In this document: positions 1 to 64,000 of the stretch, in pieces | Position numbering within the stretch: the first letter of the stretch is position 1 | Layout of the letters: each line of letters starts with the position of its first letter | Assembly: GCA_041649715.1 (NCBI GenBank) | Contig: JBAZMP010000001.1 | Span: 309,287-373,286, forward strand | Direction: 5' to 3' | DNA from: Patescibacteria group bacterium | GTDB lineage: Bacteria; Patescibacteriota; Patescibacteriia; JAXHNJ01 | DNA length: 64,000 bases | Program-made: the position numbers and the translations under genes | Notes under the pieces: model-generated | What the model saw: the letters and a program-made list of their open reading frames with translations, nothing else | Told to the model about the DNA's origin: nothing | The model's database searches: none

Positions 1-35
1 CAGAGTTAAGCCGAATGTCTCTTGGAAACGAGTGA

Positions 36-76
36 TTTTTTGGCTTGAATAAAAGCAGGAAAAATGCTAAGGTAGG
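36..76 (+). promoter_or_regulatory. Conserved ~40-bp upstream element, copy 1 (TTGAAT-17 bp-TAAGGT promoter-like) in front of dinD
   Basis: The sequence TTTTTTGGCTTGAATAAAAGCAGGAAAAATGCTAAGGTA is repeated almost identically at 1086..1126 in front of the next operon. It reads as a -35 TTGAAT, a 17-bp spacer, a TGn motif and a -10 TAAGGT. Confidence 0.45.
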
Positions 77-118
77 GGAGTAACATATACGAATTTCGGT
101 GGCTGGGAGAAAAAATAT

Positions 119-973
119 ATGGAAAAACAGATCATTGTCCGGCTGCATAAAAATTTCGAGGATTGCGCCCGCGAAAAAGACGGCGTGGAATTTTGGTATG
201 CCCGCGAATTGCAGGAATTGCTCAACTATGACAAGTGGGGCAATTTTGAGAATGTCATAAATAAGGCGAAAATAGCCTGCCGGAACGCGAAACAAGAGGT
301 CGCCGACCATTTTGCCGACGTCGGGAAAATGGTTGATTTGGGTTCCGGAAGCCAGCGTGAAGTGCCTGATATTATGCTGACGCGTTATGCCTGCTACCTG
401 ATCGCCCAGAATGGCGATCCGCGAAAAGACGAGATTGCTTTCGCTATGACCTATTTCGCGGTGCAGACGCACAAGCAGGAAATAGTCGAGCAGCGCCTGG
501 TCCAGTGGGAACGGGTGCGCGACCGGGGAAAGCTTTCTACTTCTGAAAAATCTCTTTCCGGCGTGCTTTTTGAGCGCGGAGTGGACAGCCAGGGGTTTGC
601 CCGGATCAGGAGCAAAGGTGATGCCGAGCTTTTTGGCGGATTAACAACTCAGGATATGAAGCAGAAATTAGGCGTGCCGAACAGCCGACCGCTGGCTGAT
701 TTTTTGCCCAGCGTAACCATTAAGGCCAAGGATTTGGCGAATGAAATAACTAGCCATAATATCCGGAAAGATACGGATTTGCGGGGGGAAGTTCCCATTA
801 CTTCAGAGCACGTGAAAAGCAACCGCAATATGCGCCAGATGCTCGGCAAGAGCGGCATTTACCCCGAAGACTTGCCGGCGGAGGAAGACGTGAAAAAGCT
901 TGAACGCAAGCTTAAGTCGGAAAATAAAAAATTGCCAAAGGCGGTTAAGAAGCTGAAAGATAGCAAAAAATAA
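119..973 (+). CDS. dinD: DNA-damage-inducible protein D (DinD)-like protein
   Basis: 284 aa. Strong collinear similarity to E. coli DinD as I recall it: ...GSGSQREVPDIMLTRYACYLIAQNGDPRKD... matches GSGAQRELEDVHLSRYACYLVVQNGDP. It also has FWYARELQELLNYDKWGNF and a basic C-terminus. Confidence 0.8.
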   Translation: MEKQIIVRLHKNFEDCAREKDGVEFWYARELQELLNYDKWGNFENVINKAKIACRNAKQEVADHFADVGKMVDLGSGSQREVPDIMLTRYACYLIAQNGDPRKDEIAFAMTYFAVQTHKQEIVEQRLVQWERVRDRGKLSTSEKSLSGVLFERGVDSQGFARIRSKGDAELFGGLTTQDMKQKLGVPNSRPLADFLPSVTIKAKDLANEITSHNIRKDTDLRGEVPITSEHVKSNRNMRQMLGKSGIYPEDLPAEEDVKKLERKLKSENKKLPKAVKKLKDSKK

Positions 974-1062
974 TCCCACGTTGAGACATTAGAAAAACAG
1001 CCCAAGCTCTAAAGTGCCGCTTAAAGATTGAATTTGTTAAATAGATAATAATAGGCTTTGTG

Positions 1063-1092
1063 GCGCCTCGCTGCGGCTCGGCGCCTTTTTTG
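1063..1092 (+). terminator. Intrinsic terminator after dinD
   Basis: GGCGCC-tcgctgcggctc-GGCGCC hairpin followed by TTTTTT. Confidence 0.5.
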
Positions 1093-1126
1093 GCTTGAAT
1101 AAAAGTAAGAAAAATGCTAAGGTAAA
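1086..1126 (+). promoter_or_regulatory. Conserved ~40-bp upstream element, copy 2 (TTGAAT-17 bp-TAAGGT) in front of the restriction-modification operon
   Basis: TTTTTTGGCTTGAATAAAAGTAAGAAAAATGCTAAGGTA matches copy 1 at 38 of 41 positions. Confidence 0.45.
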
Positions 1127-1213
1127 GGCATAAAATAACACAAATTTTGGTGGAAAATAGATTATAATACGGAGGTAAATTAAAAGAATTTTTGGGCAAT
1201 TAAATAAAAATAT

Positions 1214-3586
1214 ATGAATAGAAATGTAGTTGAAGAATATTTAAAAAAACAGAAAATAAAAGTCGTTGAGGAATTTGATTTTGAAAAAAAGAAAGTAAAA
1301 TATTCCGAAAAGATAAGAGGTTGGAAGATTGATAAATTTAGGGGCGATGAGGAAATCGTTAGAGCTTTTGTTCTTGCTAAACTTGTAAACGAATTGGGAT
1401 ATAAACCTGAGAATATTGAATTGGAAAAAGAATATGATATTGGTAGACCAAAGGTAAATAAACCCAGAATTGATATTATAGTTAAAGACGATAAAGACAA
1501 CGTTTTTTTGTATATTGAATTAAAAAGCCCCGCAGATTATGAAAAAGATAAGGATGAAGTAATTGAGAAACAACTTTTTAATCTTGCTTCACAAGAACAG
1601 GGCCAAGGTAAAAAAGTAAAATATCTCGTATTATATACAATTGAAATTGTTGAAACCCAGATAAAAGACAAATGTATTTTGATTGACTATGAAAAATTTA
1701 ATTCATTCAACACGTGGAAAGAAGTACGAAATTACGCAGATGAATTACCCGAAAGATATGAAAAAGCTCAAAAAGAACCATACGTAAAAGGTGGAAAAAA
1801 AGATTTAGAGACAAACTTTTCATATGAACAGCTTGATGGGCTGAGAAAAAATCTACATAATGTACTTTGGGGAGGTGGTGGAACAGATGACAACGATATT
1901 TTTTCGTCATTAGTAAATATTATTTTGGCAAAAATTCAAGATGAAAGCGAAAAAGAGGAAGGCGGAGAATATGACTTCCAAATTCGTTCATTTAAAGATG
2001 GCGAAAGTTTTGAAACCAACCAGCAACTTTTTATAAAAATAAATGATCTTTATATAAGAGCGTTAAAACAAAGATTAAATATTATTGACGAAAATGAGTT
2101 AAAAGAAAGCTTTGTAATTGATAAAAAGAAATTTTCTCTTGCAAAATTAAAATACACTATAATGCAAATCGAGAGATATTCATTTGTGGACGGGAAAAAC
2201 AGCTTTGACGGTAAAGATATTCTAGGAGACTTTTTCGAGGGTATTATTAGAGAAGGATTTAAACAAACAAAAGGTCAATTTTTTACGCATGTTAATATTG
2301 TAAGGTTTTTGCTTTGGGGGTTGCAACTTGATAAGCTAGCAATTGATAAAGTGAATAAAGATTTAGAAATTCCCTACCTAATAGATCCAAGCGCCGGTAG
2401 CGGCACTTTCCTGATTGAATATATGAAGTTTATTACCGAAAATCTCAAGAGAAGATTTAAAAGTAGACTAGCAAAAAAAAGAGACGTAGAGGACAAATTT
2501 AATCAATGGTTTATCCCTGACCACCGAGAAAATAAATGGGCACAACATTATATTTATGGCATAGAAACTAATTTTAATCTAGGTACTGCTACTAAAGTAA
2601 ATATGATTTTGCATGGGGATGGCTCAACTAATGTTTTTGTTAAAGACGGACTATTACCTTTTAATTATTACGACAAAGAAACCGCGCCGAACTATTTGAA
2701 GCAAAGCGAACAAGACAAAAACTACTTTAATAAAGAAGTAAATAAGCAATTTGACGTGATTATAACTAATCCTCCATTTAGTGTCACTTTGGATAATGAA
2801 ACAAAAGAGCATCTTACTAAAGAGTTTATTTTTGGAAGCACAAAAAACTCGGAAAATTTGTTTGTAGAAAGATGGTATCAATTATTAAAACCTAACGGAA
2901 GATTTGGGGTAGTTTTGCCAGAAAGTGTTTTTGATACAACAGAAAATAAATACATTCGTCTATTTATTTACAAATATTTTAAAATTAAAGCAGTAGTTTC
3001 TTTACCACAACTTACTTTTCAGCCGTTTACAAGTACTAAGACTAGTCTTTTATTCGCTCAAAAGAAAACTGATAAGGAAATTGAAGAATGGAATAAACTT
3101 TGGAGTAAATATAGTAGTGAATGGAGTGCTCTAAAAAATAAGTGTAAAAATTTATTATTGGTCTATTTAGAAAACAAAGACAAAAAGAAATTATCTTCAA
3201 TCAAAGATTTGTTAGAATCGGAGAAAAAAGAGATATTATTAAGAATGCTTAAAGATAATATTGAAGAAGATGATAAAAAATTATTAGCAAAAGAGCTGAT
3301 ATATAAATACAAAAGTGAATTAGTTGAACTTTGTGAATATGATAACGATACTAAAGATGTTTTTGGTTTTGTCAATACCTGGTGGGTTTTTAGTGAGGTA
3401 GCAAAAATACTCAATTACAAAATTTTTATGGCAGAAGTAGAAAATATTGGATATAAAAGGACTAAAAGAGCTGAAAAACCTATGCCAAACGAACTTTATC
3501 GCGTAAATGATAAAGGAGAAGTTTTAGTTGATGATGGCAGGATAGAAACTGCTTTAGATTATTTAAGAAAAGTGATATGGGATTAA
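1214..3586 (+). CDS. Restriction-modification bifunctional subunit: N-terminal HSDR_N-type PD-(D/E)xK nuclease domain fused to a gamma-class N6-adenine DNA methyltransferase (BcgI-A-like Type IIB, or a Type I M-like subunit)
   Basis: 790 aa. The N-terminal region has PRIDIIVKDDKDNVFLYIELKSP, a D..ExK nuclease motif. Methyltransferase motif I is LIDPSAGSGTFLIEY and motif IV is ITNPPFSV. The gene overlaps the downstream S gene by 10 nt and is extremely AT-rich. Confidence 0.75.
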   Translation: MNRNVVEEYLKKQKIKVVEEFDFEKKKVKYSEKIRGWKIDKFRGDEEIVRAFVLAKLVNELGYKPENIELEKEYDIGRPKVNKPRIDIIVKDDKDNVFLYIELKSPADYEKDKDEVIEKQLFNLASQEQGQGKKVKYLVLYTIEIVETQIKDKCILIDYEKFNSFNTWKEVRNYADELPERYEKAQKEPYVKGGKKDLETNFSYEQLDGLRKNLHNVLWGGGGTDDNDIFSSLVNIILAKIQDESEKEEGGEYDFQIRSFKDGESFETNQQLFIKINDLYIRALKQRLNIIDENELKESFVIDKKKFSLAKLKYTIMQIERYSFVDGKNSFDGKDILGDFFEGIIREGFKQTKGQFFTHVNIVRFLLWGLQLDKLAIDKVNKDLEIPYLIDPSAGSGTFLIEYMKFITENLKRRFKSRLAKKRDVEDKFNQWFIPDHRENKWAQHYIYGIETNFNLGTATKVNMILHGDGSTNVFVKDGLLPFNYYDKETAPNYLKQSEQDKNYFNKEVNKQFDVIITNPPFSVTLDNETKEHLTKEFIFGSTKNSENLFVERWYQLLKPNGRFGVVLPESVFDTTENKYIRLFIYKYFKIKAVVSLPQLTFQPFTSTKTSLLFAQKKTDKEIEEWNKLWSKYSSEWSALKNKCKNLLLVYLENKDKKKLSSIKDLLESEKKEILLRMLKDNIEEDDKKLLAKELIYKYKSELVELCEYDNDTKDVFGFVNTWWVFSEVAKILNYKIFMAEVENIGYKRTKRAEKPMPNELYRVNDKGEVLVDDGRIETALDYLRKVIWD

Positions 3587-4989
3587 ATAAATTTACAGTT
3601 GATTTTCAAAATATTGGTGAACAACAATTTTTAAGACCCAATTTTGGTTACAGGTATTTTTTTGATATTCAGAATGCGGAAATTTATCCTACAAAAGATA
3701 GTATTAAATTAAAATATGTCTTGAATGAGATGCCGATGAAGAAAGTAAGCAAGGGTGAATTAGAAGAGTCAGAAATTCTGATTGATATAGGAAATATTGA
3801 AAGAAGATTTAATAATTTAATAAATTTAGTAGAAGTAGATAGAATAGGTTCTGATAAAAATATAATGCAATATGGAGACATCATTATACCTAAATTGCAA
3901 CCACAAATGGGGAATATTTTTTTAAATTCTGGTCATAAAAGATTTATAGGATCTACCGAATTGCTTGAATATAAAATTAATGAAAATTATAATCCCATAT
4001 TCATTTATTACTTAATTACTTCTAATAAATTTCTTTTTGATCTAGCAAAATTGGAAAGTGGAAAAGCGCATAGAAGGGTAAATTCAGTAGATCTGTTAAA
4101 AATTAGAATTCCCTTAATATCTAAAGAATCGCAAGATTTAATTGTTGCTCAAATATGGCCGATTGAAAAGAAAATTAATGAACTAAAAAAACAAATTGAA
4201 CAACCTCAAAATGTTATTAATAAAGTTTTTGCAAGAGAATTTGGTTTTGATTTAGAAAAATATGAAAAGTTAAAGAAAGATAAGTTTTCCGAAGTAGATT
4301 TAAAAGATATTTTGAGACATAATTTTGTTAGAATAAGTTTTCATTTTCATCATAAAACTCTTATTGCCATTGAAAATAAATTAAAAAATAAGAATTATTG
4401 GGCGCCGGTTAATTCATTATTTAGTTTATTCGGTGGAAAAAGAATACCAAAGGGTAAGAGTTTTTCGAATATCGAAACGGACTATTATTATTTAAGACCT
4501 ACGGAAGTAAGTATTTGGGGTATTGATAAGATTAACGTTCCATTTATCCCTGTATCAATTTATGATCAGTTAAAGAGATATAAAATAGTAACGGATGAAT
4601 TTTGTATTTCAATTGTCGGTACTTTAGGGAAAACCGCGTTAATTAACACAGATATTTTAGATATAGGAAAAGATAATTTAATATTAAGTGAAAACTTTAT
4701 TAAACTAAAACCTAAAAAACATATAAATAGTTTATTTTATATTTACTTTTTTTATAGTTTTATTTTTGAAGCGCAAATTAATAGAGAATATACCATAACA
4801 TCAATAAAAAAATTAGGTATTGATAAATGGAATAATATAAAAATTCCATGTATTTCTATTATAAAACAGCAAAAAATTGTTGATGAAATCAAGGGTGAAT
4901 TAGACAAACAAGAAAAATTTTATAAGAAAATTGAAATGGAAAGAGATAAAATTGATGAGATTATTGAAAAAGTGATTATTCGTGAATAG
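3577..4989 (+). CDS. hsdS: Restriction-modification specificity subunit (HsdS / BcgI-B-like, two target-recognition domains)
   Basis: 470 aa. Two variable domains are separated by the conserved central coiled-coil spacer (LISKESQDLIVAQIWPIEKKINELKKQIEQ). The C-terminus has a matching repeat (IKQQKIVDEIKGELDKQEKFYKKIE). It is translationally coupled to the methyltransferase gene. Confidence 0.8.
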   Translation: MGLNKFTVDFQNIGEQQFLRPNFGYRYFFDIQNAEIYPTKDSIKLKYVLNEMPMKKVSKGELEESEILIDIGNIERRFNNLINLVEVDRIGSDKNIMQYGDIIIPKLQPQMGNIFLNSGHKRFIGSTELLEYKINENYNPIFIYYLITSNKFLFDLAKLESGKAHRRVNSVDLLKIRIPLISKESQDLIVAQIWPIEKKINELKKQIEQPQNVINKVFAREFGFDLEKYEKLKKDKFSEVDLKDILRHNFVRISFHFHHKTLIAIENKLKNKNYWAPVNSLFSLFGGKRIPKGKSFSNIETDYYYLRPTEVSIWGIDKINVPFIPVSIYDQLKRYKIVTDEFCISIVGTLGKTALINTDILDIGKDNLILSENFIKLKPKKHINSLFYIYFFYSFIFEAQINREYTITSIKKLGIDKWNNIKIPCISIIKQQKIVDEIKGELDKQEKFYKKIEMERDKIDEIIEKVIIRE

Positions 4990-5064
4990 ACTCATATTTA
5001 AGTCATTTTTACAATATCCATTGACCTAATTTATTTCAATTAATAATTATTAATTAAGAATATT

Positions 5065-5985
5065 ATGGCAAATCTCTATTGGAAAAAGAATAAAAAAATA
5101 TTAGCCGCTACCGAGACACCATTTAAAACAGAAGATGAACTTGAACGTTATCTATTAGATACCCGGGGGATTTTAAGCGAAATCAATATAATAAATAGGC
5201 AAATTAGGTCCAAAACGGTTTCAGGAATAGAAATTCCAGATATGATCGGAGTTGATAGCGAGGGTTCCATTGTTATTATTGAAAATAAAAATGTTCCGGT
5301 TGATGAAAGGATTATTTCTCAGGTACTTAATTATGCTCTTTGGGCAGAATCTAATCCAGATTCAATAAAGAATTTATGGCTTCAAGCTGATCAAGAAGGC
5401 GTGGAACCAGAATGGGACAATTTACAAATTCGCATAATGATAGTTGCCCCAGAAATAAAACCACATTTAGCAAAATTCATTTCAAAAATTGGATACCCAA
5501 TTGATTTATTAGAGATAAAAAAATTTAATATTAGTAAAGATGAATTTATTGTGTTAAATAAAATAGAACCAAATATAATTGATACAAAACCAGTACATGC
5601 AAAAAGAAATTATGATTATTCATATTATTCAACCAATCATAATAAGGAAAGTGTAAAAAAACTTGAAAAAGCTGTAAATAGCGTTGAAAATTATGTTAAT
5701 AAAAACAAATGGAAATTAGAAAAAAAATTTAACCAAGGTTATGTGGGCTTTAAATATGGTTTTCCCTTAGTTTTTGGCATACAGTGGTTAGGAACCAGAT
5801 CCTTCGGGTTTTTTTTCAAAATGCCTAAAGCAAAAATGAAAAAAATTATTGTTCCGGGCCTTGAATTTAAGGGTTATAATGATCGGTGGGATCAAGTAGA
5901 ATATAAAATTATTTCACCTACTTTTGACGTTAAAAAATTAAAACCAGTGTTTCTAGCTTCATACAATTATGTCAAAGGAGAATAA
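5065..5985 (+). CDS. PD-(D/E)xK nuclease-like protein of unknown function (restriction-endonuclease-like fold, possible NucS/DUF91-like core)
   Basis: 306 aa. IPDMIGVDSEGSIVIIENKN followed by QVLNYALWAE reads as D...ExK plus a QxxxY motif. The gene is AT-rich and sits inside the defense island. Confidence 0.45.
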   Translation: MANLYWKKNKKILAATETPFKTEDELERYLLDTRGILSEINIINRQIRSKTVSGIEIPDMIGVDSEGSIVIIENKNVPVDERIISQVLNYALWAESNPDSIKNLWLQADQEGVEPEWDNLQIRIMIVAPEIKPHLAKFISKIGYPIDLLEIKKFNISKDEFIVLNKIEPNIIDTKPVHAKRNYDYSYYSTNHNKESVKKLEKAVNSVENYVNKNKWKLEKKFNQGYVGFKYGFPLVFGIQWLGTRSFGFFFKMPKAKMKKIIVPGLEFKGYNDRWDQVEYKIISPTFDVKKLKPVFLASYNYVKGE

Positions 5986-6031
5986 CATTTTTTCTTTAAA
6001 AGTTGCGCTATAATATAATAAGATATGCAGC

Positions 6032-6598
6032 ATGAGTAATCTTGAAACATTTTTCGAACAATTCGAAGAATGGGTGCTAAAAGATATTAAAATAGTACTA
6101 GAATTAGTAAATAAAGAAGGTAATTCATTAGCCCCTGATAGAAGAGTGGTGGTTTGGCGGCGCCCGCTTGTCGCCGGAGTTATATTAATATGTTGCGCTA
6201 TCGATACATTAGCCGCATTTCGTTATGGCCGAACTAATAATAATGTGGGAACATATTTTATGCGCTTTGTTAGAGATTATTTTGCGCAAAGCCGTGACAC
6301 TAGATATAATGATGAGCAAATCTATAAGGGGTTACGTAATGCATTATTACACGGCTATTCTCTTGGATCAGATTTAGCATTAAGTCATACTAGCGCTTCA
6401 CGGCATTTGACGAAAGAAGCAAACAAAATAGTTATAGATGTATTTTCACTGCAGCAAGATTTAGAAAAAGTATATTCTATCTATAAAAGTGAATTGAAAA
6501 ATGGACAACATATTCCAGAATTTAATGATAGATGGAATTACGCACCTCTTATTCAATATTTTCCTGATATAGATTTAAAACTTAATAGCAGAAATTAA
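6032..6598 (+). CDS. Hypothetical protein (defense-island associated)
   Basis: 188-aa ORF with no recognisable motif. It follows the nuclease-like gene 46 nt downstream and is followed by a strong terminator. Confidence 0.5.
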   Translation: MSNLETFFEQFEEWVLKDIKIVLELVNKEGNSLAPDRRVVVWRRPLVAGVILICCAIDTLAAFRYGRTNNNVGTYFMRFVRDYFAQSRDTRYNDEQIYKGLRNALLHGYSLGSDLALSHTSASRHLTKEANKIVIDVFSLQQDLEKVYSIYKSELKNGQHIPEFNDRWNYAPLIQYFPDIDLKLNSRN

Positions 6599-6652
6599 AG
6601 TAATTCAAACATAAGCTCATTTTTCCCTCCCCACTGGCGGTTTTTGCCTAAC

Positions 6653-6687
6653 AAAAAAATCCTCAAAAAAGCTGACGAGGATTTTTG
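6653..6687 (+). terminator. Intrinsic terminator
   Basis: AAAAAATCCTC-aaaaaagctgac-GAGGATTTTTG hairpin. Confidence 0.6.
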
Positions 6688-6691
6688 ACTA

Positions 6692-6871
6692 TTAAATAGT
6701 CAAATCGTGAATAGGTACACTAGCTGCCCAACGTTTTATCCATTGAACAGAATCTATAGCATTTTGTTTTGAGGAATAACCCTCACTCCAAGCAACGAAT
6801 TCGTTGTTTGCAGCAACAAGACGCCATCGGTACTCATTTGCGTTATCACGATAGATTTCGAATCTAATCAT
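6692..6871 (-). CDS. YegP/UPF0339 (DUF1508) family small protein, absent from the ORF track because it is under 60 aa
   Basis: Reverse-strand translation gives MIRFEIYRDNANEYRWRLVAANNEFVAWSEGYSSKQNAIDSVQWIKRWAASVPIHDLTI (59 aa), the classic DUF1508 pattern FEIYkDkageyRfRLkA.NGEiia.SegY.sk. Confidence 0.7.
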   Translation of the reverse strand: MIRFEIYRDNANEYRWRLVAANNEFVAWSEGYSSKQNAIDSVQWIKRWAASVPIHDLTI

Positions 6872-7293
6872 GATTTTTTTCCTTTGTTAGACTATACTTA
6901 GGAGTCGACCTTTAATTTACTCCCAGGACAAAAACCAAATAATTTAGTTCCTATCAGGGGAGAATTAAAAGCGACTTAATCTAGATATAGAATAAGCGCC
7001 GGATTTTACCTCGCCAGCTTTTTCAAAGAGTTTTTAACAGCTACATACTAACGAATAATAATGTCTCTGTCAAGTAGGTTTATTATTTTAGCTAAAAAGC
7101 TTATAATAAATCCATGTCCAAATACTACAACTCTAAGCGCACCAAACATCTTTTTGACCCTACCTTTTTTAACGCTATTTGTTATAAGCACTAAATCCGA
7201 AATACGAAACTCTAAACAAATTCTAATTTCTCAAATCCGAAATTCGAAACTGAGGGTTTTAAAAGCCAAAGACGATAACGAAAAACAAGCGGT

Positions 7294-7405
7294 AGAGGGG
7301 GTCCGGGGGAAAAACTGAAAGCCAAACGGCCATACGGAACAACCTTACCCACCTCTCGCGGTTTTTTTCCCCCGGAACTTTTGCTACTTTTAGTTATAAA
7401 AGTAG
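7294..7405. repeat. Structured repeat family A, copy 1 (GGGGTCCGGGGG ... CCCCCGGAAC long hairpin plus a small 3' hairpin)
   Basis: GGGGGTCCGGGGGAAAAACTG...CGGTTTTTTTCCCCCGGAAC, then CTACTTTTAGTTATAAAAGTAG. Related copies lie at 10409..10530, 12596..12755 and 12866..12955. Confidence 0.7.
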
Positions 7406-7409
7406 AAAT

Positions 7410-7525
7410 ATATCAGTACAGACAAAAAAGTAAGTAGGGGATAATCAAAAAAGACTGTCTACCCTTCGAGGCTCAAGCCTGTCCTGAGTGGCATCGAAGG
7501 ACACCTCAGAGTGACAGTTTTATTT
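7410..7525. repeat. Structured repeat family B, copy 1 (AGTAGGGGATAA..CTGTCTACCCTTCGAGGCT-[variable]-CACCTCAGAGTGACAGTTTTA)
   Basis: The conserved 5' and 3' arms can pair (CTGTCTACCC with GGGTGACAG) around a variable core. Copies lie at 10141..10215, 10560..10640, 10700..10795 and 12757..12790. Confidence 0.65.
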
Positions 7526-7695
7526 TGATTCTTTTTCACCAAAAAAACAAACAATCAACCAAGACATTTTTTATCCGCCCGCTAGCCTTAGCGTGTTTTT
7601 TGTATGAAGAAGTTTATCCACCTTGACTTAGAAAGGTATATATATTAGTGTTAAGTTAGTACTAATTCAGTAAATTAGCACAATCTACTAATTTT

Positions 7696-8283
7696 ATGAA
7701 ATGGCTAGATTTTGAGCGAAAAATTAAGAGTAAAAATATTAAGCTGTTCACGCCGCTTGATGTGCAGAGATTTTTAGGCCGGTCTAAAATAGCCGCCCGT
7801 TTTTTGATCCATCGCCTGAAAAAAAATGGCTATATTGTGAGCCTCAAACGCGGTTTGTATAAGCTGTCCGATGAACAAATTCCGGATCTGTATCTGGCCA
7901 ATAATATTTACGCCCCCTCGTATGTTTCCCTGGAATTCGCCCTTTCGTACCACGGAGTCATTCCCGAAACTGTCTATGAGATAACTTCGGTTACCACCAA
8001 GGCCACCCGCCGGTTTGAGGCGCTGGGAAAAGTTTTTTCTTACCACAAAATAAAAAAACCGGCTTTTACCGGCTATGTCATCCAAAAACAGGGCGGGTTG
8101 GGTTTTCACGTCGCCGAACCAGAAAAGGCTTTCGTGGATGCGAATTATTTTCGGCTCTTGGACGGCCGAAAACCGCTGTCCCGCTTCAACAAGGATAAAA
8201 TTGATTTAAAAAAGGCCTTGTTTTATGCCGCTCTTTTCGGCAATCAGAAACTTAACAATATAATTAAAACAACGCTTCAATGA
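7696..8283 (+). CDS. abiEi: Type IV toxin-antitoxin system antitoxin AbiEi (winged-HTH transcriptional regulator)
   Basis: 195 aa. The N-terminus MKWLDFERKIKSK...FTPLDVQRFLGRSKIAARFLIHRLKKNGYIVSLKRGLYKL is typical of AbiEi. The gene overlaps the downstream gene by 4 nt (ATGA). Confidence 0.75.
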   Translation: MKWLDFERKIKSKNIKLFTPLDVQRFLGRSKIAARFLIHRLKKNGYIVSLKRGLYKLSDEQIPDLYLANNIYAPSYVSLEFALSYHGVIPETVYEITSVTTKATRRFEALGKVFSYHKIKKPAFTGYVIQKQGGLGFHVAEPEKAFVDANYFRLLDGRKPLSRFNKDKIDLKKALFYAALFGNQKLNNIIKTTLQ

Positions 8284-9023
8284 TTTCCCAGGAATTAATA
8301 AAAAAAATAGCCAGTCAGAATAAAACAGCGGATTTTCCCAATATTGTCCGCGAGTATTTTCAGCACCTTTTTTTATCCGAGCTCTATAGATTATCCGGCG
8401 CCGAGAATTTGCTTTTTAAGGGCGGGACCGCTTTGCGCATTATCTACGGCAGTCCGCGCTTTTCCGAGGATTTGGATTTTACCCTGATCGGCGTTGAAGG
8501 TTACCGGAAAAAGGAATTCGCGGAAAGCCTGTTTCTCAGCGTTTTGACCGAGATTGAAAAAATCGGCATTAAGGTGGAGATAAACCGGAAGTCGGATGAG
8601 ACCCGCGAGGGTTATTTTGGCGATGCGAACTATCAGGTTTATGATTATCCCGAAACGTCCGTGAGTATAAATATATCCTCAAGAGAGGGAAAAGATATTA
8701 AGGGCGAGATTGATTCCATCGCCAATGATTTCATACCGACTTATAATATTCTGCATCTGTCAAAAAATGTGTTGGTGGAAGAAAAAATAACGGCCGCGAT
8801 CACTCGGGCGAAACCCAGAGATTTTTACGATGTCTATTTTATCCTTAGAAAAAATTTGCTGGCGACAGAAAATAAAAAAATACTCCCTGACATCCTTGAT
8901 AAATTGAATAACACTGATATTAATTTTACCCAGGAATTAGGCATTTTCTTGCCGAAGGATCAGCAGCAAATAGTGAAAGATTTCAAGAATATTTTAACTT
9001 CTGAAATAAAGCGTTATATTTAG
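8280..9023 (+). CDS. abiEii: Type IV toxin-antitoxin system toxin AbiEii (DUF1814 nucleotidyltransferase)
   Basis: 247 aa. It has the nucleotidyltransferase motif LFKGGTALRIIYGSPRFSEDLDFTL (GS...DxD), and its size and operon partner are typical. Confidence 0.75.
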   Translation: MISQELIKKIASQNKTADFPNIVREYFQHLFLSELYRLSGAENLLFKGGTALRIIYGSPRFSEDLDFTLIGVEGYRKKEFAESLFLSVLTEIEKIGIKVEINRKSDETREGYFGDANYQVYDYPETSVSINISSREGKDIKGEIDSIANDFIPTYNILHLSKNVLVEEKITAAITRAKPRDFYDVYFILRKNLLATENKKILPDILDKLNNTDINFTQELGIFLPKDQQQIVKDFKNILTSEIKRYI

Positions 9024-9036
9024 CCTTAACATATTT

Positions 9037-10059
9037 ATGGAAACCAAAAATCCAATGAAAACCAAAAAGTGGCTCTGGTACGCCGCAGCGGCTCTTTTAT
9101 GTTTTATCGCCATCGCCGCTTTTGCCTGGAGCGCGGCCAATAAGAGCAAGAATACGAACGCGGTGGCCGTGGCCAATAAAAACGTAAATTCGGCTGCTAA
9201 TTCCAACGCCGCAGCTGGTCAGAACGCCAATAGCAGTCTGGCCAATACCAATACGAACACCAATAATAATACTAATGCCAGCGCCAATACCAACGCTAGC
9301 CAGATCGTGACCGCGGCCAAGACCATTGATGAAACAGCCATTACGCTGGTGCAAAAAAGTACCGGCCACTGCGAAGCCTTGGCTCCTTTGGACTGGTCTT
9401 TTGTCACCAATGCCGAAGGGAGCGGCGCGGATCTTTATTCCGCCGATAAATCCTTGAAAGCCGCCATGCACGCCGGCTGGGGGATCTCGGCCGTCTATAC
9501 CTACATGTATCCGACCGTGGATTCTTTTCTTTCCGCCTGGCTCGGTTATGCTTATACCGGTTCATTTACCAACGGAGGCATTACCTTGGCCGCCGCCCAG
9601 GATGTTTATGAAGGTTTTATCCAGCGGGAATTTACCACCTCAAACGGCCGCAAAGGGGTGGCGATATACAAGACCTACAATTTCGGCGACCCGACCATGT
9701 ACGTGGTTTCCGTTTATATCGCCGATACGGCCAGCGACAAGTGGGAGACCAGCGGCGCTCAGCCATTTTACGTCGCCCTGACCATCCGCTGCGTCACCCA
9801 GCTCCGGCCGGTAACTTCCAGCGTTGATCCTTACACTTCTGATCCGGGCAGTTCTTCTGACAATCCCGAAGTGGGCCTGTCTGACAAATGGACCGAAGCC
9901 ATTATGGGTTATGAAAATGTCTATTCCCCGACCACGGGGGAGCATTACGAAGCGCCCCTTACTTCCGAGTGGCAGGGCGGTCCGCAAGGAACCGGTTATT
10001 ACCGCAGCCTTCCCAATGGCGGTTATGAAAAACTTGAACCGGGGTTTGGAGAGTACTAG
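9037..10059 (+). CDS. Membrane-anchored extracytoplasmic protein of unknown function with an Asn-rich linker
   Basis: 340 aa. A basic N-terminus and one TM helix (WLWYAAAALLCFIAIAAFAW) are followed by an NTN/NAN low-complexity linker and a globular domain. GC content is markedly higher than in the neighbouring genes. Confidence 0.6.
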   Translation: METKNPMKTKKWLWYAAAALLCFIAIAAFAWSAANKSKNTNAVAVANKNVNSAANSNAAAGQNANSSLANTNTNTNNNTNASANTNASQIVTAAKTIDETAITLVQKSTGHCEALAPLDWSFVTNAEGSGADLYSADKSLKAAMHAGWGISAVYTYMYPTVDSFLSAWLGYAYTGSFTNGGITLAAAQDVYEGFIQREFTTSNGRKGVAIYKTYNFGDPTMYVVSVYIADTASDKWETSGAQPFYVALTIRCVTQLRPVTSSVDPYTSDPGSSSDNPEVGLSDKWTEAIMGYENVYSPTTGEHYEAPLTSEWQGGPQGTGYYRSLPNGGYEKLEPGFGEY

Positions 10060-10830
10060 GCAGATAATATTATTGTCATACTGAGGAGCCATGAGATCCT
10101 GAGTCGCATCGAAGGACGAATGGCGTCTCGAAGTATGACCGTTTAGACACATAAAAGCCTGTCTATCCTTCGAGGCTCGCATTGCTCGCACCTCAGGGTG
10201 ACAGTTTTAGTTTTATTTGAAATTCGGTGCATCGGATTTAATCGTCAGGCGGCGAAGCGTTGACGAGCCGCCACTAAGAAAAAGTTAGCAGTAATTTAAG
10301 CTTTCAGCAGGCTGGGGTCTCTGCCTACGGCAGACAGGTGGGGGCTTCATCGCCTTAAATATTTTACAGCGTTTTTTGCTATTAAAAATAACGAAAATTT
10401 AATGGGCGAGGGGGTCCGGGGGAAAAACTGAAAGCGAATGGGCTACGCGGTAAAACCAACCCCCTGTGCTCGCGGTTTTTTTCCCCCGGGGCTTTTGGTT
10501 CTTTTGGCCTCAAAAGAACAAGACAATCAGCCTTGCCCCCTAAAATAAAAATTTTCTAAAGGTAAAAACTCACCCTTCGAGGCTCCCATTCGACGCGGCT
10601 CATGCTCGCACCTCAGGGTGACAGTTTTATTATTTTGGTTTTTGGAGTCTGCCCTGAGTGGCAACGAAGGGGTTACAAAAGTTGAAATACTTCGGCACAG
10701 ACTAAAGATTGAGTAAGGGATAAACAGAAGAAACCGTCTACCCTTCGAGGCTTAGGCGTTGCCTTCGCACCTCAGGGTGACAATTTTAGTTTGCATTTAT
10801 CAACTTTATAAGATTAAAATAAAAGACCCT
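10060..10830. repeat. Non-coding island densely packed with structured repeat modules (families A and B, a TTAGCAG..GCTTTCAGCA module and an AGCCTTGCCCCC..AAAATAAAA module)
   Basis: Family A copy at 10409..10530. Family B arms at 10158..10215, 10571..10640 and 10735..10795. A CTGCCCTGAGTGGCAACGAAGGGGTTACAAAAGTTGAAA module at 10644..10690. No credible ORF. Confidence 0.7.
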
Positions 10831-10879
10831 TTTGTTCAAGCAGTGGGTCTTTAGGCATCTGCTAGCTTGCGGATGGGCG

Positions 10880-11188
10880 CTACGAGAGGAACTGGATCCA
10901 GCCATGGCGGGTGCGAAAATCGAATTTGATGAGATGATCGTGCGGTCCCTCCCGGTCAACCGAGTAGGCCTTTATTATCCAGCGTTCGCCGGAGACGTCT
11001 GCCCGCTCCATCCCTCGGATAGCGGCGTTAACGGCGGTTTGAGGCGCCATGGGCGGCATACCTCGTTTCCACGGCTTCGGCGTGATCTTGAATTCTACCC
11101 ATTTCTGTTCGTGATTCTGGCCCACGAACAGAGCGATGAGGGCGTCGAACTTCGACGGCCCGTCGAGGATCTCAATACGCTGTGCCAT
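10880..11188 (-). CDS. Hypothetical protein (GC-rich)
   Basis: 102-aa ORF with an excellent Shine-Dalgarno sequence AGGAGGT 6 nt upstream of the ATG on the minus strand. The overlapping plus-strand 178-aa ORF is Arg/Pro-rich junk. Confidence 0.5.
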   Translation of the reverse strand: MAQRIEILDGPSKFDALIALFVGQNHEQKWVEFKITPKPWKRGMPPMAPQTAVNAAIRGMERADVSGERWIIKAYSVDREGPHDHLIKFDFRTRHGWIQFLS

Positions 11189-11375
11189 CCGGCACCTCCT
11201 GGGAAAAGAGCGGATTTCCTTGGGCTAGGCGGAAATCACCGGCCTACTTATTCCCGTTTTTGCCCGCGGGAACGACCTGCTCATCCGAGACAGGAATTAC
11301 GGATATTACAAATTAGCATAGAGACAAAACTTAGTCAAGAGTTTTTATTTTTTTCAATTAGAGTATAATAAACTT

Positions 11376-11627
11376 ATGGAAACCTCTAAAATCGAATCTT
11401 TTGCGCAAGCCATGGCCAGAGCGGAAACACTGGAAAGGGAAGGCGGTTTAACTGACGAAGTGATGGCTATAAGGATGTGGGTCAAAGAAAAATATCCAAC
11501 GGAGTTTGCCGGATATCTTAAGAATAAAACCGATAAAGCCGGCAGCGCCGGCGAAACCATCCATTCCAATGTCTACGGGAAAAAAAGAATGGATGACCTG
11601 AAAAATAAAAGAGAAATTAAATTCTAA
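11376..11627 (+). CDS. Hypothetical small protein
   Basis: 83-aa ORF with a TATAAT box about 10 nt upstream. The protein is charged and helical. No motif recognised. Confidence 0.4.
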   Translation: METSKIESFAQAMARAETLEREGGLTDEVMAIRMWVKEKYPTEFAGYLKNKTDKAGSAGETIHSNVYGKKRMDDLKNKREIKF

Positions 11628-11637
11628 AAATATCCAT

Positions 11638-12531
11638 ATGCAAAAAAAATCCTGGCTTAGCCTCATTTATTTTCTGGTTTTTGGCTTATTAATAATTTTT
11701 ACTTTCTTATTCAAAAGCCGTTCTCTGCTGTATGTAGTAATTCCCATTTTTTTTGGTTTTATCGTGGTTTTGAGTTTGATAAATGTTGGAGGCAAGATGT
11801 TTTCTTTTTCCAAAGGTTTGATGACCATGAGTAAAACCGGGCCGGTTTTTACCTCTAAGGTCTGGTCTTGGCGGGAAGGGGAAACGATTGATTTCGCCGA
11901 TATTTTTCCGGGGTTGAAGGACGTGACCTCATTTTTCAGTGAAATGCCACTGCCGAAAATAAAACCGGAGAGAGTGGCGATTGGAGAAAAAGAGGGGGTG
12001 AATTATAATATTTACCGGCTTAATTTCACGAATATCGTAAAAGTTCCGGCCAGCCGCAAACCGGGCTTCCGGCCGCTGATAATCCACGGGGTTAAAGCGC
12101 CGGGAATGAGCGGGGGCTTGAATTCAAGTGTGAGCCAGAGCTTTAATATTTTGCAGGCCAGATTGACTTTTCCTGGATCTTTCCCCGGCCGTTTGATTAT
12201 CCAAAGAGTTGCCGGGCCGACCTTGGGCCGTGATATTGATCTGGAAAGCGTGGAATTTAACAAAAAAGTTCAGGTCTATACCAATCAGGCCAAAATCGCT
12301 TACCAGATTTTATCCCCGGATTTTATGGACTGGTATTTGAAACTGCCTGATCAGCCGGTTATCGCTTTTGACCAACAGATATGTTATTACACCCTGATCG
12401 GATTCAGTAATAAGGGTGAGGAAGAGATTACCGCCGATATTGAACAATTGATTGACCGCGTCCTGCATTCAGGGGCTTTAACCTTATCCCAAATCCCAAA
12501 TCCTAAATCCAAAACAAATCCCAATATCTAA
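11638..12531 (+). CDS. Hypothetical membrane protein (two N-terminal TM helices plus a globular domain)
   Basis: 297 aa. TM helices are LSLIYFLVFGLLIIFTFLF and VVIPIFFGFIVVLSLINV. The last roughly 12 codons (PNPKSKTNPNI) are encoded by an AAATCC-type repeat. Confidence 0.55.
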   Translation: MQKKSWLSLIYFLVFGLLIIFTFLFKSRSLLYVVIPIFFGFIVVLSLINVGGKMFSFSKGLMTMSKTGPVFTSKVWSWREGETIDFADIFPGLKDVTSFFSEMPLPKIKPERVAIGEKEGVNYNIYRLNFTNIVKVPASRKPGFRPLIIHGVKAPGMSGGLNSSVSQSFNILQARLTFPGSFPGRLIIQRVAGPTLGRDIDLESVEFNKKVQVYTNQAKIAYQILSPDFMDWYLKLPDQPVIAFDQQICYYTLIGFSNKGEEEITADIEQLIDRVLHSGALTLSQIPNPKSKTNPNI

Positions 12532-13175
12532 ATCTGAAATTCGAAACACGGCGGCGTCGTCTCATTTTATGGTGAACAAAAGTAATCAGAAAGCGTGGGG
12601 GCTCCGGGGGTTTTCCTCAGTCCGCAGGGGTTTTAGCGTCTATTTACGCAAATCTTGAACGAATTAAAACCCCCGGGGCTCTTTGGTACTTTCTGGCCCC
12701 AGAAAGTACAAGCAAACAGCCTTGCCCCCAAAAATAAAATTTTCAAAAAAGTAAAACTAACCCTTCGACGCGGCTCAGGGTGACAAGAGGAGAAAGGCGG
12801 CGAAACCAGGGGCGAGCCGCCTAGTGAATAAAAATTAGCAGATACTTTATGCTTTCAGCAAAACAGGGGTCCGGGGGGAATGCTCGACTTTGCGGCTTTT
12901 AGCATTTATATGAGTTTTAAGGGGGCAATCATTCCCCCCGGAACTTTTGCTACTGGAGCCTGCCCTGAGTGGCACCGAAGGGGTTACAAAAGTTGAAAGA
13001 TAGCATCTAAAAAAACAGCTAAAGTAAAACAAAATAATAAACCAAAAAATTACTCTCGCCCGTCTTACGCATAGGTCGATCTTTTTGGCTAATTTAAGCA
13101 GAAATAACAAAAAGACGTTAATTTTGACTAAATCGGCTAAAATCGCTATAATAAAGTTAAATACAGGAGGGGAAA
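12532..13175. repeat. Non-coding island of structured repeat modules (family A copies 3 and 4, a family B fragment, and others)
   Basis: GGGGGCTCCGGGGGTTTTCC...AAAACCCCCGGGGCTC at 12596..12680. GGGGTCCGGGGGGAATG...CATTCCCCCCGGAAC at 12866..12955. CTGCCCTGAGTGGCACCGAAGGGGTTACAAAAGTTGAAA at 12958..13000. Confidence 0.7.
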
Positions 13176-14480
13176 TTGAGTAAACAAATGCCGTATATTT
13201 TGTTATCAGACATCAAGCAATATTTAGGCCAAGAGGTGCTTCTTAAAGGCTGGGTTTTTAACGCCCGGTCTTCCGGAAGCCTCTTTTTTTTACAGCTGCG
13301 GGACGGCTTGGGAGAGGTTCAGGGAGTAGTTTCCAAAAAAGAAGTCAGCCCGGAGGTTTTTGACGCCGCAAAGAAGCTTCAGATAGAATCTTCCGTGGAA
13401 GTCACCGGGATTTTGAAAGAAGAGGCTAAATCGCCCTCGGGTTTTGAAATTCAGGTTAAGGATTTGAAAGTCATTCAGATAGCCTCCGATTACCCGATCG
13501 CCAAAAAAGAGCACGGCCCGGATTTTCTGATGGATAACCGGCATTTGTGGCTTCGTTCTTCCCGCCAGCGGGCGATTTTAAAAATAAGGGATTCGGTTAT
13601 TTGGGCCGCCCGCAAATTTTTTAAAGACAATAATTTTACGCTGACGGATTCGCCGATCCTGACGCCGACCGCCTGCGAAGGGACGACCACGCTTTTTAAA
13701 ACCAAATATTTTGAGGAAGACGCTTATCTCGCGCAGTCCGGACAATTATACATTGAAGCGACGGCCGCCGCCCTGGGCCGGGTTTATGATTTCGGGCCTA
13801 CATTCCGGGCGGAAAAATCCAAGACCCGTCGTCACCTGATGGAATTCTGGATGCTGGACGCGGAAGCGGCTTTTGTGGAGCATGAGGAAAACTTAAAGAT
13901 CCAGGAAAATCTGATCAGTTCCATTGTTAAATATGTTTTGGAAAATAATAAAAAAGAGCTGGCAGTTTTGGAAAGAGACATAAAACCTTTGGAAAAAATT
14001 AAGCCGCCTTTTTACCGCAAGAAATATGAAGAGGTTATTAAGGATCTGCAAAGCAAGGGAAGCCCGATAAAATCCGGGGATGATTTCGGCGGAGACGAGG
14101 AAACCCTGATTTCCAAGGATCTGGACAAACCGGTTTTTGTCACGCATTGGCCGAAAAGTATAAAACCTTTTTACATGAAACAGGATCCCCGAAATCCCAA
14201 ATTAGTTTTGAATGCTGATTGCCTCGCCCCGGAAAGTTTTGGCGAGATCATCGGCGGTTCGCAAAGGGAAGATGATTATGAAACTTTGAAAGCCAACATG
14301 GAAAAAGCGAAAATTCCCATCAAGGATTACCAGTGGTATTTGGATTTGCGCCAATACGGCACTTTTCCGCACTCCGGTTTTGGCTTGGGAATTGAAAGAA
14401 CCGTGGCCTGGATCTGCGGATTAAAGCATATCCGCGAGACGATACCGTTTCCAAGAATGCTGAATAGACTTAGGCCATAG
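13176..14480 (+). CDS. asnS: Asparagine--tRNA ligase
   Basis: 434 aa. Class II motif 2 is FRAEKSKTRRHLMEFWMLDAE and motif 3 is GFGLGIERTVAWICGLKHIRETIPFPR. It has an N-terminal OB anticodon-binding domain and the size typical of AsnRS. A TTG start sits 5 nt after AGGAGG. Confidence 0.85.
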   Translation: MSKQMPYILLSDIKQYLGQEVLLKGWVFNARSSGSLFFLQLRDGLGEVQGVVSKKEVSPEVFDAAKKLQIESSVEVTGILKEEAKSPSGFEIQVKDLKVIQIASDYPIAKKEHGPDFLMDNRHLWLRSSRQRAILKIRDSVIWAARKFFKDNNFTLTDSPILTPTACEGTTTLFKTKYFEEDAYLAQSGQLYIEATAAALGRVYDFGPTFRAEKSKTRRHLMEFWMLDAEAAFVEHEENLKIQENLISSIVKYVLENNKKELAVLERDIKPLEKIKPPFYRKKYEEVIKDLQSKGSPIKSGDDFGGDEETLISKDLDKPVFVTHWPKSIKPFYMKQDPRNPKLVLNADCLAPESFGEIIGGSQREDDYETLKANMEKAKIPIKDYQWYLDLRQYGTFPHSGFGLGIERTVAWICGLKHIRETIPFPRMLNRLRP

Positions 14481-14499
14481 TTGGTATTAATTTGTTATT

Positions 14500-14672
14500 T
14501 TTAAATCCTAAATTCTAAATCCGAAAATCTAAACAAATCTTAAATTCTAAATTCCAAATTCAAAACCGGTTTGGAACATTGGAAAATTAGGGCTTCGAAT
14601 TTGTTTCGGATTTAGGATTTCGCGCTTCGAATTTATCTGAATTTTGGTGCTTGTAATTTGGAATTTTGAAGA
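14500..14672. repeat. Long AT-rich palindromic hairpin of the AAATYC/GAATTT family (probable bidirectional terminator)
   Basis: AAATCCTAAATTCTAAATCCGAAAATCT...TTTCGGATTTAGGATTT. The two arms are near-perfect reverse complements across more than 60 nt. Confidence 0.65.
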
Positions 14673-14699
14673 ATTATATCGTATAGATTATTAATTACC

Positions 14700-15125
14700 A
14701 TGCCTGAAACAATTTTCAACCCCCCTGGTTATCAGAAAAATAATAAATCAAAGAAAATTGTGATCATTGTTCTTGTCATTCTTGTTTTGTTAGTCGCGGC
14801 TTTCTTTTTCGGCTATTTTTACCAGAAAAATAAGTGGAGTGTAAGCGACATATTTACTTTTGAATCAGATTGCGCCAAAGAAGGCGGGAGTATTTCCGTT
14901 ACTGGTAAGTTCAAGAAGTGCTGCGGGTCTTTAAAGCCAGTCCGCCCATATAGGATGATAGATACGGCGCAAGACACAAAACCACTTCTATTAACAGTTG
15001 ATTTCTATAAGGGAGACATTGCTTGTACCGGTCTTCCTGGCGGTATGGATTGCGTCCGTTGCGGGAATGGCAAATGCGGTAAAGGCGAGAATATCTGTAA
15101 TTGCCCGCAGGATTGCAAGGAATGA
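14700..15125 (+). CDS. Signal-anchored Cys-rich extracytoplasmic small protein
   Basis: 141 aa. A TM anchor ending in GYFY is followed by a domain with 11 Cys (CCGSLKP, CTGLPGGMDCVRCGNGKCGKGENICNCPQDC). Confidence 0.6.
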   Translation: MPETIFNPPGYQKNNKSKKIVIIVLVILVLLVAAFFFGYFYQKNKWSVSDIFTFESDCAKEGGSISVTGKFKKCCGSLKPVRPYRMIDTAQDTKPLLLTVDFYKGDIACTGLPGGMDCVRCGNGKCGKGENICNCPQDCKE

Positions 15126-15146
15126 GAATATTAGTATTAAAATAAT

Positions 15147-16421
15147 ATGGAAGATCAAACTCAACCCAATCCGACAAAGGAAAAACGCCCTCAAAAAACC
15201 AGCTTGCTGGCCATTCTTATTTTGATCGCCGTCCTGCTCGGGGCGATCATTATCGCCGGCTACTTCTATTTTGTTCCGGCGGACAGGGAGAATAAAAACA
15301 CCAATCAGGTGGCGGTCAGTTCCAATTCTAATGAAAATCAGAACACCAGCCAGCTTTTAGGCGGAGATGAAGATGAGCACGGCTGCAAAGGTTCGGCCGG
15401 CTATTCTTGGTGCGAAGCTAAGCAGAAATGCTTGAGAATTTGGGAGGAGGTCTGCCCAAGTAGCTTTAATAATTTGGGAAATAGCGCCCCCACTTTATCG
15501 GGCGAATTCTGGATGATTCAAAATTATACCGCTAAATTAAAGAGTATTAATATTGCCAATAAAGAGATTAAAGAATGGACGGAATATCCAAATCAACCTC
15601 AAAATAGCGAAAATGAAATACCGGCGCCAAAAGGTAATCACATGTTATATAATAAAAAAGATACTGACGGAAATTGGGCCTTGTATGTTTCTGAGACCAA
15701 TGGTAAAAATGAAAAACTTATTACGACTGGCGGGGTGTGTACAGATGGTCCGTGTTCCAAAGAAAATACTTATGGAGTGGGCAAAATTTCTCCGGATGGG
15801 CAATATGTTTCATTCAGAAAAGGAGAAAATAGCATTGTTAAAAATCTTGTCACTGATAAAGAAACCATTCTGCCCTTAAAACTGACTCTCGCTCCTGCGG
15901 CTTTTACTCCTCTTCAGACATATGTTTACACAGTTTCACAAAAGGAAAATGAGGTTAATTATTACCTGGAAATCGGCAAGTTATCAGATACTGAATTTCG
16001 CTTGATTAATCCCGCACTTTCCCTTTTTTATGCCATTGATTTTTCGCCGGACGAAAATTATTTTGCCATTAGTGGTAATCAGGGAGTTTGCATCTATGAG
16101 ACAAAGACCGGCCAGTTATTAGACAAAAAAGAGAGTAATGATATGTCAGGAATTTACGAAATAGTTTGGCTATCAAACAATAAGCTTATTTTGCGGACTC
16201 ATAATTCAGTTTTGCATCAATTTACTTTAATCGATCATAAAATTACCGAAGAAATAATATACAAAGCCGAATATTTAGACTCCCTTTTTAGAATAGATGA
16301 CAATAATGTTCTTTTGCGATCCGGCGGTAATGATTTGATAGTGATTAATACGACTACCGGAACTATAACCGAAGTTTATTCAAGTGACGATTATTTCGCT
16401 ATTTTAGGGTCAAAGGAATAA
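15147..16421 (+). CDS. Signal-anchored secreted protein with a Cys-rich module and TolB-like beta-propeller repeats
   Basis: 424 aa. The N-terminal leader KEKRPQKTSLLAILILIAVLLGAIIIAGYFYFVPADRENKN is shared with the next gene. Repeats such as SPDGQYVSF and FSPDENYFAISG are propeller-like. Confidence 0.6.
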   Translation: MEDQTQPNPTKEKRPQKTSLLAILILIAVLLGAIIIAGYFYFVPADRENKNTNQVAVSSNSNENQNTSQLLGGDEDEHGCKGSAGYSWCEAKQKCLRIWEEVCPSSFNNLGNSAPTLSGEFWMIQNYTAKLKSINIANKEIKEWTEYPNQPQNSENEIPAPKGNHMLYNKKDTDGNWALYVSETNGKNEKLITTGGVCTDGPCSKENTYGVGKISPDGQYVSFRKGENSIVKNLVTDKETILPLKLTLAPAAFTPLQTYVYTVSQKENEVNYYLEIGKLSDTEFRLINPALSLFYAIDFSPDENYFAISGNQGVCIYETKTGQLLDKKESNDMSGIYEIVWLSNNKLILRTHNSVLHQFTLIDHKITEEIIYKAEYLDSLFRIDDNNVLLRSGGNDLIVINTTTGTITEVYSSDDYFAILGSKE

Positions 16422-16447
16422 TTATATTAAATAGTCGAAAAAAATAA

Positions 16448-17311
16448 ATGCCAAACCAACCTCAAATTAATCCGCCAAAGGAAAAACGCCCTCAAAAAAC
16501 CAGCTTGCTGGCCATTCTTATTTTGGTCGCCGTTCTGCTCGGCGCGATCATTGTCGCCGGCTATTTCTATTTTGTTCCGGCGGACAGGGAAAACAAAAAT
16601 GCCAGCCAGGCGGCGGAAAACTCTAATATTAATGTAAATTTAAATAATAATGAAAATCAGAATAATAATTCAAATAATAGCGCTAGCGCAAATGAGGTAA
16701 AGACAGCCATTGGCTTGGTCAGCTTAAGCTGTGCCACGAAATCTGACTGTGTGTTAATTGGTAAAGAGAAAGATTATGATTGTTGCGGCATTGGTAGTTG
16801 CCTCGACTATTCTCAGGGGATTTGGGTGGCGGTGAATAATCGTTCTTTCCAAGAAATTATCGAGCGACATAATTGTAATATAGCCTGCCCTGATAATATG
16901 GAGGTATGTTTTTATAATGATTATTATGAAGTAGGATGCCAGAATAACCGCTGTCAAACGATAAAAGTAACTAAGACTACTGAAAATTCCGATTCAAATG
17001 AAATAAGTGTAATCGGCGGTCAGGTGAGTTTGAGTTGTTCTTCAAAGCAAGATTGTCGATTGATTGACAAAGAAAAGGACTATACCGTTTGTTGTTCTCA
17101 ATATTCTCAACCGGACTATACCAAAGGGATTTGGGTAGCGGTCAATAGTAGTTCTTTCCAAAAAATTGTTGGCTCTAACAGCGCCTGCAAATTGAAAGTC
17201 TGCCCGGATAATATGGAAGTATATTATAGCGGTAATGTTCCGTATGAAGTGGCATGCCAGAATAACCGCTGTCAAACGATAAAAATAAACAGGACTATTG
17301 TTGAGTATTAA
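16448..17311 (+). CDS. Signal-anchored secreted protein with a tandem duplicated 8-Cys domain
   Basis: 287 aa. The leader is about 92 percent identical at the DNA level to that of 15147..16421. There are two roughly 90-aa repeats (VSLSC..DC.LI.KEKDY..CC......GIWVAVN..SFQ.I......C....CPDNMEV.Y......EV.CQNNRCQTIK). Confidence 0.65.
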   Translation: MPNQPQINPPKEKRPQKTSLLAILILVAVLLGAIIVAGYFYFVPADRENKNASQAAENSNINVNLNNNENQNNNSNNSASANEVKTAIGLVSLSCATKSDCVLIGKEKDYDCCGIGSCLDYSQGIWVAVNNRSFQEIIERHNCNIACPDNMEVCFYNDYYEVGCQNNRCQTIKVTKTTENSDSNEISVIGGQVSLSCSSKQDCRLIDKEKDYTVCCSQYSQPDYTKGIWVAVNSSSFQKIVGSNSACKLKVCPDNMEVYYSGNVPYEVACQNNRCQTIKINRTIVEY

Positions 17312-17317
17312 AGAATA

Positions 17318-17368
17318 TGGACCGAATATTCACTTCGCAAACCTTAGACAAGGTAGACAAAAAATAAA
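17318..17368 (+). pseudogene. Remnant duplicate of the aspS 5' end (encodes MDRIFTSQTLDKVDKK then a stop)
   Basis: About 50 of 55 nt identical to 18660..18714, the true aspS start. Confidence 0.7.
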
Positions 17369-17376
17369 TAAAATTT

Positions 17377-18648
17377 ATGTTAAATCAAATTCAACAAAAT
17401 CAGCCTAACCAAAAGAAGCCGAAAAAAAGTCTCGCTCCAATATTAACTCTCGGTTTCATCGCCGCCCTTTTAATAGCGGCCATGTCTTTTGGGTACGTGA
17501 AATACATCAAGAATGGGAACGAGAATGCGAACAATTCAGTGGCCTGCACCATGGAGGCCAAGCTCTGTTCGGACGGCTCGGCCGTTGGCCGCGTGCCGCC
17601 TACTTGCGAGTTCGCGCCCTGCCCCAATGAAAATGGGAATTCAAATGTTAATTTAAATGCCAATGTCTCGGTCAATGCCAATGAAAATTTGAATACCAAC
17701 ACAGCGGTCAGCGAAGTAGAAAAATGGCAGAATTATCAACTGGAATACGATAAATTTGGCAAGCTCACTTCTTTTTCCTATAAGTATACCTATAATCAAC
17801 AGACAAAGATTGTTACTCCATTTGATATCGCATTATATCGCGGCTCGGTGACTCCTTATGGTGTTATTTTTTTTAAAGTCGGAGAAATGAGGCAAGCCAC
17901 GGGTACGAATATCGGAGAATTTAGCTATGAATACGGTATCAATCCGGATTTTCAATTGTTTAATTATCAGACCCAGTCTTTTAAATCATTGCCGGCTTTT
18001 TCTTTGAAACTGGCCGGAAGCCAATTTGAAAGAATTTACGCCCTGCATTTTTCCGCGACCGAACCAAAGATATTGGTTGAAATCGGAGAATACGATACCA
18101 GTAGCTCTCATTTCGAGCCGGGACTGGTAGAAAGCCAGCCGGTGAAGACCCACGGGGTGGTCTATGACGTCGTCACCAACCAGTATTTGACCGGCGACCC
18201 CTTGACGATCTATTTAGATCTGATCGGCCAAACCACGACATTGTGGAACGGTATGTCCTGGGATAGTCTGCACCAGATCGCGGTGGCGGCGCCGGGCGGG
18301 GAAGGATGTGGCGCTTATAATTCTTTGACAGTTGTCTACCTGGATCAAGAAAGAGCCGTGACCGTCGGCGGTGAAGGCAGTTTCAATTTTAAAAAAGAAA
18401 TATGCAACCCAAGTAACGGGGTAAGCCCTGATCGTAAATGGTTTGTTTTAGATGGATGCAATAACGAAAATAAATTCGACGTCAATCTCTTTAATTACGC
18501 CAGTTTTCCTGAGCCAATTCTAAAAAAACTCTCCATCTCGGTTTCGAATAATAATGTTTGTCATGTTTATGTGAAAGAATGGAATATCAGTCAGACCTAC
18601 CCGATCATTACTTTTAATGACGGCACGATTATTAATTTTAACGAATAA
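17377..18648 (+). CDS. Signal-anchored secreted protein of unknown function (Asn-rich linker)
   Basis: 423 aa. An N-terminal TM anchor is followed by NGNSNVNLNANVSVNANENLNTN and a large globular domain. The gene is flanked by the aspS-start direct repeats. Confidence 0.6.
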   Translation: MLNQIQQNQPNQKKPKKSLAPILTLGFIAALLIAAMSFGYVKYIKNGNENANNSVACTMEAKLCSDGSAVGRVPPTCEFAPCPNENGNSNVNLNANVSVNANENLNTNTAVSEVEKWQNYQLEYDKFGKLTSFSYKYTYNQQTKIVTPFDIALYRGSVTPYGVIFFKVGEMRQATGTNIGEFSYEYGINPDFQLFNYQTQSFKSLPAFSLKLAGSQFERIYALHFSATEPKILVEIGEYDTSSSHFEPGLVESQPVKTHGVVYDVVTNQYLTGDPLTIYLDLIGQTTTLWNGMSWDSLHQIAVAAPGGEGCGAYNSLTVVYLDQERAVTVGGEGSFNFKKEICNPSNGVSPDRKWFVLDGCNNENKFDVNLFNYASFPEPILKKLSISVSNNNVCHVYVKEWNISQTYPIITFNDGTIINFNE

Positions 18649-18659
18649 AATATAAAATA

Positions 18660-20039
18660 ATGGACCGCATTTTCACTTCGCAAACCTTAGACAAGGTCGA
18701 TAAAAAAATAAAGCTGGCCGGCTGGGTGCACCGGACGCGCCGGATGGGCTCGATCGTTTTTATTGACCTGCGCGACCGCGAAGGCCTGATCCAGGTGGTT
18801 TTTGACAAGCATTTTAAAGAAGCCCGGGAATTGCGGCCGGAATTTGTCATTGAGTTGGAGGGTAAAGTAGTCAAGCGCGAATTAAAAAATATCAATACGG
18901 ATTCGCCGACCGGCGAAATAGAGGTGCAGGCCACAAGCCTGAAAGTGCTGGCCAAAGCGAAGACTCCGCCTTTTGAAATTGAAAATGAAGAGCGGCAGGC
19001 CAGCGAGGAATTAAGGCTTAAATACCGCTATCTGGATCTGCGGCACGAAAGAATGAAAAAGAACCTGATCTTGCGCCACAAAGTGATCAAATTCATCCGC
19101 GACTGGCTTTCTACCTCCGGTTTTATGGAAATTGAAACGCCGCTTTTGACCAAGGGCACGCCGGAAGGGGCCAGAGAGTACATCGTCCCTTCCCGCAATT
19201 TTGCCGGCCAATTCTATGTCCTGCCGCAAAGCCCCCAGCAGTTCAAGCAATTGCTGATGGTGGCGGGCTTGGAAAAATATTTCCAGATCGCCAGATGCTT
19301 CCGCGATGAAGACGCCAGGGGAGACCGGCAGGCGGAATTTACCCAATTAGACTTGGAAATGTCCTTTGTCTCCCAGGAAGATATATTGAAGCTTTCCGAG
19401 GAATTGTTCATTCAGCTGGTCCAAAAAATCTGTCCGGAGAAAAAGATCGCCAAGATTCCTTTTCCGCGCTTAAGTTATGATGAGTCCATGAAAAAGTATA
19501 AAAGCGACAAGCCGGATCTGCGGAAGAATAAAAAAGACAATAACGAACTGGCTTTTGCCTGGGTTTTGAATCCTCCGCTTTTTGAAAAAAGCGTGACGGA
19601 AAAAAAGTGGGTTTCCACCCACCATCCTTTTACTATGCCGGTCGAGGATGATATTGAATTATTAGATAAAGAGCCAAAAAAAGTTAAAGCGCAATCCTAT
19701 GATATAGTTTTAAATGGTTTTGAAATCGGTACCGGGAGTGTCAGAATCCACGAGGCTTCCTTACAGTACAAAATATTCCAAATTTTGGGTCTGAACGAAA
19801 AAGAGATCCAGGAGCGCTTCGGCCATATGCTGGAGGCTTTTTCCTACGGCGTGCCGCCGCACGCGGGCATCGCCCCGGGTTTAGACAGGTTAGTCATGAT
19901 ATTGGCCGGCGAGCCGAATATCCGGGAAGTGATCGCTTTCCCCAAGACCGCCGATGCCCGAGATTTAATGATGGGAGCACCGTCGGAGTTACCTGAGAGT
20001 CAGGTTAAAGAGGCATATATTAAGAAACTGAAAAATTAA
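18660..20039 (+). CDS. aspS: Aspartate--tRNA ligase (short form lacking the bacterial GAD insertion)
   Basis: 459 aa. Motif 2 is FQIARCFRDEDARGDRQAEFTQLDLEMSF. The GSVRIHE motif is present. Motif 3 is PPHAGIAPGLDRLVMILAGEPNIREVIAFPKT. Confidence 0.85.
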   Translation: MDRIFTSQTLDKVDKKIKLAGWVHRTRRMGSIVFIDLRDREGLIQVVFDKHFKEARELRPEFVIELEGKVVKRELKNINTDSPTGEIEVQATSLKVLAKAKTPPFEIENEERQASEELRLKYRYLDLRHERMKKNLILRHKVIKFIRDWLSTSGFMEIETPLLTKGTPEGAREYIVPSRNFAGQFYVLPQSPQQFKQLLMVAGLEKYFQIARCFRDEDARGDRQAEFTQLDLEMSFVSQEDILKLSEELFIQLVQKICPEKKIAKIPFPRLSYDESMKKYKSDKPDLRKNKKDNNELAFAWVLNPPLFEKSVTEKKWVSTHHPFTMPVEDDIELLDKEPKKVKAQSYDIVLNGFEIGTGSVRIHEASLQYKIFQILGLNEKEIQERFGHMLEAFSYGVPPHAGIAPGLDRLVMILAGEPNIREVIAFPKTADARDLMMGAPSELPESQVKEAYIKKLKN

Positions 20040-20067
20040 ACAAAATAATTTTAGAATATTGCTAATT

Positions 20068-20195
20068 ATAAATTTCAAATTACAAATCTCAAGTTCCAAA
20101 TAAATTCCAATGACCAAAATTTCAAACTTTTTAAACTATCTGGTGTTTTGGTCATTTGATCATTGAAAGTTGGTGCTTGGAATTTGGAATTTGTT
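20068..20195. repeat. Long palindromic hairpin of the AAATYC family after aspS
   Basis: ATTCCAATGACCAAAATTTCAAAC...GTGTTTTGGTCATTTGA...TTGGAATTTGGAATTT. The arms are reverse complements. Confidence 0.6.
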
Positions 20196-20280
20196 TGACT
20201 AATATTTACAAAATAGTCGTGAACATCTCAAAATTACAGAAATATATTCTTATCACGGCCTACCTAAACCGCGGCAAAAA

Positions 20281-20542
20281 AATGAGCCGAAAAGGGTTTG
20301 AGAAATTTTATTATTCATATAAAAACAAGCCGAAAAGAGAGGATATTCAGAATATCATTACCAAGTCTTCGGAGCGCCTGATAGACAAGGAAATGCTCGT
20401 CGGCTACGGCCGGAGGACGCCCCACAAATGGTTTATCGACGAGATAAGCCTGACCGCCAAAGGCAAAAGAACAGCCAAGAAAATGTTAGGGGAACAGCAG
20501 CAGCTTCCTTTTAAAATTAACACAAAGGGAAAAAAGAAATGA
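20281..20542 (+). CDS. Hypothetical small basic protein; start uncertain (the track ORF starts at 20156 inside the hairpin)
   Basis: MSRKGFEKFYY... (87 aa). It overlaps the next gene by 4 nt (ATGA). The upstream in-frame ATG at 20156 lies within the palindrome and is less likely. Confidence 0.4.
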
Positions 20543-22032
20543 AAAAAATCATCATTATTTTCGGCTTATTATTGATCCTGGTGCCGATTAAAACTTCCGC
20601 CGACGGGATGATTGTGCCGATGCCAGATTATTACATGTATGAATCCGACCAGCGGGCGGTCATTTTGTACGAAGGCGGCACCCAGACGGAAACCATGGTC
20701 TTGTCGGTTAAGTTCCAGGGCAATGCCAAAGATTTTGCCTGGATAATTCCCGTGCCGAACCAGCCGGAGATAACCAAGGGATCGGATACTTTGTTTACGG
20801 CTGTTTCGGAGTTGACACAAGGCAATTATTATAATTATTACGGTGCGTCCGAACTGGGCTTGGGCTCGACCCGGAATGTCACTCAAGATGTAAGCGTGGT
20901 CGAGACCAAAAAAGTCGATTATTACGATATCACGACGCTGACCTCTACTGATAGCCAGGCCTTAGTTAAGTGGCTGAACGACAACGGTTATCCGTATCCC
21001 GCCGGCAGTGAATATATTTTTAACAGTTACATTACCAATAACTGGTACTTTGTCGCCTTGAAGATCGACACCACCGCCCTGGCCGGTACGGCCGCCACCA
21101 CTGATCTAAGGGAGGGCCACGCCACCCCGCTCAAATTGACGTTTAAGGCCAAAAATTTGGTTTACCCTTTAAAAATCTCTTCTGTCGTTACGGAATCTAT
21201 CACTAAAAAAACCAATACCAATACGAATAACAACCTGAATACCAACAGCCCCTATATTTTGGAGGATACAAGCACCGGTCCGGCCGTCGATAGCGCCATT
21301 TATCCTTACTATCCTTCGCAGGTGAGCGTGGAGCTTTATATTCTGGCCGACCATAAAAAGACACTGGCGAATTTCACCACCGCTTACGGCAATTGGGTGA
21401 AAAAAAGCGTTATCGAAGATTGGGCGGCGAATGACCAGGGCGATCCCTTGCTTTCCCCCTCCCGGGACAAATATTTTTTGACCAAGCTGACCCGGCAAAT
21501 GACCTATTTCCAGATGAGCGAGGATCTGTTCCCGCGGGACGCCAGCGACAATAAGAAAGTGATCAGCGGCAGTCAGTATGATTGGCTGAATCTTGAAGTT
21601 ATCCTTATGTTCCTTTTGGCGGTCAGCCTGTACACGGTTTTTATCTTTGCCATCGGTATTTTTTCGCCCCTGGGTCTGGCCTTTGTTATTTTTACGCTGG
21701 TCCAGTTTAAGGCAAAGAGTAGGGCCTGGCGGATAATCGCCTGGATCGTTCAGATAGGAGTGACGGCGGTATATTATCTGGTTGCGGCCGTGATCATTCT
21801 CGCCTTTTTAGGCAGTCCATACGGTCTGGCCGAACTGCCCCGCAGCCTGATTTCCGGCGGTTACAGTTCCAGCGAATTTCTTTCCTCTGATAGTCTGATC
21901 TGGCTCTTTACCTTTTTGCTGCCCCTGGCCGTTTTCCTGGCCCTGCCGGTTTTGACCCTGGTCTGGCAGTCAAGATACCGGAAAAATCGGGCCTTAAAAC
22001 CCGCGGCCATTAACAATTTAAATAAAAAATAA
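20539..22032 (+). CDS. Secreted protein with a C-terminal 4-TM membrane domain, unknown function
   Basis: 497 aa. Signal peptide MKKIIIIFGLLLILVPIKTSA, a large extracytoplasmic domain with a TNTNTNNNLNTN linker, and C-terminal hydrophobic helices. Confidence 0.6.
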   Translation: MKKIIIIFGLLLILVPIKTSADGMIVPMPDYYMYESDQRAVILYEGGTQTETMVLSVKFQGNAKDFAWIIPVPNQPEITKGSDTLFTAVSELTQGNYYNYYGASELGLGSTRNVTQDVSVVETKKVDYYDITTLTSTDSQALVKWLNDNGYPYPAGSEYIFNSYITNNWYFVALKIDTTALAGTAATTDLREGHATPLKLTFKAKNLVYPLKISSVVTESITKKTNTNTNNNLNTNSPYILEDTSTGPAVDSAIYPYYPSQVSVELYILADHKKTLANFTTAYGNWVKKSVIEDWAANDQGDPLLSPSRDKYFLTKLTRQMTYFQMSEDLFPRDASDNKKVISGSQYDWLNLEVILMFLLAVSLYTVFIFAIGIFSPLGLAFVIFTLVQFKAKSRAWRIIAWIVQIGVTAVYYLVAAVIILAFLGSPYGLAELPRSLISGGYSSSEFLSSDSLIWLFTFLLPLAVFLALPVLTLVWQSRYRKNRALKPAAINNLNKK

Positions 22033-22035
22033 TCT

Positions 22036-22572
22036 ATGGTCCAATATTACATCCCGGAAAAGAAGGCGGCCGAGGAAAAATCCAAAATGGAGAAAAAGAA
22101 AAAAGACGAAATATACTCCTGGAGCATTTTTTTCGGCGTGCTTCTGACGGTCGTTCTCATCACCCTTTATGAAAAAACAATGCTCGATCTGCCCCGTTTT
22201 TTCAACCCCTATTATCAGGATTGCCATCGGGCCAACCTGATCCTTTGTGAGACGATCAAGTATGAGGCGGCCCGTCTGTTCTTGTTTTTGGCGATAGTTG
22301 CCCCTCTTCTGGTCATCGCCTTGATTTTGTATCTGGCCGGCCGAAAAAAACCGGTCAAAAGCCAGTCCAAGATCCTGAAAAGGGCTTATTACATTTCGGT
22401 CCTGGTCGTGGCCTCTCATCTGTTTATCGCCTTCGCCCTTTTCCTTTTTCGCCATTACCGCGAGATCGGCGTTTATGTCATCTTGGGCTGTTTTGCCCTC
22501 ACGTTCATCATTCTGATCATTTGGCTGCAGCGGCGGCACAACCGGCCGAAAGAAGGCATTATTAATCAATAA
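22036..22572 (+). CDS. Hypothetical integral membrane protein
   Basis: 178 aa with four predicted TM helices. The overlapping minus-strand ORF is charged low-complexity and was rejected. Confidence 0.5.
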   Translation: MVQYYIPEKKAAEEKSKMEKKKKDEIYSWSIFFGVLLTVVLITLYEKTMLDLPRFFNPYYQDCHRANLILCETIKYEAARLFLFLAIVAPLLVIALILYLAGRKKPVKSQSKILKRAYYISVLVVASHLFIAFALFLFRHYREIGVYVILGCFALTFIILIIWLQRRHNRPKEGIINQ

Positions 22573-22585
22573 CTATCTCAAATCT

Positions 22586-23083
22586 ATGTCCATCCCCGCT
22601 AAAATTAAAAATTATCTGACAAAAAACAAGCTTAAATTCGAGATCTTAAAGCATAAAACGGTATTTACCGCCTACGATCTCGCCCAGACGACCAGAACCA
22701 AGCTGGCTGAAATCGGCAAGACGCTCTTTGTCAAAGCGGACAAAGATTATTATCTGGTGGTTTTGCCGGCTCACCGGCGGCTGAACATCCCCAAGCTGAA
22801 AGGTCTTTTAAAGGCGAAGAAGATCAGCATCGCAAGAGAAAATGAGATGAAGACCAAGCTTGGGATAAAACCCGGCGCCATCACCCCCTTTGGCAGCCTC
22901 TATAAGATCTCCATCGTCATGGACAAATCGCTGGCCAAGGCGCAGAAAGCCTTGTTCGGGGCGGGCAGTTTCACGGAAAGCCTAAGGTTTAAACTGAAGG
23001 ATTACATCAAGTTTGAAAAACCGATCACCGGTGACGTGGGGGAGGCCTCGGACCTTAAATTGCAGGTAAAAAAGAAAAAATAA
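22586..23083 (+). CDS. YbaK/ProX-family aminoacyl-tRNA deacylase-like protein
   Basis: 165 aa. It follows the YbaK pattern: an N-terminal L..N.I.F...H, KTLFVK.D.....VV.P, and GIKPGAITPFG. Confidence 0.5.
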   Translation: MSIPAKIKNYLTKNKLKFEILKHKTVFTAYDLAQTTRTKLAEIGKTLFVKADKDYYLVVLPAHRRLNIPKLKGLLKAKKISIARENEMKTKLGIKPGAITPFGSLYKISIVMDKSLAKAQKALFGAGSFTESLRFKLKDYIKFEKPITGDVGEASDLKLQVKKKK

Positions 23084-23302
23084 AGGGAAAAATGAGGGAA
23101 AAGTTGAAAATCTGCGGGGCCGGTTTTTCGAGCCTGCCCGCGCGCTACGGCCGGAGAGCCCGGGCGTATTTTAAAAAGACCTTGGCATGTACCAAGCCAT
23201 CCGCCTTAGCCGGCTGAACAAAAAATCCCGGCATCACTTCCGGCCTTAATAAGCTGCGTCGGCATCGTTTTTCCAAAATGGCCACGTTAAAAATATCTTG
23301 CC

Positions 23303-24010
23303 ATGTACAAAATTAAGATCGAACAATTTGAGGGGCCGCTGGACTTATTGCTTCAGCTAATAGAGGAGCAGAAACTGGAAATTACCCAGGTGTCCTTATC
23401 AACCGTTACCGAACAGTATATCGCGATTCTGGACCAGAATACGTCCATCCCGCCCGAAGAGCTGGCGGATTTTCTGGTGGTGGCGGCCAAGCTTTTGTTC
23501 ATTAAATCAAGGGCCTTGTTGCCCTATTTGTCGCCCGACGAGGAAGACTTAGGCAGCGAGCTTGAACAGCAGCTTAAGATGTACCGGCTTTTTTACGAGG
23601 CCTCCAGGGTCATCCATAAGATGATCCTCAAAAAAAGGTTCTGTTTTTACCGGGAGACCAGCCGTCTGATCATCCCCGTCTTCATTCCGCCGGAAAACAT
23701 CACCGTCCGGGATCTGGGACATTTTTTTCGGGCGATTTTACGTGAGATCGAGCCGATTATCGAGATTCCCAGACAGGCGATGCACCGGACCATTTCTATC
23801 CGCGAGAAGATCAGCCAGATCAAGGAATTTATCTTCCAAAGCGAAGGCCTCAATTTCAAGAATTTGATCAAAGAAGCCAAATCCCGGACGGAAATCATCG
23901 TTACCTTTCTGGCTTTGCTGGAGCTGGTCAAGCAGCGGGACATCGCCGTTTGCCAAAACAGTATTTTTTGTGATATTAACATTAAAAAAATTAATCCATC
24001 AATAACATGA
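23303..24010 (+). CDS. scpA: Segregation and condensation protein A
   Basis: 235 aa. The N-terminus MYKIKIEQFEGPLDLLLQLIEEQKLEITQVSL is the ScpA signature. The gene overlaps scpB by 4 nt. Confidence 0.8.
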   Translation: MYKIKIEQFEGPLDLLLQLIEEQKLEITQVSLSTVTEQYIAILDQNTSIPPEELADFLVVAAKLLFIKSRALLPYLSPDEEDLGSELEQQLKMYRLFYEASRVIHKMILKKRFCFYRETSRLIIPVFIPPENITVRDLGHFFRAILREIEPIIEIPRQAMHRTISIREKISQIKEFIFQSEGLNFKNLIKEAKSRTEIIVTFLALLELVKQRDIAVCQNSIFCDINIKKINPSIT

Positions 24011-24639
24011 GTTTAAAAACAAAAATCGAAAGCCTACTCTTTGTTTCTTTAAGGCCGCTTTCTTCAACCAAGATCGCCGAACTTTTGGCGGCCGAAAAAG
24101 GGGAAGTGGAGACCGCTCTTGAAGATCTAAAAACCGAGATGAACGGAAGCGAACGCGGAATAACGCTGATGCAACTGGGGACAAAATATCAGCTTTCGAC
24201 TTCTCCGGACAACTCAAAGATCGTCCGGCAGTATCTCAAAGACGAGCAAACCGGCGAACTGACCCGTCCGGCCCTGGAAACCCTGACCATCATCGCTTAC
24301 CGGGGGCCCATCACCAAGGCCGATCTGGATGTCATCAGGGGCGTCAACTGCGCTCTTATTCTGCGCAACCTGATGATCAAGGGCCTGATAGAAGCGATTG
24401 AAGACAAGGCGAAAATGACCCATTATTACCAGGTGACTTTTGATTTTTTGAAATTTCTGGGGTTGGCTGAAGCGAAAGAGCTGCCTGACTTTGAAAAACT
24501 TAATAAGGACGAGAATCTTTTTAAACTTCTCCATCCGGACTCATCGCTTCCCCAGGGCGGGCCGGAAGAAGCGGCAAAAAAACCTGAAAATAGCCCGCCA
24601 AATCCTGAAAGCCTTCCGGTCGATCCGGCTCAAACCTGA
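24007..24639 (+). CDS. scpB: Segregation and condensation protein B
   Basis: 210 aa. Winged-helix motifs IESLLFVS..PLS and LETLTIIAYRGPITKADLDVIRGVN. Confidence 0.8.
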   Translation: MSLKTKIESLLFVSLRPLSSTKIAELLAAEKGEVETALEDLKTEMNGSERGITLMQLGTKYQLSTSPDNSKIVRQYLKDEQTGELTRPALETLTIIAYRGPITKADLDVIRGVNCALILRNLMIKGLIEAIEDKAKMTHYYQVTFDFLKFLGLAEAKELPDFEKLNKDENLFKLLHPDSSLPQGGPEEAAKKPENSPPNPESLPVDPAQT

Positions 24640-24789
24640 TTTACAATCATTGAAAAATATTGTATATTAAAGACTGATTACGCCGCCTTTTTCCCAAGTT
24701 TTCTTAAGGACTTGACGAATAGACCTCTTTTAAAGCCATCATTCCGATCGACGGGGTGCGGCCGAGGGCGGCATTTTACGAATTTACCC

Positions 24790-25605
24790 ATGATTCAGAA
24801 AATCAAAGGCAAAAAATCTTCTGTTTCTCCCCTGGTCATTGCCAACTGGAAGATGAATCTTCTTTATCAGTCAACTGAAGAATTGATCATTGAATTGCGC
24901 GAAAAGCTGAAAAATTTCCACCACAAGTGCCATATTGTTGTTTGTCCCTCTTCCGTCTATCTGGACCGGGCCAGGCAATTACTGATCGCTTCAAAGATCG
25001 AGCTCGGGGCGCAGGACGCTTTTTGGGAGTTAACGGGCAATTACACCTCGCAGATTTCCGTCAATATGCTCAAGGAATTCTTCTGCCGGTACGTCATTAT
25101 CGGGCATTCCGAGCGTCGGCTTTACACCGGGGAAAACGACGAGATAGTCGACCGGAAAACGGTGACCGCCGTCCGGAACGGCCTGATCCCGATTGTCTGC
25201 GTCGGCGAGACACAGGAACAGCGGCGCGAAGGGGTCCAGGCCATGGTGATCGCCGACCAGGTGAAGAAAGCTCTGCGCTACGTCAATCCTCTGTTTCCGC
25301 ATGAGCGGATTATCATCGCTTATGAGCCGGTCTGGTCGATTTATCCCGGTCAGCCCTGTCATCCCGCCCAGGCGCGGGAAGTCGCCCTGATCGTCAGGCA
25401 GGCCCTGATCGACAGTTATCCCGAAAGCGTGGTTGATAATAACATAAAGATCGTTTACGGCGGCAGCGTCAACGAGACGAACGTAAATGATTATGCCGAC
25501 GGCAGTTTTTTCCAGGGTGTTTTGGTGGGCAACGCTTCGCTTCAAGCCGATAAACTTATAAAAATAATAAAAAATATCAGTCATAAAAAGATAGAAAGGA
25601 GATAA
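24790..25605 (+). CDS. tpiA: Triosephosphate isomerase
   Basis: PLVIANWKMN, IIGHSERR, AYEPVWSI and IVYGGSVN are present. The track ORF starts at 24712, but the in-frame ATG at 24790 gives a more typical N-terminus. Confidence 0.85.
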   Translation: MIQKIKGKKSSVSPLVIANWKMNLLYQSTEELIIELREKLKNFHHKCHIVVCPSSVYLDRARQLLIASKIELGAQDAFWELTGNYTSQISVNMLKEFFCRYVIIGHSERRLYTGENDEIVDRKTVTAVRNGLIPIVCVGETQEQRREGVQAMVIADQVKKALRYVNPLFPHERIIIAYEPVWSIYPGQPCHPAQAREVALIVRQALIDSYPESVVDNNIKIVYGGSVNETNVNDYADGSFFQGVLVGNASLQADKLIKIIKNISHKKIERR

Positions 25606-25611
25606 GCCGCC

Positions 25612-27533
<1,922 letters not shown>

Positions 27534-27558
27534 AATCTTTCGAAAGGAGGTGAATAAG

Positions 27559-27741
27559 TTGAAACTTACTTATCGTGTCTTGGCCGAGTCTTTGTGGTGG
27601 TTTGGTTTTATCTGCGCCATTTTTGGCGTGGTAACCGAAATCTCCGGCCAGCAAGTTTATCTTTCCTCGTATTTTTATCTGGAAATGGCGGTCGTCTCCT
27701 TTTTGGGCGGTATTCTGGTCGTGCTCAAGGAGCGGAAATAA
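27559..27741 (+). CDS. Hypothetical 2-TM small membrane protein
   Basis: A TTG start sits 5 nt after GGAGGTG. Two hydrophobic helices. Low support. Confidence 0.3.
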   Translation: MKLTYRVLAESLWWFGFICAIFGVVTEISGQQVYLSSYFYLEMAVVSFLGGILVVLKERK

Positions 27742-27919
27742 CCGGCTTTCCAAACTCAATTCATTAAAAAAGGTTCTTCCCAAAATGTATGGCCTGGAGG
27801 AAGTATTAAATCGTCTAATTTTTCGTATTAAAAGATAAATTTTAGTATTTTTTTACCGCCTTTGCCTTTTTAAAAAAACTGGTCAAGCCCGGCGGAAAAT
27901 TGCCTTAGATTCAAATTTA

Positions 27920-27997
27920 GCCGCCTTCGTCTAGCCCGGTCCAGGACGCGTCCCTCTCACGGACGAAACATGGGTTCGAATCCCGTAGGCGGTACCA
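27920..27997 (+). tRNA. tRNA-Glu (anticodon CUC) with encoded CCA
   Basis: GCCGCCTTCGTCTAGCCCGGTCCAGGACGCGTCCCTCTCACGGACGAAACATGGGTTCGAATCCCGTAGGCGGTACCA. The acceptor stem has 7 base pairs and the T-loop is GGTTCGAATCC. The anticodon loop CTCTCAC places CTC at positions 34-36. It closely resembles E. coli tRNA-Glu. Confidence 0.9.
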
Positions 27998-28029
27998 GAT
28001 ATAAGTATTATAAACAACTAATATAATAA

Positions 28030-28674
28030 ATGATTATGTTCGAAACAACACCAAAATCATCCGACCCGCTTGATATGTTCGAGGTGACACCAAAATCGCC
28101 CGCCCCGCCTAATCTGCCGGCCGAAAAAAATACGGCGGTCGGCTCGCGACTTCCCGAGGAGCTATTGGATGAAGTGATGGAAGGCGGCTCCGGCAAGGGC
28201 AAGAAGATAATCCTGGTTATTTTAGGCGTTATCATCCTGGCGGGGCTGGTTTTTGGCGGTTATATTTTATACAACAAATATTTCGGCGCCCCTTCTGAAA
28301 ATGAAAATATCAGTAATATCAGTAATCAGGCCGGAAACAAGAATATCACGATCCCACCGGCCGATATCCAGGCCCTGGCTCTCTGCTATTTAAAAGAACA
28401 TGCTGACGCCTCTTTCTATTTTCCCGCCGGACTGATAAGGGGAGATTACGAAAAGGCGGCGGCTAACGCGGCCGGCTGCGCAAGTTTCAGCGCCGATGAA
28501 TTGAGCGCCATCTTTTATTATTTTACCCTTGATCCGGATCAGGACGGCCTGAATTACGTCGTGGAGCAAAAATACGGCACGGACAACAGCAAGAAGGACA
28601 CGGACGGGGATTCCTACGGCGATCTTGTCGAGATAAACGGCGGCTATAATCCTTTAGGGCCGGGAAAATTATAA
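28030..28674 (+). CDS. Membrane-anchored protein of unknown function
   Basis: 214 aa. A Pro-rich N-terminus and one TM helix (IILVILGVIILAGLVFGGYILY) are followed by an extracytoplasmic domain ending in DTDGDSYGDLVEINGGYNP. Confidence 0.55.
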   Translation: MIMFETTPKSSDPLDMFEVTPKSPAPPNLPAEKNTAVGSRLPEELLDEVMEGGSGKGKKIILVILGVIILAGLVFGGYILYNKYFGAPSENENISNISNQAGNKNITIPPADIQALALCYLKEHADASFYFPAGLIRGDYEKAAANAAGCASFSADELSAIFYYFTLDPDQDGLNYVVEQKYGTDNSKKDTDGDSYGDLVEINGGYNPLGPGKL

Positions 28675-28739
28675 ATTTATGGGTGCCAGAAACCTTTATT
28701 TTCCGCTTGTTTTAAGGCAAAATTTAATTTATAATATAT

Positions 28740-29339
28740 ATGGCATCAAATAAAGAAGGAGGAAATCCCATGAAAAAATATATAATATTAGGCTTAATCG
28801 TTATCGTGGTGGTAGCCGGATTGCTGGCCTTGTTTTGGTTTTATCCGGGGATTTTCCCTTTTGGGCAGAACAAAAATTCCGCCTCCCAGAATACCAATTT
28901 AACCGCGAACACTAATGCGTCGGTCAATCAAAACACGAACACGCCAGCCGTAAATCTTAACATCAGTCTCAAGACGGGGAGCATTCAGGTAAATAAGGCC
29001 GTCACCTACAGAAACATTGAATTTAAGGTCTTGACCGCTGACAAGTCAAGCGTATTTGAAAAGATGGAGGCAGGCAGCGGCCAGACGCTGGTCGGACTGT
29101 ATCTGGAAAGGATAACCGGAGGCAACATTGTTGACATCTCTTCCTGGCTGAGAACAGAGATCAAGCTTAAAAACAGCCAAGGCCGGGAGTTTTCGCTTTT
29201 CGGCTATAATTTGCCCGGGGGAAGCGCCCCTTCCTATTCCGCCAGTTATCTGGTCTTTGAAACCGGCCAGAAAGATAGCGGCTTTTCCCTGAATTTCGGC
29301 ACGGGCGAGGCCTTTCAGACTATCGATTTAGGTTTTTAA
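28740..29339 (+). CDS. Membrane-anchored protein of unknown function with an Asn-rich linker
   Basis: 199 aa. A TM anchor is followed by NTNLTANTNASVNQNTNTPAVNLN and a beta-rich domain. Confidence 0.55.
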   Translation: MASNKEGGNPMKKYIILGLIVIVVVAGLLALFWFYPGIFPFGQNKNSASQNTNLTANTNASVNQNTNTPAVNLNISLKTGSIQVNKAVTYRNIEFKVLTADKSSVFEKMEAGSGQTLVGLYLERITGGNIVDISSWLRTEIKLKNSQGREFSLFGYNLPGGSAPSYSASYLVFETGQKDSGFSLNFGTGEAFQTIDLGF

Positions 29340-29399
29340 GTTAATCCTTTAAAACTATCCTTTTTTAGATACTTTGGATAGTTTTAAAATTAATTATTT

Positions 29400-30527
29400 A
29401 TGAAAATAGCGATTGTCACGCAAAGTTATTATCCGATCAAGGGAGGGGTGGCGGAGCATGTCCATGCTCTTTCCGGAGAGCTGGAAAAATTAGGGCATAA
29501 AGTCGTCATCATCACCGCCAATTTTACCGGTTTGGACGATAATTATGGACGTTGTGTCTATCGGATCGGCCGCGACTTGACGATTCCGATAAACGGCGCC
29601 TTCAACAACATGACGGTCGGTTTTTCCTTAAAAAAACAGTTGGAGGAAATTGAAAGCAAGGAAAAATTTGATCTTATCCATATCCATCAGCCGATTGACC
29701 CGATCCTGCCTTTAATGGCTTTGAAATATTTAAAAGCCCCCAAAGTCGGCACTTTCCATACCTACAGCGAGGGAAGCTATATTTTGGAGACTTTAAAGAA
29801 TCAGGCCAAGCCTTTTTTTGATCGTCTTTCCGGCTTGATCGCGGTCTCGTCTTCCGCGCGGGAATACATCACCCGGTATCTGCCCGGTGATTACCGGATA
29901 ATCCCCAACGGCGTGGACACCACCCGGTTTTCTCCCGAAGTGGAGCCCTTGGAAGGATATAAAAATAGCCGCGATTTCAAGATATTATTTGTGGGCAGAA
30001 TGGACCCCCGCAAGGGTTTTAAGTATTTGTTGAGGGCTTTCCCTCTGATCTATCAAAAGATCACCAATGTCCGCCTGATCGTGGTGGGCAATGGATTTTT
30101 GCGGACGTTTTACCATTTATCCCTGCCTTCCGTTCTGCGGCCCAGAGTGGATTACCGGGGTTTTGTTTCAAGGGCCGATCTGCCCCGGTATTATGCCTCC
30201 TGTGATGTTTACTGTTCGCCGGCCACCATGGGCGAAAGTTTCGGCATCGTTCTTTTGGAAGCGATGGCCTCGGGCAAGCCGGTCATCGCCTCGGATATCC
30301 GGGGTTATAATTCCATTCTGGAAGACGGCCGCCAGGGATATTTAGTGCCCAAAGAAAATCCCCTGGCTTTGGCGGAAAAAATCATTGATTTGGCCTGTGA
30401 CCAGAAAAAAAGAGAAATGATGGGGGCGGCTGGCCGGCAAAAAGCCCTGACCTTTGATTGGGGGAGGGTGGCGAAAGAGATTGAGGGACTATACCGGGAA
30501 GTTCTGGGGAAAAAGGGAAAGTCATAA
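29400..30527 (+). CDS. Family 4 glycosyltransferase (GT4)
   Basis: 375 aa. The N-terminus MKIAIVTQSYYPIKGGVAEHV..L.KLGH.V is typical, as is the C-terminal E(x7)E motif region ESFGIVLLEAMASGKPVIASD. Confidence 0.8.
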   Translation: MKIAIVTQSYYPIKGGVAEHVHALSGELEKLGHKVVIITANFTGLDDNYGRCVYRIGRDLTIPINGAFNNMTVGFSLKKQLEEIESKEKFDLIHIHQPIDPILPLMALKYLKAPKVGTFHTYSEGSYILETLKNQAKPFFDRLSGLIAVSSSAREYITRYLPGDYRIIPNGVDTTRFSPEVEPLEGYKNSRDFKILFVGRMDPRKGFKYLLRAFPLIYQKITNVRLIVVGNGFLRTFYHLSLPSVLRPRVDYRGFVSRADLPRYYASCDVYCSPATMGESFGIVLLEAMASGKPVIASDIRGYNSILEDGRQGYLVPKENPLALAEKIIDLACDQKKREMMGAAGRQKALTFDWGRVAKEIEGLYREVLGKKGKS

Positions 30528-30531
30528 AATT

Positions 30532-32424
30532 ATGGAGGAAGGGGTAAAAAATATAAAGAGAGCAAAAGGGGCTTTTCGTTTTTTTATCTTGGCCGGCCTA
30601 GTGATTGTTTTGCCGCTTTTTGTTTTTATTTTTATCAATCAGCCGCTAAAACCCACCCTGGTCGTGATCAAGGAGGAAAGCAGGTTGAAAGTTGATTCAC
30701 CGCTGGAGATCCAGTTTGACTGGCCGGTCGCCCGCCAAGTAAATATCACCATTGAACCGGCGGTAACGGGCGAGGTGGCTTATAAGAATATGATCATCGG
30801 CCAGCATTTTTCGCGGACCGTGGTTTTTACCCCGGAGCTTAACTTTTGGCCGGACACCACCTACCAAGTGAGGGTTTCAAATGTGAAATCCGTTTTGCCG
30901 AGCTTGTTGCCGGCCCGGGAATATGTCTATACTTTTACCACGGAAAGTGTGCCGAAAATCAAATCCCTGACCCCGGAAGTTGTTGGGGAAATAAGGGCAG
31001 ACCAAGAATTCAAAATAACCCTGGATAAAAAACCGGCCAACCTGGCAGAATACGAATATCGTTTTTTGCCGGCTGTTGATTATGACACTCTGTTAAGCGA
31101 AGAGGGAAAAACCGTCACTTTAAAGCCTAAAAGCTTGCTTTCCCAGGGCCAGACTTATCAGTTATCTGTTTGGCAGAAAAAAATCCGGAATTTTTATCAG
31201 AAAAATGAGGCGGGTTTCCGGGCCGAGCCGGAAAGTATTTGGACCGGCAATTTTGCCGTCCGGGAGGCTCCCTTTCTTTCGGGCTTTTCCCCGAAAGGAG
31301 AAAATGTCGGCTTAAACGCCGAGATCACCGCGGTTTTTAACGAGCCGGTGGAAACTGCTTCTTTCAAAGAGAGCCTTTCCATCACGCCGGCTTTATCAGG
31401 CGATTGGCGGACCGAAGATCAAAAAACCTTTGTTTTGAAAGAAGCGACACTCGCCAAAGACACCGACTATAAAGTTTTGATCCGCCGGGGCTTAAAGACT
31501 CTCAAGGGCGGATATTTCACCGAAGACGCCACGCATACTTTTAAAACGATCGGCCCGGTGGAAATCGCTCGTTTTTCTCCGGCTGATGGCGCCGCCGGCG
31601 TTTCCGTCAGTCATTCTTTTTCCGTCACTTTTAACCAGGCAGTGGATAAAACATCGGCCCAAAGTCATTTTTCCCTTGAGCCGGCGGCTGCCGGAGATTT
31701 TTTGTGGTCAGGGGAGACATTGACTTTTAAGCCAAAGGCTTCCTTAGCTTTTAATACGACCTATCATCTCACGATATCCAAGGGAGTGAAAAGCTTGTCG
31801 GGTTTTGATTCGGAAGAAGACTATAAAACAAACTTTACCACCGAGCTTTCCCTGACGAAATTGGCCGTTCCCTTCCACCGGCAGGAGCATAATTTAAGCT
31901 GCGAGACCGCCACCCTGGTCATGGCCTTGGCCTACCGAGGGGTGAGCGTTTCGGAGGCCGCGATTATAGATTATATCGGCTTTGACCCCACGCCGAAATC
32001 AGGGGGCGTCTGGGGTAATCCTAACGTCGCTTTTGTCGGCGACATTGACGGCCACCAGCCTTCGACCGGCTACGGAGTCTATTGGGATCCGATCACCAGA
32101 GCCGCCGATCAATACCGGAGCGCTTATGATTTTACCGGCTGGAATATCTCCGATTTGACCGCGGAGATCAAGAAAGGCAATCCGGTGATCGTCTGGGGCA
32201 CGGCCGGTTCCGGAGCCAGGATTGACTGGAAGACGCCCGCCGGCGGCAACGTGGTGGCCGTCAGCGGCGAGCACACCCGGGTGGTTGTCGGTTTTATCGG
32301 TTCGGCCGAAAATCCGAGCAAAATCATTACTTTAGACCCGCTTTCCGGGGAAAAGTATTTTACCTTGAGCAGTTTTCTTTGGAACTGGGGGCTTTTGGGC
32401 CGAAGCGGCGTGGTGGTCGAATAG
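30532..32424 (+). CDS. Membrane-anchored multidomain protein with a C-terminal YvpB/C39-like cysteine peptidase domain
   Basis: 630 aa. An N-terminal TM helix is followed by repeated beta-sandwich-like segments. The C-terminal domain LAVPFHRQEHNLSCETATLVMALAYRGVSVSE ... GEHTRVVVGF matches the Peptidase_C39_2 (YvpB) pattern VP...Q....CE..S..M. Confidence 0.6.
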   Translation: MEEGVKNIKRAKGAFRFFILAGLVIVLPLFVFIFINQPLKPTLVVIKEESRLKVDSPLEIQFDWPVARQVNITIEPAVTGEVAYKNMIIGQHFSRTVVFTPELNFWPDTTYQVRVSNVKSVLPSLLPAREYVYTFTTESVPKIKSLTPEVVGEIRADQEFKITLDKKPANLAEYEYRFLPAVDYDTLLSEEGKTVTLKPKSLLSQGQTYQLSVWQKKIRNFYQKNEAGFRAEPESIWTGNFAVREAPFLSGFSPKGENVGLNAEITAVFNEPVETASFKESLSITPALSGDWRTEDQKTFVLKEATLAKDTDYKVLIRRGLKTLKGGYFTEDATHTFKTIGPVEIARFSPADGAAGVSVSHSFSVTFNQAVDKTSAQSHFSLEPAAAGDFLWSGETLTFKPKASLAFNTTYHLTISKGVKSLSGFDSEEDYKTNFTTELSLTKLAVPFHRQEHNLSCETATLVMALAYRGVSVSEAAIIDYIGFDPTPKSGGVWGNPNVAFVGDIDGHQPSTGYGVYWDPITRAADQYRSAYDFTGWNISDLTAEIKKGNPVIVWGTAGSGARIDWKTPAGGNVVAVSGEHTRVVVGFIGSAENPSKIITLDPLSGEKYFTLSSFLWNWGLLGRSGVVVE

Positions 32425-32446
32425 GAGATTTTGTTCTATAATAAGA

Positions 32447-33421
32447 GTGATTAAATATAAACTGATGTCCCATTGTGTTCTCATTTTCGAAAAAGAAACC
32501 ATCCGGGAAGCAGGCTTGGAGGATATCCACAAGGATGATCTGATCTGGGCGGATTTTCAAGATCCGACGGAAAAGGATTTAAAATTTGTTGCCGAACTGA
32601 TCGGGACCGGCATCCCGGAGATAAAAGAATGGTTTAAGCCCTCGCAAAGGCCGACTCTGTTCCAGCAGGATGATTACTCGGCCATTTTTTTAGGTTTCCC
32701 CGTGGCTAGCAATAAATCTATCCACGCTCATCCTTTGTTAATATTTGTTTCTAAAGACCGGAACGATATCATAACCCTGCATCGCGGCCCGTGCCTGGCT
32801 CTTGAAAAAGTCCATTCCTACAATGAATTGCGTAATTTGCGGGTTTTTAAGGGCGGTATTACTAACGTGCTTTTAGCCATCCTGGAAGAAGTGGTGGACA
32901 GTTTTTTTGATAACGTGGAAAAGATCAGCGACGATTTGGAAAATATTGAAGGCCATATGTTTGACTATAAAAACAGCCGGAACGTGATGAACCTAACTTT
33001 TACAGTAAAAAAAAGCCTGATCTATCTGAACCGGGCCCTGATCGCTGACCGCGAGGTCGTCATGGGGATAGAAAGGCAGTATGTAAAATTTTTCGACGAG
33101 GAACGACTAGGGGATTTCCGCGATCTATCCCTGAAGATCGTCCAGCTGATCGAAATGATGACCACCTACCGGGATATCATCACTTCGACCATTGAGATTC
33201 ATCTCTCGGCCATTTCCAATAACCTGAACGTGACCATGAAGAAAGTCACCTCCTGGGGCGCTCTAATCTTGGTGCCCAGTCTGATCGCCGGTATTTTTGG
33301 CATGAATTTCGAATACATCCCCATTTTGCATGAAAGAACTGGTTTCTATATATCCATAATATTAATGGTGTCATCGGTATATGTTCTGGCGCGGTATTTT
33401 CAAAAGAAAGACTGGCTGTAA
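32447..33421 (+). CDS. corA: Magnesium/cobalt transporter CorA
   Basis: 324 aa. The C-terminus has two TM helices with the GMN signature (IFGMNFEYIP) and the typical cytoplasmic domain. Confidence 0.8.
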   Translation: MIKYKLMSHCVLIFEKETIREAGLEDIHKDDLIWADFQDPTEKDLKFVAELIGTGIPEIKEWFKPSQRPTLFQQDDYSAIFLGFPVASNKSIHAHPLLIFVSKDRNDIITLHRGPCLALEKVHSYNELRNLRVFKGGITNVLLAILEEVVDSFFDNVEKISDDLENIEGHMFDYKNSRNVMNLTFTVKKSLIYLNRALIADREVVMGIERQYVKFFDEERLGDFRDLSLKIVQLIEMMTTYRDIITSTIEIHLSAISNNLNVTMKKVTSWGALILVPSLIAGIFGMNFEYIPILHERTGFYISIILMVSSVYVLARYFQKKDWL

Positions 33422-33426
33422 AAAAA

Positions 33427-34230
33427 ATGAAGAAGAAAATAATAATATTGTTATTAATCCTAACACTCGCCTGTCTTTTTTATTTCGGCCGGCACCAGAT
33501 CGCGGAATTATGGGAGAATTTCGTGGCCGAACCCCTGCCAGAACCGACTCCTCTGGAAAATATCAATACAAGGATAAATCAAAATACTAACGCAGCGGTC
33601 AATCAGAATCAAAATATTAACTTGTCGGTGAATAATAACCTTAACGCCGCGCCGCCCGTTTTACCGTCTGAATTCAATCTAGTCGTGCCTTTTACCACTC
33701 AGTCGCCGTTTGCGGAATGGACCGAGCAGGATAACGAATCCTGCGAAGAAGCGGCGATTTTGACCGTCCATTATTACTGGCAAAAAAAGACTTTTACCAA
33801 ACAAATTGCCAAAGAGGAGCTGCAAAAGATTGTGGATTATGAAATGGCGCATCTGGGTTTTTACAAAGATACGGATGCGGAAGAAACGGCCCAGTTGGCC
33901 AAGGATATGTGGGGCTACAAGCGCGTGGACGTGGTTTGGGATCCGACGCTTGAGGATATAAAACAGCAGGTCTATGCCGGCCGACCGGTGATCTTGCCGA
34001 CCGCGGGAAGAGAGTTAAAAAACCCGAATTTCAAAACGCCGGGGCCCATATACCACATGGTGGTGGTGCGCGGCTGGACCAAGGGTATGATCATTACCAA
34101 TGATCCGGGCACGCGCAAAGGTGAAAATTACCAATATTCCCCTGATATTTTAATGAATGCGGTGCATGACTGGAACGACGGGGATATAATGAATGGAAAA
34201 AAGGCGATGATTGTGATTTATCCGAATTAA
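33427..34230 (+). CDS. Signal-anchored YvpB/C39-like peptidase-domain protein
   Basis: 267 aa. A TM anchor and Asn-rich linker are followed by LVVPFTTQSPFAEWTEQDNESCEEAAILTVHYYWQ ... YHMVVVRGW, which matches the Cys and His regions. Confidence 0.55.
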   Translation: MKKKIIILLLILTLACLFYFGRHQIAELWENFVAEPLPEPTPLENINTRINQNTNAAVNQNQNINLSVNNNLNAAPPVLPSEFNLVVPFTTQSPFAEWTEQDNESCEEAAILTVHYYWQKKTFTKQIAKEELQKIVDYEMAHLGFYKDTDAEETAQLAKDMWGYKRVDVVWDPTLEDIKQQVYAGRPVILPTAGRELKNPNFKTPGPIYHMVVVRGWTKGMIITNDPGTRKGENYQYSPDILMNAVHDWNDGDIMNGKKAMIVIYPN

Positions 34231-34248
34231 TCTTTAATATCCTCAATT

Positions 34249-34701
34249 ATGCCGGAGAAAGAAAGAGATTTCTTAGTCCGTAAGCCGATTAGAGTGAGTA
34301 TCATTATGAATGTTGATGTAAGTGATTGGGCCCTTAAAGACAAGCTGCCCGAAGGCTATATATGCGGTGGTGGCGTATTTAGTTTTCCCGCCGGGTATCG
34401 GGAATCCTACATTGTCAATGGAAAAGAATATAATTGTGAGGGTAATTTGAGCTTAGAGGAGCAAAGGGCTGATATTACACATGACCTGACGGAAGGAGGC
34501 TTTTCTCTTCAGGAAGCGGAAGAGTATATGGTCAATCTTAAGACCGTAGAATGGTCAGTCAGCTATTTGAATTACGATGCTTCGCAAAAGTGGCTGGAAC
34601 TACATCCGGAATTTGAAGATGAAGCCATGAAAATCTTAAAAGAAGCTATCAATGAGCTTAAAGCGGAAGGAAATGAACAAGGGAGACGGGTCAGAAGGTG
34701 A
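34249..34701 (+). CDS. Hypothetical acidic protein
   Basis: 150-aa ORF with no motif recognised. It is flanked by an imperfect direct repeat of about 26 bp. Confidence 0.45.
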   Translation: MPEKERDFLVRKPIRVSIIMNVDVSDWALKDKLPEGYICGGGVFSFPAGYRESYIVNGKEYNCEGNLSLEEQRADITHDLTEGGFSLQEAEEYMVNLKTVEWSVSYLNYDASQKWLELHPEFEDEAMKILKEAINELKAEGNEQGRRVRR

Positions 34702-34724
34702 TGCTTGTGATTTATCCGAACGAT

Positions 34725-34862
34725 TGAAATAAATTCCAATATCCAAATTCAAAACACGCCCCAGAGGCGTTTTTTTGTATTAAAAAAATGGATCGTTAGA
34801 GTTTTGGATTTCGAATTTGGAATTTGGGTATTGTTTGGAACTTGGAATTTGTGATTTGGTAT
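34725..34862. repeat. AAATYC-family palindromic hairpin with a nested canonical terminator (ACGCCCCAGAGGCGTTTTTTT)
   Basis: ATTCCAATATCCAAATTCAAAAC ... GTTTTGGATTTCGAATTTGGAATTTGG. The inner GC hairpin plus T-tract lies at 34752..34776. Confidence 0.6.
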
Positions 34863-35002
34863 TTAGCGGCTAAATAGCGGCACAGTCAAGAATAGGGGAT
34901 AACCTTCCCTTTAAAATTTGACTCTCAAAAAGGGCGATGATATAATGTGGATAAGTATGTAATTGCATACTTTTCATACTTAATAAAATCAAGCAAAAAA
35001 CC

Positions 35003-35356
35003 ATGAAAAAAATCGCTTTAATCGCCACAATGGCTATCGCTTGCGTCTTGCCTCTTGCCGTTTTGGCCCAAACGCCGCTTTCTATTGAGAATGTCGGCAG
35101 TACCCTGGGTCTTGGCACGGCTGATCTCAAGGCCAGCGTTTTAAACATCCTCCAGTGGGTCCTGGGTCTGCTTGGCTTAATCGCGGTGATTATGATCATT
35201 ATCGGCGGCATAACACTGCTGGTGCCGACGAGCGCCGAAGCGGGAGAGAAAGCGAAAAAGATAATTACGGGGGCGGTCATCGGTTTGGTCGTTATCTTGC
35301 TCGCCTGGGCCATTATTATCTTTGTCATCAACACGACCACTAACGTGACGGTTTAA
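35003..35356 (+). CDS. Small secreted 2-TM protein: a candidate TrbC/VirB2-like pilin, or a hydrophobic bacteriocin-like peptide
   Basis: 117 aa. Signal peptide MKKIALIATMAIACVLPLAVLAQT, then two long hydrophobic helices separated by the basic loop PTSAEAGEKAKKIITG. The overlapping minus-strand ORF was rejected. Confidence 0.45.
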   Translation: MKKIALIATMAIACVLPLAVLAQTPLSIENVGSTLGLGTADLKASVLNILQWVLGLLGLIAVIMIIIGGITLLVPTSAEAGEKAKKIITGAVIGLVVILLAWAIIIFVINTTTNVTV

Positions 35357-35372
35357 AAATTAATATAAATAT

Positions 35373-35627
35373 ATGGTATCGACTAAGCAGCCGGAAATCT
35401 TCGGCACCGTGACCGTCGGAGAGCGCGGCCAGATCGTCATCCCCGCCCATCTGCGCGAGAAACTGCGCCTGAAAAAAGGCGACCAGCTGATGGTTTTCTG
35501 CCATTTAAACCAGATAATCGGTCTGGTCCGCTCAAATGAGATGTACGAATTTTTGAACCGGATCACCAACCGGATGGTCAAACAGGTGGATAAATTTAAA
35601 GAAGCCATTAAAAAACAGGGATTATAA
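35373..35627 (+). CDS. AbrB/MazE/SpoVT-family DNA-binding protein
   Basis: 84 aa. VTVGERGQIVIPAHLREKLRLKKGDQLMV is the swapped-hairpin AbrB-type motif. Confidence 0.7.
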   Translation: MVSTKQPEIFGTVTVGERGQIVIPAHLREKLRLKKGDQLMVFCHLNQIIGLVRSNEMYEFLNRITNRMVKQVDKFKEAIKKQGL

Positions 35628-35630
35628 CGA

Positions 35631-36440
35631 ATGGAAAATATCATCGAAGTCAAGAATCTAACCAAAAAATTCAAGGATCTGACCGCCGTGGATAGCATCT
35701 CTTTTAACGTCAAAAAGGGGGAGGTCTTCGGTTTTTTAGGGCCGAATGGGGCCGGTAAATCCACGACCATCCGGATGCTGACCACCTTGATGCGGCCGAC
35801 TTCCGGCCAGGCGACCGTGGCCGGACACGACGTTTCCAGCCAGCCGGATCTGGTGCGCGAGCACATCGGTTTAGTGGCGGAAAAAATCATCCTCTATGAT
35901 CGGCTGACGGCAATGGAAAATCTGATGTTTTTCGGTAACCTTTATCATTTACCAAAAAATGTCATTAAAGAAAGAGCGGCTAAGTGGCTGAAAGCCCTGG
36001 ATATGGATAAATGGGAAAAAAAGCAGACCGGTACTTTTTCCACGGGCATGAAGCAAAGAGTGAATATCGTCCGGGCCCTTTTGACCGAGCCGGAAGTGAT
36101 GTTTCTGGATGAGCCGACTTTGGGCCTGGATCCGCAGACGTCCCGCTCCATCCGGGATTTTATTAAAGATTTGCATGCCCACGGGGTGACGGTTATTTTG
36201 ACCACCCATATTATGCCCGAAGCGGACGAACTTTCCGATACCATTGCGATTATTGACCGCGGCCGGATTATCGCCTTAGACACTCCTTCTGACCTAAAAG
36301 CTCGCTGTAATAAGCCGAATGCTACCCTGGAAGACGTTTTTCTTTCTTTGACCGGCCGGGTCATGCGCGAGGAAACCCATAATAATATACCTTCGGCCCG
36401 AGGCCGCCATTTCATGGGTGGCCGGTCCCGGATCAGATAA
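35631..36440 (+). CDS. ABC transporter ATP-binding protein
   Basis: 269 aa. Walker A GPNGAGKST, signature FSTGMKQR, Walker B VMFLDEPTLGLD and a His-loop TTH. Confidence 0.85.
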   Translation: MENIIEVKNLTKKFKDLTAVDSISFNVKKGEVFGFLGPNGAGKSTTIRMLTTLMRPTSGQATVAGHDVSSQPDLVREHIGLVAEKIILYDRLTAMENLMFFGNLYHLPKNVIKERAAKWLKALDMDKWEKKQTGTFSTGMKQRVNIVRALLTEPEVMFLDEPTLGLDPQTSRSIRDFIKDLHAHGVTVILTTHIMPEADELSDTIAIIDRGRIIALDTPSDLKARCNKPNATLEDVFLSLTGRVMREETHNNIPSARGRHFMGGRSRIR

Positions 36441-36458
36441 TTAACTCCTTATATTAAT

Positions 36459-37670
36459 ATGAAAAAGTTCGGACAAATTTTCATTGACAGCTTCCGGATG
36501 GCCCGCAAAGACCTGCTGGATTTTTCCCGCGACCGGATGCAGCTGGTTTTTTTCATGATCATGCCCGTTTTTATGATGATCATGACGGGTTTTATTTTTC
36601 CCTCGCAAAGCTCTTTGAAGGATATCTCTCTGGGCCTGGCCAATCAGGACAAGGGACAGATGGGGGTAATCCTGACCAAAGTGCTGACCGAGATGAAGAC
36701 TTCAAGCGGCGCCGCGATCTTTAAGATTAAGACATATGCCGATGTGGACGGCCTGAAGCAGGGGATCCGGGCCCAAGCCATAAATGGCGGCGTCTTTATC
36801 GGTTCTGATTTTTCAAGTCTCGTCCAGAACAATCAGCAAGCCACGGTTTCCCTCGTTCCGGATCAATCAAATCCACAAATTTCCCAGATTCTCACCCAGA
36901 TCTTGGAGCGGGTTATTGCCGGTACGGGGAATAGCGTCGCCCAGGCCAAGGTGGGCGAAATGTTAAAACTGACCGCCACCGCCAATCCGAGCCTGTCGCA
37001 GGTTGACCCGGAAGCCATCATTAGTCCGATCCAAACCACTTTGGATAATTTGATTCCCGGCGAGACGAATTATTTTCAGTTTATCGCCCCGGGGATAATG
37101 GCCTTGATCGTGATGATGTCGGTGATGGCGGGCTTAGCCGCTTCCGTGTCCCGGGAACGGGAATCTGGCACTCTGGACGGTTTGCTCATCGCGCCGGTTT
37201 CGCGGCTTTCCATAATCTTGGGCAAATCACTTTCTCAAACCGTCCGCGGCATGGTCCAGGGTCTGGTGGTTCTGTTTTTGGCCATTCTTATCTTTGGCGT
37301 GCACGTCTACGGCAACTGGCTGATCATGATTTTACTGATGTTCCTTGGGGTGTTTGCTTTCATGGGTGTTGGCATCCTTGTTTCCGCGATGGCCACCGCC
37401 CAGGAAACGGCCATGACCATCATGATGACCCTGCAGTTTCCCATGATGTTCTTATCCGGCACTTTTTTCCCGATTCAGCAGATGCCTCACTTCATGCAAT
37501 ATATTTCGAAAGTGATACCGCTAACTTATGAATCTACGGCCCTGCGCAAGGTCATTGTCCTAAGCGCGGGATTTAGCGCCGTCTGGACCGAGATAGTAAT
37601 ACTTTTTGTTTTCGGGGCGGTGATGCTGGCGATTGCCGTGCCGATGTTTCGGAGGATGGTGACAAGGTAA
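36459..37670 (+). CDS. ABC-2 type transporter permease
   Basis: 403 aa. An N-terminal TM helix and large extracytoplasmic loop are followed by 5 C-terminal TM helices, the typical ABC-2 architecture. It lies downstream of the ATPase. Confidence 0.75.
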   Translation: MKKFGQIFIDSFRMARKDLLDFSRDRMQLVFFMIMPVFMMIMTGFIFPSQSSLKDISLGLANQDKGQMGVILTKVLTEMKTSSGAAIFKIKTYADVDGLKQGIRAQAINGGVFIGSDFSSLVQNNQQATVSLVPDQSNPQISQILTQILERVIAGTGNSVAQAKVGEMLKLTATANPSLSQVDPEAIISPIQTTLDNLIPGETNYFQFIAPGIMALIVMMSVMAGLAASVSRERESGTLDGLLIAPVSRLSIILGKSLSQTVRGMVQGLVVLFLAILIFGVHVYGNWLIMILLMFLGVFAFMGVGILVSAMATAQETAMTIMMTLQFPMMFLSGTFFPIQQMPHFMQYISKVIPLTYESTALRKVIVLSAGFSAVWTEIVILFVFGAVMLAIAVPMFRRMVTR

Positions 37671-37671
37671 A

Positions 37672-37845
37672 CAAACTAAATTCTAAATCCGAAATCCTAA
37701 ATTCTAAACAAATCATAATATCTAAATCACAAATTCGAAACCCCATTAGAAATTCTATTTTTAAATAGGAAACCGGTTTGGGACATTGGAAAATTATTGC
37801 TTCGAATTTGTTTAGGATTTAGAAATTGAGATTTGGAATTTTATC
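37672..37845. repeat. AAATYC-family long palindromic hairpin
   Basis: AAATTCTAAATCCGAAATCCTAAATTCTAAACAAATC ... GATTTGTTTAGGATTTAGAAATT. The arms are complementary. Confidence 0.65.
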
Positions 37846-37928
37846 CTTGATATTAATTAGAAAAAAGGGGGAGATAATGGAATTTTGCTCTTTTTTTTGG
37901 TATACTTAAAAGGAAAGGAATAAAAATT

Positions 37929-40199
37929 ATGGATAATGAATCAATTAAGCCCAAGCCTCCGGTTAAAAAGGCCAATTTTACCATTTGGATCGTTTTGGGA
38001 GCGATCATAGTCATTGTTTTAGCTTTTGGCGGTTATTATCTGTACAGCCAAAGAGCCGGCAACAAAAATACCAATACAGTCAGCCAAACGAATATCAATG
38101 CCAATATCAACGAGAGCGAGAATCTGAATAATAATCTGAACTTGAATGTCAATCAGGCGGTTAACGGCAATACCAATACCTCGGTGGCCAAAACCGGCTG
38201 GCAGCTTATTACCTATCAGCGGGCGGACCACGGTTTCACTTTCCAGCTACCGGAAAATTGGACGACCTGGGGCGGCTGGAACGGCTTTCGCGAAACAGAC
38301 CCTTTGGCTGGCGCTCATTTGGCGGATAATGACAAATATCTGGACTTGACTCTCAATTATTTTGTAAATACCGAGCCGTCTTTTGAAACCTGGCTGGCGA
38401 AACGCAAAGAAGCCATAAGCAAGGACGAAACGATTATCAATGAACAGATAAAAACGATTAACGGCTCTGAGGCGGCCGTAATAGACACCCAATACGATTA
38501 TGTCATTAGCGGAGGCGGAATATATTTAAAAGTCTACGCTTTCGTACCGCGCGGCGATAAGATTTATAAACTTGAAGCAAGTGGGAAAAAGGATTTTTTT
38601 GAAAGCCAAAGCCAAGGTGTTGACGGAATAATTGAGTCTTTTAAATTTATCGACGTAAAACCAATCGCAGAGATCAATACAATTTCTTACGGGCAGAAGA
38701 TATCCTCAAACCTTGCCTATAACCTTGAAGTTGATTGGCTGGCCGAACCCTTGAGTATCAATATGAAAGAACCTTCCCTGTTAAAATCCGATAGCGGCGT
38801 TATGAACCGGGATTACTATCAAGTCGGAACGATCACTAACGGCCGCTATAAAGACAAGAAGCTGCTCGATATTTTTGAAACACCGGATGGGCCGGCTTTT
38901 TATCCTGACTTGTATCGGGTGGTATACGACGAGGAGAGTCGGACATTCACGTATCTGGAAAAACTTTCGGCCACCCTTTCCGATTACGTCAAGGAGAATT
39001 TTGCTTACGACACGGGTTCCACAATCAGCTCTTTGTCTGGAATGCCCGCCGAAATTTCCATTCCTGATTCACAGATAAAACTGGCGGCCGAAGCTTATTC
39101 TTTAAACGGACGCTTTTCCTCCTATGAAAATTTAGAGCTATTATTTACGGATACGACAGCGGGAAAAGTATATTTTGACTCGGTGAAAAAATGTTTTCTG
39201 ATCGAGACACCAGACAGTTTGGTCAAGCTCTATTATCTTAAACTGGACTTTGTCAGCAATTTCACGCCGCCGGAATATTCTTCATCCACGATTTCTCTCA
39301 TCCCAGCGGTTACTTGGACGGATGGCAGCAAAGTGACGAAAGAATACACGTACAGTGAGCCCACCGGCTGTGGGTCAAGCTATTGTCAGTCATTGTTTAC
39401 CGCCGAAGAACTCGGCGGGGCTGACGTGCTCCAAGTCGCCGGCAAGACATCGGCCGGAGATAACGTCTATGAATATAAGGATAAAAACGCCCAATTGCTG
39501 CAGGATACCTACAAAGAATACGGAGTGCCATATCAGGGCGAAAAGGTCGGTTACGAGCAATTTATAAGCGGTCACCCGGTTTTTTACTGGCCGGACCCGT
39601 TTGGCCGATATTTGCGGTTTAAGAAGTCTGAATTTTTGCCCATGGTTGAGTGTGCAAAACCCGTGATCTATCTTTATCCGGAAAAAACGGAAAAAATAAG
39701 GGTGGAAGTGGCGCCGAACGGCGGTTTCTCTGAAACGATCCCGACCTATCCAGATGACGGTTGGCTGGTAACGGCTTCTCCGGCCGGCGAGCTATTAGCC
39801 GAAGATGGCGGAATATACCCATATCTTTTCTGGGAAGGTTTTGGCTTCAACTACAAAATTCCGGACAGAGGTTTTATCGTGGCTAAAAAAGATGTCGGTG
39901 TTTTCCTCTCGGAAAAATTAATAGCCTTGGGCTTGAATGAAAAAGAGGTCGGCGAGTTCAAGGATTTCTGGCTGCCCAAGATGTCAGAAAAACCCTATTA
40001 TTTTATCACTTTCGTCGATCAGAATGTCTTTAACGAACTTGCGCCCTTGAAAGTGACGCCGCAACCCGACCGGATCATCCGGGTTTTTATGGATTATAAA
40101 CCATTGGACGCCCCGATAAGCGTGGAGCCTCTGGAGATTTCGACGCCGGAAAGATCCGGTTTCACCGTGGTGGAGTGGGGCGGTGCCCTGCACCGATAA
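37929..40199 (+). CDS. Large membrane-anchored extracytoplasmic protein of unknown function
   Basis: 756 aa. A TM anchor ending in GGYYLY is followed by an NTNTVSQTNINANINESENLNNNLNLNVN linker and no recognisable catalytic motif. Confidence 0.6.
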   Translation: MDNESIKPKPPVKKANFTIWIVLGAIIVIVLAFGGYYLYSQRAGNKNTNTVSQTNINANINESENLNNNLNLNVNQAVNGNTNTSVAKTGWQLITYQRADHGFTFQLPENWTTWGGWNGFRETDPLAGAHLADNDKYLDLTLNYFVNTEPSFETWLAKRKEAISKDETIINEQIKTINGSEAAVIDTQYDYVISGGGIYLKVYAFVPRGDKIYKLEASGKKDFFESQSQGVDGIIESFKFIDVKPIAEINTISYGQKISSNLAYNLEVDWLAEPLSINMKEPSLLKSDSGVMNRDYYQVGTITNGRYKDKKLLDIFETPDGPAFYPDLYRVVYDEESRTFTYLEKLSATLSDYVKENFAYDTGSTISSLSGMPAEISIPDSQIKLAAEAYSLNGRFSSYENLELLFTDTTAGKVYFDSVKKCFLIETPDSLVKLYYLKLDFVSNFTPPEYSSSTISLIPAVTWTDGSKVTKEYTYSEPTGCGSSYCQSLFTAEELGGADVLQVAGKTSAGDNVYEYKDKNAQLLQDTYKEYGVPYQGEKVGYEQFISGHPVFYWPDPFGRYLRFKKSEFLPMVECAKPVIYLYPEKTEKIRVEVAPNGGFSETIPTYPDDGWLVTASPAGELLAEDGGIYPYLFWEGFGFNYKIPDRGFIVAKKDVGVFLSEKLIALGLNEKEVGEFKDFWLPKMSEKPYYFITFVDQNVFNELAPLKVTPQPDRIIRVFMDYKPLDAPISVEPLEISTPERSGFTVVEWGGALHR

Positions 40200-40200
40200 A

Positions 40201-41067
40201 ATGAAAAAGTTCTGGCCGATAATACTGCTCGCGCTTTTTTTGAGTGGCTGCGGAAAATGCGTTTCGGTTAACAGAGTCGGTCCGGTAAGCGGTGATGGCA
40301 TTACGCACCGTTCATTTTTGCTGGACCGGGATTTTTTCAGCCGCGCTTACTATTCGGGCCGCGCCACTACGGTCAAGGAAAAAGTAACCGCCGGCATTAT
40401 TCCGCATCATTTGCTGGCCGCCTATTTAATCGGAGATTTTTTTAGAGGTTTGCAAGCTTATAATCAACCTTCCACGGTTGTTTTAATCGGCCCTAACCAT
40501 GCGAATTTCGGCCGGAGCCAGATTATTTCCTCACAAGGCTTCTGGCGGACGCCCTATGGCTATTTGGACCCGGATTTTAGGATCATAAACGCTCTGGTCA
40601 AAAAAGATATCGTAACGGTGGAAGAAGGGGTTTTTATCTCGGAACACTCTATTTCCGCGGAGGTGGCCTTCATAAAAAAGAGTTTTCCGCGGGCAAAAAT
40701 TGTGCCGATAATATTAAAGAACAGCACGTCCGAGCAAAAAGCCGAGCAGCTGGCGGCCGCCTTATCAAAAATATTGCCGCGCGACGCTTTAGTGGTTGCC
40801 AGTCTGGATTTTTCCCATTACGTCAGTCCGGCCGAAGCCAGGCGACAAAACAAGGTTAATATAGAGATTTTAAAAAGAAACGACCCGGCGGAAGTGGCCG
40901 ACATGTTCGTCGATTCCCGCCCGACTGCCCAGACTTTAATGTATTATTTGAAAGAAAAAGGATTCCATAAGCCTTTGATCTTATCCGATTCTAATACCGC
41001 CGAAGTGATCGGTAATCCCGATCTTGCCGAGGTAACGAGTTATATCACGGCTTATTACTACCGATGA
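40201..41067 (+). CDS. MEMO1-family protein (AmmeMemoRadiSam system protein B), lipoprotein
   Basis: Lipobox LLALFLSGC. Motifs GIIPHH, LIGPNH, SEHSISAEVAFIKKSF and ASLDFSHY match MEMO1. The start was moved to 40201 from the track's 40183. Confidence 0.65.
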   Translation: MKKFWPIILLALFLSGCGKCVSVNRVGPVSGDGITHRSFLLDRDFFSRAYYSGRATTVKEKVTAGIIPHHLLAAYLIGDFFRGLQAYNQPSTVVLIGPNHANFGRSQIISSQGFWRTPYGYLDPDFRIINALVKKDIVTVEEGVFISEHSISAEVAFIKKSFPRAKIVPIILKNSTSEQKAEQLAAALSKILPRDALVVASLDFSHYVSPAEARRQNKVNIEILKRNDPAEVADMFVDSRPTAQTLMYYLKEKGFHKPLILSDSNTAEVIGNPDLAEVTSYITAYYYR

Positions 41068-41092
41068 TGAATTAAAGCAGGGGAAATGGCTA

Positions 41093-41119
41093 TTAGCACT
41101 CTTGACCCGAGAGTGCTAA
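41093..41119 (+). promoter_or_regulatory. CIRCE operator (HrcA binding site), overlapping a TTGACC-18 bp-TATAAT promoter
   Basis: TTAGCACTC-ttgacccga-GAGTGCTAA is a perfect 9-N9-9 inverted repeat. The -10 TATAAT sits at 41126..41131, only 8 nt before the hrcA ATG, so the mRNA is possibly leaderless. Confidence 0.9.
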
Positions 41120-41139
41120 TTAAGATATAATAGTATTGT

Positions 41140-41847
41140 ATGGTTTTAGATGAGAGAAAAAGCGCTTTACTTAGCGCAATTATCAAGGAACACATAAAAA
41201 GCGGCTTGGCCGTTGGTTCTAAAATACTTGTGGATAAGTACGGTTTTCATCTGTCGCCGGCCACGATCCGCCATGAAATGACGGTTTTGGAAAAAAAAGG
41301 CTATATTTTTCAGCCTCATACATCCGCCGGCCGGATCCCAACGGAAGCTGGCTGGCAGTTTTATCTGAATAATTCCCTTAAAGATAAAAGCTTATCCGCC
41401 AAGGAAAAAGGCGATTTGGACGCCGTCTTTAAAACTTTTGAAGAGTCGGAACTCAAGGTAAAAAACTTAGCGAAAAAACTGGCGGAGATCAGCCGCGAAG
41501 CAGTGATTGTCGGTTTTAATCCTGACTACATTTATTATACCGGCCTTTCCCAGCTTTTTCGCCAGCCGGAATTTACCGAATATCATCTGATTTTCCATCT
41601 CTCGGAAGTTATCGATCATCTTGAGGAAGTGATAACCCGCTTGTTCAAAGAAGTGGCGGAAAATGATTTTAAAATTTTGGTGGGGCAGCAGAATCCGTTC
41701 GGTCCGGAGTGCGGAGCGATAGTTTCCAAATTCAAAAATAAAAAGGGAGAAGCGGGCATCTTCACGCTGTTGGGTCCGGCCAGGATGGCCTACGAGAACA
41801 ATCTGGCTCTCCTAAAATATTCTCATTCATTATTAAGCACTATTTAA
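41140..41847 (+). CDS. hrcA: Heat-inducible transcription repressor HrcA (short form)
   Basis: 235 aa. The N-terminal wHTH RKSALLSAIIKEHIKSGLAVGSKIL ... ATIRHEMTVLEKKGYIFQPHTSAGRIPTEAGWQ is HrcA-like. Confidence 0.8.
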   Translation: MVLDERKSALLSAIIKEHIKSGLAVGSKILVDKYGFHLSPATIRHEMTVLEKKGYIFQPHTSAGRIPTEAGWQFYLNNSLKDKSLSAKEKGDLDAVFKTFEESELKVKNLAKKLAEISREAVIVGFNPDYIYYTGLSQLFRQPEFTEYHLIFHLSEVIDHLEEVITRLFKEVAENDFKILVGQQNPFGPECGAIVSKFKNKKGEAGIFTLLGPARMAYENNLALLKYSHSLLSTI

Positions 41848-41859
41848 GGAAACTTATTC

Positions 41860-42372
41860 ATGGATAAACAGAGTGAACAAAAATCCTCTTTCGCTAAAGC
41901 TTCAGAGGACAAGAAAGAAGATCATGACAGCGTTGAATTTTGGAAAGCCAAGGCGGAAGAACATCTAAATGGCTGGAAGCGGGCGAAAGCGGATTACCTC
42001 AATTTAAAAAAGGATGCGCAGAAAGAAAAAGAAGATCTGATCAAATTTTCCAACGCCGCTTTGGTGATAGAGATACTGCCGATTTATGATCATTTAAAAC
42101 TGGCTTTTTATCATCTGCCGAAAGAGCTGGAAAATAGCAATTGGGTAAAAGGCATTTCCGGCATAAAAAAACAGACCCAGGATTTTTTGGAAAGTCTAGG
42201 AATCAAGGAAATTAAAACAATCGGCGAAAAATTCGATCCCAACTTTCATGAAGCCGTTGTCCACGAAAAAAAGGAAGGTTTTAAAACGGACATAATTTTT
42301 GAAGAGATAAAGCCGGGGTATATGATGGAAGGCAAGGTGCTTTATCCGGCGAAGGTGAAAGTGGCTAAATAA
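41860..42372 (+). CDS. grpE: Nucleotide exchange factor GrpE
   Basis: 170 aa. WKRAKADYLNLKKDAQKEKEDLIKFSNAALVIEILPIYDHLKLA. Confidence 0.85.
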   Translation: MDKQSEQKSSFAKASEDKKEDHDSVEFWKAKAEEHLNGWKRAKADYLNLKKDAQKEKEDLIKFSNAALVIEILPIYDHLKLAFYHLPKELENSNWVKGISGIKKQTQDFLESLGIKEIKTIGEKFDPNFHEAVVHEKKEGFKTDIIFEEIKPGYMMEGKVLYPAKVKVAK

Positions 42373-42434
42373 ATCGAGATTCGAGATTGGTGATTCGTGA
42401 TTCGTATCCGAATCCCGGATCTCGAATCACGAAC
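42373..42434. repeat. Palindromic hairpin of the GATTCG/CGAATC family
   Basis: CGAGATTCGAGATTGGTGATTCGTGATTCG ... CGAATCACGAAC. Confidence 0.55.
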
Positions 42435-42465
42435 ATATAATAATTAACAGAAGGAGAACAAAACT

Positions 42466-42882
42466 ATGGCAATTATCAGATATCGGCCCTTTTGGCCGGA
42501 ATTCGACGAAGATTTTTTTAACCTGCCGGACAAGATGATGGGTTTCACTCCCGCCGTGGATATTTATGAGGACAAAGACAATGTCATTGTGGAATCACCC
42601 TTAGCCGGACTTGACCCGGAGAAAGTGAATATTGAGATTGAGGATAATGTTCTGAAGATATCCGGAGCCAGCGAAAAAAAGAGCGAGGTAGACGAAAAGA
42701 ATTATTACCGCAAGGAAATCCGCGCCGGCTCTTTTTACCGGGCGGTCGCCCTGCCTAAGGCGGTGGAAGGCTCTAAAGCCGAAGCGACTTTCGACAAAGG
42801 AATCCTTAAAGTCGTGATCCCGAAAAAAGAAGAAGCCCGGCCGAAAAAAATCGCGATTAAAGCCAAGAAAGCGGCTAAATAA
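42466..42882 (+). CDS. Hsp20/alpha-crystallin family small heat-shock protein
   Basis: 138 aa. PAVDIYEDKDNVIVESPLAGLDPEKVNIEIEDNVLKISG ... ILKVVIPKK. Confidence 0.85.
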   Translation: MAIIRYRPFWPEFDEDFFNLPDKMMGFTPAVDIYEDKDNVIVESPLAGLDPEKVNIEIEDNVLKISGASEKKSEVDEKNYYRKEIRAGSFYRAVALPKAVEGSKAEATFDKGILKVVIPKKEEARPKKIAIKAKKAAK

Positions 42883-42982
42883 CGAGATACCGGACCCCGT
42901 GAAGGTTTGCCTTCACATGGCTTTCCGGGCGGGAAGAGGAAAATCTCGTCTTTCCACCTGGAAGATAATTAATCATAAAAAT

Positions 42983-43336
42983 ATGAACGGTTTCGATAAC
43001 AAATTTAATCAACAGTCCAATCCCGGTTTCCGGCAGATGAAATTAAACGGCCGCTGCCCGATTTGTCAGGCAATGTATGATTTCCAGAAGCTGCAAATAT
43101 TAGGCGAGCAGGACCAGTCGATTTTGGTGTATTTGGAATGTCCGGTCTGCCGTGCGGCCATTCTTTCTATTTTGTCCATGGATCCGCGCGGCTTGTCCGC
43201 CCAAGGCATGGTCACGGATCTGACCTCAGAGGAAGTGATGGACTTGAACGACTACGAGCCGGTGGATACAGATGATGTCTTGACTCTGCATGAATCATTG
43301 GAGGAAGACAAGCCGGCTGACAATTTTTTGGGATAA
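42983..43336 (+). CDS. Zinc-ribbon protein of unknown function (heat-shock operon member)
   Basis: CPICQAMYDF ... CPVCRAAIL gives two CxxC pairs. The start was moved to 42983 because the track ORF start at 42899 overlaps a terminator-like hairpin. Confidence 0.45.
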   Translation: MNGFDNKFNQQSNPGFRQMKLNGRCPICQAMYDFQKLQILGEQDQSILVYLECPVCRAAILSILSMDPRGLSAQGMVTDLTSEEVMDLNDYEPVDTDDVLTLHESLEEDKPADNFLG

Positions 43337-43342
43337 GGCTAA

Positions 43343-43435
43343 CGTGATTCGAAACTCGAGACTCGTGATTCAACCGAATCCCAAATCACGAATTACCAAT
43401 CACAAATCAATCACCAATCTTGAATCCCGAAATCA
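43343..43435. repeat. Hairpin-rich low-complexity repeat (CGAATC/AAATCA units)
   Basis: CGTGATTCGAAACTCGAGACTCGTGATTCAACCGAATCCCAAATCACGAATTACCAATCACAAATCAATCACC. Confidence 0.5.
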
Positions 43436-43483
43436 AAATAATTAACAAATTAACTAACGAATATTAAATAAAGGAAAAACAAT

Positions 43484-45394
43484 ATGTCAAAAATTCTAGG
43501 TATCGATTTAGGCACAACCAATTCCGCCATGGCGATTATTGAAGGCGGCGAGCCGAAAGTCTTGGAAAACTCCGAAGGCAACCGGACCACGCCGTCGGTC
43601 GTCGCCATTTCAAAAAAAGGCGAACGGATGGTCGGCCAGGTCGCCAAACGTCAGGCCGTGATTAACCCCACCAACACCCTTTATTCCCTGAAACGCTTGA
43701 TCGGCCGCCATTTTTCCGATGAAGAAGTGCAGAGAGATATAAAGGTTTTGCCTTTCAAAATCAAGCAGTCAGGCGAAGGCGTTAAAATAGAAATGGCGGG
43801 CAAGGATTACACCCCGCAGGAGATCTCCGCCATGGTTTTGGCGAAATTGAAAGCGGACGCAGAGAATAAATTAGGCGAGAAGATCACCGAAGCGGTCATT
43901 ACCGTGCCGGCTTATTTCGACGATTCGCAAAGACAGGCGACCAAAGACGCCGGCCGGATCGCCGGTTTTGAAGTCAAGAGAATCATCAATGAACCGACGG
44001 CCGCCGCCCTGGCCTATGGCTTTAATAAAAAGAAAGACGAGAAGATCGCGGTCTACGATCTGGGGGGCGGGACTTACGATATTTCCATTTTGGAAGTGTC
44101 GCAGGATACCGTGGAAGTGAAATCGACCAACGGCGACACCCATCTGGGCGGTGATGACTTCGACCAGAGGATCATCCAGTGGCTTGTTTCCGAGTTCAAA
44201 AAAGACCAAGGCATTGATTTATCCAATGATATCATGGCTTTGCAACGCCTGAAAGAAGCGGCGGAAAAAGCCAAGCATGAGCTTTCCACTGTGACCGAAA
44301 CGGAAATTAACCAGCCGTTCATCACCACCGACGCTTCAGGGCCCAAACATTTGCAGCTGAAAATGACCCGGGCCAAGCTGGAAAGTCTGGTCGGCGATCT
44401 GGTGGAAGCGACTAAGGCGCCCATGCAGAAAGCTTTGGATGACGCCGGTTTGAAAACTTCGGACATTAATGAAGTGATTTTAGTCGGCGGCATGACTCGT
44501 ATGCCCATGGTTCAAGCGACTGTCGAAAAATTCTTCGGCAAAAAGCCGAATATGACCGTTAACCCGGATGAAGTGGTGGCGGTCGGCGCCGCGGTGCAAG
44601 CCGGTGTGCTGCAAGGTGATGTCAAAGACATCTTGCTGCTTGATGTGACGCCTTTAACCTTAGGTTTGGAAACTTTGGGTAGCGTCATGACGCCATTAAT
44701 CAATCGTAATACAACCATTCCCACGGCCAAGACGCAGGTCTTTTCCACGGCCGCGGATAATCAGACCAGTGTGGAAATTCATGTTTTGCAGGGAGAAAGA
44801 CCGATGGCCGGAGACAACAAGACTTTAGGCAGATTCATGTTGTCTGGAATTCCGCCGGCGCCCCGCGGCATGCCGCAGATTGAAGTGACTTTTGACATTG
44901 ATGCTAACGGCATCTTGAATGTCAAAGCCAAAGACAAAGCCACGGGCAAGGAACAGGGGATCACTATTACCGCTTCCACGACATTGTCCAAAGACGAAGT
45001 GGAAAAGATGAAAAAAGAAGCGGAAATCCACGCGGCCGAAGACTTGAAGAAAAAAGAACTGGTGGATTTGCAAAACCAGGCCGAATCCCTAATCTTCATG
45101 TCCGAAAAAGCTTTGAAAGACGCGGGAGCCAAAGTGCCCGACAAAGATAAGAAAGAAATTGAAAGCAAGATTGAAGCCGTCAAAAAAGTCCAGAAATCCG
45201 AAAACAAAGATGAGATCAAGAAAGCCGTTGACGAATTGAACCAGGCCATTCAAAAGATCGGCCAGGCCATGTATGGTCAGCAAGGACCCCAGGCGGGAGC
45301 GCCAGGCGGTAAGGCCGGCCCGCAACCCGGTTCCCAAGAGCCAAAAGACGATAAAGGCCCGGTAGATGCGCAGTATGAAGAGGTAAAGAAATAA
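43484..45394 (+). CDS. dnaK: Chaperone DnaK (Hsp70)
   Basis: 636 aa. [18 protein letters not shown], the EKAK substrate-binding domain and an acidic C-terminal tail. Confidence 0.95.
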
Positions 45395-45411
45395 CGACTT
45401 AAATAAACTCA

Positions 45412-45440
45412 AGGGGCGGAAATACTCCGCCCCGTTGGGT
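45412..45440 (+). terminator. Intrinsic terminator after dnaK
   Basis: GGGGCGGAAATACTCCGCCCC followed by a T-rich run. Confidence 0.55.
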
Positions 45441-45735
45441 GTTTAAGAATATGAGCGACTTGGATCTTAGTGAAATTAGTAAAACAGTTCCAAAAAATTG
45501 GGATACTTCTTCAATGTCTTCAGAGCCCAAGCCCGAGATTACCACCGATAGAGATTATAACCAATTATACATGGATAATTTAGACCTGAAGCGTGAAATA
45601 AAAAATCTTGAAAAAGAACTTGGGGAACAGAAAGACAGATATAAAAGACTGAAAAATTATCTTATTGAAATTGTTATAGGAGTAATAATAGTTATTATTG
45701 GCGCTTTTTTAATAAGCATATTAAATATTAATTAA
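45439..45735 (+). CDS. Hypothetical coiled-coil protein with a C-terminal TM helix
   Basis: 98 aa. The C-terminus is IEIVIGVIIVIIGAFLISIL. Confidence 0.4.
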   Translation: MFKNMSDLDLSEISKTVPKNWDTSSMSSEPKPEITTDRDYNQLYMDNLDLKREIKNLEKELGEQKDRYKRLKNYLIEIVIGVIIVIIGAFLISILNIN

Positions 45736-45743
45736 TATAATTT

Positions 45744-46037
45744 ATGAACGGAGAATCACAACAAAAAGTTAACATCAAGGCCAATGATGAGACCATGATA
45801 GGCGCTTACGCCAATAACATGATGGTGGCGCATTCCAAAGAGGAATTTGTTATGGATTTTATTCATCTTTTTCCGCCCCAAGGGTTGCTCGTTTCCCGAG
45901 TTATTACATCTCCTGGTCACATGAAACGGATTATCTCTGCCTTACAGGACAATTTAAAGAAGTACGAAGAAAAATTCGGAAAGGTTGAGCAGGCCGAAGC
46001 GCCTAAACAAGAAGGAGTAGGGTTTGAAACAAGGTAA
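45744..46037 (+). CDS. DUF3467 family protein, copy 1
   Basis: 97 aa. YANNMMVAHSKEEFVMDFIHLFPPQGLLVSRVITSPGHMKR fits the DUF3467 pattern. It is about 85 percent identical to 48453..48743. Confidence 0.65.
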   Translation: MNGESQQKVNIKANDETMIGAYANNMMVAHSKEEFVMDFIHLFPPQGLLVSRVITSPGHMKRIISALQDNLKKYEEKFGKVEQAEAPKQEGVGFETR

Positions 46038-46258
46038 ATCTAATGTTTACCCCCGGCGAAATCGCGGACGGGCTACGCCTAGCCGTCATTCCGAACTTGG
46101 TTCGGAATCTCCCACTAGAATACGCGTAATTAATAACGGAGATCCTGAAACGAGTTCAGGATGACGGGTGGGGGAATAGGCGGAAAAATTTATTTGAAAA
46201 ATAAAAGAAGCCCAAACTCCGTTGAGTCGGGCTTCACCGTAAGTTCGAAATGATCTTT

Positions 46259-46651
46259 CTACTTCCTAATCCGAGTGTCGCTACTATAAGATTGAATACC
46301 GTAGATGGGATCGCGGAGATTCGTTTTCAGTTCGATTCTGCAATCCCAGCCGGGGAAACTCTTACGGTGGTGCGAAATGACGGCTTTTGCCTCTTGAAAG
46401 GCTCTGCGCCAGAATGGCCGCATGATTTTCTTGTCAGCTTCCGGCGTGGGTTTCCAGTTGTACTCGTGCTCAGGGCTGGTTATTTTTGCCGGCACCAGGT
46501 CATTTTTTTTCAGACCGGGGAAATCCACCTTGATCTTGCCGTAGACACTAATCGCGCCCACTCTCACTAGGCGATCATCAGCCAAATGAGGCGGGGTTAA
46601 GGTGTAAGCGACTTCTATTTCAACTTTCTGCGCACTAACCGTAATGTCCAT
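46259..46651 (-). CDS. Hypothetical protein
   Basis: 130-aa ORF on the minus strand, convergent with DUF3467 copy 1. No motif recognised. Confidence 0.45.
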   Translation of the reverse strand: MDITVSAQKVEIEVAYTLTPPHLADDRLVRVGAISVYGKIKVDFPGLKKNDLVPAKITSPEHEYNWKPTPEADKKIMRPFWRRAFQEAKAVISHHRKSFPGWDCRIELKTNLRDPIYGIQSYSSDTRIRK

Positions 46652-46749
46652 AGTCAGACCCCCAAAGGTTAAGTTTTCACGTTTTCTCCAATTCAGTTTT
46701 TCAACTTAACATATTAATATTATACTGTCAAGCCTAAAAAGCCGGCCAA

Positions 46750-47178
46750 ATGGCGGAAAAATATATGAAACACGTCAAAGCAATTATCATAGAGAACAAT
46801 AAAATTCTTTTGCTGAAAAGAAACAGAGAAGGCCGGATTTATTGGGTTTTTCCCGGCGGACAGGTGGAAAGTGGAGAGACGGATGAGCAGGCTTTGAAGA
46901 GGGAAGTCAAAGAAGAGGTTGGAGTAGACGTTTCCGTCGGGAAGCTGATTTTTCAGACGAAATATAAATTGCCAAAAAAAGAGACTAAAGAAGATGAATA
47001 TTTTTATCTTTGCCGCTACATCGGCGGTGAAATCGGTACAGGCCAGGGGCCGGAATATCAGCCCAATTCCGGCTATGTCGGCACTTATGAACCGCAGTGG
47101 GTGGCAATAAAAGACTTAAGGAAAATGAAAGTATTACCGGAAGAAGTGAAAAATCTGGTGCCGGAAAAATTTCTTTGA
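46750..47178 (+). CDS. NUDIX hydrolase
   Basis: 142 aa. The Nudix box is GGQVESGETDEQALKREVKEEVGV. Confidence 0.85.
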   Translation: MAEKYMKHVKAIIIENNKILLLKRNREGRIYWVFPGGQVESGETDEQALKREVKEEVGVDVSVGKLIFQTKYKLPKKETKEDEYFYLCRYIGGEIGTGQGPEYQPNSGYVGTYEPQWVAIKDLRKMKVLPEEVKNLVPEKFL

Positions 47179-47188
47179 AAATAAAAAA

Positions 47189-47208
47189 GGGCTGTCGAAT
47201 GACAGCCC
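47189..47208. terminator. Bidirectional terminator hairpin
   Basis: GGGCTGTCGAATGACAGCCC lies between convergent genes. Confidence 0.55.
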
Positions 47209-47250
47209 GTGGTTTCTCAAAATTTCGAGGTAAAATGTACTCTGCTATTC

Positions 47251-47466
47251 CTAGCTCTCGAGTTTAGCGCGGAGATTCAGTAGTTTCCCGCGGACTCCCA
47301 GAAGTTTTTCTTCTTTCTTTTTAACCTCGTCATAATGATCAGCGAGAGAAACGGGGAGATGCCGAGCTCTGTTCAACCCATCCTCGGCCCCTGCGAGCTC
47401 TTTTTGGGCTCGGTCTTGCTCAAGCATGATGTCAATCAAGGCTTTGACCGCTTCCATGGCCTTCAT
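47251..47466 (-). CDS. Hypothetical small coiled-coil protein
   Basis: 71 aa. The Shine-Dalgarno sequence GAGGAGG sits 6 nt upstream on the minus strand. Confidence 0.5.
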   Translation of the reverse strand: MKAMEAVKALIDIMLEQDRAQKELAGAEDGLNRARHLPVSLADHYDEVKKKEEKLLGVRGKLLNLRAKLES

Positions 47467-47653
47467 TCTAAGCCTCCTCTCAAGGTTTATTGTTTTTGTC
47501 CCGTCTGCTAGTTATAAAAGGACAGATGATTAGTCTATATCTTATTAGAGGAAATTATCTTTGTCAAGTTTATAAATGAGGCGGAAAAATTTCTTTGAAA
47601 AATAAAAAGGAAGCGACGTGGGTCGCTTCCGAAAATGTGCTCTTGTTGAATTT

Positions 47654-47920
47654 TCAGCTCATGATCCGGTACTTGGAACCGTCCGGCCGAACGATGTAAA
47701 TGCGGTCCTGGATACCCATTGAAGATTGTCCGCCGGAGGTGGCGGACGGTTGGGTTTTCTCCAACCCGGCGAGCTGCTTTTTAGCGGCGGCAATGGCCTT
47801 TTTCTCCGTCGGGTAGGAACCCGGAATCGGATAATCCTCATTTGAGAAAGTATCGTACCCCTCCAGATGCCATCTTCCTGCTTCCGACTTTTTCTTCGCC
47901 GCAGGACGTTTCTTTTCCAC
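47654..47920 (-). CDS. Hypothetical small basic protein
   Basis: 88 aa. A GTG start sits 7 nt after AAAGGAGGT, and the terminator hairpin GGAAGCGACGTGGGTCGCTTCC lies downstream. Confidence 0.5.
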   Translation of the reverse strand: MEKKRPAAKKKSEAGRWHLEGYDTFSNEDYPIPGSYPTEKKAIAAAKKQLAGLEKTQPSATSGGQSSMGIQDRIYIVRPDGSKYRIMS

Positions 47921-48030
47921 TAAGGACCTCCTTTGTTTAACGAGAAAAGTACCAGACGGATTGATTAAAACAAGTTAGCATTAATGTTTTTTATTGTCAA
48001 GCCCTCTTTTTCCGGCGCGGATGGGCGAAT

Positions 48031-48060
48031 AAAAAAAGAGCGGCTTTAAAAAAGCCGCTC
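48031..48060 (-). terminator. Intrinsic terminator for the 48080..48337 gene
   Basis: GAGCGGCTTTaaaaaAAGCCGCTC, with a T-tract on the minus strand. Confidence 0.6.
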
Positions 48061-48079
48061 GGCAATGAACAATATTGTT

Positions 48080-48337
48080 TTAATGAAAGATACGGCACTC
48101 TCCTTGGTTGAAATCATCAAAGGGTTTGTCGCTGAAGTCTATTATCCCTCTGGCACTCCATTTTACGCGGATTGAATCACGTTGTGAAGGATTGGTCAGA
48201 TTGACGATGACGATTCCGCCGGCCTCCTGGTCTAGGCGGCCGATCACCAGATAAACGATAGAGGGTTTTTCCGGGATCTTGACTTCAATCTTCTCGCCAC
48301 CGTTAAGAGCAAAAAATTCCCGGCTGCTTAAGCTCAT
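48080..48337 (-). CDS. Hypothetical small protein
   Basis: 85-aa ORF. GGAGG sits upstream on the minus strand (AAAGGAGGAATCAACC ATG) and a terminator lies downstream. Confidence 0.5.
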   Translation of the reverse strand: MSLSSREFFALNGGEKIEVKIPEKPSIVYLVIGRLDQEAGGIVIVNLTNPSQRDSIRVKWSARGIIDFSDKPFDDFNQGECRIFH

Positions 48338-48452
48338 GGTTGATTCCTCCTTTTAAACATTTTCTCAAAACAACATCCCGATAATTCCAGTATTAGTCCG
48401 GATTCATTATTTTGTCAAGTCATTTATATTAATTAACTAAGTATTTAAACCT

Positions 48453-48743
48453 ATGAACGGACAGCAACAACAAGTAAACATCAAGGCCAGTGACGAGGTC
48501 ATAAAAGGCGTTTACGCCAACAATATGATGGTGGCACATTCAAAGGAGGAATTTGTTATGGATTTCATTCATCTTTTCCCGCCTCAAGGATTATTGGTTT
48601 CTCGCGTCATTACTTCTCCCGGTCACATGAAAAGAATCCTGGCTGCTCTGGCCGATAACCTGAAAAAGTACGAGGAAAAATTCGGCAAGATTGAAACGGC
48701 CGAAGCGCCTAAGCAAGAAGGCATTGGTTTCGCGACCAAATAA
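48453..48743 (+). CDS. DUF3467 family protein, copy 2
   Basis: 96 aa. It is a paralog of 45744..46037. Confidence 0.65.
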   Translation: MNGQQQQVNIKASDEVIKGVYANNMMVAHSKEEFVMDFIHLFPPQGLLVSRVITSPGHMKRILAALADNLKKYEEKFGKIETAEAPKQEGIGFATK

Positions 48744-48786
48744 AAAACTCCCCTAGCGTGTAAGGGAGTTTCGGAAAAATTCAAAT

Positions 48787-49215
48787 CTACTTGCTTTTTT
48801 GCGCGAGCAGACGGGGCGCGAAACGAGCTAAAGCGCTCATCAAACTGACGGCAAGGATCAGGTGGAAATAATGGTAATCGTATTGGGGATCTGGCGCGAA
48901 AAGCGATCTTTTGGGGTTTTCGATGAGGAAAAAGGGCAGCAGGGAAGCCAAGGATAAAAGCACGATCACCCAAGAGCAGCACTCGTCGCCGTAGGGAAGC
49001 AGAATGTAGCAGAGAGCGGCCAAAGCCGTCAGGGGAACGAGGCAGTACAAAAGGGAAAAAGGAAACTGGAAGTACTGCCAGTAATAGATGGAGAAAGCCG
49101 CGACAAAAATCAGTAATGCCATTAAGATCAGCCAGTCGTTTTTTCTCAAGAGGTTCCCCCTCTCTTTTGAAGAACAAAGACACAAGAAAAACAATTTAGT
49201 GAGGGCGGCACTCAA
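48787..49215 (-). CDS. Hypothetical 4-TM membrane protein; start uncertain (non-ATG start in the track)
   Basis: Hydrophobic helices. It is the first of three tandem minus-strand small membrane proteins. Confidence 0.4.
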   Translation of the reverse strand: MSAALTKLFFLCLCSSKERGNLLRKNDWLILMALLIFVAAFSIYYWQYFQFPFSLLYCLVPLTALAALCYILLPYGDECCSWVIVLLSLASLLPFFLIENPKRSLFAPDPQYDYHYFHLILAVSLMSALARFAPRLLAQKSK

Positions 49216-49216
49216 A

Positions 49217-49639
49217 TTAAGAATTCTTTGATTTCAGATATTGCTCAGCGATCTGACGGCCGTGATTGAAGGCGACCTCCATTTCGTTTCGGATAAGAAG
49301 ATTCATAAACCAGGCGGCGCCATGTCCGAGACTGATGACAAAGATCCATAGCCCGCCATAGGTAAGAAAAACCTTGGAATCGAATTTATGGAAGTAGAGG
49401 GTGCCAAAACCCAGGAGGATAAGAGAGGCGATCAAGTCGGAGTAGAAGACATACAGCGAGCGCTGGCCATGGGAAAGGTAGAAATAAGCGGCCGCCGCGG
49501 TGATGGGGATGAGGAAAGAAAGTAAAGAAAGGGAAGAGAGGCGGTTATCGGTCGCCACGAGAACGAACCAGGTAACATAAGCAGACATAGCCGCTAGAGC
49601 GATAATAATCGCCAGCATGAACCATTTCATCTGTTTCAT
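49217..49639 (-). CDS. Hypothetical 4-TM membrane protein
   Basis: 140 aa. Its architecture is similar to its neighbours. Confidence 0.5.
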   Translation of the reverse strand: MKQMKWFMLAIIIALAAMSAYVTWFVLVATDNRLSSLSLLSFLIPITAAAAYFYLSHGQRSLYVFYSDLIASLILLGFGTLYFHKFDSKVFLTYGGLWIFVISLGHGAAWFMNLLIRNEMEVAFNHGRQIAEQYLKSKNS

Positions 49640-49794
49640 CTCGCACGCTCCTTGTTAAAGGACAAAGGAATCCGAGAAGAAGTTTAATGCCATAAAATTA
49701 GCAAAGGTTAGATTTTTTGTCAATAAATCCCGTTAGAAAAGCGATTTCTATCGGGATAAAAAATCCCCTGATGGCAGGGGATTAGACGTTAAGT

Positions 49795-50241
49795 TCACTT
49801 ATCTTCCGGATCATCGTTGATCCAGGGAAATTGTTTTCGGAGTTCTTCTATCCTGGCTTCTTCCTTTTCCTCCAGATATATCCGGAAGTTATCGTACAAA
49901 GCCCGGGTGGCCCAGCCGAGCAGACCAGAAATGAAAAGGCAGCCGAAAACCAGCGTGGAATATTCCAAGAGATGTTTCCTCGCGAACGGATCCAAGATGA
50001 CATCGGGAGTAAGTATCAGTGTTCCTAGCGTCAAGATAAAAATCAGCCGCAGAGTTTCCACGGGATGCCAGCGGCGCAGCAGAGTGAGCAGATAAGGAAC
50101 CAGAGCGATAACGAGGAATGCGGCAAAGGGCAGTATGAATCTTTTTTCCATGCGCAGACCGCTGATGACCGAGGCAACCACAATAAGAATCAGACCGAAA
50201 GAGGCCATGGCCGCCAAAACTTTGGCCGATTTGATGACCAT
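49795..50241 (-). CDS. Hypothetical 4-TM membrane protein
   Basis: 148 aa. GGAGGAG sits upstream on the minus strand. Confidence 0.5.
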   Translation of the reverse strand: MVIKSAKVLAAMASFGLILIVVASVISGLRMEKRFILPFAAFLVIALVPYLLTLLRRWHPVETLRLIFILTLGTLILTPDVILDPFARKHLLEYSTLVFGCLFISGLLGWATRALYDNFRIYLEEKEEARIEELRKQFPWINDDPEDK

Positions 50242-50564
50242 CGGTTAGCTCCTCCTTTTGTTTGAAAGAACGATTAGACCGTCAAATTCAAACCCACCTT
50301 AACAAATAATATTTGCTTTGTCAATAACTTGCCTGCCTATAAAAAAATTGCTCTTCGAATTTTTCCCGGAAAGACACGGTGATTCCTTCAGACATGATCA
50401 GTTCTCCTTTTGATTTTTACTTTCGTGATTTAAGATGAATAAGGACAAAACTGCGCCAATAAATTACCCCGTCAGCCGAATGTTGTCGAGCAGAACAGCT
50501 GTTTTATAGTTGATTGTACCCTCAAAATATGGTAATATTTAAACATTAAATTTAATGACAGAAA

Positions 50565-51749
50565 ATGCAACAAAATAAAATAGCCGAAAGTAAAAATGAG
50601 GGTAAAAAAGAAATAAAGTTGACCCGAGGCCAGACGATCAAGTCGATGGTGCTGGGCGTTCTGACCTTGGGGGCAGGATTTTTGGCGTGGTTCGCCATTG
50701 CCCGCATCTTAAATAACGGTTTGCGGTTTGACAGCGCGAATATCTGGTTATTTATTTTTGATGTTATTTTTCCGGTTTTAGCTTTTTGCCTCTGGGTGGC
50801 TTTTATCGGAATAGACGCCATTTTTATTCGGAAAAAAATCTGGGTTTATCCCCTTGCCTTGCTGTCAATTATACCCTTGTTTATGTTTTTTCCTCTTAAT
50901 ATTTATGCCCTTATCGCTTTTACCATCATTGTTTTAGCCTATTTGTATTTTATACGTGGTGCCAGGCGGGAGCGCAGGGATCGGATAAAATTTCATTTAA
51001 TCAATTGCCTAAAAGTTCATTTAGGCTTGACCCTTATTTTTTGTATCGCCGCCATCTCTCTGCTTTTTTACAGTCACATGGCCGAAAAGCAGAAAAACGG
51101 CCAAACAAACACCAATGATGTGGTGGCTTCAAGCACGGCTGATTTGGTCAATCTATTTTTGGAAAGTCAATTCAGCAACTATAATCCGGACCAGACTTTA
51201 GATGAATTCATTTTACAGTCCGGCCAGCAGTTCATCGAACAACTCGGACCCCAGCTGGGCGAGGGAGTAAAAGTCGAATCGAGCTTCCAAACCGAGAATT
51301 TAATCAACAAGATTGAAGAAGCGATAAACAGGGGTGAAATTAAAAGAGATGATCTGCCGGCGGAATTATTACAAAAATTGGATGAGGGCCGGTTAACCGC
51401 CAGTGACGTGGTGGATGCCCAATTGACTTCGCTCTTTACGGACCAGCTGGCGGCTGGCCGGGATGATTTTTTAAAACAGCTTGGCGTCGAGGCGAAAGGT
51501 ACGGATAAGATATCCGAGGTGGTGAAAAAGATCGTCAGTCATTTGCTGAGCGAGGGTTTACTGCCGTTTGTGACCTGGTTGCCGCCTTTTTTGGCGATTT
51601 CCTTGTTTTTTACCCTGGCGATTTTTGATTTTCTCTACGTCATTTTCGTCAAGATCATCGCTCTTCTAATATATCTCGTTTTGTTAATTTCTAAGTTTAT
51701 TATTGTAAAGAAGGAGACTAAAGAAGTGGAAGTGGCGGAGCTTTCTTAA
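50565..51749 (+). CDS. Hypothetical polytopic membrane protein
   Basis: 394 aa. About 5 TM helices in the N-terminal half and 2 at the C-terminus, with an acidic helical middle region. Confidence 0.55.
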   Translation: MQQNKIAESKNEGKKEIKLTRGQTIKSMVLGVLTLGAGFLAWFAIARILNNGLRFDSANIWLFIFDVIFPVLAFCLWVAFIGIDAIFIRKKIWVYPLALLSIIPLFMFFPLNIYALIAFTIIVLAYLYFIRGARRERRDRIKFHLINCLKVHLGLTLIFCIAAISLLFYSHMAEKQKNGQTNTNDVVASSTADLVNLFLESQFSNYNPDQTLDEFILQSGQQFIEQLGPQLGEGVKVESSFQTENLINKIEEAINRGEIKRDDLPAELLQKLDEGRLTASDVVDAQLTSLFTDQLAAGRDDFLKQLGVEAKGTDKISEVVKKIVSHLLSEGLLPFVTWLPPFLAISLFFTLAIFDFLYVIFVKIIALLIYLVLLISKFIIVKKETKEVEVAELS

Positions 51750-51758
51750 GTATATTTT

Positions 51759-52892
51759 ATGGCTAAGGATTATTACAATCTGCTGGGTGTGGAAAAATCC
51801 GCTTCCGAAGAGGAAATCAAGCGGGCTTTTCGGCGCCTCGCCCACCAGCATCACCCGGACAAGAGCGGCGGTAATGAGGCTAAATTCAAAGAAATCAACG
51901 AGGCTTATCAGGTTTTGGGCAACAAGGAAAAACGGCAGCAGTATGATCAATACGGCACGACCTTTGATGACGCCGCCCGCGGCGGCGCCGGCGGCTGGCA
52001 GGATTTTTCTAGGGGGGCCGGCGGTTTTAATTGGTCGGATTTTTTCCGCCAAGGGCAGGCGGGCGGTACCCAGGAACAGGAGCAGGAATTTGATTTTGGA
52101 AATATCGGCGATATTTTTGGCGATATCTTTGGCTTTAGCGGCGGGAGGCAGACAAGAACCAGAAAAACCAAAGCTCGCGACATTACCGTGAGCCTAAACA
52201 TTGATTTCAAGGAGGCGGTTTTTGGGGCGGAAAAATTAATTGATCTTCATAAATCCGTAGCCTGTCCGCGTTGCGGCGGAACAGGAGCCGAGCCCGGCGC
52301 CAAAGTGGAAACCTGCCCGACCTGCCATGGTGCCGGCCAGGTACAAAGGATCCAAAATAGTTTTTTTGGCCAGATCCGCAGTTATGGCGTCTGCCCGGCC
52401 TGCCACGGACAGGGAAGTGTCATGAGCAAGAAATGCGCGGAGTGTAAAGGCAAGGGAACGATAAAAGATACGAAAAGAATAAAAGTAAAAATTCCCGCCG
52501 GCATTGACTCCGGTCAGACGATCCGGCTGACGGGGGAAGGGGAGGCGGCCGGTTTGGCCGGCCGTCCGGGCGATTTATTTCTTCAGGTTGAAGTAAATCC
52601 GGACTCATACTTTAGGCGGGAAGGGGAGGATATTTACACCGAAAAAGAAATCACGTTTTCCCAAGCCGCTTTAGGAGCGACCGCCGAAATTGAGACCGTG
52701 GATGGACCAGTTAAATTGAAAATTCCCGGCGGCACCCAGTCGGAAAAGTTATTTCGTTTAAAGGATAAAGGGGTGCCGCACTTGCAAGGCCGCGGGAGAG
52801 GGGATCATTACGTCAAGATTATTGTAAAAACGCCAACTCATATAAACCGGCGGGCCAGGGGATTACTAGAGGAGTTATCTGGCGAAGAATAA
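51759..52892 (+). CDS. dnaJ: Chaperone DnaJ
   Basis: 377 aa. J-domain DYYNLLGVEKSASEEEIKRAFRRLAHQHHPDK, a G/F-rich region and four CxxCxGxG zinc-finger repeats. Confidence 0.95.
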   Translation: MAKDYYNLLGVEKSASEEEIKRAFRRLAHQHHPDKSGGNEAKFKEINEAYQVLGNKEKRQQYDQYGTTFDDAARGGAGGWQDFSRGAGGFNWSDFFRQGQAGGTQEQEQEFDFGNIGDIFGDIFGFSGGRQTRTRKTKARDITVSLNIDFKEAVFGAEKLIDLHKSVACPRCGGTGAEPGAKVETCPTCHGAGQVQRIQNSFFGQIRSYGVCPACHGQGSVMSKKCAECKGKGTIKDTKRIKVKIPAGIDSGQTIRLTGEGEAAGLAGRPGDLFLQVEVNPDSYFRREGEDIYTEKEITFSQAALGATAEIETVDGPVKLKIPGGTQSEKLFRLKDKGVPHLQGRGRGDHYVKIIVKTPTHINRRARGLLEELSGEE

Positions 52893-52953
52893 ATATTGCT
52901 TATTCTCGTAAATTATGCTATAATATAAGAGCTGGATAAATAAAAACAAACAA

Positions 52954-53511
52954 ATGCCTTTTATTTTAGGCAATGTCATCACTAACGTATCGAGTTCGGC
53001 CTCAAGTTACGTGGCCAACATAAACTGGGGACAGCCCACTTGGGATCTGTTTATTGTCCTCTTTTTTATTATCGCTGGCTTCCTGTATGGCTTATCTTTG
53101 GGACGGGACCGCATTATCGTGATAATTGTCTCTATTTACATGGCTCTTGCGGTCATTAACACGCCACCGGTCATGTCGGTCTTGCGCGAACTGACCATGT
53201 GGAAAATGTCCACATTTTTGGTTGTTTTTATCGCCTTGTTTTTCCTTTTGTCACGCTCGGCCCTGATGAAAACTTTCGGCGCCGAGGCCCAGGGTTCCTG
53301 GTGGCAGGTGATCTTATTCAGCGTGGTCCATGTCGGTCTGTTGGTGAGCGTAGTCCTGTCTTTTTTGCCGGCCGAGGCGGTGGCCAAGCTTTCTCCCTTA
53401 ACCCGGACTTTATTCGTTTATGATTATGCGCGGTTCGCCTGGATTGTCGGACCAATCCTTTTATTGATATTTCTCAAAAGCAAAGAGAAAAAGATAAAAT
53501 ACGATATCTAA
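52954..53511 (+). CDS. Hypothetical membrane protein
   Basis: 185 aa with 5 predicted TM helices. Confidence 0.5.
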   Translation: MPFILGNVITNVSSSASSYVANINWGQPTWDLFIVLFFIIAGFLYGLSLGRDRIIVIIVSIYMALAVINTPPVMSVLRELTMWKMSTFLVVFIALFFLLSRSALMKTFGAEAQGSWWQVILFSVVHVGLLVSVVLSFLPAEAVAKLSPLTRTLFVYDYARFAWIVGPILLLIFLKSKEKKIKYDI

Positions 53512-53563
53512 GTTTACGCGAATATAAAAAAGATCGTATCCCAGGGTCTTTTTTTGTTTGGGC

Positions 53564-53592
53564 TTGACAAATTCGCCCAGTTATGATAATCT
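53564..53592 (+). promoter_or_regulatory. Candidate sigma70-like promoter (TTGACA -35; weak -10)
   Basis: TTGACA, a 17-nt spacer, then TAATCT, with a TATGAT just upstream, about 120 nt before the 53711 gene. The -10 is poor. Confidence 0.3.
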
Positions 53593-53710
53593 ACCTGGTC
53601 ATCTCAATGTACTTCTGTGCTCATATAATTATATATAATTATAAAATAAATTCATCCAGGCCTCATTTTAGCAGGACAACGCATCTACATCATAGGAGCT
53701 CTGATCAGCT

Positions 53711-54034
53711 ATGGAGGGGAAGGCTGCCCAACAGGACAAGCTGTCTTACGTTCTGATTGACCCGACCGATAAGGGTTTGATCATTTATGGTCCGGTCGCG
53801 CGTTTTCCGGGCGACAAAATCTGCGCCGAGATTAAGCGGCGGCTGTCGGAAAAAGGTTTTTGGTTCGATGAATCAAAAACCATGGTCTTTATCAGTTTGA
53901 CGCCTCTTTCAGAGGAGCGCTTGGCAAGCTTCATTGATTTAAGAATCAATGCCAGGGAGGTTGTCATCTCATATTCGTATCTCCGCCAAAAAAGCGCCAA
54001 GTGGGTCAATCTGAACGGCAATCACGAGGGCTAG
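53711..54034 (+). CDS. Hypothetical protein
   Basis: 107-aa ORF. No motif recognised. Confidence 0.45.
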   Translation: MEGKAAQQDKLSYVLIDPTDKGLIIYGPVARFPGDKICAEIKRRLSEKGFWFDESKTMVFISLTPLSEERLASFIDLRINAREVVISYSYLRQKSAKWVNLNGNHEG

Positions 54035-54038
54035 TCCG

Positions 54039-54938
54039 CTAGCCCTTTTTTATTTGGGGTGGTTTATTTGCCGGTAAAAATATGGTGGCGACCAGACTTC
54101 TTTCCTTGCCGTATTTTTCATAGTTTTTTAGAGCCAAGCGTTTGGAAAAAGAGACAAGTTTTTTAGGCATTAATTTAGAATTTTTCTGGTATATTTTAGC
54201 AAAGAAATTCCTATTTTTTAGGGTTTCTATAAATCCGTCGGAATAGAAAACTAGCAAATCCCCTTTGGTTAATTTTATTTTACCCTGGCCAATGAACGGT
54301 TCAGCCGACTTTTCTCCGGTCAAGGCGCCGTAGGAAACTAATCTAGAATTAAATATTTTATTAGGCCGGTTTCTGTGTTTGGTTCTGATCAGGTAGCGAT
54401 AGGCGGGCAGTGAATAATTCAAATTTTTTGTTTTCAGGTGTTTCTTTTCAAAATCAGTGAACTTTTTCATATCGTCTTCCGTCTGAAATTTCAAGCGGCC
54501 GTTTTTATCAAAAATAGCCAGACCGCCATCGCAGATATAGCCGTAATACAAGACATCGTATTTTATCAGACCGCCGCTCGCCACACAGCCGAAATAGTCA
54601 TTGACGAGATAGTCGACATTTTTTATTTTTTTCCGGTTATAATTTCTAATCAATCCGTTTATTTTGATAAAAATTTTTTTGATGTCATTAGTGTTTCGGC
54701 CAAGTCGAATAAAATTTTTGCAGAAAATATCGGCGACAGCTTTGGCGCCGCTGGGATTAGGATAATATTTTAATATCTTCCTGATATTTCTGCTATCTTT
54801 TGGGAAATCCTTCGGTAATTTCGGGTCGCGCGTAATACCGTCCGCCACGCAAAAAATATGGTGGTGGGCGGCCACGGCGTCTTCGGACGGAATTAGTTGG
54901 CCGTATTTAATATTCGGTAGTTGAATTTTTATTATCAT
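54039..54938 (-). CDS. PP2C-like (SpoIIE-type) protein phosphatase-fold protein
   Basis: 299 aa. AAHHHIFCVADGIT, GCVASGG...YICDGGLAIF and LVFYSDGFIETL resemble the PP2C metal-binding motifs, though the usual GGH is absent. Confidence 0.45.
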   Translation of the reverse strand: MIIKIQLPNIKYGQLIPSEDAVAAHHHIFCVADGITRDPKLPKDFPKDSRNIRKILKYYPNPSGAKAVADIFCKNFIRLGRNTNDIKKIFIKINGLIRNYNRKKIKNVDYLVNDYFGCVASGGLIKYDVLYYGYICDGGLAIFDKNGRLKFQTEDDMKKFTDFEKKHLKTKNLNYSLPAYRYLIRTKHRNRPNKIFNSRLVSYGALTGEKSAEPFIGQGKIKLTKGDLLVFYSDGFIETLKNRNFFAKIYQKNSKLMPKKLVSFSKRLALKNYEKYGKERSLVATIFLPANKPPQIKKG

Positions 54939-54943
54939 ATTTT

Positions 54944-55924
54944 TTATTTCCGGCTGTTTTGGGCCGGAGTTTTTAAATTCAGCGTTTTAACGATTGAGCT
55001 TATAGATGAGGTAATAACGAGCTTTTGTCGCAGTTTTGAAGCGTCGGGTTGACCCGAAACATACCAGGCCAGATGTTTGCGCAGTTCCACTAGGCCGTAT
55101 TCACCCTTACTCTGAAAGGCTAATTCCGCGTGGCGGAGCATTACTTTCTTGATTTGTTCCCAGTGAAATTCTTGGTAGCGGCCGGCCCCCAAATAATCTT
55201 TTATCTGTTGGAATAGCCAAGGCCGGCCGCGCACGCCGCGGGCCAAGCCTAAGCCGTCAGCCTTGGTTTTTTCTAACATGATTTTAGCTTCTTCGGGTTT
55301 ATTTATTCCGCCGTTGGCCAAGACCGGAACACTGACCATGGTTTTTGCTTTTTTTATCATTTCATAATCAACAGGTCCGGCAAACTCCTGTTCGTAAGAG
55401 CGGCCGTGGATCATAATAGCGGCAACCGGGAGGGCGTTTATCCTCTTTATAAAATCAATGGCGGTTATTTTTCCGCCCCTATCATTGATTGAAGTCCTTA
55501 TCTTGACGGAAACAGGCAAAGAGGTGCCTTTTAGCGTGTGTATTATTATTTCGTAACATTTGTCCAGGTTTTTCATCAATGTCACGCCGCCGCCATGGGC
55601 CACGACCTTTTTGGCCGGGCAGCCGAAGTTGATGTCAATTCCCGAGGCCCCCGAATTTTCTACTTGCGCGGCGGCGGCCGTAAACTTTTCCGGCCTTTTT
55701 CCGAAGAGTTGAATAACCAGGGGTCTTTCCTTTTTATTGAATTTTAGCAGTTCTAGAGTTTTTTTCCCGCCGTAGAATAAACCGTCAGCCGAGGTCATTT
55801 CCGAATATAAAACATCCGCCCCGTATTCCCGGCAGATCTGACGGAAAGCGGAATCGGTGATGCCGGCCATGGGGGCCAGAGCTAGGATTGGCTTGCCTGA
55901 TTTTTGCCAGAAGTTTTTCGCCAT
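54944..55924 (-). CDS. dus: tRNA-dihydrouridine synthase
   Basis: 326 aa. ILALAPMAGITDSAFRQICREYGADVLYSEMTSADGL, with a TIM barrel and the catalytic Cys region. Confidence 0.85.
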   Translation of the reverse strand: MAKNFWQKSGKPILALAPMAGITDSAFRQICREYGADVLYSEMTSADGLFYGGKKTLELLKFNKKERPLVIQLFGKRPEKFTAAAAQVENSGASGIDINFGCPAKKVVAHGGGVTLMKNLDKCYEIIIHTLKGTSLPVSVKIRTSINDRGGKITAIDFIKRINALPVAAIMIHGRSYEQEFAGPVDYEMIKKAKTMVSVPVLANGGINKPEEAKIMLEKTKADGLGLARGVRGRPWLFQQIKDYLGAGRYQEFHWEQIKKVMLRHAELAFQSKGEYGLVELRKHLAWYVSGQPDASKLRQKLVITSSISSIVKTLNLKTPAQNSRK

Positions 55925-55968
55925 CTAATCATTCTAGTTTAAAAATTTAGACAAAGCAAATCCCCCAT

Positions 55969-56193
55969 CTACGCGCCGTAAATGGGGGACTGGGTAATTA
56001 AAATTCTACTTACCCTTACGAAAGGACGATTAAATGCCCAACAGGGCAATGCAGAAAAGGCCTAGGCAGGAGACGATCGTGCTGGCCAGGGTAATACCGC
56101 CAGCGATTTCTCCCATGACATGTGTGTCTTTCTTGCCCTTGCCTTCAGGATTATTTCCCTCGGGTGGGATGGGCTTTGTTTGGTTTTTTTCCA
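55969..56193 (-). CDS. Possible small tail-anchored membrane protein, not in the ORF track
   Basis: Minus-strand translation gives MEKNQTKPIPPEGNNPEGKGKKDTHVMGEIAGGITLASTIVSCLGLFCIALLWAFNRPFVRVSRILITQSPIYGA (74 aa), in the gap between dus and the Clp-like gene. A weak Shine-Dalgarno sequence AAAGGAAAA is present. Support is low. Confidence 0.3.
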
Positions 56194-56260
56194 TTTTTGT
56201 TTTCCTTTTTGTTTTTGTTTTTCCGAAAAGTTATTTTTCGGATATATTATTTCGACCTTT

Positions 56261-57208
56261 TTATTTTTTTGTTTGAGGGAGTCGGAAACTGTCGTGCGCC
56301 CAGTCGTCAGTTACCGATTGAACGTCTTGTTCCGTAACTATCGCTTTTTGTTTTTCGTATTTTTGGGGATTCGTGATGCTATCCAGCCTTACCTTAGCGG
56401 CGGTTTCGTCCATCAGGTCAATCGCTTTATCCGGAAAAGTGCGACCGGAGAAGACGGAGGCGGAAAGATTGACGCAGGCGGCCAGCGCTTGATCAGAGAT
56501 TTTAACGGAATGATGGCGTTGGTAGCGGTGCCTTAATCCTTTCAATATTTCCAAAGTTTGCTGGGGGGATGGTTCATCGACAAACACCGGCTGAAATCTT
56601 CTTTCTAGTGTTCTGTCCTTAGCGATGGATTTTTCATAATCTTGCAGGGTAGTGGCCCCGATGGCCTGCAGCTCTCCGCGCGCCAAAGCCGGTTTTAAGA
56701 TATCAGCCGCGTCAATGGCTCCGGTGGCTTCGCCCGCTTCGGCTAATGAATGGAGTTCGTCAATAAAAATAATAATATTTCTTTTGGAAGCGATTATTTC
56801 GTCCACCACCATTTTTAATCTTTTTTCAAATTCGCCGCGGTACTTTGTGCCGGCGACCAGACCGGAAAGGTCAAGGGCGAGAAGCCTTTTATCTTTTAAG
56901 GGTTCGGGTACCTCGCCCCTTACGATCTCGTTAGCCAGTTCTTCAACAATCGCGGTTTTGCCCACGCCCGACTTGCCGATTAACACAGGATTATTTTTCG
57001 TCCGTCGGGTCAAAATCTGGATGACTCTTTGGATTTCGTGGCTGCGGCCGACCACTGGGTCAAGTTTACAGGCCCTGGCCAGGTCAGTTAAATCCTTGGA
57101 GTATAGGGCCAAAGTGTTGGTACGCGCCGTTACTTTTTGGCTGCGCTGGTAAAGGAATATGACAACCACGAGGCCGAGTAAACCGATGATATATATGTAG
57201 ATATTCAT
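56261..57208 (-). CDS. Membrane-anchored ClpB/ClpC-like AAA+ ATPase consisting of the D1 domain only
   Basis: 315 aa. An N-terminal TM helix ([18 protein letters not shown]) runs directly into [53 protein letters not shown] (Clp D1 Walker A), then FIDELH (Walker B) and a sensor region. There is no N-domain, M-domain or D2. Confidence 0.6.
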
Positions 57209-57214
57209 AATTTT

Positions 57215-57501
57215 TTATAGGCCGGTATTAAACTCCAGATCGTTATTTCCCGCGTTGGCATTCAGGGGATCTGTTTGATTAGTCGCGGCGTTATTATTCA
57301 GCTGCCTGTTAAGGTTTGATAAATTGGAGGGTTGATTGACATTTAAAGAGTCAGTTTTGGCGGAATTATTCATGATCAAGGTGTAGGCGCCGGCGAAAAC
57401 GATGACACCAACCGTGAGAAAGCAGGTGGCGAGCATAAAGCCCAAAGAAAGCCGGGTTTGAAGATTGGTTTTTGTCGCAATCTGAACTTCGCTTTTTTTC
57501 A
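57215..57501 (-). CDS. Small signal-anchored Asn-rich protein (start trimmed to MKKSEVQ)
   Basis: A TM anchor ending in GAYTLI is followed by NNSAKTDSLNVNQPSNLSNLNRQLNNN. It is tightly packed between the CorA-like and Clp-like genes. Confidence 0.4.
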
Positions 57502-57507
57502 TATCCT

Positions 57508-58434
57508 TTATAAAAACTTTTTTTTCTTGAAAAATTGCCAGCTGACCAAGGTGGCGAACAAGAGAACAACGAGAATAATCCAAAAGCCCCAGCGGAAATG
57601 GAGGAAGGGGGTGTCTTTAGCGTTAATGGCAAAAATGGAGGCGATCAAGGTGAGAATGAAAATAATCACCGAGATGCTGGTAAAGGTTTTCATGATGTCG
57701 TTCAAACGGTTTGAGATCAATGATTCATTCGTTTCGTGCAGCGCCTCGATTGATTCCTTGAAGCTTTCCAGATGATCCCAGATTTCCTTACTTAGTTCAA
57801 TCAGATCGTTATAATAAATCGACATTTTTTGGTTTCTGGAGAAGCCCGTGTCTTTTATGATTATACTGAGCTTTTTCAGGGTATTTTTATGAGCCTGCAT
57901 AATTTGACGGAAATCGGTGATATTGCGCCGAATGATTAGAATTTCAGAGACCATCTTTTTTTCCGAGCCGCTGAAAATCTCCCTTTCGATGCTCCTGATG
58001 TCGAGACTGACATGATCGAGCATCGGATAGCAGTAACAGAGGAGTTTGTCCAGGATCTGGTAAAGCAGGAAGACGGAGCCTTCGGACAATATTTCGTATT
58101 TGACTTTTTCCTCGGTCTGGCAGGATTGAAAAAGCCCTCTTAGGGGCGCTAAATTATTATTGTGGACAGTGACAAAATAATCTTCTCCGATAAAGAAATC
58201 TATTTCCGAGGGCTCGATTTCGCGCGTTTTTCGGTTATAAACCGGGAATAAGAGAACCAGAAAAATATATTTTGGATACTTTTCGATTTTTGGCCTTTGG
58301 CCGTAAATCAAACAATCCTCTAGATCAAGAGGATGGAAAGGGAAGTTATTCCTTAGGAAATCAATCTCGCCTTTTTCCGGATTGACAATATTAATCCAGC
58401 GTAAATTTTTCGTCCTAATTTCCGCTAAACTCAT
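57508..58434 (-). CDS. CorA-family divalent cation transporter-like protein with a non-canonical AIN in place of GMN
   Basis: 308 aa. The N-terminus is CorA-like (FPFHPLDLEDCLIYGQRPKIEKYPKYIFLVL). Two C-terminal TM helices carry FAINAKDTPF where YGMNF is expected. Confidence 0.55.
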   Translation of the reverse strand: MSLAEIRTKNLRWINIVNPEKGEIDFLRNNFPFHPLDLEDCLIYGQRPKIEKYPKYIFLVLLFPVYNRKTREIEPSEIDFFIGEDYFVTVHNNNLAPLRGLFQSCQTEEKVKYEILSEGSVFLLYQILDKLLCYCYPMLDHVSLDIRSIEREIFSGSEKKMVSEILIIRRNITDFRQIMQAHKNTLKKLSIIIKDTGFSRNQKMSIYYNDLIELSKEIWDHLESFKESIEALHETNESLISNRLNDIMKTFTSISVIIFILTLIASIFAINAKDTPFLHFRWGFWIILVVLLFATLVSWQFFKKKKFL

Positions 58435-58566
58435 GTGATTTTTTGTTTTTGTTTTATTTAACTTCTGCTTTTATTGTAGCACACTTTTCCTGTTTTGTAA
58501 AGGGTGTCGTCTTTAAGAAAAGTCCCCTTCGATTCTCTCAAAGGGGACATCTGCATCATGTGCATA

Positions 58567-59445
58567 TTACTTTTGGTCAAAGCCCGACGGGATTTTTACC
58601 GCGTCGACGCTTTTTCGCATCCCGGGGTTAGTCAGGAATATTTCCGGGATGAGATCGCGGCCGTCTCTGCCATAGAGCCGGCCGTTGCCGGTGACCACGA
58701 ACTCATAGCCTCCGGAATTTCTTCCGTTGACGTTTCCGCTCACGGAATACTGGCCCGGTAGAAAATCATAGGGGCACGCTCGGTTAGGCGGGACGATGAC
58801 TTCACGGGGGACGACGTCGTAAACCAACTTCGACTCATACCTCATTCCGTTGTCGTCTTCCCACTTGTTGACCACATTGCGCGGCGAACCATTTTTTTCC
58901 AGCCAGGAAAGCCGGATAGGGACACCCCACTTGTTGATGAAGGTAACCCGCGTCGCCTGATAGGTGAGTGGATGGGCGAACGAACGGTTCAGCCGTTCCG
59001 CGCCGTAGGGCGTGATATCCACGATTCGGGGCAGAAGAATATTTTCCATTCCGCGATTCGTGTCAAATGTCTTTCCTCCTCCGCCGGGGATTAGAAGAAA
59101 GCCGATCCGGGCGTTGTATTGCGTGTTTGCCGGCAGGTCCACTCTCACTTTTTTGCCCGGCCCAACTTCGATCCGGTACCAGGCCGTCCGGTACAAAAAA
59201 GGATTGGCTTGGTTCGGGTCAAAGTACCGCAGTACCCGGAATTCAAACTGGGCAAAAACGGGTTCTGTCGCCCAATTTTGGAATTCGACCGGGAACCAAG
59301 GTTCGGCGTACTGTTGCCGGATGTCTTGGGCCCTGGTTTCCGCCGAAACGGAATATACCGGCGTGGCCAACTGCTGGAATACGCTTCCGCAGCCCGCATT
59401 TGCGCTCATCAAAAGTATGATGAAAAGAACATGCGCCTTTTTCAT
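58567..59445 (-). CDS. Secreted lipoprotein of unknown function
   Basis: 292 aa. Signal and lipobox MKKAHVLFIILLMSANAGC, followed by a beta-rich domain. Confidence 0.55.
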   Translation of the reverse strand: MKKAHVLFIILLMSANAGCGSVFQQLATPVYSVSAETRAQDIRQQYAEPWFPVEFQNWATEPVFAQFEFRVLRYFDPNQANPFLYRTAWYRIEVGPGKKVRVDLPANTQYNARIGFLLIPGGGGKTFDTNRGMENILLPRIVDITPYGAERLNRSFAHPLTYQATRVTFINKWGVPIRLSWLEKNGSPRNVVNKWEDDNGMRYESKLVYDVVPREVIVPPNRACPYDFLPGQYSVSGNVNGRNSGGYEFVVTGNGRLYGRDGRDLIPEIFLTNPGMRKSVDAVKIPSGFDQK

Positions 59446-59572
59446 GACCAGACCTCCTGTGTTTTCGCCTTTTTTCGTATTCTATTTCCGCAACTCGTTA
59501 TGCTAGCATATTTTTACTCTCTTGTCAAGAGGCGAAATTTATGGTATACTATAAACATAATCAAGCGATTTT

Positions 59573-60115
59573 ATGGTCAATCTTTCGGTCGGACAAATTG
59601 AACAAGAAAAAAAAGAGCCTGTTTTGAAAGAACCGGCGAAAGATTTTGAAGTCAAAAAAGAGACGGAGGTTTTTCCGGAAAAATCGGTCGAAAGGGCCGT
59701 GGAAGTCCGAACTGAGAAGGAAGCCGCTAAAAAAGAAGAACAGCCGCCGGCGATAATAGAGAAAGAAGCGGCCGGCCAACCCTCATCATCCGTGGGGGTG
59801 ACGGCGCCTAAGGTCGCAAAGACCCCGGTCATAAGGGAAATTGAAGGGATTATGGAAGAAGATCTGGCTGAGATTTATAACCGCCTGGACGAAAAGCAAA
59901 AGATAGTTTTTAAGGTGGAGGGGGAGAAAACGGCGACGAAAATAGGGGAGCTGCTTCAATCGGTTAAGACAAAGGCCAGGCAGATTTTAGAGCTGATAAA
60001 GCGCTGGCTGAAGGTTATTCCTGGCTATAACAGGTTTTTTTTGGAGCAGGAAGCAAAAATAAAGACAGACAAAATTTTGCGCCTAAAAGACAAAGAACAA
60101 AAAGGGGGAGATTAA
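59573..60115 (+). CDS. Hypothetical Lys/Glu-rich protein
   Basis: 180 aa. Its stop lies 2 nt before the TTG start of the downstream ATPase, so the two genes are probably an operon. Confidence 0.45.
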   Translation: MVNLSVGQIEQEKKEPVLKEPAKDFEVKKETEVFPEKSVERAVEVRTEKEAAKKEEQPPAIIEKEAAGQPSSSVGVTAPKVAKTPVIREIEGIMEEDLAEIYNRLDEKQKIVFKVEGEKTATKIGELLQSVKTKARQILELIKRWLKVIPGYNRFFLEQEAKIKTDKILRLKDKEQKGGD

Positions 60116-60117
60116 GC

Positions 60118-62697
60118 TTGTTTCATCTTCTACAAACATTATTGATTTCGAACCAAACAGCTCTGCCGGCCTTGACTAATTTAGGGGGCAAGCAGGCCGG
60201 TTTTTGGCAAAATCCCATACTGGTGGCCGTTTTATATTTTATCGCGGTATTGTTATTTTTGGCGGCGCTCATGTTTTTGGTTCGATATCTTCTGACGCGG
60301 CGCCAGGCCAGACCGGCCTCTTTAAGAAAAATCATCCTTTTAGTGACGCTGCCCAAGGAAGTCGGGAGTAAAGAAAAGCAGCCGGAAAAACCACTCAGGG
60401 AACTTATTGATGAAGCGGAAGCGATGTTTTCTTCTTTGGGCGGTATGCGGGCGCAGCGAGGCTTGGAAGTTTTTTTTACCGGGCGCACTGATCATTTTTC
60501 TCTGGAGATCGCCGCCTATGACGGTTTGATCTCATTTTACGTGGTTGTCCCGGCTTTTTTGCGGACTTACACCGAAGAGCAGATTCATTCCCAGTATCCG
60601 AAAGCGAACATCGAAGAAGTTGAGGATTATAATATTTTTACACCGGAAAGCCAGATCGTGGCCACTTCCCTCCGATTCAAAAAATCCTATATTTTTCCCA
60701 TCAAGACCTACCGTTTGATGGATGTCGATCCCTTAAGCTCGTTGACTAACGTTTTGTCAAAGATCCCGAAAGGAGAAGGGGCGGTTATCCAGTATATTGT
60801 TCGTTCGGCTAAAGCCCAATGGCACGGCCGCGGGGCCGGCGTGGCAAAAAAAATGCACGAAGGCAAAAATTTGAAGGAGGCGCAGGGCGTTCACGGCGTA
60901 AACGCGATCTTTTCGAATTTCGCCAGCATTTTTTTTCCCAAGAAGAAAAAAGAAGAAATGGATTTGCGGCCTAATTTTCGGGTATCCCCGCGCGATGAGG
61001 AAATCGCCAAAAGTTTGGAAGAGAAGACTTCCCGGGCGGGCATGGATGTAAATATACGCCTTATCGTCTCGGCTAAAACGAAAGAACGGGCCCTCGCGCT
61101 GAACCGGGAGATTGTTAATGCTTTTAGCCAGTATAACCTATACGAATACGGTAACGGTTTAGTCAAACGAAACCTCTGGACGCCCTGGAGCCAAAATAAG
61201 TTAGTGATGAGTTATATCTACCGGATGTATAACGAGCGTCATAAATTAATACTTAATTCCGAAGAAATGGCCAGCTTATTTCATTTTCCTCTGGAAAGCA
61301 CCGAAACCCCGAACATCCGCTGGCTGCTCGCCCGCAAGGCGCCCGCGCCGGTTAATCTTCCGTCAGAAGGCATAATCCTGGGGCAAAATATTTTCCGCGG
61401 AGAAAAGAAGCTTGTCCGCCTTAAGCGGGATGACCGTCGCCGGCACGTCTACATGATCGGGATGACCGGCTCGGGTAAATCAGTTCTCATGCAGGAAATG
61501 GTCAAGCAGGATATTCGGAATGGGGACGGTGTCTGCGTGATCGATCCGCATGGCGGACTAGTCGAGGACATTCTGGCCTGTATTCCTAAAGAAAGGGCGG
61601 AAGATGTCGTGCTGTTTGAACCATCTGACGTGGAAAGACCGGTGGGTTTGAATATGCTGGAAGCGACCAGCCCGGAAGAAGCGGATTTTGCCGTTCAGGA
61701 AATGATCGCCATTTTTTACAAGCTTTTTCCGCCGGAGATGATCGGTCCTATGTTTGAGCATAATATGCGCAATGTGATGCTGACCCTAATGGCCGATAAA
61801 GAATATCCCGGCACGATCGCCGATATTCCCCGTATGTTCACCGACAAGGCCTACCAGGAGTACAAATTGAAAAAGGTCACGGATCCGGTCGTGCGGTCAT
61901 TCTGGGAAAAAGAGATGGCGAAAACGACGGATTTCCACAAATCAGAAATGCTGGGCTACTTAATTTCTAAAGTCGGCCGTTTTGTGGAGAACCAGATGAT
62001 GCGCAATATAATCGGTCAGCCGCACTCGGGTTTTAATTTTCGGGAGGTGATGGATAAGCAGAAGGTTTTACTCGTAAATCTCTCCAAAGGAAAAACGGGC
62101 GAAGTTAACAGCAATTTGCTCGGCTTAATCCTTGTTTCCAAACTGCAGATGGCCGCTTTAGCCCGGGCGGATATGCCCGAGAGCGAAAGAAAGGACTTTT
62201 ATCTTTATATCGACGAATTCCAGAATTTCATCACTCCATCCATCGCGACCATTCTGTCTGAGGCAAGGAAATACAAATTGAATTTGATCATGGCTCATCA
62301 ATATCTGGGTCAATTGACGCAGGGGCAAAATAATAATATTCGCGACGCGGTTTTGGGGAACGTCGGCACGCTTATCGCTTTCCGTATCGGCGTTGAAGAC
62401 GCAGAAATTATCGCCCGTCAGCTGGATCCCGTTTTTTCCGAATACGACGTGGTGAATATCGCTCGTTTTAACGCGTATATAAAACTTTTAATTGATAATG
62501 CCACGGCTAAGGCTTTTAATATTGCTACTTTTCCTCCCACTATCGGCAATCCTTTAATTAGCAAAAAAATCAGGGAACTTTCTCGTTTGAAATATGGACG
62601 ATCAAGAATACAGGTTGAGGCAGAATTGATGGAGCGGACAAAATTGGGCGAAGTGATAAAAACACCGTTCCCGAGTTCAGGCGAGAAGAATATTTAG
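60118..62697 (+). CDS. VirB4/TrbE-like (AAA_10/DUF87 superfamily) P-loop ATPase, membrane-anchored
   Basis: 859 aa. A TTG start sits after AAAGGGGGAG. The N-terminus has a TM helix. Walker A is GMTGSGKS, Walker B is LYIDEFQNF, and the conserved EARKYKLNLIMAHQYLGQL motif is as in the VirB4/TraG families. Confidence 0.55.
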   Translation: MFHLLQTLLISNQTALPALTNLGGKQAGFWQNPILVAVLYFIAVLLFLAALMFLVRYLLTRRQARPASLRKIILLVTLPKEVGSKEKQPEKPLRELIDEAEAMFSSLGGMRAQRGLEVFFTGRTDHFSLEIAAYDGLISFYVVVPAFLRTYTEEQIHSQYPKANIEEVEDYNIFTPESQIVATSLRFKKSYIFPIKTYRLMDVDPLSSLTNVLSKIPKGEGAVIQYIVRSAKAQWHGRGAGVAKKMHEGKNLKEAQGVHGVNAIFSNFASIFFPKKKKEEMDLRPNFRVSPRDEEIAKSLEEKTSRAGMDVNIRLIVSAKTKERALALNREIVNAFSQYNLYEYGNGLVKRNLWTPWSQNKLVMSYIYRMYNERHKLILNSEEMASLFHFPLESTETPNIRWLLARKAPAPVNLPSEGIILGQNIFRGEKKLVRLKRDDRRRHVYMIGMTGSGKSVLMQEMVKQDIRNGDGVCVIDPHGGLVEDILACIPKERAEDVVLFEPSDVERPVGLNMLEATSPEEADFAVQEMIAIFYKLFPPEMIGPMFEHNMRNVMLTLMADKEYPGTIADIPRMFTDKAYQEYKLKKVTDPVVRSFWEKEMAKTTDFHKSEMLGYLISKVGRFVENQMMRNIIGQPHSGFNFREVMDKQKVLLVNLSKGKTGEVNSNLLGLILVSKLQMAALARADMPESERKDFYLYIDEFQNFITPSIATILSEARKYKLNLIMAHQYLGQLTQGQNNNIRDAVLGNVGTLIAFRIGVEDAEIIARQLDPVFSEYDVVNIARFNAYIKLLIDNATAKAFNIATFPPTIGNPLISKKIRELSRLKYGRSRIQVEAELMERTKLGEVIKTPFPSSGEKNI

Positions 62698-62733
62698 ATT
62701 GTCCGGAATAAAAATAAGTGCTATCATAAAAAC

Positions 62734-63264
62734 ATGGATAGTCTTTTTTTTATTCTATATTTTTGCCTTATTATCGTTATTGTTGGTACAGCTGCCTGGG
62801 CCGGAATAAAAGCCGCCCCCTGGGTGCCGACACGCCAAAAAGATATTAAACGGATGCTTGAGTTGGCCAGAATAAAACCGTCGGATTTAGTTTACGATCT
62901 GGGGGCGGGAGACGGTCGCTTAGTCGTCGCCGTGGCTAAAGAATATCCGTCTAAAGTGGTCGGCTTTGAATTATCCGTGCTTCCGTATTTGGTCGCTCGC
63001 CTAAGAGTGAGGCTGGCCGGTTTTGGTCCGCGTACAAAAATTTTGTTCAAAGATTTCTATCATTATGATGTTTCGGGAGCGGATGTCATCTTATGTTTCT
63101 TGACCCCTAAGGCGATGAGCCGTCTCAGCCCTAAATTCAGCCGTGAATTAAAAAGCGGGGCCAGGATAATAAGCTATGCCTTCAAAATTAAGGATTGGCC
63201 GATTGCTGAAATAAGCAAGCCTCAGGCGAAAGATACCCCCATATTCCTGCATGTTAAAAAGTAG
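62734..63264 (+). CDS. Small class I SAM-dependent methyltransferase with an N-terminal TM helix
   Basis: 176 aa. Motif I is VYDLGAGDGRLVVAVAKEY. Confidence 0.6.
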   Translation: MDSLFFILYFCLIIVIVGTAAWAGIKAAPWVPTRQKDIKRMLELARIKPSDLVYDLGAGDGRLVVAVAKEYPSKVVGFELSVLPYLVARLRVRLAGFGPRTKILFKDFYHYDVSGADVILCFLTPKAMSRLSPKFSRELKSGARIISYAFKIKDWPIAEISKPQAKDTPIFLHVKK

Positions 63265-63444
63265 CTTGACGAATTTTTGAGGCTATGTTATTATTCTTTG
63301 GCGACTAAAAATAAAAAAAACAAACTATAAACAAACAATATAAACAAAACCTAAAATTAAAAATAAAACAATTTGTAACGAAAACACAAAAATACAAATC
63401 AGTAAAAAACAAAAGACTAAAAAATAAAATAAAGGAAAATAAAA

Positions 63445-63990
63445 ATGCCAAAACAAAATAAGCTCCAATTAATAAAAAAATTGATTGATTCGGCGGTAGA
63501 CAGCATTAATCAGGCCAAATCCCTTTTAGCCGAATTAACCGGACAGGCGGTATCTTCGGAAGCGGAAGAGAAAGCGCGGGAAGTGGGCAGCGTTGACCTC
63601 TCCACTGACAACACAAAAATAATTGAAGGGGTTTTTGACGGGCAGAATATGATCGGCCCGGACGGCAAGCAGTATTCCATCCCCGCCAATTATGCCTCAA
63701 AATCAAAACTCGTCGAAGGTGACATCTTAAAATTGACCATCATGCCCGATGGTTCTTTTGTTTACAAGCAGATCGGTCCGGTGGAAAGAAAAAGACTCGT
63801 CGGAACCCTCATCAAGGACGAAAGTACCGAGGATTTCAAGGTTTTGTCCGAAAACAAGACTTATGGGTTGCTTTTGGCGAGTGTTACCTATTTCAAGGGT
63901 GATGTCGGTGATGAAGTGGTGATTTTAGTGCCGGAGAAAGGGGAAAGCAGCTGGGCGGCGGTTGAAAATATCATAAAAAAGTCGTTATAA
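63445..63990 (+). CDS. Hypothetical protein
   Basis: 181-aa ORF preceded by an A-rich leader. No motif recognised. Confidence 0.45.
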   Translation: MPKQNKLQLIKKLIDSAVDSINQAKSLLAELTGQAVSSEAEEKAREVGSVDLSTDNTKIIEGVFDGQNMIGPDGKQYSIPANYASKSKLVEGDILKLTIMPDGSFVYKQIGPVERKRLVGTLIKDESTEDFKVLSENKTYGLLLASVTYFKGDVGDEVVILVPEKGESSWAAVENIIKKSL

Positions 63991-64000
63991 CTTTTTCGTA

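Follow-up and report, generated by a model that had tools for sequence, protein, structure and literature searches.

A putative mosaic anti-phage defence locus with an AT-rich, BsaXI-family core on a Patescibacteria chromosome

The first 9,023 positions of the Patescibacteria DNA studied here (a stretch of 64,000 nucleotides, hereafter the window) carry a dense cluster of defence-related genes, which raises the question of whether the cluster was acquired as one unit. The original prediction regarded it as a horizontally acquired defence island. We consider it probable, at roughly 78%, that the region is instead a mosaic anti-phage defence locus on a Patescibacteria (CPR) chromosome, composed of independent modules of different ages. 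A core at about 1,140 to 6,900, comprising a BsaXI-family restriction-modification (RM) system, a 306-amino-acid (aa) nuclease, a 188-aa HEPN-like protein, and a DUF1508 gene, would have been imported recently from an AT-rich donor, and dinD upstream and AbiE downstream would be flanks of native composition. This reading draws on composition, homology, domain architecture, conserved catalytic residues, and neighborhood statistics, from which enzymatic activities, stoichiometry, co-regulation, and a defence phenotype are predicted. The genes named in the original prediction (DinD, RM fusion, S subunit, PD-(D/E)xK nuclease, DUF1508, and AbiEi/AbiEii) are all present and intact according to Pfam, PADLOC, and NCBIfam, and the PADLOC models Specificity_I, PDC-S18, PDC-S13, AbiEi, and AbiEii were all matched. 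The defence cluster stands, as does a strong acquisition signature for its core, but positions 1 to 9023 do not form a single acquired unit.

The composition of the region is not uniform. GC content, GC3, and codon usage delimit a compositionally foreign block without strand assignment at about 1138 to 6900 that includes the RM, S, PDC-S18-like, HEPN-like, and DUF1508 genes. In 1-kb windows, GC content is 24 to 31% across positions 1001 to 6000, which is 4 to 6 standard deviations under the 9- to 63-kb background (mean, 45.6%; standard deviation, 3.6; minimum, 34.9%). GC3 is 0.17 to 0.23 in the four plus-strand genes between 1214 and 6598 and 0.28 in the DUF1508 gene, compared to approximately 0.5 to 0.6 in housekeeping genes. 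The codon-usage z score, which expresses how far synonymous codon usage departs from that of 35 reference genes, is 4.4 to 7.1 for the RM, S, 306-aa, 188-aa, and DUF1508 genes. The dinD gene and the AbiEi/AbiEii pair are host-like in composition and lie outside the compositional island. The first 1 kb has 48 to 50% GC (dinD itself, 49.8%; codon z = -0.3), and AbiEi and AbiEii have GC3 values of about 0.48 to 0.50 (codon z = -0.2 and 0.6). The AT-rich tract previously placed over the first ~6.6 kb is therefore real but narrower, as it excludes dinD.

Low GC content could also have been kept by selection in a tract that is a long-term resident, for example, via low expression of toxic genes or a bias of the RM family. 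RM and S orthologs have 27 to 33% GC in hosts with local GC of 36 to 50%, and, as the RM family is AT-rich in every host examined, the low GC is to some extent a property of the family and not a sign of when it was acquired. Long residence would also fit the lack of detected mobility genes and insertion scars at the block. We nonetheless view this scenario as quite unlikely, given that the locus genes are missing from the same place in the two nearest genomes and that RM homologs are 77 to 83% identical across phyla and both domains. Moreover, GC3 values of about 0.2 and codon z scores of 4 to 7 in four unrelated neighbors fit a shared foreign origin better.

The synteny comparison showed that the block is not conserved, in line with the original prediction. 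Of the genomes available, the two closest, with AsnRS proteins 91% and 80% identical, carry none of the locus genes upstream of asnS, both having in that position a P-type ATPase gene and a 200-aa gene; the AsnRS relatives are all Patescibacteria. The three records of the source population are 100% identical and so offer no strain-level view of presence or absence. Because the left flank of the locus is not collinear with these relatives, a clean insertion cannot be demonstrated, and insertion is argued from composition, not from an empty site.

The abrupt compositional step might suggest that the block is the remnant or cargo of a mobile element (prophage, ICE, or plasmid integration) or a chimera of assembly or binning. 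Some RM homologs adjoin conjugation- or phage-like genes (contigs L095 and L097), and the DinD protein matches the phage protein family phrog_8036 (2e-82). However, we found no integrase, tRNA, target duplication, or flanking direct or att-like repeat at the block edges, and no integrase, transposase, or capsid/terminase genes in the ~10 kb before or the 55 kb after the block. The locus DNA matches no phage record and, among plasmid records, just one in part (69% over 19% of the query); IMG/VR viral contigs yielded no member of either the 306-aa or the 188-aa family. The ENA (MEGAHIT) and Logan records, although assembled differently, agree exactly across both block junctions, and this speaks against a chimera. 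Housekeeping genes continue on both sides of the locus. We consider an origin of this type very improbable.

At the center of the core is a two-gene system, judged by its sequence to be orthologous to BsaXI, a Type IIB enzyme from Geobacillus stearothermophilus whose structure has been solved (PDB 8w0p/8w2p/8w2q; PMC11997821), and to belong to the short, knob-only class of this enzyme. As in BsaXI, an RM fusion (790 aa; 1214 to 3586, plus strand) is paired with an S subunit. The RM protein matches RM.BsaXI (PDB 8w0p) with an E value of 1.3e-275 (920 bits), with residues 4 to 765 (762 aligned) corresponding to 6 to 774 of 916. Its domains (HSDR_N_2 and N6_Mtase in Pfam terms) follow the order PD-(D/E)xK nuclease, helical connector, gamma-class N6-adenine methyltransferase, and knob. 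The catalytic residues E73/D90/E105/K107 of BsaXI align with E71/D87/E102/K104, and the SAM motif (DPSAGSGTF from residue 391) and NPPF (at 519) are retained. In contrast to the 916-aa BsaXI protein, the C-terminal two-helix paddle is missing. The paddle residues D816 and E823 are required for cleavage by BsaXI, and a short class with the knob but without the paddle has already been published (PMC11997821).

The S gene (470 aa; 3577 to 4989, plus strand) overlaps the RM gene by 10 nucleotides and encodes two target-recognition domains, matched in two stretches by PADLOC Specificity_I (1.4e-22). No BsaXI chain in PDB is detectably similar in sequence to the S subunit; thus, the recognition site probably differs from that of BsaXI, which also differs in that the system studied here is hosted by a CPR bacterium. 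By analogy with BsaXI, the two proteins would form an (RM)2S complex that methylates adenines in a bipartite site chosen by the two target-recognition domains and cleaves unmodified DNA on either side of it. More than 2300 homologs of the RM subunit were found, and the best 120, at 77 to 83% identity, include sequences from CPR, Nanoarchaeota, and Melioribacteraceae. Such identity across phyla and both domains fits frequent transfer.

The next gene (5065 to 5985, plus strand) encodes a 306-aa protein that matches the PADLOC candidate PDC-S18 (PDLC04944) over its full length (1.9e-100; residues 1 to 306 to 1 to 307 of 307). PDC-S18 is a computational, single-gene phage-defence candidate only, PDC-S13 is likewise only a PADLOC candidate, and no mention of either was found in the literature searched. 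Sequence and structure prediction (AF2 model pLDDT, 86) indicate that the protein is an N-terminal NucS/EndoMS-type PD-(D/E)xK nuclease joined to a C-terminal DNA-binding domain resembling DUF5655/YjbR/MotA-CTD. Foldseek matched the N-terminal domain to the mismatch endonuclease structures 2vld and 5gke (E about 1e-4) and also returned YjbR/MotA-CTD/DUF1801 (probability, 0.9 to 0.99). Among 38 homologs, D59, E73, and K75 are invariant, NucS_C was detected in 13, and DUF5655 was detected in 2. In both its fold and its D...E-x-K motif, the N-terminal domain corresponds to the C-terminal, catalytic domain of NucS. Unlike NucS/EndoMS, however, the protein lacks the N-terminal dimerization/DNA-binding domain, scores 19 bits against an NCBIfam NucS cutoff of 216, has a different second domain, and is set in a defence island. 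It is a candidate DNA-cutting effector.

The fourth plus-strand gene of the core (6032 to 6598) encodes a 188-aa protein from a family absent from Pfam, with a HEPN-like fold and the motif R102-x4-H107-G-Y109. As the Rx4H(xY) motif is invariant in the family, the combination of fold and motif suggests an RNase. We compared the protein with the minimal HEPN toxins of HEPN/MNT systems (PDB 5yep, 7ae2, 7ae6, and 8xdj) and with HEPN Abi proteins (AbiV, 9bj5). It differs in that its gene adjoins no MNT nucleotidyltransferase or other obvious antitoxin, in its beta-hairpin insertion and extra N-terminal helix, and in that no Pfam HEPN family could be linked to it by sequence. The protein may act as an RNase effector, most likely with an abortive infection or toxin role.

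The RM, S, 306-aa, and 188-aa genes share composition and orientation, with intergenic gaps of 75 and 46 nucleotides, and could be read as one integrated multicomponent system in which the nuclease or RNase is perhaps triggered when restriction fails. Each of the two little-studied accessory families, the 306-aa and the 188-aa, shows its own enrichment at the 3' ends of RM operons. In metagenomic loci, a same-strand RM gene lies ≤4 kb upstream of PDC-S18 in 16 of 49 cases, ending ≤200 nucleotides from it in 8 of the 16, and one lies downstream in only 2 of 36. Elsewhere, the PDC-S18-like gene is repeatedly the last in RM operons of types I, IIB, and IIG (for example, after HsdS, MmeI-like, and IIG genes), and the 188-aa family also trails RM genes in other genomes. 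Yet the two families were never found together in 6 inspected neighborhoods and 80 metagenomic PDC-S18 loci, so the nuclease and its neighbor, originally described as a pair, appear to be independent modules. RM+S pairs with the identical 10-nucleotide overlap in contigs L095 to L097 (RM proteins ~80% identical; S proteins only 32 to 38%) are followed by unrelated genes (CBASS, GmrSD, and AAA_21), and some PDC-S18 homologs have no RM gene nearby, as in one located between Fic/SDH-protease genes and dnaK. These observations exclude a fixed four-gene system, and we regard integration of the four genes as unlikely. Each accessory gene may still depend more loosely, in function, on the RM system that happens to precede it.

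Upstream of the core, the mosaic reading places dinD (119 to 973, plus strand) among the native-composition flanks. Its 284-aa product passes the NCBIfam NF008573 DinD equivalog threshold (346.9 bits; cutoff, 242), resembling Escherichia coli DinD, and matches PDC-S13 over its full length (3e-114), with an N-terminal Bro-N domain (1.9e-9); residues 14 to 280 also match the 717-aa PADLOC Specificity_I model. A promoter/leader sequence (TTGAAT-17 nt-TAAGGT ... AATTTYGGTGG) occurs upstream of dinD (36 to 102) and again upstream of the RM gene (1086 to 1153), both on the plus strand. This direct repeat is 87% identical over 52 nucleotides, extends to 68 nucleotides at 84%, and ends in the shared start context AAAAATATATG; only these 2 copies occur in the window plus record L001 (chance expectation, 0). 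Because the same ~70-nucleotide element precedes both, dinD and the RM operon are probably co-regulated. This arrangement is a difference from E. coli DinD, and the gene studied here is not known to be under SOS control. A terminator-like GC hairpin with a T-run follows dinD (1069 to 1083, plus strand; consensus scan and sequence inspection), and the T-run continues into the second copy, which marks the block's left edge and is the sole repeat there.

The structured repeat islands that had been proposed as borders do exist (7275 to 7530, 10090 to 10800, and 12620 to 13000), but all lie to the right of the block, with one inside positions 1 to 9023; the nearest to the left is ~2.9 kb before the window start (record L001, 6860 to 7027). 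They are intergenic repeats of the lineage that also occur in a relative (L003) and at other places in the window, and hence they do not mark the borders of the AT-rich block. At the right end of the core, the minus-strand gene previously labeled YegP (6692 to 6871) encodes a 59-aa, single-domain DUF1508 protein (Pfam, 4.9e-14) that resembles the NCBIfam HVO_2922 family (8e-15, under the family cutoff) rather than two-domain YegP. A 27-nucleotide inverted repeat (6654 to 6680 and 7009 to 7035) surrounds it.

Beyond the core, abiEi (195 aa; 7696 to 8283) and abiEii (247 aa; 8280 to 9023), both on the plus strand, overlap by 4 nucleotides and resemble AbiE type IV toxin-antitoxin abortive-infection systems in gene order, overlap, and upstream inverted repeats. 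The predicted antitoxin/regulator AbiEi has a wHTH antitoxin domain and matches the PADLOC model over its full length (1.3e-39; Pfam AbiEi_4, 1.6e-3), although it scores 31.7 against an NCBIfam AbiEi cutoff of 150. The predicted toxin AbiEii, somewhat short for the family, has a DUF1814 nucleotidyltransferase domain (Pfam AbiEii, 2.5e-26; PADLOC AbiEii, 7.4e-31, positions 1 to 244 of 260) with the G-S...D-x-D motif (GGTAL...GSPRFSEDLDF). AbiE systems autoregulate, and thus a cluster of short inverted repeats of the TTAGTNNTAA type just upstream of abiEi (7644 to 7694, plus strand) is a candidate AbiEi operator.

Overall, the locus is a defence island of the ordinary type, and its annotation is now improved. 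For the PDC-S18 family, the analysis adds a predicted domain assignment, namely, a NucS/EndoMS-type nuclease with a second, DNA-binding domain, and a preference for the 3' end of RM operons.

We conclude that the locus is a mosaic defense island of known families: AbiE and DinD are known, and PDC-S18 (the 306-aa gene) and PDC-S13 (dinD) are existing PADLOC candidates. The original prediction was right in substance, and all the genes that it named were found, seemingly intact, in Pfam, NCBIfam, and PADLOC searches. Its errors were an over-extended acquired unit, the pairing of two genes that are not a pair, and a misreading of the role of the repeats. It had described the first ~6.6 kb as AT-rich. 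The AT-rich tract is real by GC, GC3, and codon usage, far beyond chance, and spans ~1,140 to 6,900 rather than 1 to 6,600, so that neither dinD nor AbiE belongs to it. In 1-kb windows, positions 1001 to 6000 have 24 to 31% GC, against a mean of 45.6% (sd, 3.6; minimum, 34.9%) for 9 to 63 kb; at 200-nt resolution, the drop starts at ~1,140, and recovery is gradual, from 6,600 to 7,800. GC3 is 0.23 for the nuclease-methyltransferase fusion gene (RM), 0.17 for the specificity subunit gene (S), 0.22 for both the 306-aa and the 188-aa genes, and 0.28 for the DUF1508 gene. The values for AsnRS, AspRS, and DnaK are 0.52 to 0.60, and those for dinD, AbiEi, and AbiEii are 0.60, 0.50, and 0.48. Synonymous-codon distances, computed against 35 reference genes of the window, give z values of 4.4 for RM, 6.2 for S, 5.4 for each of the 306-aa and 188-aa genes, and 7.1 for the DUF1508 gene (a noisy value, as the gene is short); dinD (-0.3), AbiEi (-0.2), AbiEii (0.6), and a 340-aa gene (0.0) are typical. 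Composition is therefore not uniform, and it is atypical for ~1,140 to 6,900 only. The housekeeping genes of the window, including those for AsnRS (13176 to 14480), AspRS (18660 to 20039), and DnaK (43484 to 45394), lie nearly all on the plus strand, as do almost all long open reading frames (ORFs) over positions 1 to 47000.

The 80 closest AsnRS loci in a collection of species-representative genomes are nearly all records of metagenome-assembled genomes, many named Patescibacteria or CPR. Two other assemblies of the same population, ENA ERZ27247363 (L001) and Logan SRR8542065, match the window at 100% identity across 10,973 bases and are thus uninformative on presence or absence at strain level; L001 extends the left flank by ~9.9 kb. 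In the nearest genomes by AsnRS, L003 (91% identical, with ~81% DNA identity) and L004 (80%), neither an island gene nor a left-flank gene of the window occurs within 10 kb upstream of asnS. That position holds a P-type ATPase gene and then a 200-aa gene (68% and 59% identical between the two genomes), probably the ancestral arrangement; neither of these genes occurs in the window or in L001. L003 and the window have in common a small ORF (66% identical to window 11376 to 11627) and the intergenic repeats just before asnS. From this gene content and these shared features, we conclude that the whole region upstream of asnS is plastic in the lineage. Conserved presence of the block at the same locus was thus not found in L003 or L004, a comparison in which the left flank is not collinear.

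The claim that positions 1 to 9023 form one horizontally acquired island stands in part. The foreign composition of ~1,140 to 6,900 and its absence from L003 and L004 favor acquisition; against it, the unit was drawn too wide, and the block has no mobility genes. Neither an integrase nor a tRNA gene lies near it (the only tRNA gene of the window is at 27.9 kb), and its two borders have no direct repeat of ≥10 nt in common. Plasmid records gave one partial match to the block (69% over 19% of the query, in Aerococcus), and phage records gave none; neither the 306-aa nor the 188-aa family was found in IMG/VR viral contigs, and PHROGs matched the block and dinD only through generic methyltransferase, S-subunit, DinD, and DUF1508 families. 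In L001, the left flank adds genes for three proteins, one with an NYN domain (PADLOC NYN, a weak match), one of the 23S-rRNA-IVP four-helix type, and one class I methyltransferase, and the defense-type region may extend left of the window start. Just upstream of dinD lie the 165-aa NYN gene (L001 8639 to 9136) and the four-helix-bundle gene (L001 9379 to 9744); an NYN gene of the same length follows a PDC-S18 homolog on another contig (L087, 9501 to 9998).

The best-defined component of the block is its restriction system. The RM gene (1214 to 3586, plus strand) encodes HSDR_N_2 (Pfam, 2.8e-8) and N6_Mtase (Pfam, 2.1e-27)/Eco57I domains, and its product aligns with RM.BsaXI (PDB 8w0p, chain A) over residues 4 to 765 versus 6 to 774 of 916 (E = 1.3e-275; 920 bits), an alignment that identifies the system as a BsaXI ortholog. 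Mutation of the BsaXI nuclease residues E73, D90, E105, and K107 abolishes cleavage (PMC11997821); these correspond to E71, D87, E102, and K104 here, so the PD-(D/E)xK residues are kept. The motifs of a gamma-class N6-adenine methyltransferase are present as well (SAM motif DPSAGSGTF from residue 391; NPPF at 519 to 522). The alignment passes unbroken through the helical connector, the methyltransferase, and the knob (BsaXI residues 626 to 742, with limits from PMC11997821). In contrast, the C-terminal paddle of BsaXI (residues ~800 to 835, with D816 and E823) is absent, as the window enzyme ends at 790 aa and the alignment at BsaXI residue 774. BsaXI homologs of <800 residues with the knob and without the paddle are a described subgroup (PMC11997821); judged by this alignment, the window enzyme falls in that knob-only class, and the paddle is not universal in the BsaXI family.

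Two other assignments were rejected. The system is not classical type I, as it has no gene for an HsdR helicase and its nuclease is fused to the methyltransferase. Nor is it the methylation-associated defense system MADS, as the mad2 and mad5 NCBIfam scores lie far below cutoff (164 versus 720 for RM and 45 versus 400 for S) and BsaXI is a much better match.

The S gene (3577 to 4989, plus strand) is a 470-aa ORF that overlaps the end of RM by 10 nt and matches dozens of PADLOC type I S-subunit models (Specificity_I) in two stretches, which indicates two target recognition domains (TRDs). By analogy with BsaXI, RM and S would form an (RM)2S complex that cuts DNA to either side of a bipartite site. 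A 790-aa RM and a 468- to 471-aa S with the identical overlap occur on three further contigs, whose RM proteins are ~80% identical to that of the window and whose S proteins are merely 32 to 38% identical, the usual pattern of TRD divergence; it follows that the recognition sequence cannot be inferred from these orthologs. The RM family is very large and strongly conserved: >2300 proteins reach E ≤ 1e-50 in similarity searches, and each of the best 120 has 77 to 83% identity; the best homologs include proteins with source names in “Candidatus Yanofskybacteria” (CPR), Nanoarchaeota, and Melioribacteraceae. The orthologs are themselves AT-rich (31 to 33% GC for RM and 27 to 30% for S), even beside sequence of ≥50% GC. 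The genes 3' of the orthologous pairs differ in every contig (AAA_21/SMC with a CBASS-like set; GmrSD-type with another CBASS-like set; RadC and others), which argues that RM and S form a self-contained mobile module.

Behind this pair lies the 306-aa gene (5065 to 5985, plus strand), a full-length match to PADLOC PDC-S18 (1.9e-100); our literature search found no paper on either PDC-S18 or PDC-S13. Among 75 homologs, the close ones are 69 to 83% identical, and the others are ~36 to 57% identical. In a 38-homolog alignment, D59, E73, and K75 (IPDM...IIENK) are invariant, the signature of PD-(D/E)xK nucleases. An AlphaFold model built from this alignment (mean pLDDT, 86) has an N-terminal half that Foldseek matches to the endonuclease NucS/EndoMS (2vld and 5gke; E ~1e-4) and a C-terminal half with Foldseek probabilities of 0.9 to 0.99 to YjbR, PSPTO_3016, the DUF1801 protein YdhG, and T4 MotA (the double-wing C-terminal domain), all four of them small DNA-binding folds. 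Pfam assigns NucS_C to 13 of the 38 homologs and DUF5655 to 2. The protein shares only the fold of the catalytic domain with NucS/EndoMS and was rejected as an ortholog, as its NCBIfam NucS score (19.1 bits) falls short of the cutoff (216) and it lacks the NucS N-terminal domain. Shedu and Hachiman-like identities were likewise set aside, with marginal matches (SduA_C, 0.082 in 1 of 38; HamA, probability 0.44).

Three neighborhoods of PDC-S18 homologs were inspected. One homolog follows an MmeI-type enzyme, a helicase, and further nucleases; another starts 28 nt past the hsdS of a type I system in which Fic and AAA_15 genes are embedded; and the third, on a CPR contig, has Fic/SDH-protease genes on one side, dnaK on the other, and no RM system nearby. 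We scanned metagenome contigs and obtained 80 PDC-S18 loci, in which RM genes were detected by tblastn with a small panel of RM proteins, so that all counts are lower bounds. An RM gene lies ≤4 kb upstream on the same strand in at least 16 of the 49 loci with ≥1.5 kb of upstream sequence, and 8 of these 16 end <200 nt before the homolog; for close homologs (≥70% identity), the count is at least 9 of 12. Downstream RM genes occur in only 2 of 36 loci, also a lower bound. This upstream bias, together with the inspected neighborhoods, marks the 306-aa gene as one that recurrently closes type I, IIB, and IIG operons. Our reading is that it encodes a candidate effector that targets DNA and accompanies RM systems.

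The 188-aa gene (6032 to 6598, plus strand) has no match in Pfam, NCBIfam, PADLOC, or PHROGs. In 18 homologs of 50 to 60% identity, the block RNALLHGYS is invariant (R102-x4-H107-G-Y109). A profile search of 1.84 billion cluster representatives returned 364 clusters at E ≤ 1e-3, with clusters defined at 50% identity, and R102 and H107 are the sole invariant columns in an alignment of 102 members that are 18 to 46% identical to the query. An invariant Rx4H is a hallmark of HEPN ribonucleases, the superfamily motif being Rx4-6H. The AlphaFold model (pLDDT, 80; pTM, 0.80) is mostly helical with an inserted beta-hairpin, and PDB titles for HEPN/MNT toxin entries name the mutants R102A, H107A, and Y109F, with the same R-x4-H-x-Y spacing as in the 188-aa protein. 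On the other side, Foldseek of the model returned nothing significant (best E, 0.68), Pfam (HEPN families included) matched none of the 18 and 102 members, and sequence and profile searches of the PDB with the family returned none; some homologs carry a faint precomputed match to PF27329 (Rv1289). On balance, we lean toward HEPN membership for this protein.

The 306-aa and 188-aa genes had been taken for an extra nuclease pair, a reading that we reject. The inspected homologs of the 188-aa protein lie 6 nt past a 945-aa type IIG gene, within a type I RM island, and near an NmeDI_C restriction gene. No PDC-S18 gene occurs in these three neighborhoods, and no 188-aa homolog occurs in the 80 PDC-S18 loci. 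As the families do not co-occur in these loci, we consider the two genes independent modules, stacked here by chance.

The gene dinD (119 to 973) precedes the block. It scores 346.9 bits against NCBIfam DinD (NF008573; equivalog cutoff, 242), with residues 1 to 279 covering positions 1 to 287 of 288, contains a Bro-N domain, and matches PADLOC PDC-S13 at 3e-114. It also aligns with positions 14 to 280 of a 717-aa PADLOC type I specificity subunit model, an indication that a DinD-like region is part of that model. The sequence 5' of dinD (36 to 102) is repeated at 1086 to 1153, 52 nt at 87% identity and extendable to 68 nt at 84%; the window and L001 hold only these two copies, where none is expected by chance. 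The repeat holds TTGAAT-17 nt-TAAGGT, and an identical start context (AAAAATATATG) ends both copies; the copy on the RM side carries a 44-nt insertion. A terminator-like hairpin lies 3' of dinD (1069 to 1083), with a T-run that continues into the second copy. When JGI metagenome contigs were scanned for the exact pattern, in search of an empty site or of additional copies, the repeat had 0 matches. We infer that a duplicate of the resident dinD promoter/leader would drive the incoming restriction operon and would thereby co-regulate it with dinD. The leader duplication itself may have arisen in the recombination event that put the AT-rich block in place.

On the other side of the block, abiEi (7696 to 8283) is a full-length match to PADLOC AbiEi (1.3e-39), the upstream wHTH regulator/antitoxin, that scores below cutoff in Pfam AbiEi_4 (19 bits) and NCBIfam (31.7 bits). 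It overlaps by 4 nt with abiEii (8280 to 9023), which matches the DUF1814 nucleotidyltransferase family (PF08843; 93.5 bits versus a cutoff of 22.5) and has the nucleotidyltransferase motif (…GGTALRIIYGSPRFSEDLDF…; GSPRFSEDLDF). AbiE autoregulation is known, and short inverted repeats clustered directly 5' of abiEi (7644 to 7694) could be a candidate operator. The native composition of the pair implies that it was acquired long ago or from a donor of similar GC. The 340-aa gene (9037 to 10059) starts 13 nt past abiEii and is of native composition (53% GC); its product combines a transmembrane helix at the N terminus with a long low-complexity linker rich in Asn, Ala, and Thr and a C-terminal part that is globular. 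The only family match is a sub-threshold one in NCBIfam, and L003 to L049 yielded no counterpart.

YegP consists of two tandem DUF1508 domains and is ~110 aa long. The gene called YegP in the original prediction (6692 to 6871, minus strand) encodes a 59-aa protein with a single DUF1508 match at residues 9 to 56 and is not the two-domain YegP. A 27-nt inverted repeat (81% complementary; 6654 to 6680 and 7009 to 7035), each arm with a small terminator-like hairpin, flanks the gene; it may be a chance feature of AT-rich DNA or the mark of a tiny cassette. An 85-aa ORF (7061 to 7318) has no matches and overlaps satellite and hairpin repeats, and we treated it as non-coding.

Structured repeat islands had been held to border the defense genes. 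The repeats at 7275 to 7530, 10090 to 10800, and 12620 to 13000 have several short modules in common, and a further copy lies ~2.9 kb left of the window start on the opposite strand (80 to 81% over ~170 nt to 12835 to 13001). They separate gene groups (AbiE with the 340-aa gene; genes of 178, 83, and 297 aa) and do not mark the edges of the AT-rich block; homologous copies are present in L003, and the islands are a trait of the intergenic DNA of this lineage and no mark of the island. The inverted pair L001 6860 to 7027/window 12835 to 13001 brackets ~16 kb, from the left-hand methyltransferase gene to the gene before asnS, which is all of the sequence that lacks a counterpart in L003.

Within these repeats, we recognize an intergenic two-hairpin element, at window positions 7296 to 7414, 10409 to 10522, and 12596 to 12712 (partial, 12860 to 12955), L001 6860 to 7027 (minus strand), and L003 9500 to 9612 (minus strand) and 9704 to 9818. 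P1 consists of GGUCCGGGGG with a 4- to 5-nt extension, a 35- to 50-nt loop, and the complementary extension with CCCCCGGRRC, and P2 is a perfect 9- to 11-bp hairpin with a 4-nt loop. There are two sequence types, which swap AAAA/UUUU for UUUU/AAAA in P1 and differ in the P2 arms, still complementary; across five sequences, both bases have changed in 10 of the 31 predicted pairs. Fold z-scores of the individual sequences are -1.3 to -4.1, the site just upstream of asnS is kept between two species, and Rfam gave nothing for the repeat islands and the element at gathering thresholds or E ≤ 1. It could represent a structured RNA that has escaped recognition or, in CPR genomes, a REP-like element.

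Other repeats were seen as well. Satellite-like AAATCC/GAAAT-type repeats of ~60 nt (82 to 88% identical) lie at window positions 7191 to 7250, 12491 to 12547, 14508 to 14566, and 37685 to 37741 and at L001 9342 to 9405, several directly 3' of stop codons (e.g., of the 297-aa gene and of asnS). The genes asnS and aspS, adjacent in many relatives (e.g., L015, L011, and L012), are separated in the window by unannotated genes over ~4 kb. The aspS 5' end (18660 to 18712) has a 53-nt copy (91%) at 17317 to 17368, just before a 423-aa gene, and the 424-aa and 287-aa genes have a 200-nt repeat (85%) in common at their 5' ends (15139 to 15338 and 16441 to 16639); the stretch resembles another insertion, one that duplicated its target. 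Finally, a 299-nt direct repeat (79% identical; 45718 to 46015 and 48426 to 48721) has few long ORFs around it.

RM-bearing genomic islands and an enrichment of defense genes among transferred genes are already documented in Patescibacteria (PMC12455944), and BsaXI and its paddle-less relatives are already described (PMC11997821). Only mildly new, as by-products of the analysis, are the domain-level description of PDC-S18 with its operon-position statistic, an Rx4H HEPN-like superfamily, so far unannotated, that follows RM genes, and the promoter duplication that links dinD to the restriction operon. It is conceivable, and we think rather improbable, that PDC-S18 and the 188-aa family are dedicated second-line effectors, DNA- and RNA-targeting, that trail RM systems and are both stacked here behind one type IIB enzyme, with the restriction operon wired to the resident dinD promoter. 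If so, such effectors would depend functionally on the preceding restriction system, for example by being activated when restriction is overwhelmed or inhibited. A very widespread, cross-phylum RM family can be confidently assigned to the solved BsaXI type in its paddle-less form, an assignment that bears on the mechanism of the second cut in such enzymes. The genomes of CPR/Patescibacteria are tiny and mostly without CRISPR, and these bacteria are thought to depend on RM-type defense; the locus described here fits that expectation.

Follow-up and report, generated by a model that had tools for sequence, protein, structure and literature searches.

A duplicated promoter and leader bracketing dinD in front of a Type IIB restriction-modification operon: probable trace of a gene-cassette insertion in a Patescibacteria group bacterium

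In the genome of a Patescibacteria group bacterium, dinD, the gene for a homologue of DNA-damage-inducible protein D, is bracketed by two copies of a short direct repeat, the second of which stands before a restriction-modification (RM) operon. Judged by its sequence, this repeat is probably a sigma-70-type promoter with an extended -10 element and its 5' leader, whose two copies came to bracket dinD by insertion or duplication of a gene cassette. The direction and the mechanism of the duplication given below are those that we infer to be most likely.

Within the window, that is, the whole 64-kb stretch of DNA that was analysed, there are exactly two matches to TTTTTTGGCTTGAATAAAAG[C/T]A[G/A]GAAAAATGCTAAGGTA, both on the + strand and at a spacing of 1050 nt around dinD (Table 1), and none of 100 dinucleotide shuffles gives a match. 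An earlier, sequence-only reading had described a near-identical 40-bp element present twice about 1 kb apart and placed roughly 45–90 nt upstream of start codons. This description holds, with a length of 39 instead of 40 nt, an identity of 37/39 (mismatches at 56/1106, C/T, and at 58/1108, G/A), and measured distances of 44 nt from the end of copy 1 to the dinD ATG (119) and 89 nt from the end of copy 2 to the ATG (1214) of the 790-aa RM gene. The homology extends further, as BLASTN aligned 36–102 with 1086–1153 (68 nt, 83.8 %, E=5e-12), and it runs on through the 5' untranslated region up to both start codons. According to the same reading, its proposal would be refuted if the motif were common between genes and showed no bias toward gene starts. 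This was not observed: both copies precede genes, and the suggested search for more, which covered the window and a further 10 kb of contig to either side of it (84 kb in all), yielded no third copy. The contig being at least 382 kb long, extra copies elsewhere in the genome are possible. Likewise, a promoter-plus-leader profile (nhmmer) detected no degenerate third copy where the AT-rich block that begins with the RM gene comes to its end (next best hit E=1.9), and exact-pattern scans (TTGAATAAAAGNNNGAAAAATGCTAAGG) of the GTDB genome, JGI metagenome, and IMG/VR collections returned 0 matches and did not recover even the source contig. An assembly artefact is ruled out, since two independent assemblies are identical in this arrangement (13,959/13,959 nt), and is also contradicted by the copies differing from each other.

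Table 1. Coordinates of the features discussed (nt of the window).
Feature	Position	Strand	Basis
Promoter copy 1 (predicted)	36..74	+	pattern match, PWM score
dinD 5' leader (unit L1)	75..118	+	Shine-Dalgarno GGGAG 105–109
dinD, DNA-damage-inducible protein D homologue	119..973	+	Pfam Bro-N; NCBIfam NF008573; PADLOC PDC-S13
Intrinsic terminator of dinD (predicted)	1062..1091	+	terminator scan, RNA fold
Promoter copy 2 (predicted)	1086..1124	+	pattern match, PWM score
RM leader unit L2a, promoter-proximal	1125..1169	+	alignment to L1
RM leader unit L2b, adjoins start codon	1170..1213	+	closest match to dinD leader
Fused restriction-methylase subunit, Type IIB BsaXI-like	1214..3586	+	HSDR_N_2 + N6_Mtase (Pfam)
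Specificity (S) subunit	3577..4989	+	PADLOC Specificity_I matches, 1e-22
ORF matching PADLOC candidate PDC-S18 (306 aa)	5065..5985	+	1.9e-100; no Pfam match
ORF of no assigned function	6032..6598	+	no Pfam match; AT-rich block

Both copies share the layout T6-GGC-TTGAAT-N14-TGC-TAAGGT, of which TTGAAT and TGCTAAGGT are the predicted promoter determinants. In copy 1, a T-run (36–41) and GGC (42–44) are followed by the -35 element TTGAAT (45–50), a 17-nt spacer (51–67), the last 3 nt of which constitute the extended -10 motif TGC (65–67), and the -10 hexamer TAAGGT (68–73). In copy 2, the T-run (1086–1091), -35 (1095–1100), TGC (1115–1117), and -10 (1118–1123) recur unchanged, and the only two positions of the 39-mer that differ from copy 1 (1106 and 1108) both fall into the spacer. 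A -35 related to TTGACA and a -10 of the form TAnnnT at a distance of 16–18 nt, as expected of a sigma-70-type promoter, are thus found in both copies (TTGAAT-17 nt-TAAGGT), as is the TGn directly upstream of the -10 that defines an extended -10 promoter. The element also conforms to a consensus of its own contig, cTTGAC[AT]-N14-TG[CT]-TAAnnT, which lies 45–66 nt before the start codons of many genes and the TG[CT]TAAnnT part of which is present at no fewer than 10 other gene-proximal sites. With a position weight matrix (PWM) trained on 16 other promoters of the contig, both copies being excluded, each copy scored 14.5 bits and they ranked 21–22 of about 168,000 positions. TTGAAT matches TTGACA at 4/6 positions, and a default promoter scan requiring at least 9/12 matches did not list the element because it matches at 4+3 of 12. 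From -10 to ATG, dinD has 45 nt, inside the usual range of 45–66 nt, and the RM gene has 90 nt, the latter resulting from a tandem leader (see below). Substitutions between the copies are absent from the T-run, GGC, -35, TGC, -10, and +1 (0/25) as compared to 11/42 in spacer plus leader (Fisher p=0.005); within the 39-mer they are confined to the spacer between -35 and -10, which is a signature of selection on RNA-polymerase contacts and not of an operator. The shared promoter proposed by the sequence-only reading is hence supported by anatomy, placement, and fit to the contig consensus, with promoter activity and transcription start sites as sequence-based predictions (for dinD, a start near 80). 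Being near-identical, the two promoters are expected to be similar in sigma-factor dependence and strength.

Downstream of the promoter, identity between the copies drops from 95 % to about 66–70 % in the leader (Fisher p=0.006, 39-mer versus adjoining leader). The dinD leader aligns with both parts of the RM leader, which accordingly consists of two tandem units of about 45 nt. The best partner of L1 is the unit adjoining the start codon: 75–121 aligns with 1170–1216, with AAAAATATATG at both ATGs, a score that 0/3000 shuffles reached, and nhmmer detected L2b at E=1e-5. In register, the score of L1 against the promoter-proximal unit L2a was reached by 1/5000 shuffles and, when all three units were compared, by 20/3000; that of L2a against L2b was reached by 9/3000. 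No Shine-Dalgarno sequence is located at a functional distance in L2b. The high divergence of the leaders (about 30 % versus 5 % in the promoter) requires selection, divergence between donor and recipient at integration, or gene conversion. Two further leader features were discarded: the motif "ACAAATTTTGGTGG", seemingly shared by four neighbouring promoters, is not enriched (11 matches versus 13 expected in the window) and MAFFT did not align these promoters in register, while an 18-nt match of 1190–1207 to the conserved YLIAQ codons of AT-rich dinD genes, read as reverse complement, is too short for interpretation and probably due to chance.

The genes on either side of copy 2 were annotated correctly in the sequence-only reading. 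DinD scores 347 bits against the DinD equivalog model NF008573 (cutoff 242) and furthermore matches the PADLOC phage-defence candidate PDC-S13 (3e-114), and the downstream genes indeed form an RM operon, in which a homologue of RM.BsaXI (PDB 8w0p_A, E=1.3e-275) is followed by an S subunit whose gene shares 10 nt with the end of the RM gene, the ground for assigning the two to one operon. RM and Methylase_S also constitute the conserved two-gene core of homologous loci. Between dinD and the operon, a hairpin with GGCGCC arms (1062–1067 and 1080–1085) precedes six T residues (1086–1091) that serve at the same time as the opening T-run of promoter copy 2; this hairpin is found again at 7051–7075 of L001, a locus on the same contig. 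No hairpin accompanies the T-run of copy 1, whereas copy 2 is preceded by the hairpin (1062–1085) plus T6. This terminator predicts that the two units are transcribed separately: copy 1 would drive a monocistronic dinD transcript ending at the hairpin and U6 (1062–1091), and copy 2, starting in the same U/T tract, would drive the BsaXI-like Type IIB RM operon. Judged from these signals, dinD and the operon may be regarded as separate, independently transcribed units, with no dedicated operator in evidence. DinD and the RM subunit share no similarity (best BLASTP E=1.5), and the upstream neighbour of the dinD unit encodes a 23S_rRNA_IVP protein, a Pfam family unlike DinD.

A single gene bracketed by direct repeats (50–95 nt) of the 5' region of its downstream gene is found twice more on this contig. 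In one case, a 76-nt promoter plus leader (98.7 % identical) stands before two adjacent non-homologous genes (L001 3569–3644 and 5895–5970). In the other, 53 nt of the aspS 5' coding end are repeated upstream of a 423-aa ORF that directly precedes aspS (17317–17368 versus 18660–18712), a relic that identifies the gene between the repeats as the insert there. Beyond the contig, dinD is bracketed by locus-specific direct repeats in other genomes (for example, at L003, L045, L031, L048, L063, and L033), the repeat being derived from the hsdM 3' end in L003 and from the tpiA 3' end in L045; in L031 (Kuenenbacteria), the same terminator-promoter-leader module precedes a NYN gene, dinD, and the next gene, whose function is unknown. 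The bracketing repeats are 43–94 nt long and differ in sequence at each locus. Flanking repeats were detected for 6/73 dinD genes as compared to 8/286 neighbouring genes (p=0.044), a modest enrichment. Upstream sequences are conserved neither among dinD homologues nor among RM homologues, which indicates that the module belongs to this site and came in with neither gene. No syntenic relative that would show the ancestral state was found, and the upstream regions of the closest homologues (DinD 81 %, RM 83 %, NYN 79 % identical) share nothing with the window.

The most likely history is one in which a single-gene cassette was placed next to a resident gene, the 5' regulatory module of which was thereby duplicated. 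By analogy with the cases above, the insert was probably dinD plus its terminator, arriving in front of the RM operon; selection would afterwards have held the elements contacted by RNA polymerase identical, whereas spacer and leader would have diverged and a tandem duplication would have arisen in the leader of the RM gene. Base composition speaks against dinD as the insert, as its GC content of about 48 % is host-like, whereas the RM gene opens an AT-rich block (GC 24–31 % versus a background of 45–50 %) and the drop falls exactly at copy 2 and its leader, which more naturally suggests the RM block as the newcomer. We therefore regard the opposite history as a possible, if less probable, course of events: a promoterless AT-rich RM cassette arrived downstream of dinD and became active by acquiring a duplicate of the promoter-leader of dinD, for example, if promoter, dinD, and terminator were tandemly duplicated and the second dinD was then lost as far as the RM start codon. 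Besides the foreign composition of the RM block, this history would account for the fact that in other genomes the RM and S genes travel together as a pair while the DNA upstream of them is unrelated, and for an RM gene that has no Shine-Dalgarno sequence of its own and is joined up to its ATG to a leader resembling that of dinD. Moreover, spontaneous tandem duplication is reported to activate horizontally transferred genes (PMC11111574). In the clearest analogues (the aspS 5' relic and the tpiA and hsdM 3' relics), however, the insert is the gene between the repeats; 1125–1213 contains no + orientation remnant of a second dinD, and dinD itself is recurrently repeat-bracketed in other genomes.

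The sequence-only reading had further proposed that the element may be an SOS-like or defence-specific regulator site shared by both units. In this case, the entire 39-mer including its spacer would be an operator for a common factor (LexA-like, a defence-island regulator, or possibly DinD itself) and dinD and the RM genes would form a small regulon, which we consider unlikely. The idea is not without appeal: in E. coli, dinD is regulated by LexA. The 39-mer is 95 % identical next to a leader with about 68 %, and in about 18 % of 55 related loci DinD-family genes lie directly downstream of Type I RM genes (7 HsdM, 3 HsdS). In addition, a 9-nt palindrome in the leader (CRAA-T-TTYG, 91–99 and 1141–1149) retains its symmetry via paired G>A and C>T exchanges, although, being AT-rich and short, it could easily be a chance occurrence. 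The proposal is nevertheless not supported, as the 39-mer has neither dyad nor direct-repeat substructure, neither upstream region contains a LexA-type box, and both substitutions lie in the spacer, precisely where an overlapping operator would be expected. The palindromic substructure suggested as a check was likewise not found, there being no inverted repeat with a seed of at least 6 nt in either upstream region. CGAAC-N4-GTTCG with up to 2 mismatches is absent from 1–118 and 974–1213 and occurs at chance level in the window (20 matches versus 25 expected), and CTGT-N8-ACAG is absent from the entire window; these searches covered the Gram-positive-type and E. coli-type boxes. A Patescibacteria-specific LexA motif was reportedly the subject of work by Sanchez-Osuna et al. 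in 2017. Spacer divergence (2/14) is furthermore not different from that of the leader (9/28, p=0.28), Pfam reveals no regulator-like domain in the adjacent ORFs of unassigned function, and comparable duplicated modules stand before genes on the contig that are unrelated and have no part in defence.

That the repeats are instead the ends of a mobile dinD cassette (attL/attR-like or transposon ends) that resemble promoters by coincidence appears very improbable. While direct repeats bracket dinD exactly at the 1050-nt spacing and dinD is repeat-bracketed in several genomes, the repeats differ wholly between loci and are pieces of local neighbours (hsdM 3', tpiA 3', local promoters), and are consequently target-derived and not element-carried. 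In addition, no integrase or transposase is encoded in or beside the 1-kb unit, the repeat length varies, unlike the fixed target-site duplications of transposases, and both start codons are preceded at canonical distance by a complete promoter anatomy. A cis-acting RNA element common to both mRNAs (riboswitch, attenuator, or sRNA) is least probable of all, since, despite homology across the transcribed leader up to the start codon, conservation is highest upstream of the predicted transcription start, leader identity is just about 66–70 %, no stable leader fold was found (MFE indistinguishable from shuffles, z=+0.48 for the dinD leader and -0.24 for the second), and Rfam gave no match in 1–1400 even at E≤1 and, at gathering threshold, none in the window or L001 except one tRNA.

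The duplicated promoter-leader is a further instance of an already known kind, the propagated promoter. Putative mobile promoters (PMPs), described under the heading "promoter propagation in prokaryotes", are stretches of homologous upstream DNA before non-homologous coding sequences of one genome (Matus-Garcia, Nijveen & van Passel 2012, PMC3488235). At 68 nt and 83.8 %, the repeat before DinD and the RM subunit exceeds the PMP threshold (at least 50 nt and at least 80 %), neither the downstream nor the upstream coding sequences align, and the 76-nt, 98.7 % pair on the contig also qualifies. The PMP screen window of -150 to -50 (PMC3488235), however, corresponds for dinD to about -31 to 69 and holds just 34 nt of copy 1, which falls short here, and the original pipeline would probably have missed this repeat. 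PMP families are moreover dispersed, whereas the present one consists of two adjacent members bracketing one gene, and the definition of a PMP is an operational one from which no mechanism follows. A second known system is that of the PeSLs (promoter-early stem-loop cassettes) of T4-type phages, in which an AT-rich tract, a sigma-70 promoter, a stem-loop terminator, a leader, and a start codon form modules (Arbiol et al. 2010, PMC2839356) that flank single accessory genes and shuffle them by recombination between modules (PMC2839356). Copy 2 has a hairpin terminator, T-run, promoter, and leader, and copy 1 lacks the stem-loop. In contrast to the roughly 50 PeSLs per phage genome, however, two copies are present in 84 kb of a cellular Patescibacteria genome; many dispersed copies are not seen, and the other module families on the contig are different sequences.

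The DinD equivalog is common to the E. coli SOS dinD promoter setting and to this locus, but the LexA boxes are absent here, and related dinD loci most often adjoin Type I RM genes. Given the missing LexA box and this neighbourhood in relatives, "damage-inducible" is a name by homology only, and the case warns against taking the name dinD as a sign of an SOS link. RM systems with C-proteins and C-boxes likewise have a regulatory region upstream of the RM operon, yet Pfam reveals no C-protein (HTH) domain in the operon ORFs here, three of which lack any Pfam match, and no palindromic C-box or dyad symmetry is present; a BsaXI-like fused R-M polypeptide needs no delayed nuclease expression. Genes "embedded" in defence systems have been collected as PADLOC PDC families (Payne et al. 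2024, bioRxiv 10.1101/2024.01.29.577857), and both DinD (PDC-S13) and the 306-aa ORF (PDC-S18) match such families, with dinD directly downstream of hsdM in 7/55 related loci. Here, however, dinD lies upstream of and not inside the RM operon, has its own predicted promoter and terminator, and adjoins a Type IIB instead of a Type I system.

Taken on its own, the locus is small and ordinary genome anatomy, two neighbouring units with copies of one promoter. With considerable doubt, it may be generalised that small stand-alone accessory genes (dinD, NYN) in Patescibacteria, and apparently in some Bacteroidota, spread as single-gene cassettes that regularly duplicate 45–95 nt of target DNA, which may be the promoter-leader or the 5' or 3' coding end of a neighbour. 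Candidate routes of integration may include Campbell-type single crossover of circularised fragments with short homology, or long and variable staggered cuts. If true, the "mobile regulatory cassette" system of phage PeSLs would have a counterpart in cells, one by which insert and displaced resident gene both automatically obtain a working promoter. The locus-specific bracketing duplications suggest a simple route by which acquired genes may gain expression signals in streamlined genomes, and the promoter consensus of the contig can be used for annotation in this uncultivated lineage of Patescibacteria.

The duplication that the sequence-only reading placed in front of dinD and of the restriction-modification (RM) operon is borne out: TTTTTTGGCTTGAATAAAAG[C/T]A[G/A]GAAAAATGCTAAGGTA occurs at just two sites in the whole window, and the 39-mer pattern was matched in 0 of 100 dinucleotide shuffles. 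The two copies are indeed nearly identical (37/39); however, the element measures 39 nt rather than the claimed 40, and the homology runs further, on to the start codons. Copy 1 ends 44 nt before the dinD start codon (119) and copy 2 ends 89 nt before that of the RM operon (1214). BLASTN aligned 36-102 with 1086-1153 (68 nt, 83.8 % identity), while the rest of the dinD leader (L1) aligns best with the part of the RM leader nearest to its start codon, AAAAATATATG terminating both, which points to an RM leader of two tandem units of ~45 nt (L2a and L2b), each akin to the single L1. The observed alignment scores were reached by 0 of 3000 shuffles for L1/L2b, 20 of 3000 for L1/L2a and 9 of 3000 for L2a/L2b. 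The homology has a sharp left edge at the T-run. The contig belongs to a Patescibacteria (CPR) MAG, and the sequence of the region is the same in two independent assemblies. The suggested search for more copies returned no third one, degenerate ones included, within 84 kb of the contig (the window plus 10 kb on each side), and no exact 39-mer in three public collections (GTDB genome, JGI metagenome, IMG/VR), in which the source contig itself is unmatched.

The description of the element as promoter-like agrees well with the host's own promoters. In a survey listing TTGA..-N16-18-TAnnnT sites, the gene-proximal promoters of the genome read cTTGAC[AT]-N14-TG[CT]-TAAnnT, an extended -10 type usually located 45-66 nt 5' of the start codon, and both copies match this pattern (T6-GGC-TTGAAT-N14-TGC-TAAGGT), scoring 14.5 bits and ranking 21-22 among ~168,000 positions with a PWM from 16 other promoters. 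Both substitutions within the 39-mer fall in the spacer; altogether, 0 of 25 positions changed in the T-run, GGC, -35, TGC, -10, and +1 versus 11 of 42 in the spacer and leader (p=0.005), a distribution such as would be expected with two working promoters. An intrinsic terminator, that is, a GC-rich hairpin followed by T6, lies 3' of dinD, and its T-tract at the same time supplies the six bases with which copy 2 opens. Since this terminator separates dinD from copy 2, dinD is predicted to be monocistronic and the RM operon to possess a promoter of its own. The terminator hairpin GGCGCCTCGCTGCGGCTCGGCGCC has a near-identical second occurrence ~3.9 kb upstream, a hairpin CCCGTTAGAAAT..ATTTCTAACGGG is joined to a TTGACA -35 at two other places, and visual inspection showed a similar one around L001 7081-7110; the hairpins of terminators and promoters are sequence modules that this genome reuses.

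The proposed SOS-like or defense-specific operator, by contrast, is unsupported. Neither upstream region contains an inverted repeat with a 6-nt seed (the check for palindromic sub-structure), neither copy has a LexA box of the Gram-positive or E. coli type, which may not be the host's motif, in its vicinity, and across the window such boxes are about as frequent as chance predicts; a LexA operator was accordingly rejected. A C-box was dismissed as well, given the missing inverted repeat and the lack of regulator-like Pfam domains in the adjacent ORFs of no known function, as was a known RNA element, since neither element nor leaders match Rfam and the leaders fold no better than shuffles.

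HsdM is encoded immediately upstream of dinD at 7 of 55 related loci and HsdS at 3 of 55, and the location of dinD beside an RM system fits such a recurrent association, yet dinD is predicted to form a separate transcription unit. The RM operon is of Type IIB and comprises a 790-aa RM subunit and an S subunit with two TRDs. Homologues with ~80 % identity in Patescibacteria, Nanoarchaeota, and Melioribacteraceae suggest that RM and S form a very mobile two-gene cassette. Just 5' of the RM start codon, TTTGGGCAATTAAATAAA corresponds exactly, in reverse complement, to conserved codons (YLIAQ) of several dinD genes rich in AT (18/18 to L072, with E=0.002 against a database of 0.66 Mb); this may be a tiny relic or mere chance. 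Among the genes that precede the window are a 23S-rRNA-IVP-type gene and an NYN gene. The IVP gene, which encodes a four-helix-bundle protein and immediately precedes copy 1, has inverted simple repeats of the AAATCC/GGATTT type on its two sides, and 57-66-nt relatives of these are dispersed in the window.

Of 80 dinD loci compared across other genomes, L003, L031, L033, L045, L048, and L063 have dinD bracketed by direct repeats, 43-94 nt long, the hosts being Patescibacteria and Bacteroidota. These repeats are unrelated from locus to locus and consist of pieces of local neighbors. In flank-against-flank alignments, 6 of 73 dinD genes had a significant flanking repeat versus 8 of 286 neighboring genes (p=0.044). 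NYN-domain genes are likewise repeat-bracketed at two loci. Upstream DNA is conserved neither among dinD homologues nor among RM homologues, which argues for a local promoter-leader module rather than one imported with either gene.

Self-comparison of 74 kb of the contig revealed several families of short intergenic repeats and, with follow-up, two more cases of the same architecture. A 76-nt promoter-leader pair (TTGACA-N13-TGT-TAAGTT) precedes two adjacent non-homologous genes (377 aa and 675 aa, the latter with a PEGA domain); a 16-codon ORF resembling a signal peptide lies between repeat and PEGA gene. In the second case, a 16-codon aspS relic (MDRIFTSQTLDKVDKK-stop) lies just 5' of a 423-aa ORF, directly after which the intact aspS starts. 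Here the gene enclosed by the repeats is clearly the insert, and what is repeated is the start of the resident gene that it displaced. It looks as if a nearly bare ORF had entered essential aspS at its 5' end and duplicated the target.

We infer that the dinD/RM repeat arose when a single-gene cassette was inserted or duplicated, an event in which the 5' module of the neighbor would have been copied, leaving two repeat copies. By analogy, dinD would be the insert. Composition opposes this assignment, as dinD has ~48 % GC, equal to the background, and the RM block 24-31 %, the fall starting at copy 2; the RM block as a newcomer that captured the dinD promoter is therefore kept as the main rival, although the analogous cases point to dinD. 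Putative mobile promoters are operationally defined by an alignment of 50 nt or more, an identity of 80 % or higher, and non-homologous downstream and upstream CDSs (PMC3488235); the dinD/RM repeat (68 nt, 83.8 %, non-homologous CDSs) falls within this definition, but partly beyond that screen's fixed window. It is similar to the promoter/stem-loop cassettes (PeSL) known from T4-type phages (PMC2839356) in its make-up and in the way it flanks single accessory genes, but has just two copies in the 84 kb covered, and copy 1 lacks a stem-loop. The repeat adds, from a phylum that has been little studied, one more instance of the known duplication or propagation of promoters where an accessory gene inserts. 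The most interesting lead, as a hypothesis, is the recurrent bracketing of single genes such as dinD and NYN.

Features of the duplicated module and other repeats (window positions unless a locus is named; L001, same contig numbered from upstream of the window, with L001 3569 = window -6313; other L numbers, dinD loci of other genomes)
Feature	Coordinates	Strand	Remarks
Copy 1	36-74	+	before dinD
Copy 2	1086-1124	+	before RM operon
L2a; L2b	1125-1169; 1170-1213		RM leader units
dinD terminator	1062-1085; 1086-1091		hairpin; T6
GGCGCCTCGCTGCGGCTCGGCGCC, second occurrence	L001 7051-7075
CCCGTTAGAAAT..ATTTCTAACGGG	L001 8515-8566
CCCGTTAGAAAT..ATTTCTAACGGG	49716-49763	-
dinD	119-973		DinD equivalog, Bro-N domain; matches PADLOC phage-defense candidate PDC-S13
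RM operon	1214-4989
RM subunit	1214-3586		close homologue of solved Type IIB enzyme RM.BsaXI (PDB 8w0p, E=1e-275)
S subunit			directly after RM subunit, 10-nt overlap; then PDC-S18 homologue, then ORF without assigned function
TTTGGGCAATTAAATAAA	1190-1207
23S-rRNA-IVP gene	L001 9379-9744 (window -503..-138)
Relatives of IVP-flanking repeats	7191-7250; 12491-12547; 14508-14566; 37685-37741
dinD-bracketing repeats	L003 3953-4009/4848-4906		copy of hsdM 3' end
dinD-bracketing repeats	L045 3878-3954/4874-4947		copy of tpiA 3' end
Repeats, Kuenenbacteria locus	L031 83-166/913-1011/1854-1948		terminator-promoter-leader module before NYN, dinD, third gene
dinD-bracketing repeats	L048 3829-3915/4847-4934
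dinD-bracketing repeats	L063 3859-3952/4937-5030
dinD-bracketing repeats	L033 3860-3940/5102-5183
Bracketed NYN genes	L012 5538-6092; L031 165-794
Promoter-leader pair	L001 3569-3644, 5895-5970 (window -6313..-6238, -3987..-3912)	-	76 nt, 75/76 (98.7 %)
aspS 5' coding repeat	17317-17368/18660-18712		53 nt, 90.6 %
423-aa ORF	17377-18648
GC-rich pair	7275-7527/10388-10793		72-78 % identical
AbiEi/AbiEii/340-aa cassette	7696-10059
GC-rich pair	L001 6860-7027/window 12835-13001		inverted, 80 % over 172 nt
Direct repeat	45718-46015/48426-48721		299 nt, 78.6 %
Direct repeat	15139-15338/16441-16639		200 nt, 85 %

Other repeats were observed besides. Two GC-rich pairs of ~120-250 nt are located in the accessory region from ~-3 kb to 13 kb, the 72-78 % pair directly bracketing the AbiEi/AbiEii/340-aa cassette; they align poorly pair to pair and have no Rfam match at E<=1. 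The 299-nt direct repeat is mostly intergenic, near small minus-strand genes, and the 200-nt repeat covers the 5' ends of two adjacent genes (424 and 287 aa), spanning 8 nt upstream and ~190 nt of coding sequence of each.

What the first reader, a model, noticed from the sequence alone, without database searches (positions are those of the whole stretch)
1214..4989. BcgI-like (Type IIB) or R-less Type I architecture: HSDR_N nuclease fused to an N6-adenine methyltransferase, with a separate two-domain S subunit
The 790-aa protein carries a D..ExK nuclease core N-terminal to methyltransferase motifs I and IV. The next gene, coupled by a 10-nt overlap, is an HsdS-like protein with two recognition domains. 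No helicase-type HsdR is anywhere in the window. This combination matches the A/B subunit organisation of Type IIB enzymes, which cut on both sides of the site, rather than a classical Type I system.
Basis: partly seen in the sequence, partly recalled or inferred. Interest (0 to 1): 0.55.

Follow-up and report, generated by a model that had tools for sequence, protein, structure and literature searches.

The report
BsaXI-like Type IIB restriction-modification pair
These two overlapping genes encode a restriction-modification enzyme closely related to the structurally solved Type IIB enzyme BsaXI, in a short form lacking BsaXI's "paddle"; it is an ordinary, correctly spotted phage-defence system with a probably new DNA specificity.

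Summary
ORF 1214-3586 (790 aa) fuses a PD-(D/E)xK nuclease to a gamma-class N6-adenine methyltransferase. ORF 3577-4989 (470 aa) overlaps it by 10 nt and encodes an S subunit with the layout TRD1-CR1-TRD2-CR2.

The Type IIB reading is supported and can be made more specific. The 790-aa protein is 57.7% identical, end to end, to RM.BsaXI (PDB 8w0p, E 1.3e-275). All four nuclease residues essential in BsaXI are present (E71, D87, E102, K104), as are motif I (DPSAGSG) and motif IV (NPPF).

No HsdR or helicase lies in the window, in 10 kb further upstream, or next to seven related loci. In those loci RM-S travels as a two-gene, AT-rich module.

The one departure from BsaXI is the missing ~120-aa C-terminal "paddle"; the "knob" is kept. 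This short (<800 aa) clade was already described computationally in the 2025 BsaXI structure paper, but that paper reports no activity for it.

The S subunit's recognition domains differ from BsaXI's, so the recognition sequence is probably new.

The neighbouring candidate defence genes (DinD/PDC-S13, PDC-S18) are not conserved partners.

Verdict: new member of a known kind; modest interest.

The parts
1086..1137 (+). Promoter-like 5' region upstream of the RM gene. It follows a hairpin and T-run at 1069-1089, contains TTGAAT-N17-TAAGGT, and is a near-copy of the region upstream of dinD (36-87).
   Evidence: Direct repeat D1, 87% identical. The alignment extends to about 80 nt and includes the same AAAAATATATG start context. 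There are only 2 copies in the window against 0 expected. Promoter function is inferred, not shown.
1214..3586 (+). RM subunit gene (790 aa): nuclease, helical connector, N6-adenine methyltransferase, knob and short C-terminal tail. There is no paddle.
1214..1777 (+). N-terminal PD-(D/E)xK endonuclease domain (residues 1-188). Catalytic residues E71, D87, E102 and K104 correspond to BsaXI E73, D90, E105 and K107.
   Evidence: Pfam HSDR_N_2. Residue mapping. E71, D87 and K104 are invariant, and E102 is E in 41 and D in 1, among 42 homologs. dN/dS is about 0.12.
1778..2248 (+). Multi-helical connector (residues 189-345, corresponding to BsaXI 193-348).
   Evidence: 58.7% identical to BsaXI. Domain limits are taken from PMC11997821.
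2249..3061 (+). Gamma-class N6-adenine methyltransferase domain (residues about 346-616). Motif I DPSAGSG is at 391 and motif IV NPPF at 519.
   Evidence: Pfam N6_Mtase and Eco57I. 66.8% identical to BsaXI. Both motifs are invariant in 42 homologs.
3062..3412 (+). Knob (residues about 617-733, corresponding to BsaXI 626-742): one long helix followed by several short helices. In BsaXI its base forms the cradle that holds a TRD of the S subunit.
   Evidence: Aligned to BsaXI at 44.8% identity. It is the only confident part of the AlphaFold model (pLDDT 84-91; helix 620-653 followed by short helices).
3413..3586 (+). Post-knob strand and C-terminal tail (residues 734-790). The ~120-aa paddle of BsaXI (about 775-897) is replaced by VNDKGEVLVDDGRIET. 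The conserved tail TALDYLRKVIWD is retained.
   Evidence: Alignment A1 with the 910-aa form P0103. P0103 aligns to BsaXI 7-915, including the paddle and the tail.
3577..3586 (+). 10-nt overlap ATGGGATTAA between the RM stop and the S start, suggesting translational coupling.
   Evidence: The same 10-nt overlap is present in L007, L009 and L010. S.BsaXI also starts MGL.
3577..4989 (+). S (specificity) subunit gene (470 aa): TRD1 (about 1-184), CR1 (about 185-234), TRD2 (about 235-429), CR2 (about 430-470).
   Evidence: PADLOC Specificity_I hits in two stretches, plus NCBIfam. Collinear with S.BsaXI at 22% identity. Alignment A4 shows CR1, CR2 and the N-terminus conserved and the TRDs variable.

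Best explanation
This is a two-gene Type IIB restriction-modification system of the BsaXI family.

Inferred from homology: two copies of the 790-aa RM protein bind one S protein, giving an (RM)2S complex. [quoted passage not shown] The two TRDs read the two halves of a bipartite, asymmetric DNA site. Each methyltransferase domain flips out one adenine and methylates it with SAM, which protects host DNA. On unmethylated (foreign) DNA, the N-terminal PD-(D/E)xK domains, tethered by the helical connector, cut at fixed distances on both sides of the site and excise a short fragment. No ATP-driven translocase is needed.

Shown here: the domain architecture, conservation of the catalytic and SAM-binding residues, the S-subunit layout, the coupled two-gene organisation, the absence of an HsdR, and the absence of the paddle.

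Inferred only: the stoichiometry, two-sided cleavage and the recognition sequence. The recognition sequence probably differs from BsaXI's AC(N5)CTCC because both TRDs differ.

The pair sits in a low-GC island (about 28% against about 46%) in a Patescibacteria genome, next to other defence genes. It was probably acquired horizontally.
For: RM matches RM.BsaXI (8w0p_A) at E 1.3e-275 and 920 bits, query 4-765 against 6-774, with 57.7% identity overall.

BsaXI's essential residues E73, D90, E105 and K107 (PMC11997821) map to E71, D87, E102 and K104. In 42 short-form homologs E71, D87 and K104 are invariant, and position 102 is E in 41 and D in 1.

The nuclease domain shows pN 0.18 against a saturated pS of 0.72, with dN/dS about 0.12, comparable with the knob and tail.

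Motifs I and IV are invariant.

S is collinear with S.BsaXI. Its CR1, CR2 and N-terminus are conserved with the S genes that follow RM homologs, while its TRDs are variable.

All 7 independent loci with downstream DNA have S after RM. RM identity is 64-81% and S identity 24-41%. Three of them have the same 10-nt overlap. None has an HsdR.

No helicase or HsdR is present in the window or in 10 kb upstream.

BsaXI activity has been reconstituted from RM + S alone (PMC9159934).

The short form is not a truncation: it keeps the conserved C-terminal tail, and 118 of the 120 best homologs are 789-807 aa long.
Against: No activity data exist for this protein, and the BsaXI structure paper reports none for any short-form relative.

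In BsaXI, alanine substitutions of two paddle residues (D816, E823) inactivate cleavage, though D816A keeps a low partial activity. The whole paddle is missing here, so cleavage competence or geometry could differ.

Pfam Methylase_S does not reach E 0.01 on this S protein.

The AlphaFold model was poor (mean pLDDT 55), so the knob assignment rests mainly on sequence alignment.

Only about 74 kb of the genome was inspected, so a distant hsdR cannot be excluded.
Confidence: 0.85

Rival explanations
1. The pair is in effect a methyltransferase only (an 'R-less Type I' M2S enzyme). The N-terminal nuclease domain would be vestigial or serve only as a DNA-binding or regulatory module, particularly because the paddle needed for BsaXI cleavage is absent.
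For: The paddle is absent. BsaXI paddle mutants D816A and E823A lose cleavage. Public annotation names the protein only 'N-6 DNA methylase'.
Against: In 42 homologs three of the four catalytic residues are invariant and the fourth has a single conservative E-to-D change. The nuclease domain has dN/dS about 0.12 with synonymous sites saturated. Hundreds of short forms keep the domain at constant length. The BsaXI authors note that D816 and E823 are not conserved beyond the two closest homologs, and they favour an indirect role for the paddle.
Confidence: 0.07
2. The pair is the M and S part of a classical Type I system. Its HsdR motor subunit would be encoded elsewhere in the genome.
For: JGI annotators call homologs 'type I restriction enzyme M protein'. 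PADLOC MTase_I and Specificity_I models match. Only about 74 kb of the genome was seen.
Against: No HsdR or helicase is present in the window, in 10 kb upstream, or in the flanks of 7 related loci in unrelated hosts. There is no HsdM_N domain. The protein carries its own nuclease and is 57.7% identical to an enzyme that works without HsdR.
Confidence: 0.03
3. The short, paddle-less RM needs a neighbouring protein from the same low-GC island to cleave. The candidate is PDC-S18 (5065-5985), which has a PD...ExK motif. The functional unit would then have three or more genes.
For: PDC-S18 lies 76 nt downstream of S on the same strand. It shares the low G+C (about 29%). It has a PD-x15-ExK motif at residues 58-75 and a weak NucS match.
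Against: tblastn finds no PDC-S18, ORF188 or DinD homolog in the flanks of any of the 8 other RM loci, which are mostly short forms. PDC families are untested candidates defined by being embedded in many different systems.
Confidence: 0.04
4. It is part of a MADS (methylation-associated defence system), with the two proteins acting as MAD2 and MAD5.
For: The best NCBIfam hits are MAD2 (E 5e-48) and MAD5 (E 5e-12). PADLOC mad2 and mad5 models also match.
Against: The scores are far below the equivalog cut-offs: 163.8 against 720 and 45.4 against 400. No further defence gene of this kind was called next to the pair. The match to BsaXI is vastly stronger.
Confidence: 0.01

Closest known systems
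BsaXI (Type IIB, Geobacillus/Bacillus stearothermophilus 25B; PDB 8w0p, 8w2p, 8w2q; PMC11997821, PMC9159934)
   Same: The architecture matches: nuclease, connector, gamma-class N6A methyltransferase and knob in one chain, plus a separate TRD1-CR1-TRD2-CR2 S subunit. RM identity is 57.7%. All four essential nuclease residues and the SAM and catalytic motifs are conserved. The S protein begins MGL, and related RM-S pairs, both short and long forms, share the 10-nt gene overlap (BsaXI's own gene junction was not examined).
   Different: The ~120-aa antiparallel two-helix paddle is missing (BsaXI about 775-897, including D816 and E823), giving 790 aa against 916 aa. S is only 22% identical and has different TRDs, so a recognition sequence other than AC(N5)CTCC is expected. 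The host is a Patescibacteria MAG rather than a thermophilic Firmicute.
Short (<800 aa) BsaXI homologs with knob but no paddle (Fig. 9 of PMC11997821)
   Same: The length class, the knob-only architecture and the high identity to BsaXI all match. This protein belongs to that group, as do 118 of its 120 best database hits.
   Different: Nothing structural differs. The paper described the group only by AlphaFold modelling and phylogeny and reports no activity or specificity for any member. Here a 910-aa paddle-bearing protein (P0103) is 81% identical to the short protein over the shared region. That is as close as the other short forms, so the paddle behaves as an indel among close relatives.
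BcgI and other RM + S Type IIB enzymes (BaeI, BveI and others)
   Same: The two-subunit logic is the same: a nuclease-methyltransferase fusion plus an HsdS-like subunit, with no motor subunit.
   Different: According to PMC11997821, BcgI-type RM subunits have an EcoKI-like methyltransferase with a lone C-terminal helix of the kind shown in EcoKI to bundle with CR1/CR2, and they have no knob. This protein has the BsaXI-type knob instead. No BcgI sequence was available here for a direct comparison.
Single-chain RMS Type IIB enzymes
   Same: They have a knob-bearing RM module joined to a TRD1-CR1-TRD2-CR2 module. The homolog P0119 (1289 aa, 77% identical) is an in-frame RM-S fusion of this same family.
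   Different: Here RM and S are separate, overlapping genes.
Type I M2S methyltransferase core (EcoKI, TteMSS 5ybb)
   Same: The gamma-class N6_Mtase fold and the HsdS-like S subunit are shared. There are weak PDB matches to HsdM and HsdS chains.
   Different: This protein carries its own nuclease domain. There is no HsdM_N domain, no HsdR motor and no ATP-dependent translocation.

Membership tests
Type IIB restriction-modification enzymes (RM + S subgroup) | PD-(D/E)xK endonuclease domain and N6-adenine methyltransferase domain in one polypeptide | tested here: met
   Pfam HSDR_N_2 46-107 and N6_Mtase 334-625. E71, D87, E102, K104, DPSAGSG 391 and NPPF 519 are present.
Type IIB restriction-modification enzymes (RM + S subgroup) | Separate HsdS-like specificity subunit with two TRDs and two conserved helices | tested here: met
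   PADLOC Specificity_I matches in two stretches. Collinear with S.BsaXI. CR1 and CR2 are conserved and the TRDs variable. Pfam Methylase_S itself did not reach E 0.01.
Type IIB restriction-modification enzymes (RM + S subgroup) | No ATP-dependent motor (HsdR/Res) subunit | tested here: met
   None found in the window, in 10 kb upstream, or in the flanks of 7 related loci. The rest of the genome was not seen.
Type IIB restriction-modification enzymes (RM + S subgroup) | Cleaves both strands on both sides of a bipartite recognition site, excising a short fragment | not testable with these tools
   This requires biochemistry. It is inferred only from homology to BsaXI.
BsaXI subfamily | Full-length sequence homology to RM.BsaXI with the four essential nuclease residues | tested here: met
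   E 1.3e-275 and 57.7% identity. E73, D90, E105 and K107 map to E71, D87, E102 and K104.
BsaXI subfamily | Knob: multi-helical insertion between the 7th and 8th strands of the methyltransferase sheet | tested here: met
   BsaXI 626-742 aligns to residues 622-733 at 44.8% identity. The AlphaFold segment 620-710 has pLDDT 84-91, with a long helix and then short helices.
BsaXI subfamily | Paddle: long antiparallel two-helix extension near the C-terminus (carrying D816 and E823 in BsaXI) | tested here: not met
   The segment is absent. The alignment to BsaXI stops at residue 774. In A1 the short forms have a gap of about 120 aa where the 910-aa P0103 has the paddle. P0103 aligns to BsaXI 7-915. 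This places the protein in the short, knob-only clade already noted in PMC11997821.
BsaXI subfamily | (RM)2S heterotrimer | not testable with these tools
   No multimer prediction or biochemistry was available.
Classical Type I RM | HsdR subunit with SF2 helicase motor, and HsdM with an HsdM_N domain | tested here: not met
   No ResIII, Helicase_C or HsdR hit in any scanned ORF. No HsdM_N hit in the RM protein.
MADS (MAD2/MAD5) | Scores above the NCBIfam equivalog cut-offs | tested here: not met
   MAD2 scores 163.8 bits against a cut-off of 720. MAD5 scores 45.4 against 400.
BcgI-type Type IIB | EcoKI-like methyltransferase with a lone C-terminal helix of the EcoKI kind that bundles with CR1/CR2, and no knob (as described in PMC11997821) | tested here: not met
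   A knob is present, and the C-terminus is the BsaXI-type tail TALDYLRKVIWD. A direct sequence comparison with BcgI A was not possible because no sequence was available.

The most novel reading that the evidence does not exclude
The paddle-less clade, represented here, could cut DNA differently from BsaXI. Possibilities include different cut distances or overhangs, an obligatory requirement for two sites with nuclease dimerisation in trans, or nicking only. Alternatively, if it is a fully active two-sided cutter, it would be a natural experiment showing that the paddle is not a second catalytic site (Hypothesis 1 of the BsaXI structure paper). A 910-aa paddle-bearing protein is 81% identical to this one over the shared region, so the paddle looks like a swappable module. 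That makes the question directly testable with natural pairs.
Probability: 0.25. Interest if true: 0.45.

Novelty: new member of a known kind. Interest (0 to 1): 0.25.

Why it matters
There are three practical points.

1. Public annotation calls this protein only "N-6 DNA methylase". It is almost certainly a complete restriction enzyme, and probably has a new bipartite specificity. Type IIB enzymes are useful reagents, for example in 2b-RAD genotyping.

2. It is a natural paddle-less relative of BsaXI. Testing it alongside an 81%-identical paddle-bearing relative would bear on the open question of how Type IIB enzymes make two precise double-strand breaks, and on whether the paddle is catalytic.

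3. The same AT-rich RM-S module is found at 76-80% protein identity in Patescibacteria, Gammaproteobacteria, Ignavibacteriota-type bacteria and the archaeon Methanoperedens, and under NCBI's name in a Nanoarchaeota MAG. This illustrates cross-domain spread of a compact defence module.

None of this is surprising to a specialist in restriction-modification systems.

Tried and rejected
- **AlphaFold2 model of the RM protein** (38-sequence alignment, 77-83% identical). It gave mean pLDDT 55 and pTM 0.36. It was too poor for fold searches, so none were run. Only the confident knob segment was used.
- **PDB search with the S protein.** It did not retrieve a BsaXI S chain even at E = 10. I rebuilt S.BsaXI from the construct tables in PMC9159934. 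A few residues at domain borders (QFSKKV, VELMAL, PIPP) were filled in from variant constructs or the text, so that sequence is approximate.
- **PDB query with the C-terminal 35 aa.** It returned only designed TPR proteins, which is irrelevant. The tail was placed through the 910-aa homolog instead.
- **The search for related loci in single-protein mode.** It gave only 4 loci. Contexts were supplemented with exact-protein look-ups.
- **Promoter and terminator scan.** It was uninformative: 34 promoter-like sites against 33.3 expected.
- **Island borders.** No tRNA was found, and no convincing att-like repeat flanks the low-GC island.
- **Plasmids.** There was only one distant hit, at 44.6% identity, so there is no evidence of plasmid carriage.
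- **Orphan copies.** No extra S or TRD copies are present in the window.
- **Hypotheses rejected.** MADS membership was rejected because scores are far below the cut-offs. Classical Type I was rejected because there is no HsdR. DinD, PDC-S18 and ORF188 were rejected as obligate partners because they are absent from all other RM loci. A truncated pseudogene was rejected because the conserved tail and constant length are kept.


Full report
**Observation**

They overlap by the 10 nt ATGGGATTAA.

Pfam finds three domains in the 790-aa protein: HSDR_N_2 (residues 46-107, 34.2 bits against a cut-off of 25), N6_Mtase (334-625, 96.7 bits) and Eco57I. The nuclease core is E71...D87...E102-x-K104. Methyltransferase motif I (DPSAGSG) is at residue 391 and motif IV (NPPF) at 519.

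The 470-aa protein gets no Pfam Methylase_S hit at E <= 0.01. PADLOC Type I specificity-subunit models do match it in two separate stretches (best E 1.4e-22), and NCBIfam PRK09737 and MAD5 also match.

G+C is about 27-29% across these genes, against about 46% for the rest of the window.

**Is an HsdR hiding?**

The locus lies at the left edge of the window, so I recovered the source contig (L001, 382 kb; window position 1 = L001 position 8788). The 10 kb upstream encode a PEGA-domain protein, a small-molecule methyltransferase, a NYN-domain protein, a 23S_rRNA_IVP-type four-helix-bundle protein and DinD. No helicase is present.

Within the window, none of the ORFs of 375 aa or more that were scanned has a ResIII, Helicase_C or HsdR domain. 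Those with Pfam hits are tRNA synthetases, DnaK, DnaJ, a glycosyltransferase, an ABC-2 permease, a T4SS coupling protein and similar.

**What it is**

A sequence search of the PDB gives one overwhelming hit: RM.BsaXI (8w0p_A, 916 aa), E 1.3e-275 and 920 bits, aligning query 4-765 to BsaXI 6-774.

Counted from that alignment, identity is 57.7% over 756 columns. By domain it is 49.5% (nuclease), 58.7% (connector), 66.8% (methyltransferase) and 44.8% (knob).

BsaXI is a characterised Type IIB enzyme. It cuts on both sides of AC(N5)CTCC, and its activity was reconstituted from the RM and S subunits alone (PMC9159934). Its cryo-EM structure is an (RM)2S heterotrimer (PMC11997821).

Alanine scanning in that paper identified E73, D90, E105 and K107 as essential nuclease residues. 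These map to E71, D87, E102 and K104 here.

In an alignment of 42 short-form homologs, E71, D87, K104 and both methyltransferase motifs are invariant. Position 102 is E in 41 sequences and D in 1.

At about 80% mean identity, invariance alone is weak evidence, so I also compared substitution rates across eight short-form genes. In the nuclease domain pN is 0.18 while pS is saturated at 0.72. dN/dS is about 0.12 for the pairs where it is finite. That is similar to the knob and tail and only somewhat higher than the methyltransferase domain. The nuclease domain is being maintained, not decaying.

**The paddle**

BsaXI has two unusual elements: a multi-helical knob (626-742) and a long two-helix paddle near the C-terminus. 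Two paddle substitutions (D816A, E823A) inactivate cleavage, although D816A keeps a low partial activity.

The window protein keeps the knob. Residues 622-733 align to BsaXI 626-742. This is the only confident part of an otherwise poor AlphaFold model: pLDDT 84-91 there, with a long helix at 620-653 followed by short helices, against a mean pLDDT of 55 for the whole model.

It lacks the paddle. In alignment A1 the short forms have VNDKGEVLVDDGRIET where the 910-aa homolog P0103 has about 120 extra residues. Both then end in the same tail, TALDYLRKVIWD here and TALDFMRVIKWD in P0103. P0103 aligns to BsaXI over 7-915, paddle and tail included.

The gene is therefore not truncated. 118 of the 120 best database hits are 789-807 aa long.

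The BsaXI paper already reports this clade. It states that homologs under 800 residues have a knob but no paddle, and that D816 and E823 are not conserved beyond the two closest homologs. Its authors lean towards an indirect role for the paddle.

One point adds to that. P0103, which has a paddle, is 81% identical to this protein over the shared region. That is as close as the other short forms, so the paddle behaves as an indel among near relatives.

**The S subunit**

I rebuilt S.BsaXI from the construct tables of PMC9159934. The sequence is approximate at a few domain borders. The window's S protein is collinear with it over residues 32-466 against 68-472, at 22% identity (pairwise E 2e-7).

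I aligned it with the S genes that follow RM homologs in six other loci, plus S.BsaXI. The N-terminus (MGL..F..DF), CR1 (about 185-234) and CR2 (about 430-470) are well conserved. TRD1 and TRD2 vary. TRD1 resembles that of L003. TRD2 resembles none of the others.

This is the usual pattern of TRD shuffling. It implies a recognition sequence different from BsaXI's, which cannot be predicted here.

**Context and mobility**

The exact RM protein is on record as "MAG: N-6 DNA methylase [Patescibacteria group bacterium]". More than 2,300 homologs score E <= 1e-30.

Related loci come from a Gammaproteobacteria MAG, a Clostridia MAG, Candidatus Methanoperedens (an archaeon), a Melioribacteraceae MAG and others. 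NCBI's name for another close homolog (P0104) places it in a Nanoarchaeota MAG.

All 7 loci with downstream DNA have an S gene after RM. Three show the same 10-nt overlap. One (L008) has a 182-aa gene in between. RM identity is 64-81%, and S identity only 24-41%.

The flanks are unrelated to one another, and none holds an HsdR. The DEAD-box/DUF559 protein and the Mrr near L008 are separate defence genes.

The RM-S module is 26-32% G+C in every host, while the flanks range from 24 to 49%. Plasmid carriage is not evident.

**Neighbours**

DinD/PDC-S13 (119-973) has host-like G+C. PDC-S18 (5065-5985) and ORF188 (6032-6598) share the low-GC island, which spans window positions of roughly 1,000-7,200. 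PDC-S18 matches its PADLOC model over its full length (334 bits) and has a PD-x15-ExK motif.

PDC families are untested candidates, defined by being embedded in Type I RM, BREX or DISARM loci (bioRxiv 10.1101/2024.01.29.577857). No homolog of DinD, PDC-S18, ORF188 or AbiE occurs near any other RM locus. They are therefore neighbours in a defence island, not components of this system. An AbiEi/AbiEii pair follows at 7696-9023.

**Comparison and verdict**

The pair meets every sequence-testable criterion for a Type IIB RM + S system and for the BsaXI subfamily, except the paddle, which is absent.

- It is not a classical Type I system: there is no HsdR and no HsdM_N domain.
- It is not MADS: the scores are 163.8 against a cut-off of 720, and 45.4 against 400.
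- It is BsaXI-type rather than BcgI-type, because it has the knob where BcgI-type subunits have an EcoKI-like C-terminal helix.

Two-sided cleavage, the stoichiometry and the recognition site remain inferred.

The system is a new member of a known, recently structurally characterised kind, and belongs to a short clade already noted in the literature. Interest is modest. It lies in a probably new specificity and in the use of short/long pairs to test the role of the paddle.

Noticed in passing
window 36-87 and 1086-1137 (about 80 nt in the extended alignment; L001 8823-8874 and 9873-9924): dinD and the RM gene are each preceded by nearly the same 5' region: a hairpin and T-run, TTGAAT-N17-TAAGGT, a leader and an identical AAAAATATATG start context. 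There are only two copies in the window (0 expected by chance). This suggests a duplicated promoter or leader, perhaps created when one cassette was inserted next to the other.
   Followed up: partly
window 5065-5985 (+): This 306-aa protein matches PADLOC candidate PDC-S18 over its full length (334 bits). It has a PD-x15-ExK motif at residues 58-75 and a weak NucS-like match. It shares the low G+C of the RM-S genes, but no homolog was found next to any other RM homolog examined.
   Followed up: partly
window 119-973 (+): This is a DinD-like protein (NCBIfam PRK11525, 347 bits; Bro-N domain; PADLOC PDC-S13). It lies immediately upstream of the RM gene and has host-like G+C (about 49%), unlike the RM island.
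   Followed up: partly
window 6032-6598 (+) and 6692-6871 (-): A 188-aa ORF with no family match in Pfam, NCBIfam or PADLOC, and a 59-aa DUF1508 gene, complete the low-GC island downstream of PDC-S18.
   Followed up: no
window 7696-9023 (+): An AbiEi-like antitoxin (weak hit) and an AbiEii nucleotidyltransferase toxin (E 2.5e-26) form an overlapping gene pair. This is a further defence or toxin-antitoxin module in the same neighbourhood.
   Followed up: no
P0119 (1289 aa): This homolog, 77% identical, is an in-frame fusion of the RM protein to an S module, with CR1 and CR2 very similar to those of the window's S protein. The same family therefore spans both Type IIB architectures: RM + S and single-chain RMS.
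   Followed up: partly
P0103 / L010 8001-10733: This paddle-bearing 910-aa form is 81% identical to the short window protein over the shared region, as close as other short forms. The paddle thus looks like a gain or loss among near relatives rather than a deep split.
   Followed up: partly
L003-L010: The RM-S module is AT-rich (26-32% G+C) in every host, bacterial and archaeal (for example Methanoperedens), at 76-80% protein identity. This points to recent cross-domain horizontal transfer.
   Followed up: partly
L008 10373-10921: In one related locus a 182-aa gene with no Pfam hit sits between the RM and S genes. The same locus has an HTH gene directly upstream of RM, which could be a controller protein.
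   Followed up: no
L007 10388-11725 and L009 10415-11857 (alignment A4): The TRD1 of these S proteins resembles BsaXI TRD1, the domain assigned to 5'-AC-3' (shared RQGKGYPTL motif and neighbouring residues), although they are paired with short, paddle-less RM subunits.
   Followed up: no
window 60118-62697 (+); 13176-14480 and 18660-20039 (+): The contig, attributed to Patescibacteria, carries a T4SS coupling protein (TrwB/TraG-like, 859 aa). It also has two class II Asp/Asn/Lys-type tRNA synthetase paralogs about 5 kb apart.
   Followed up: no
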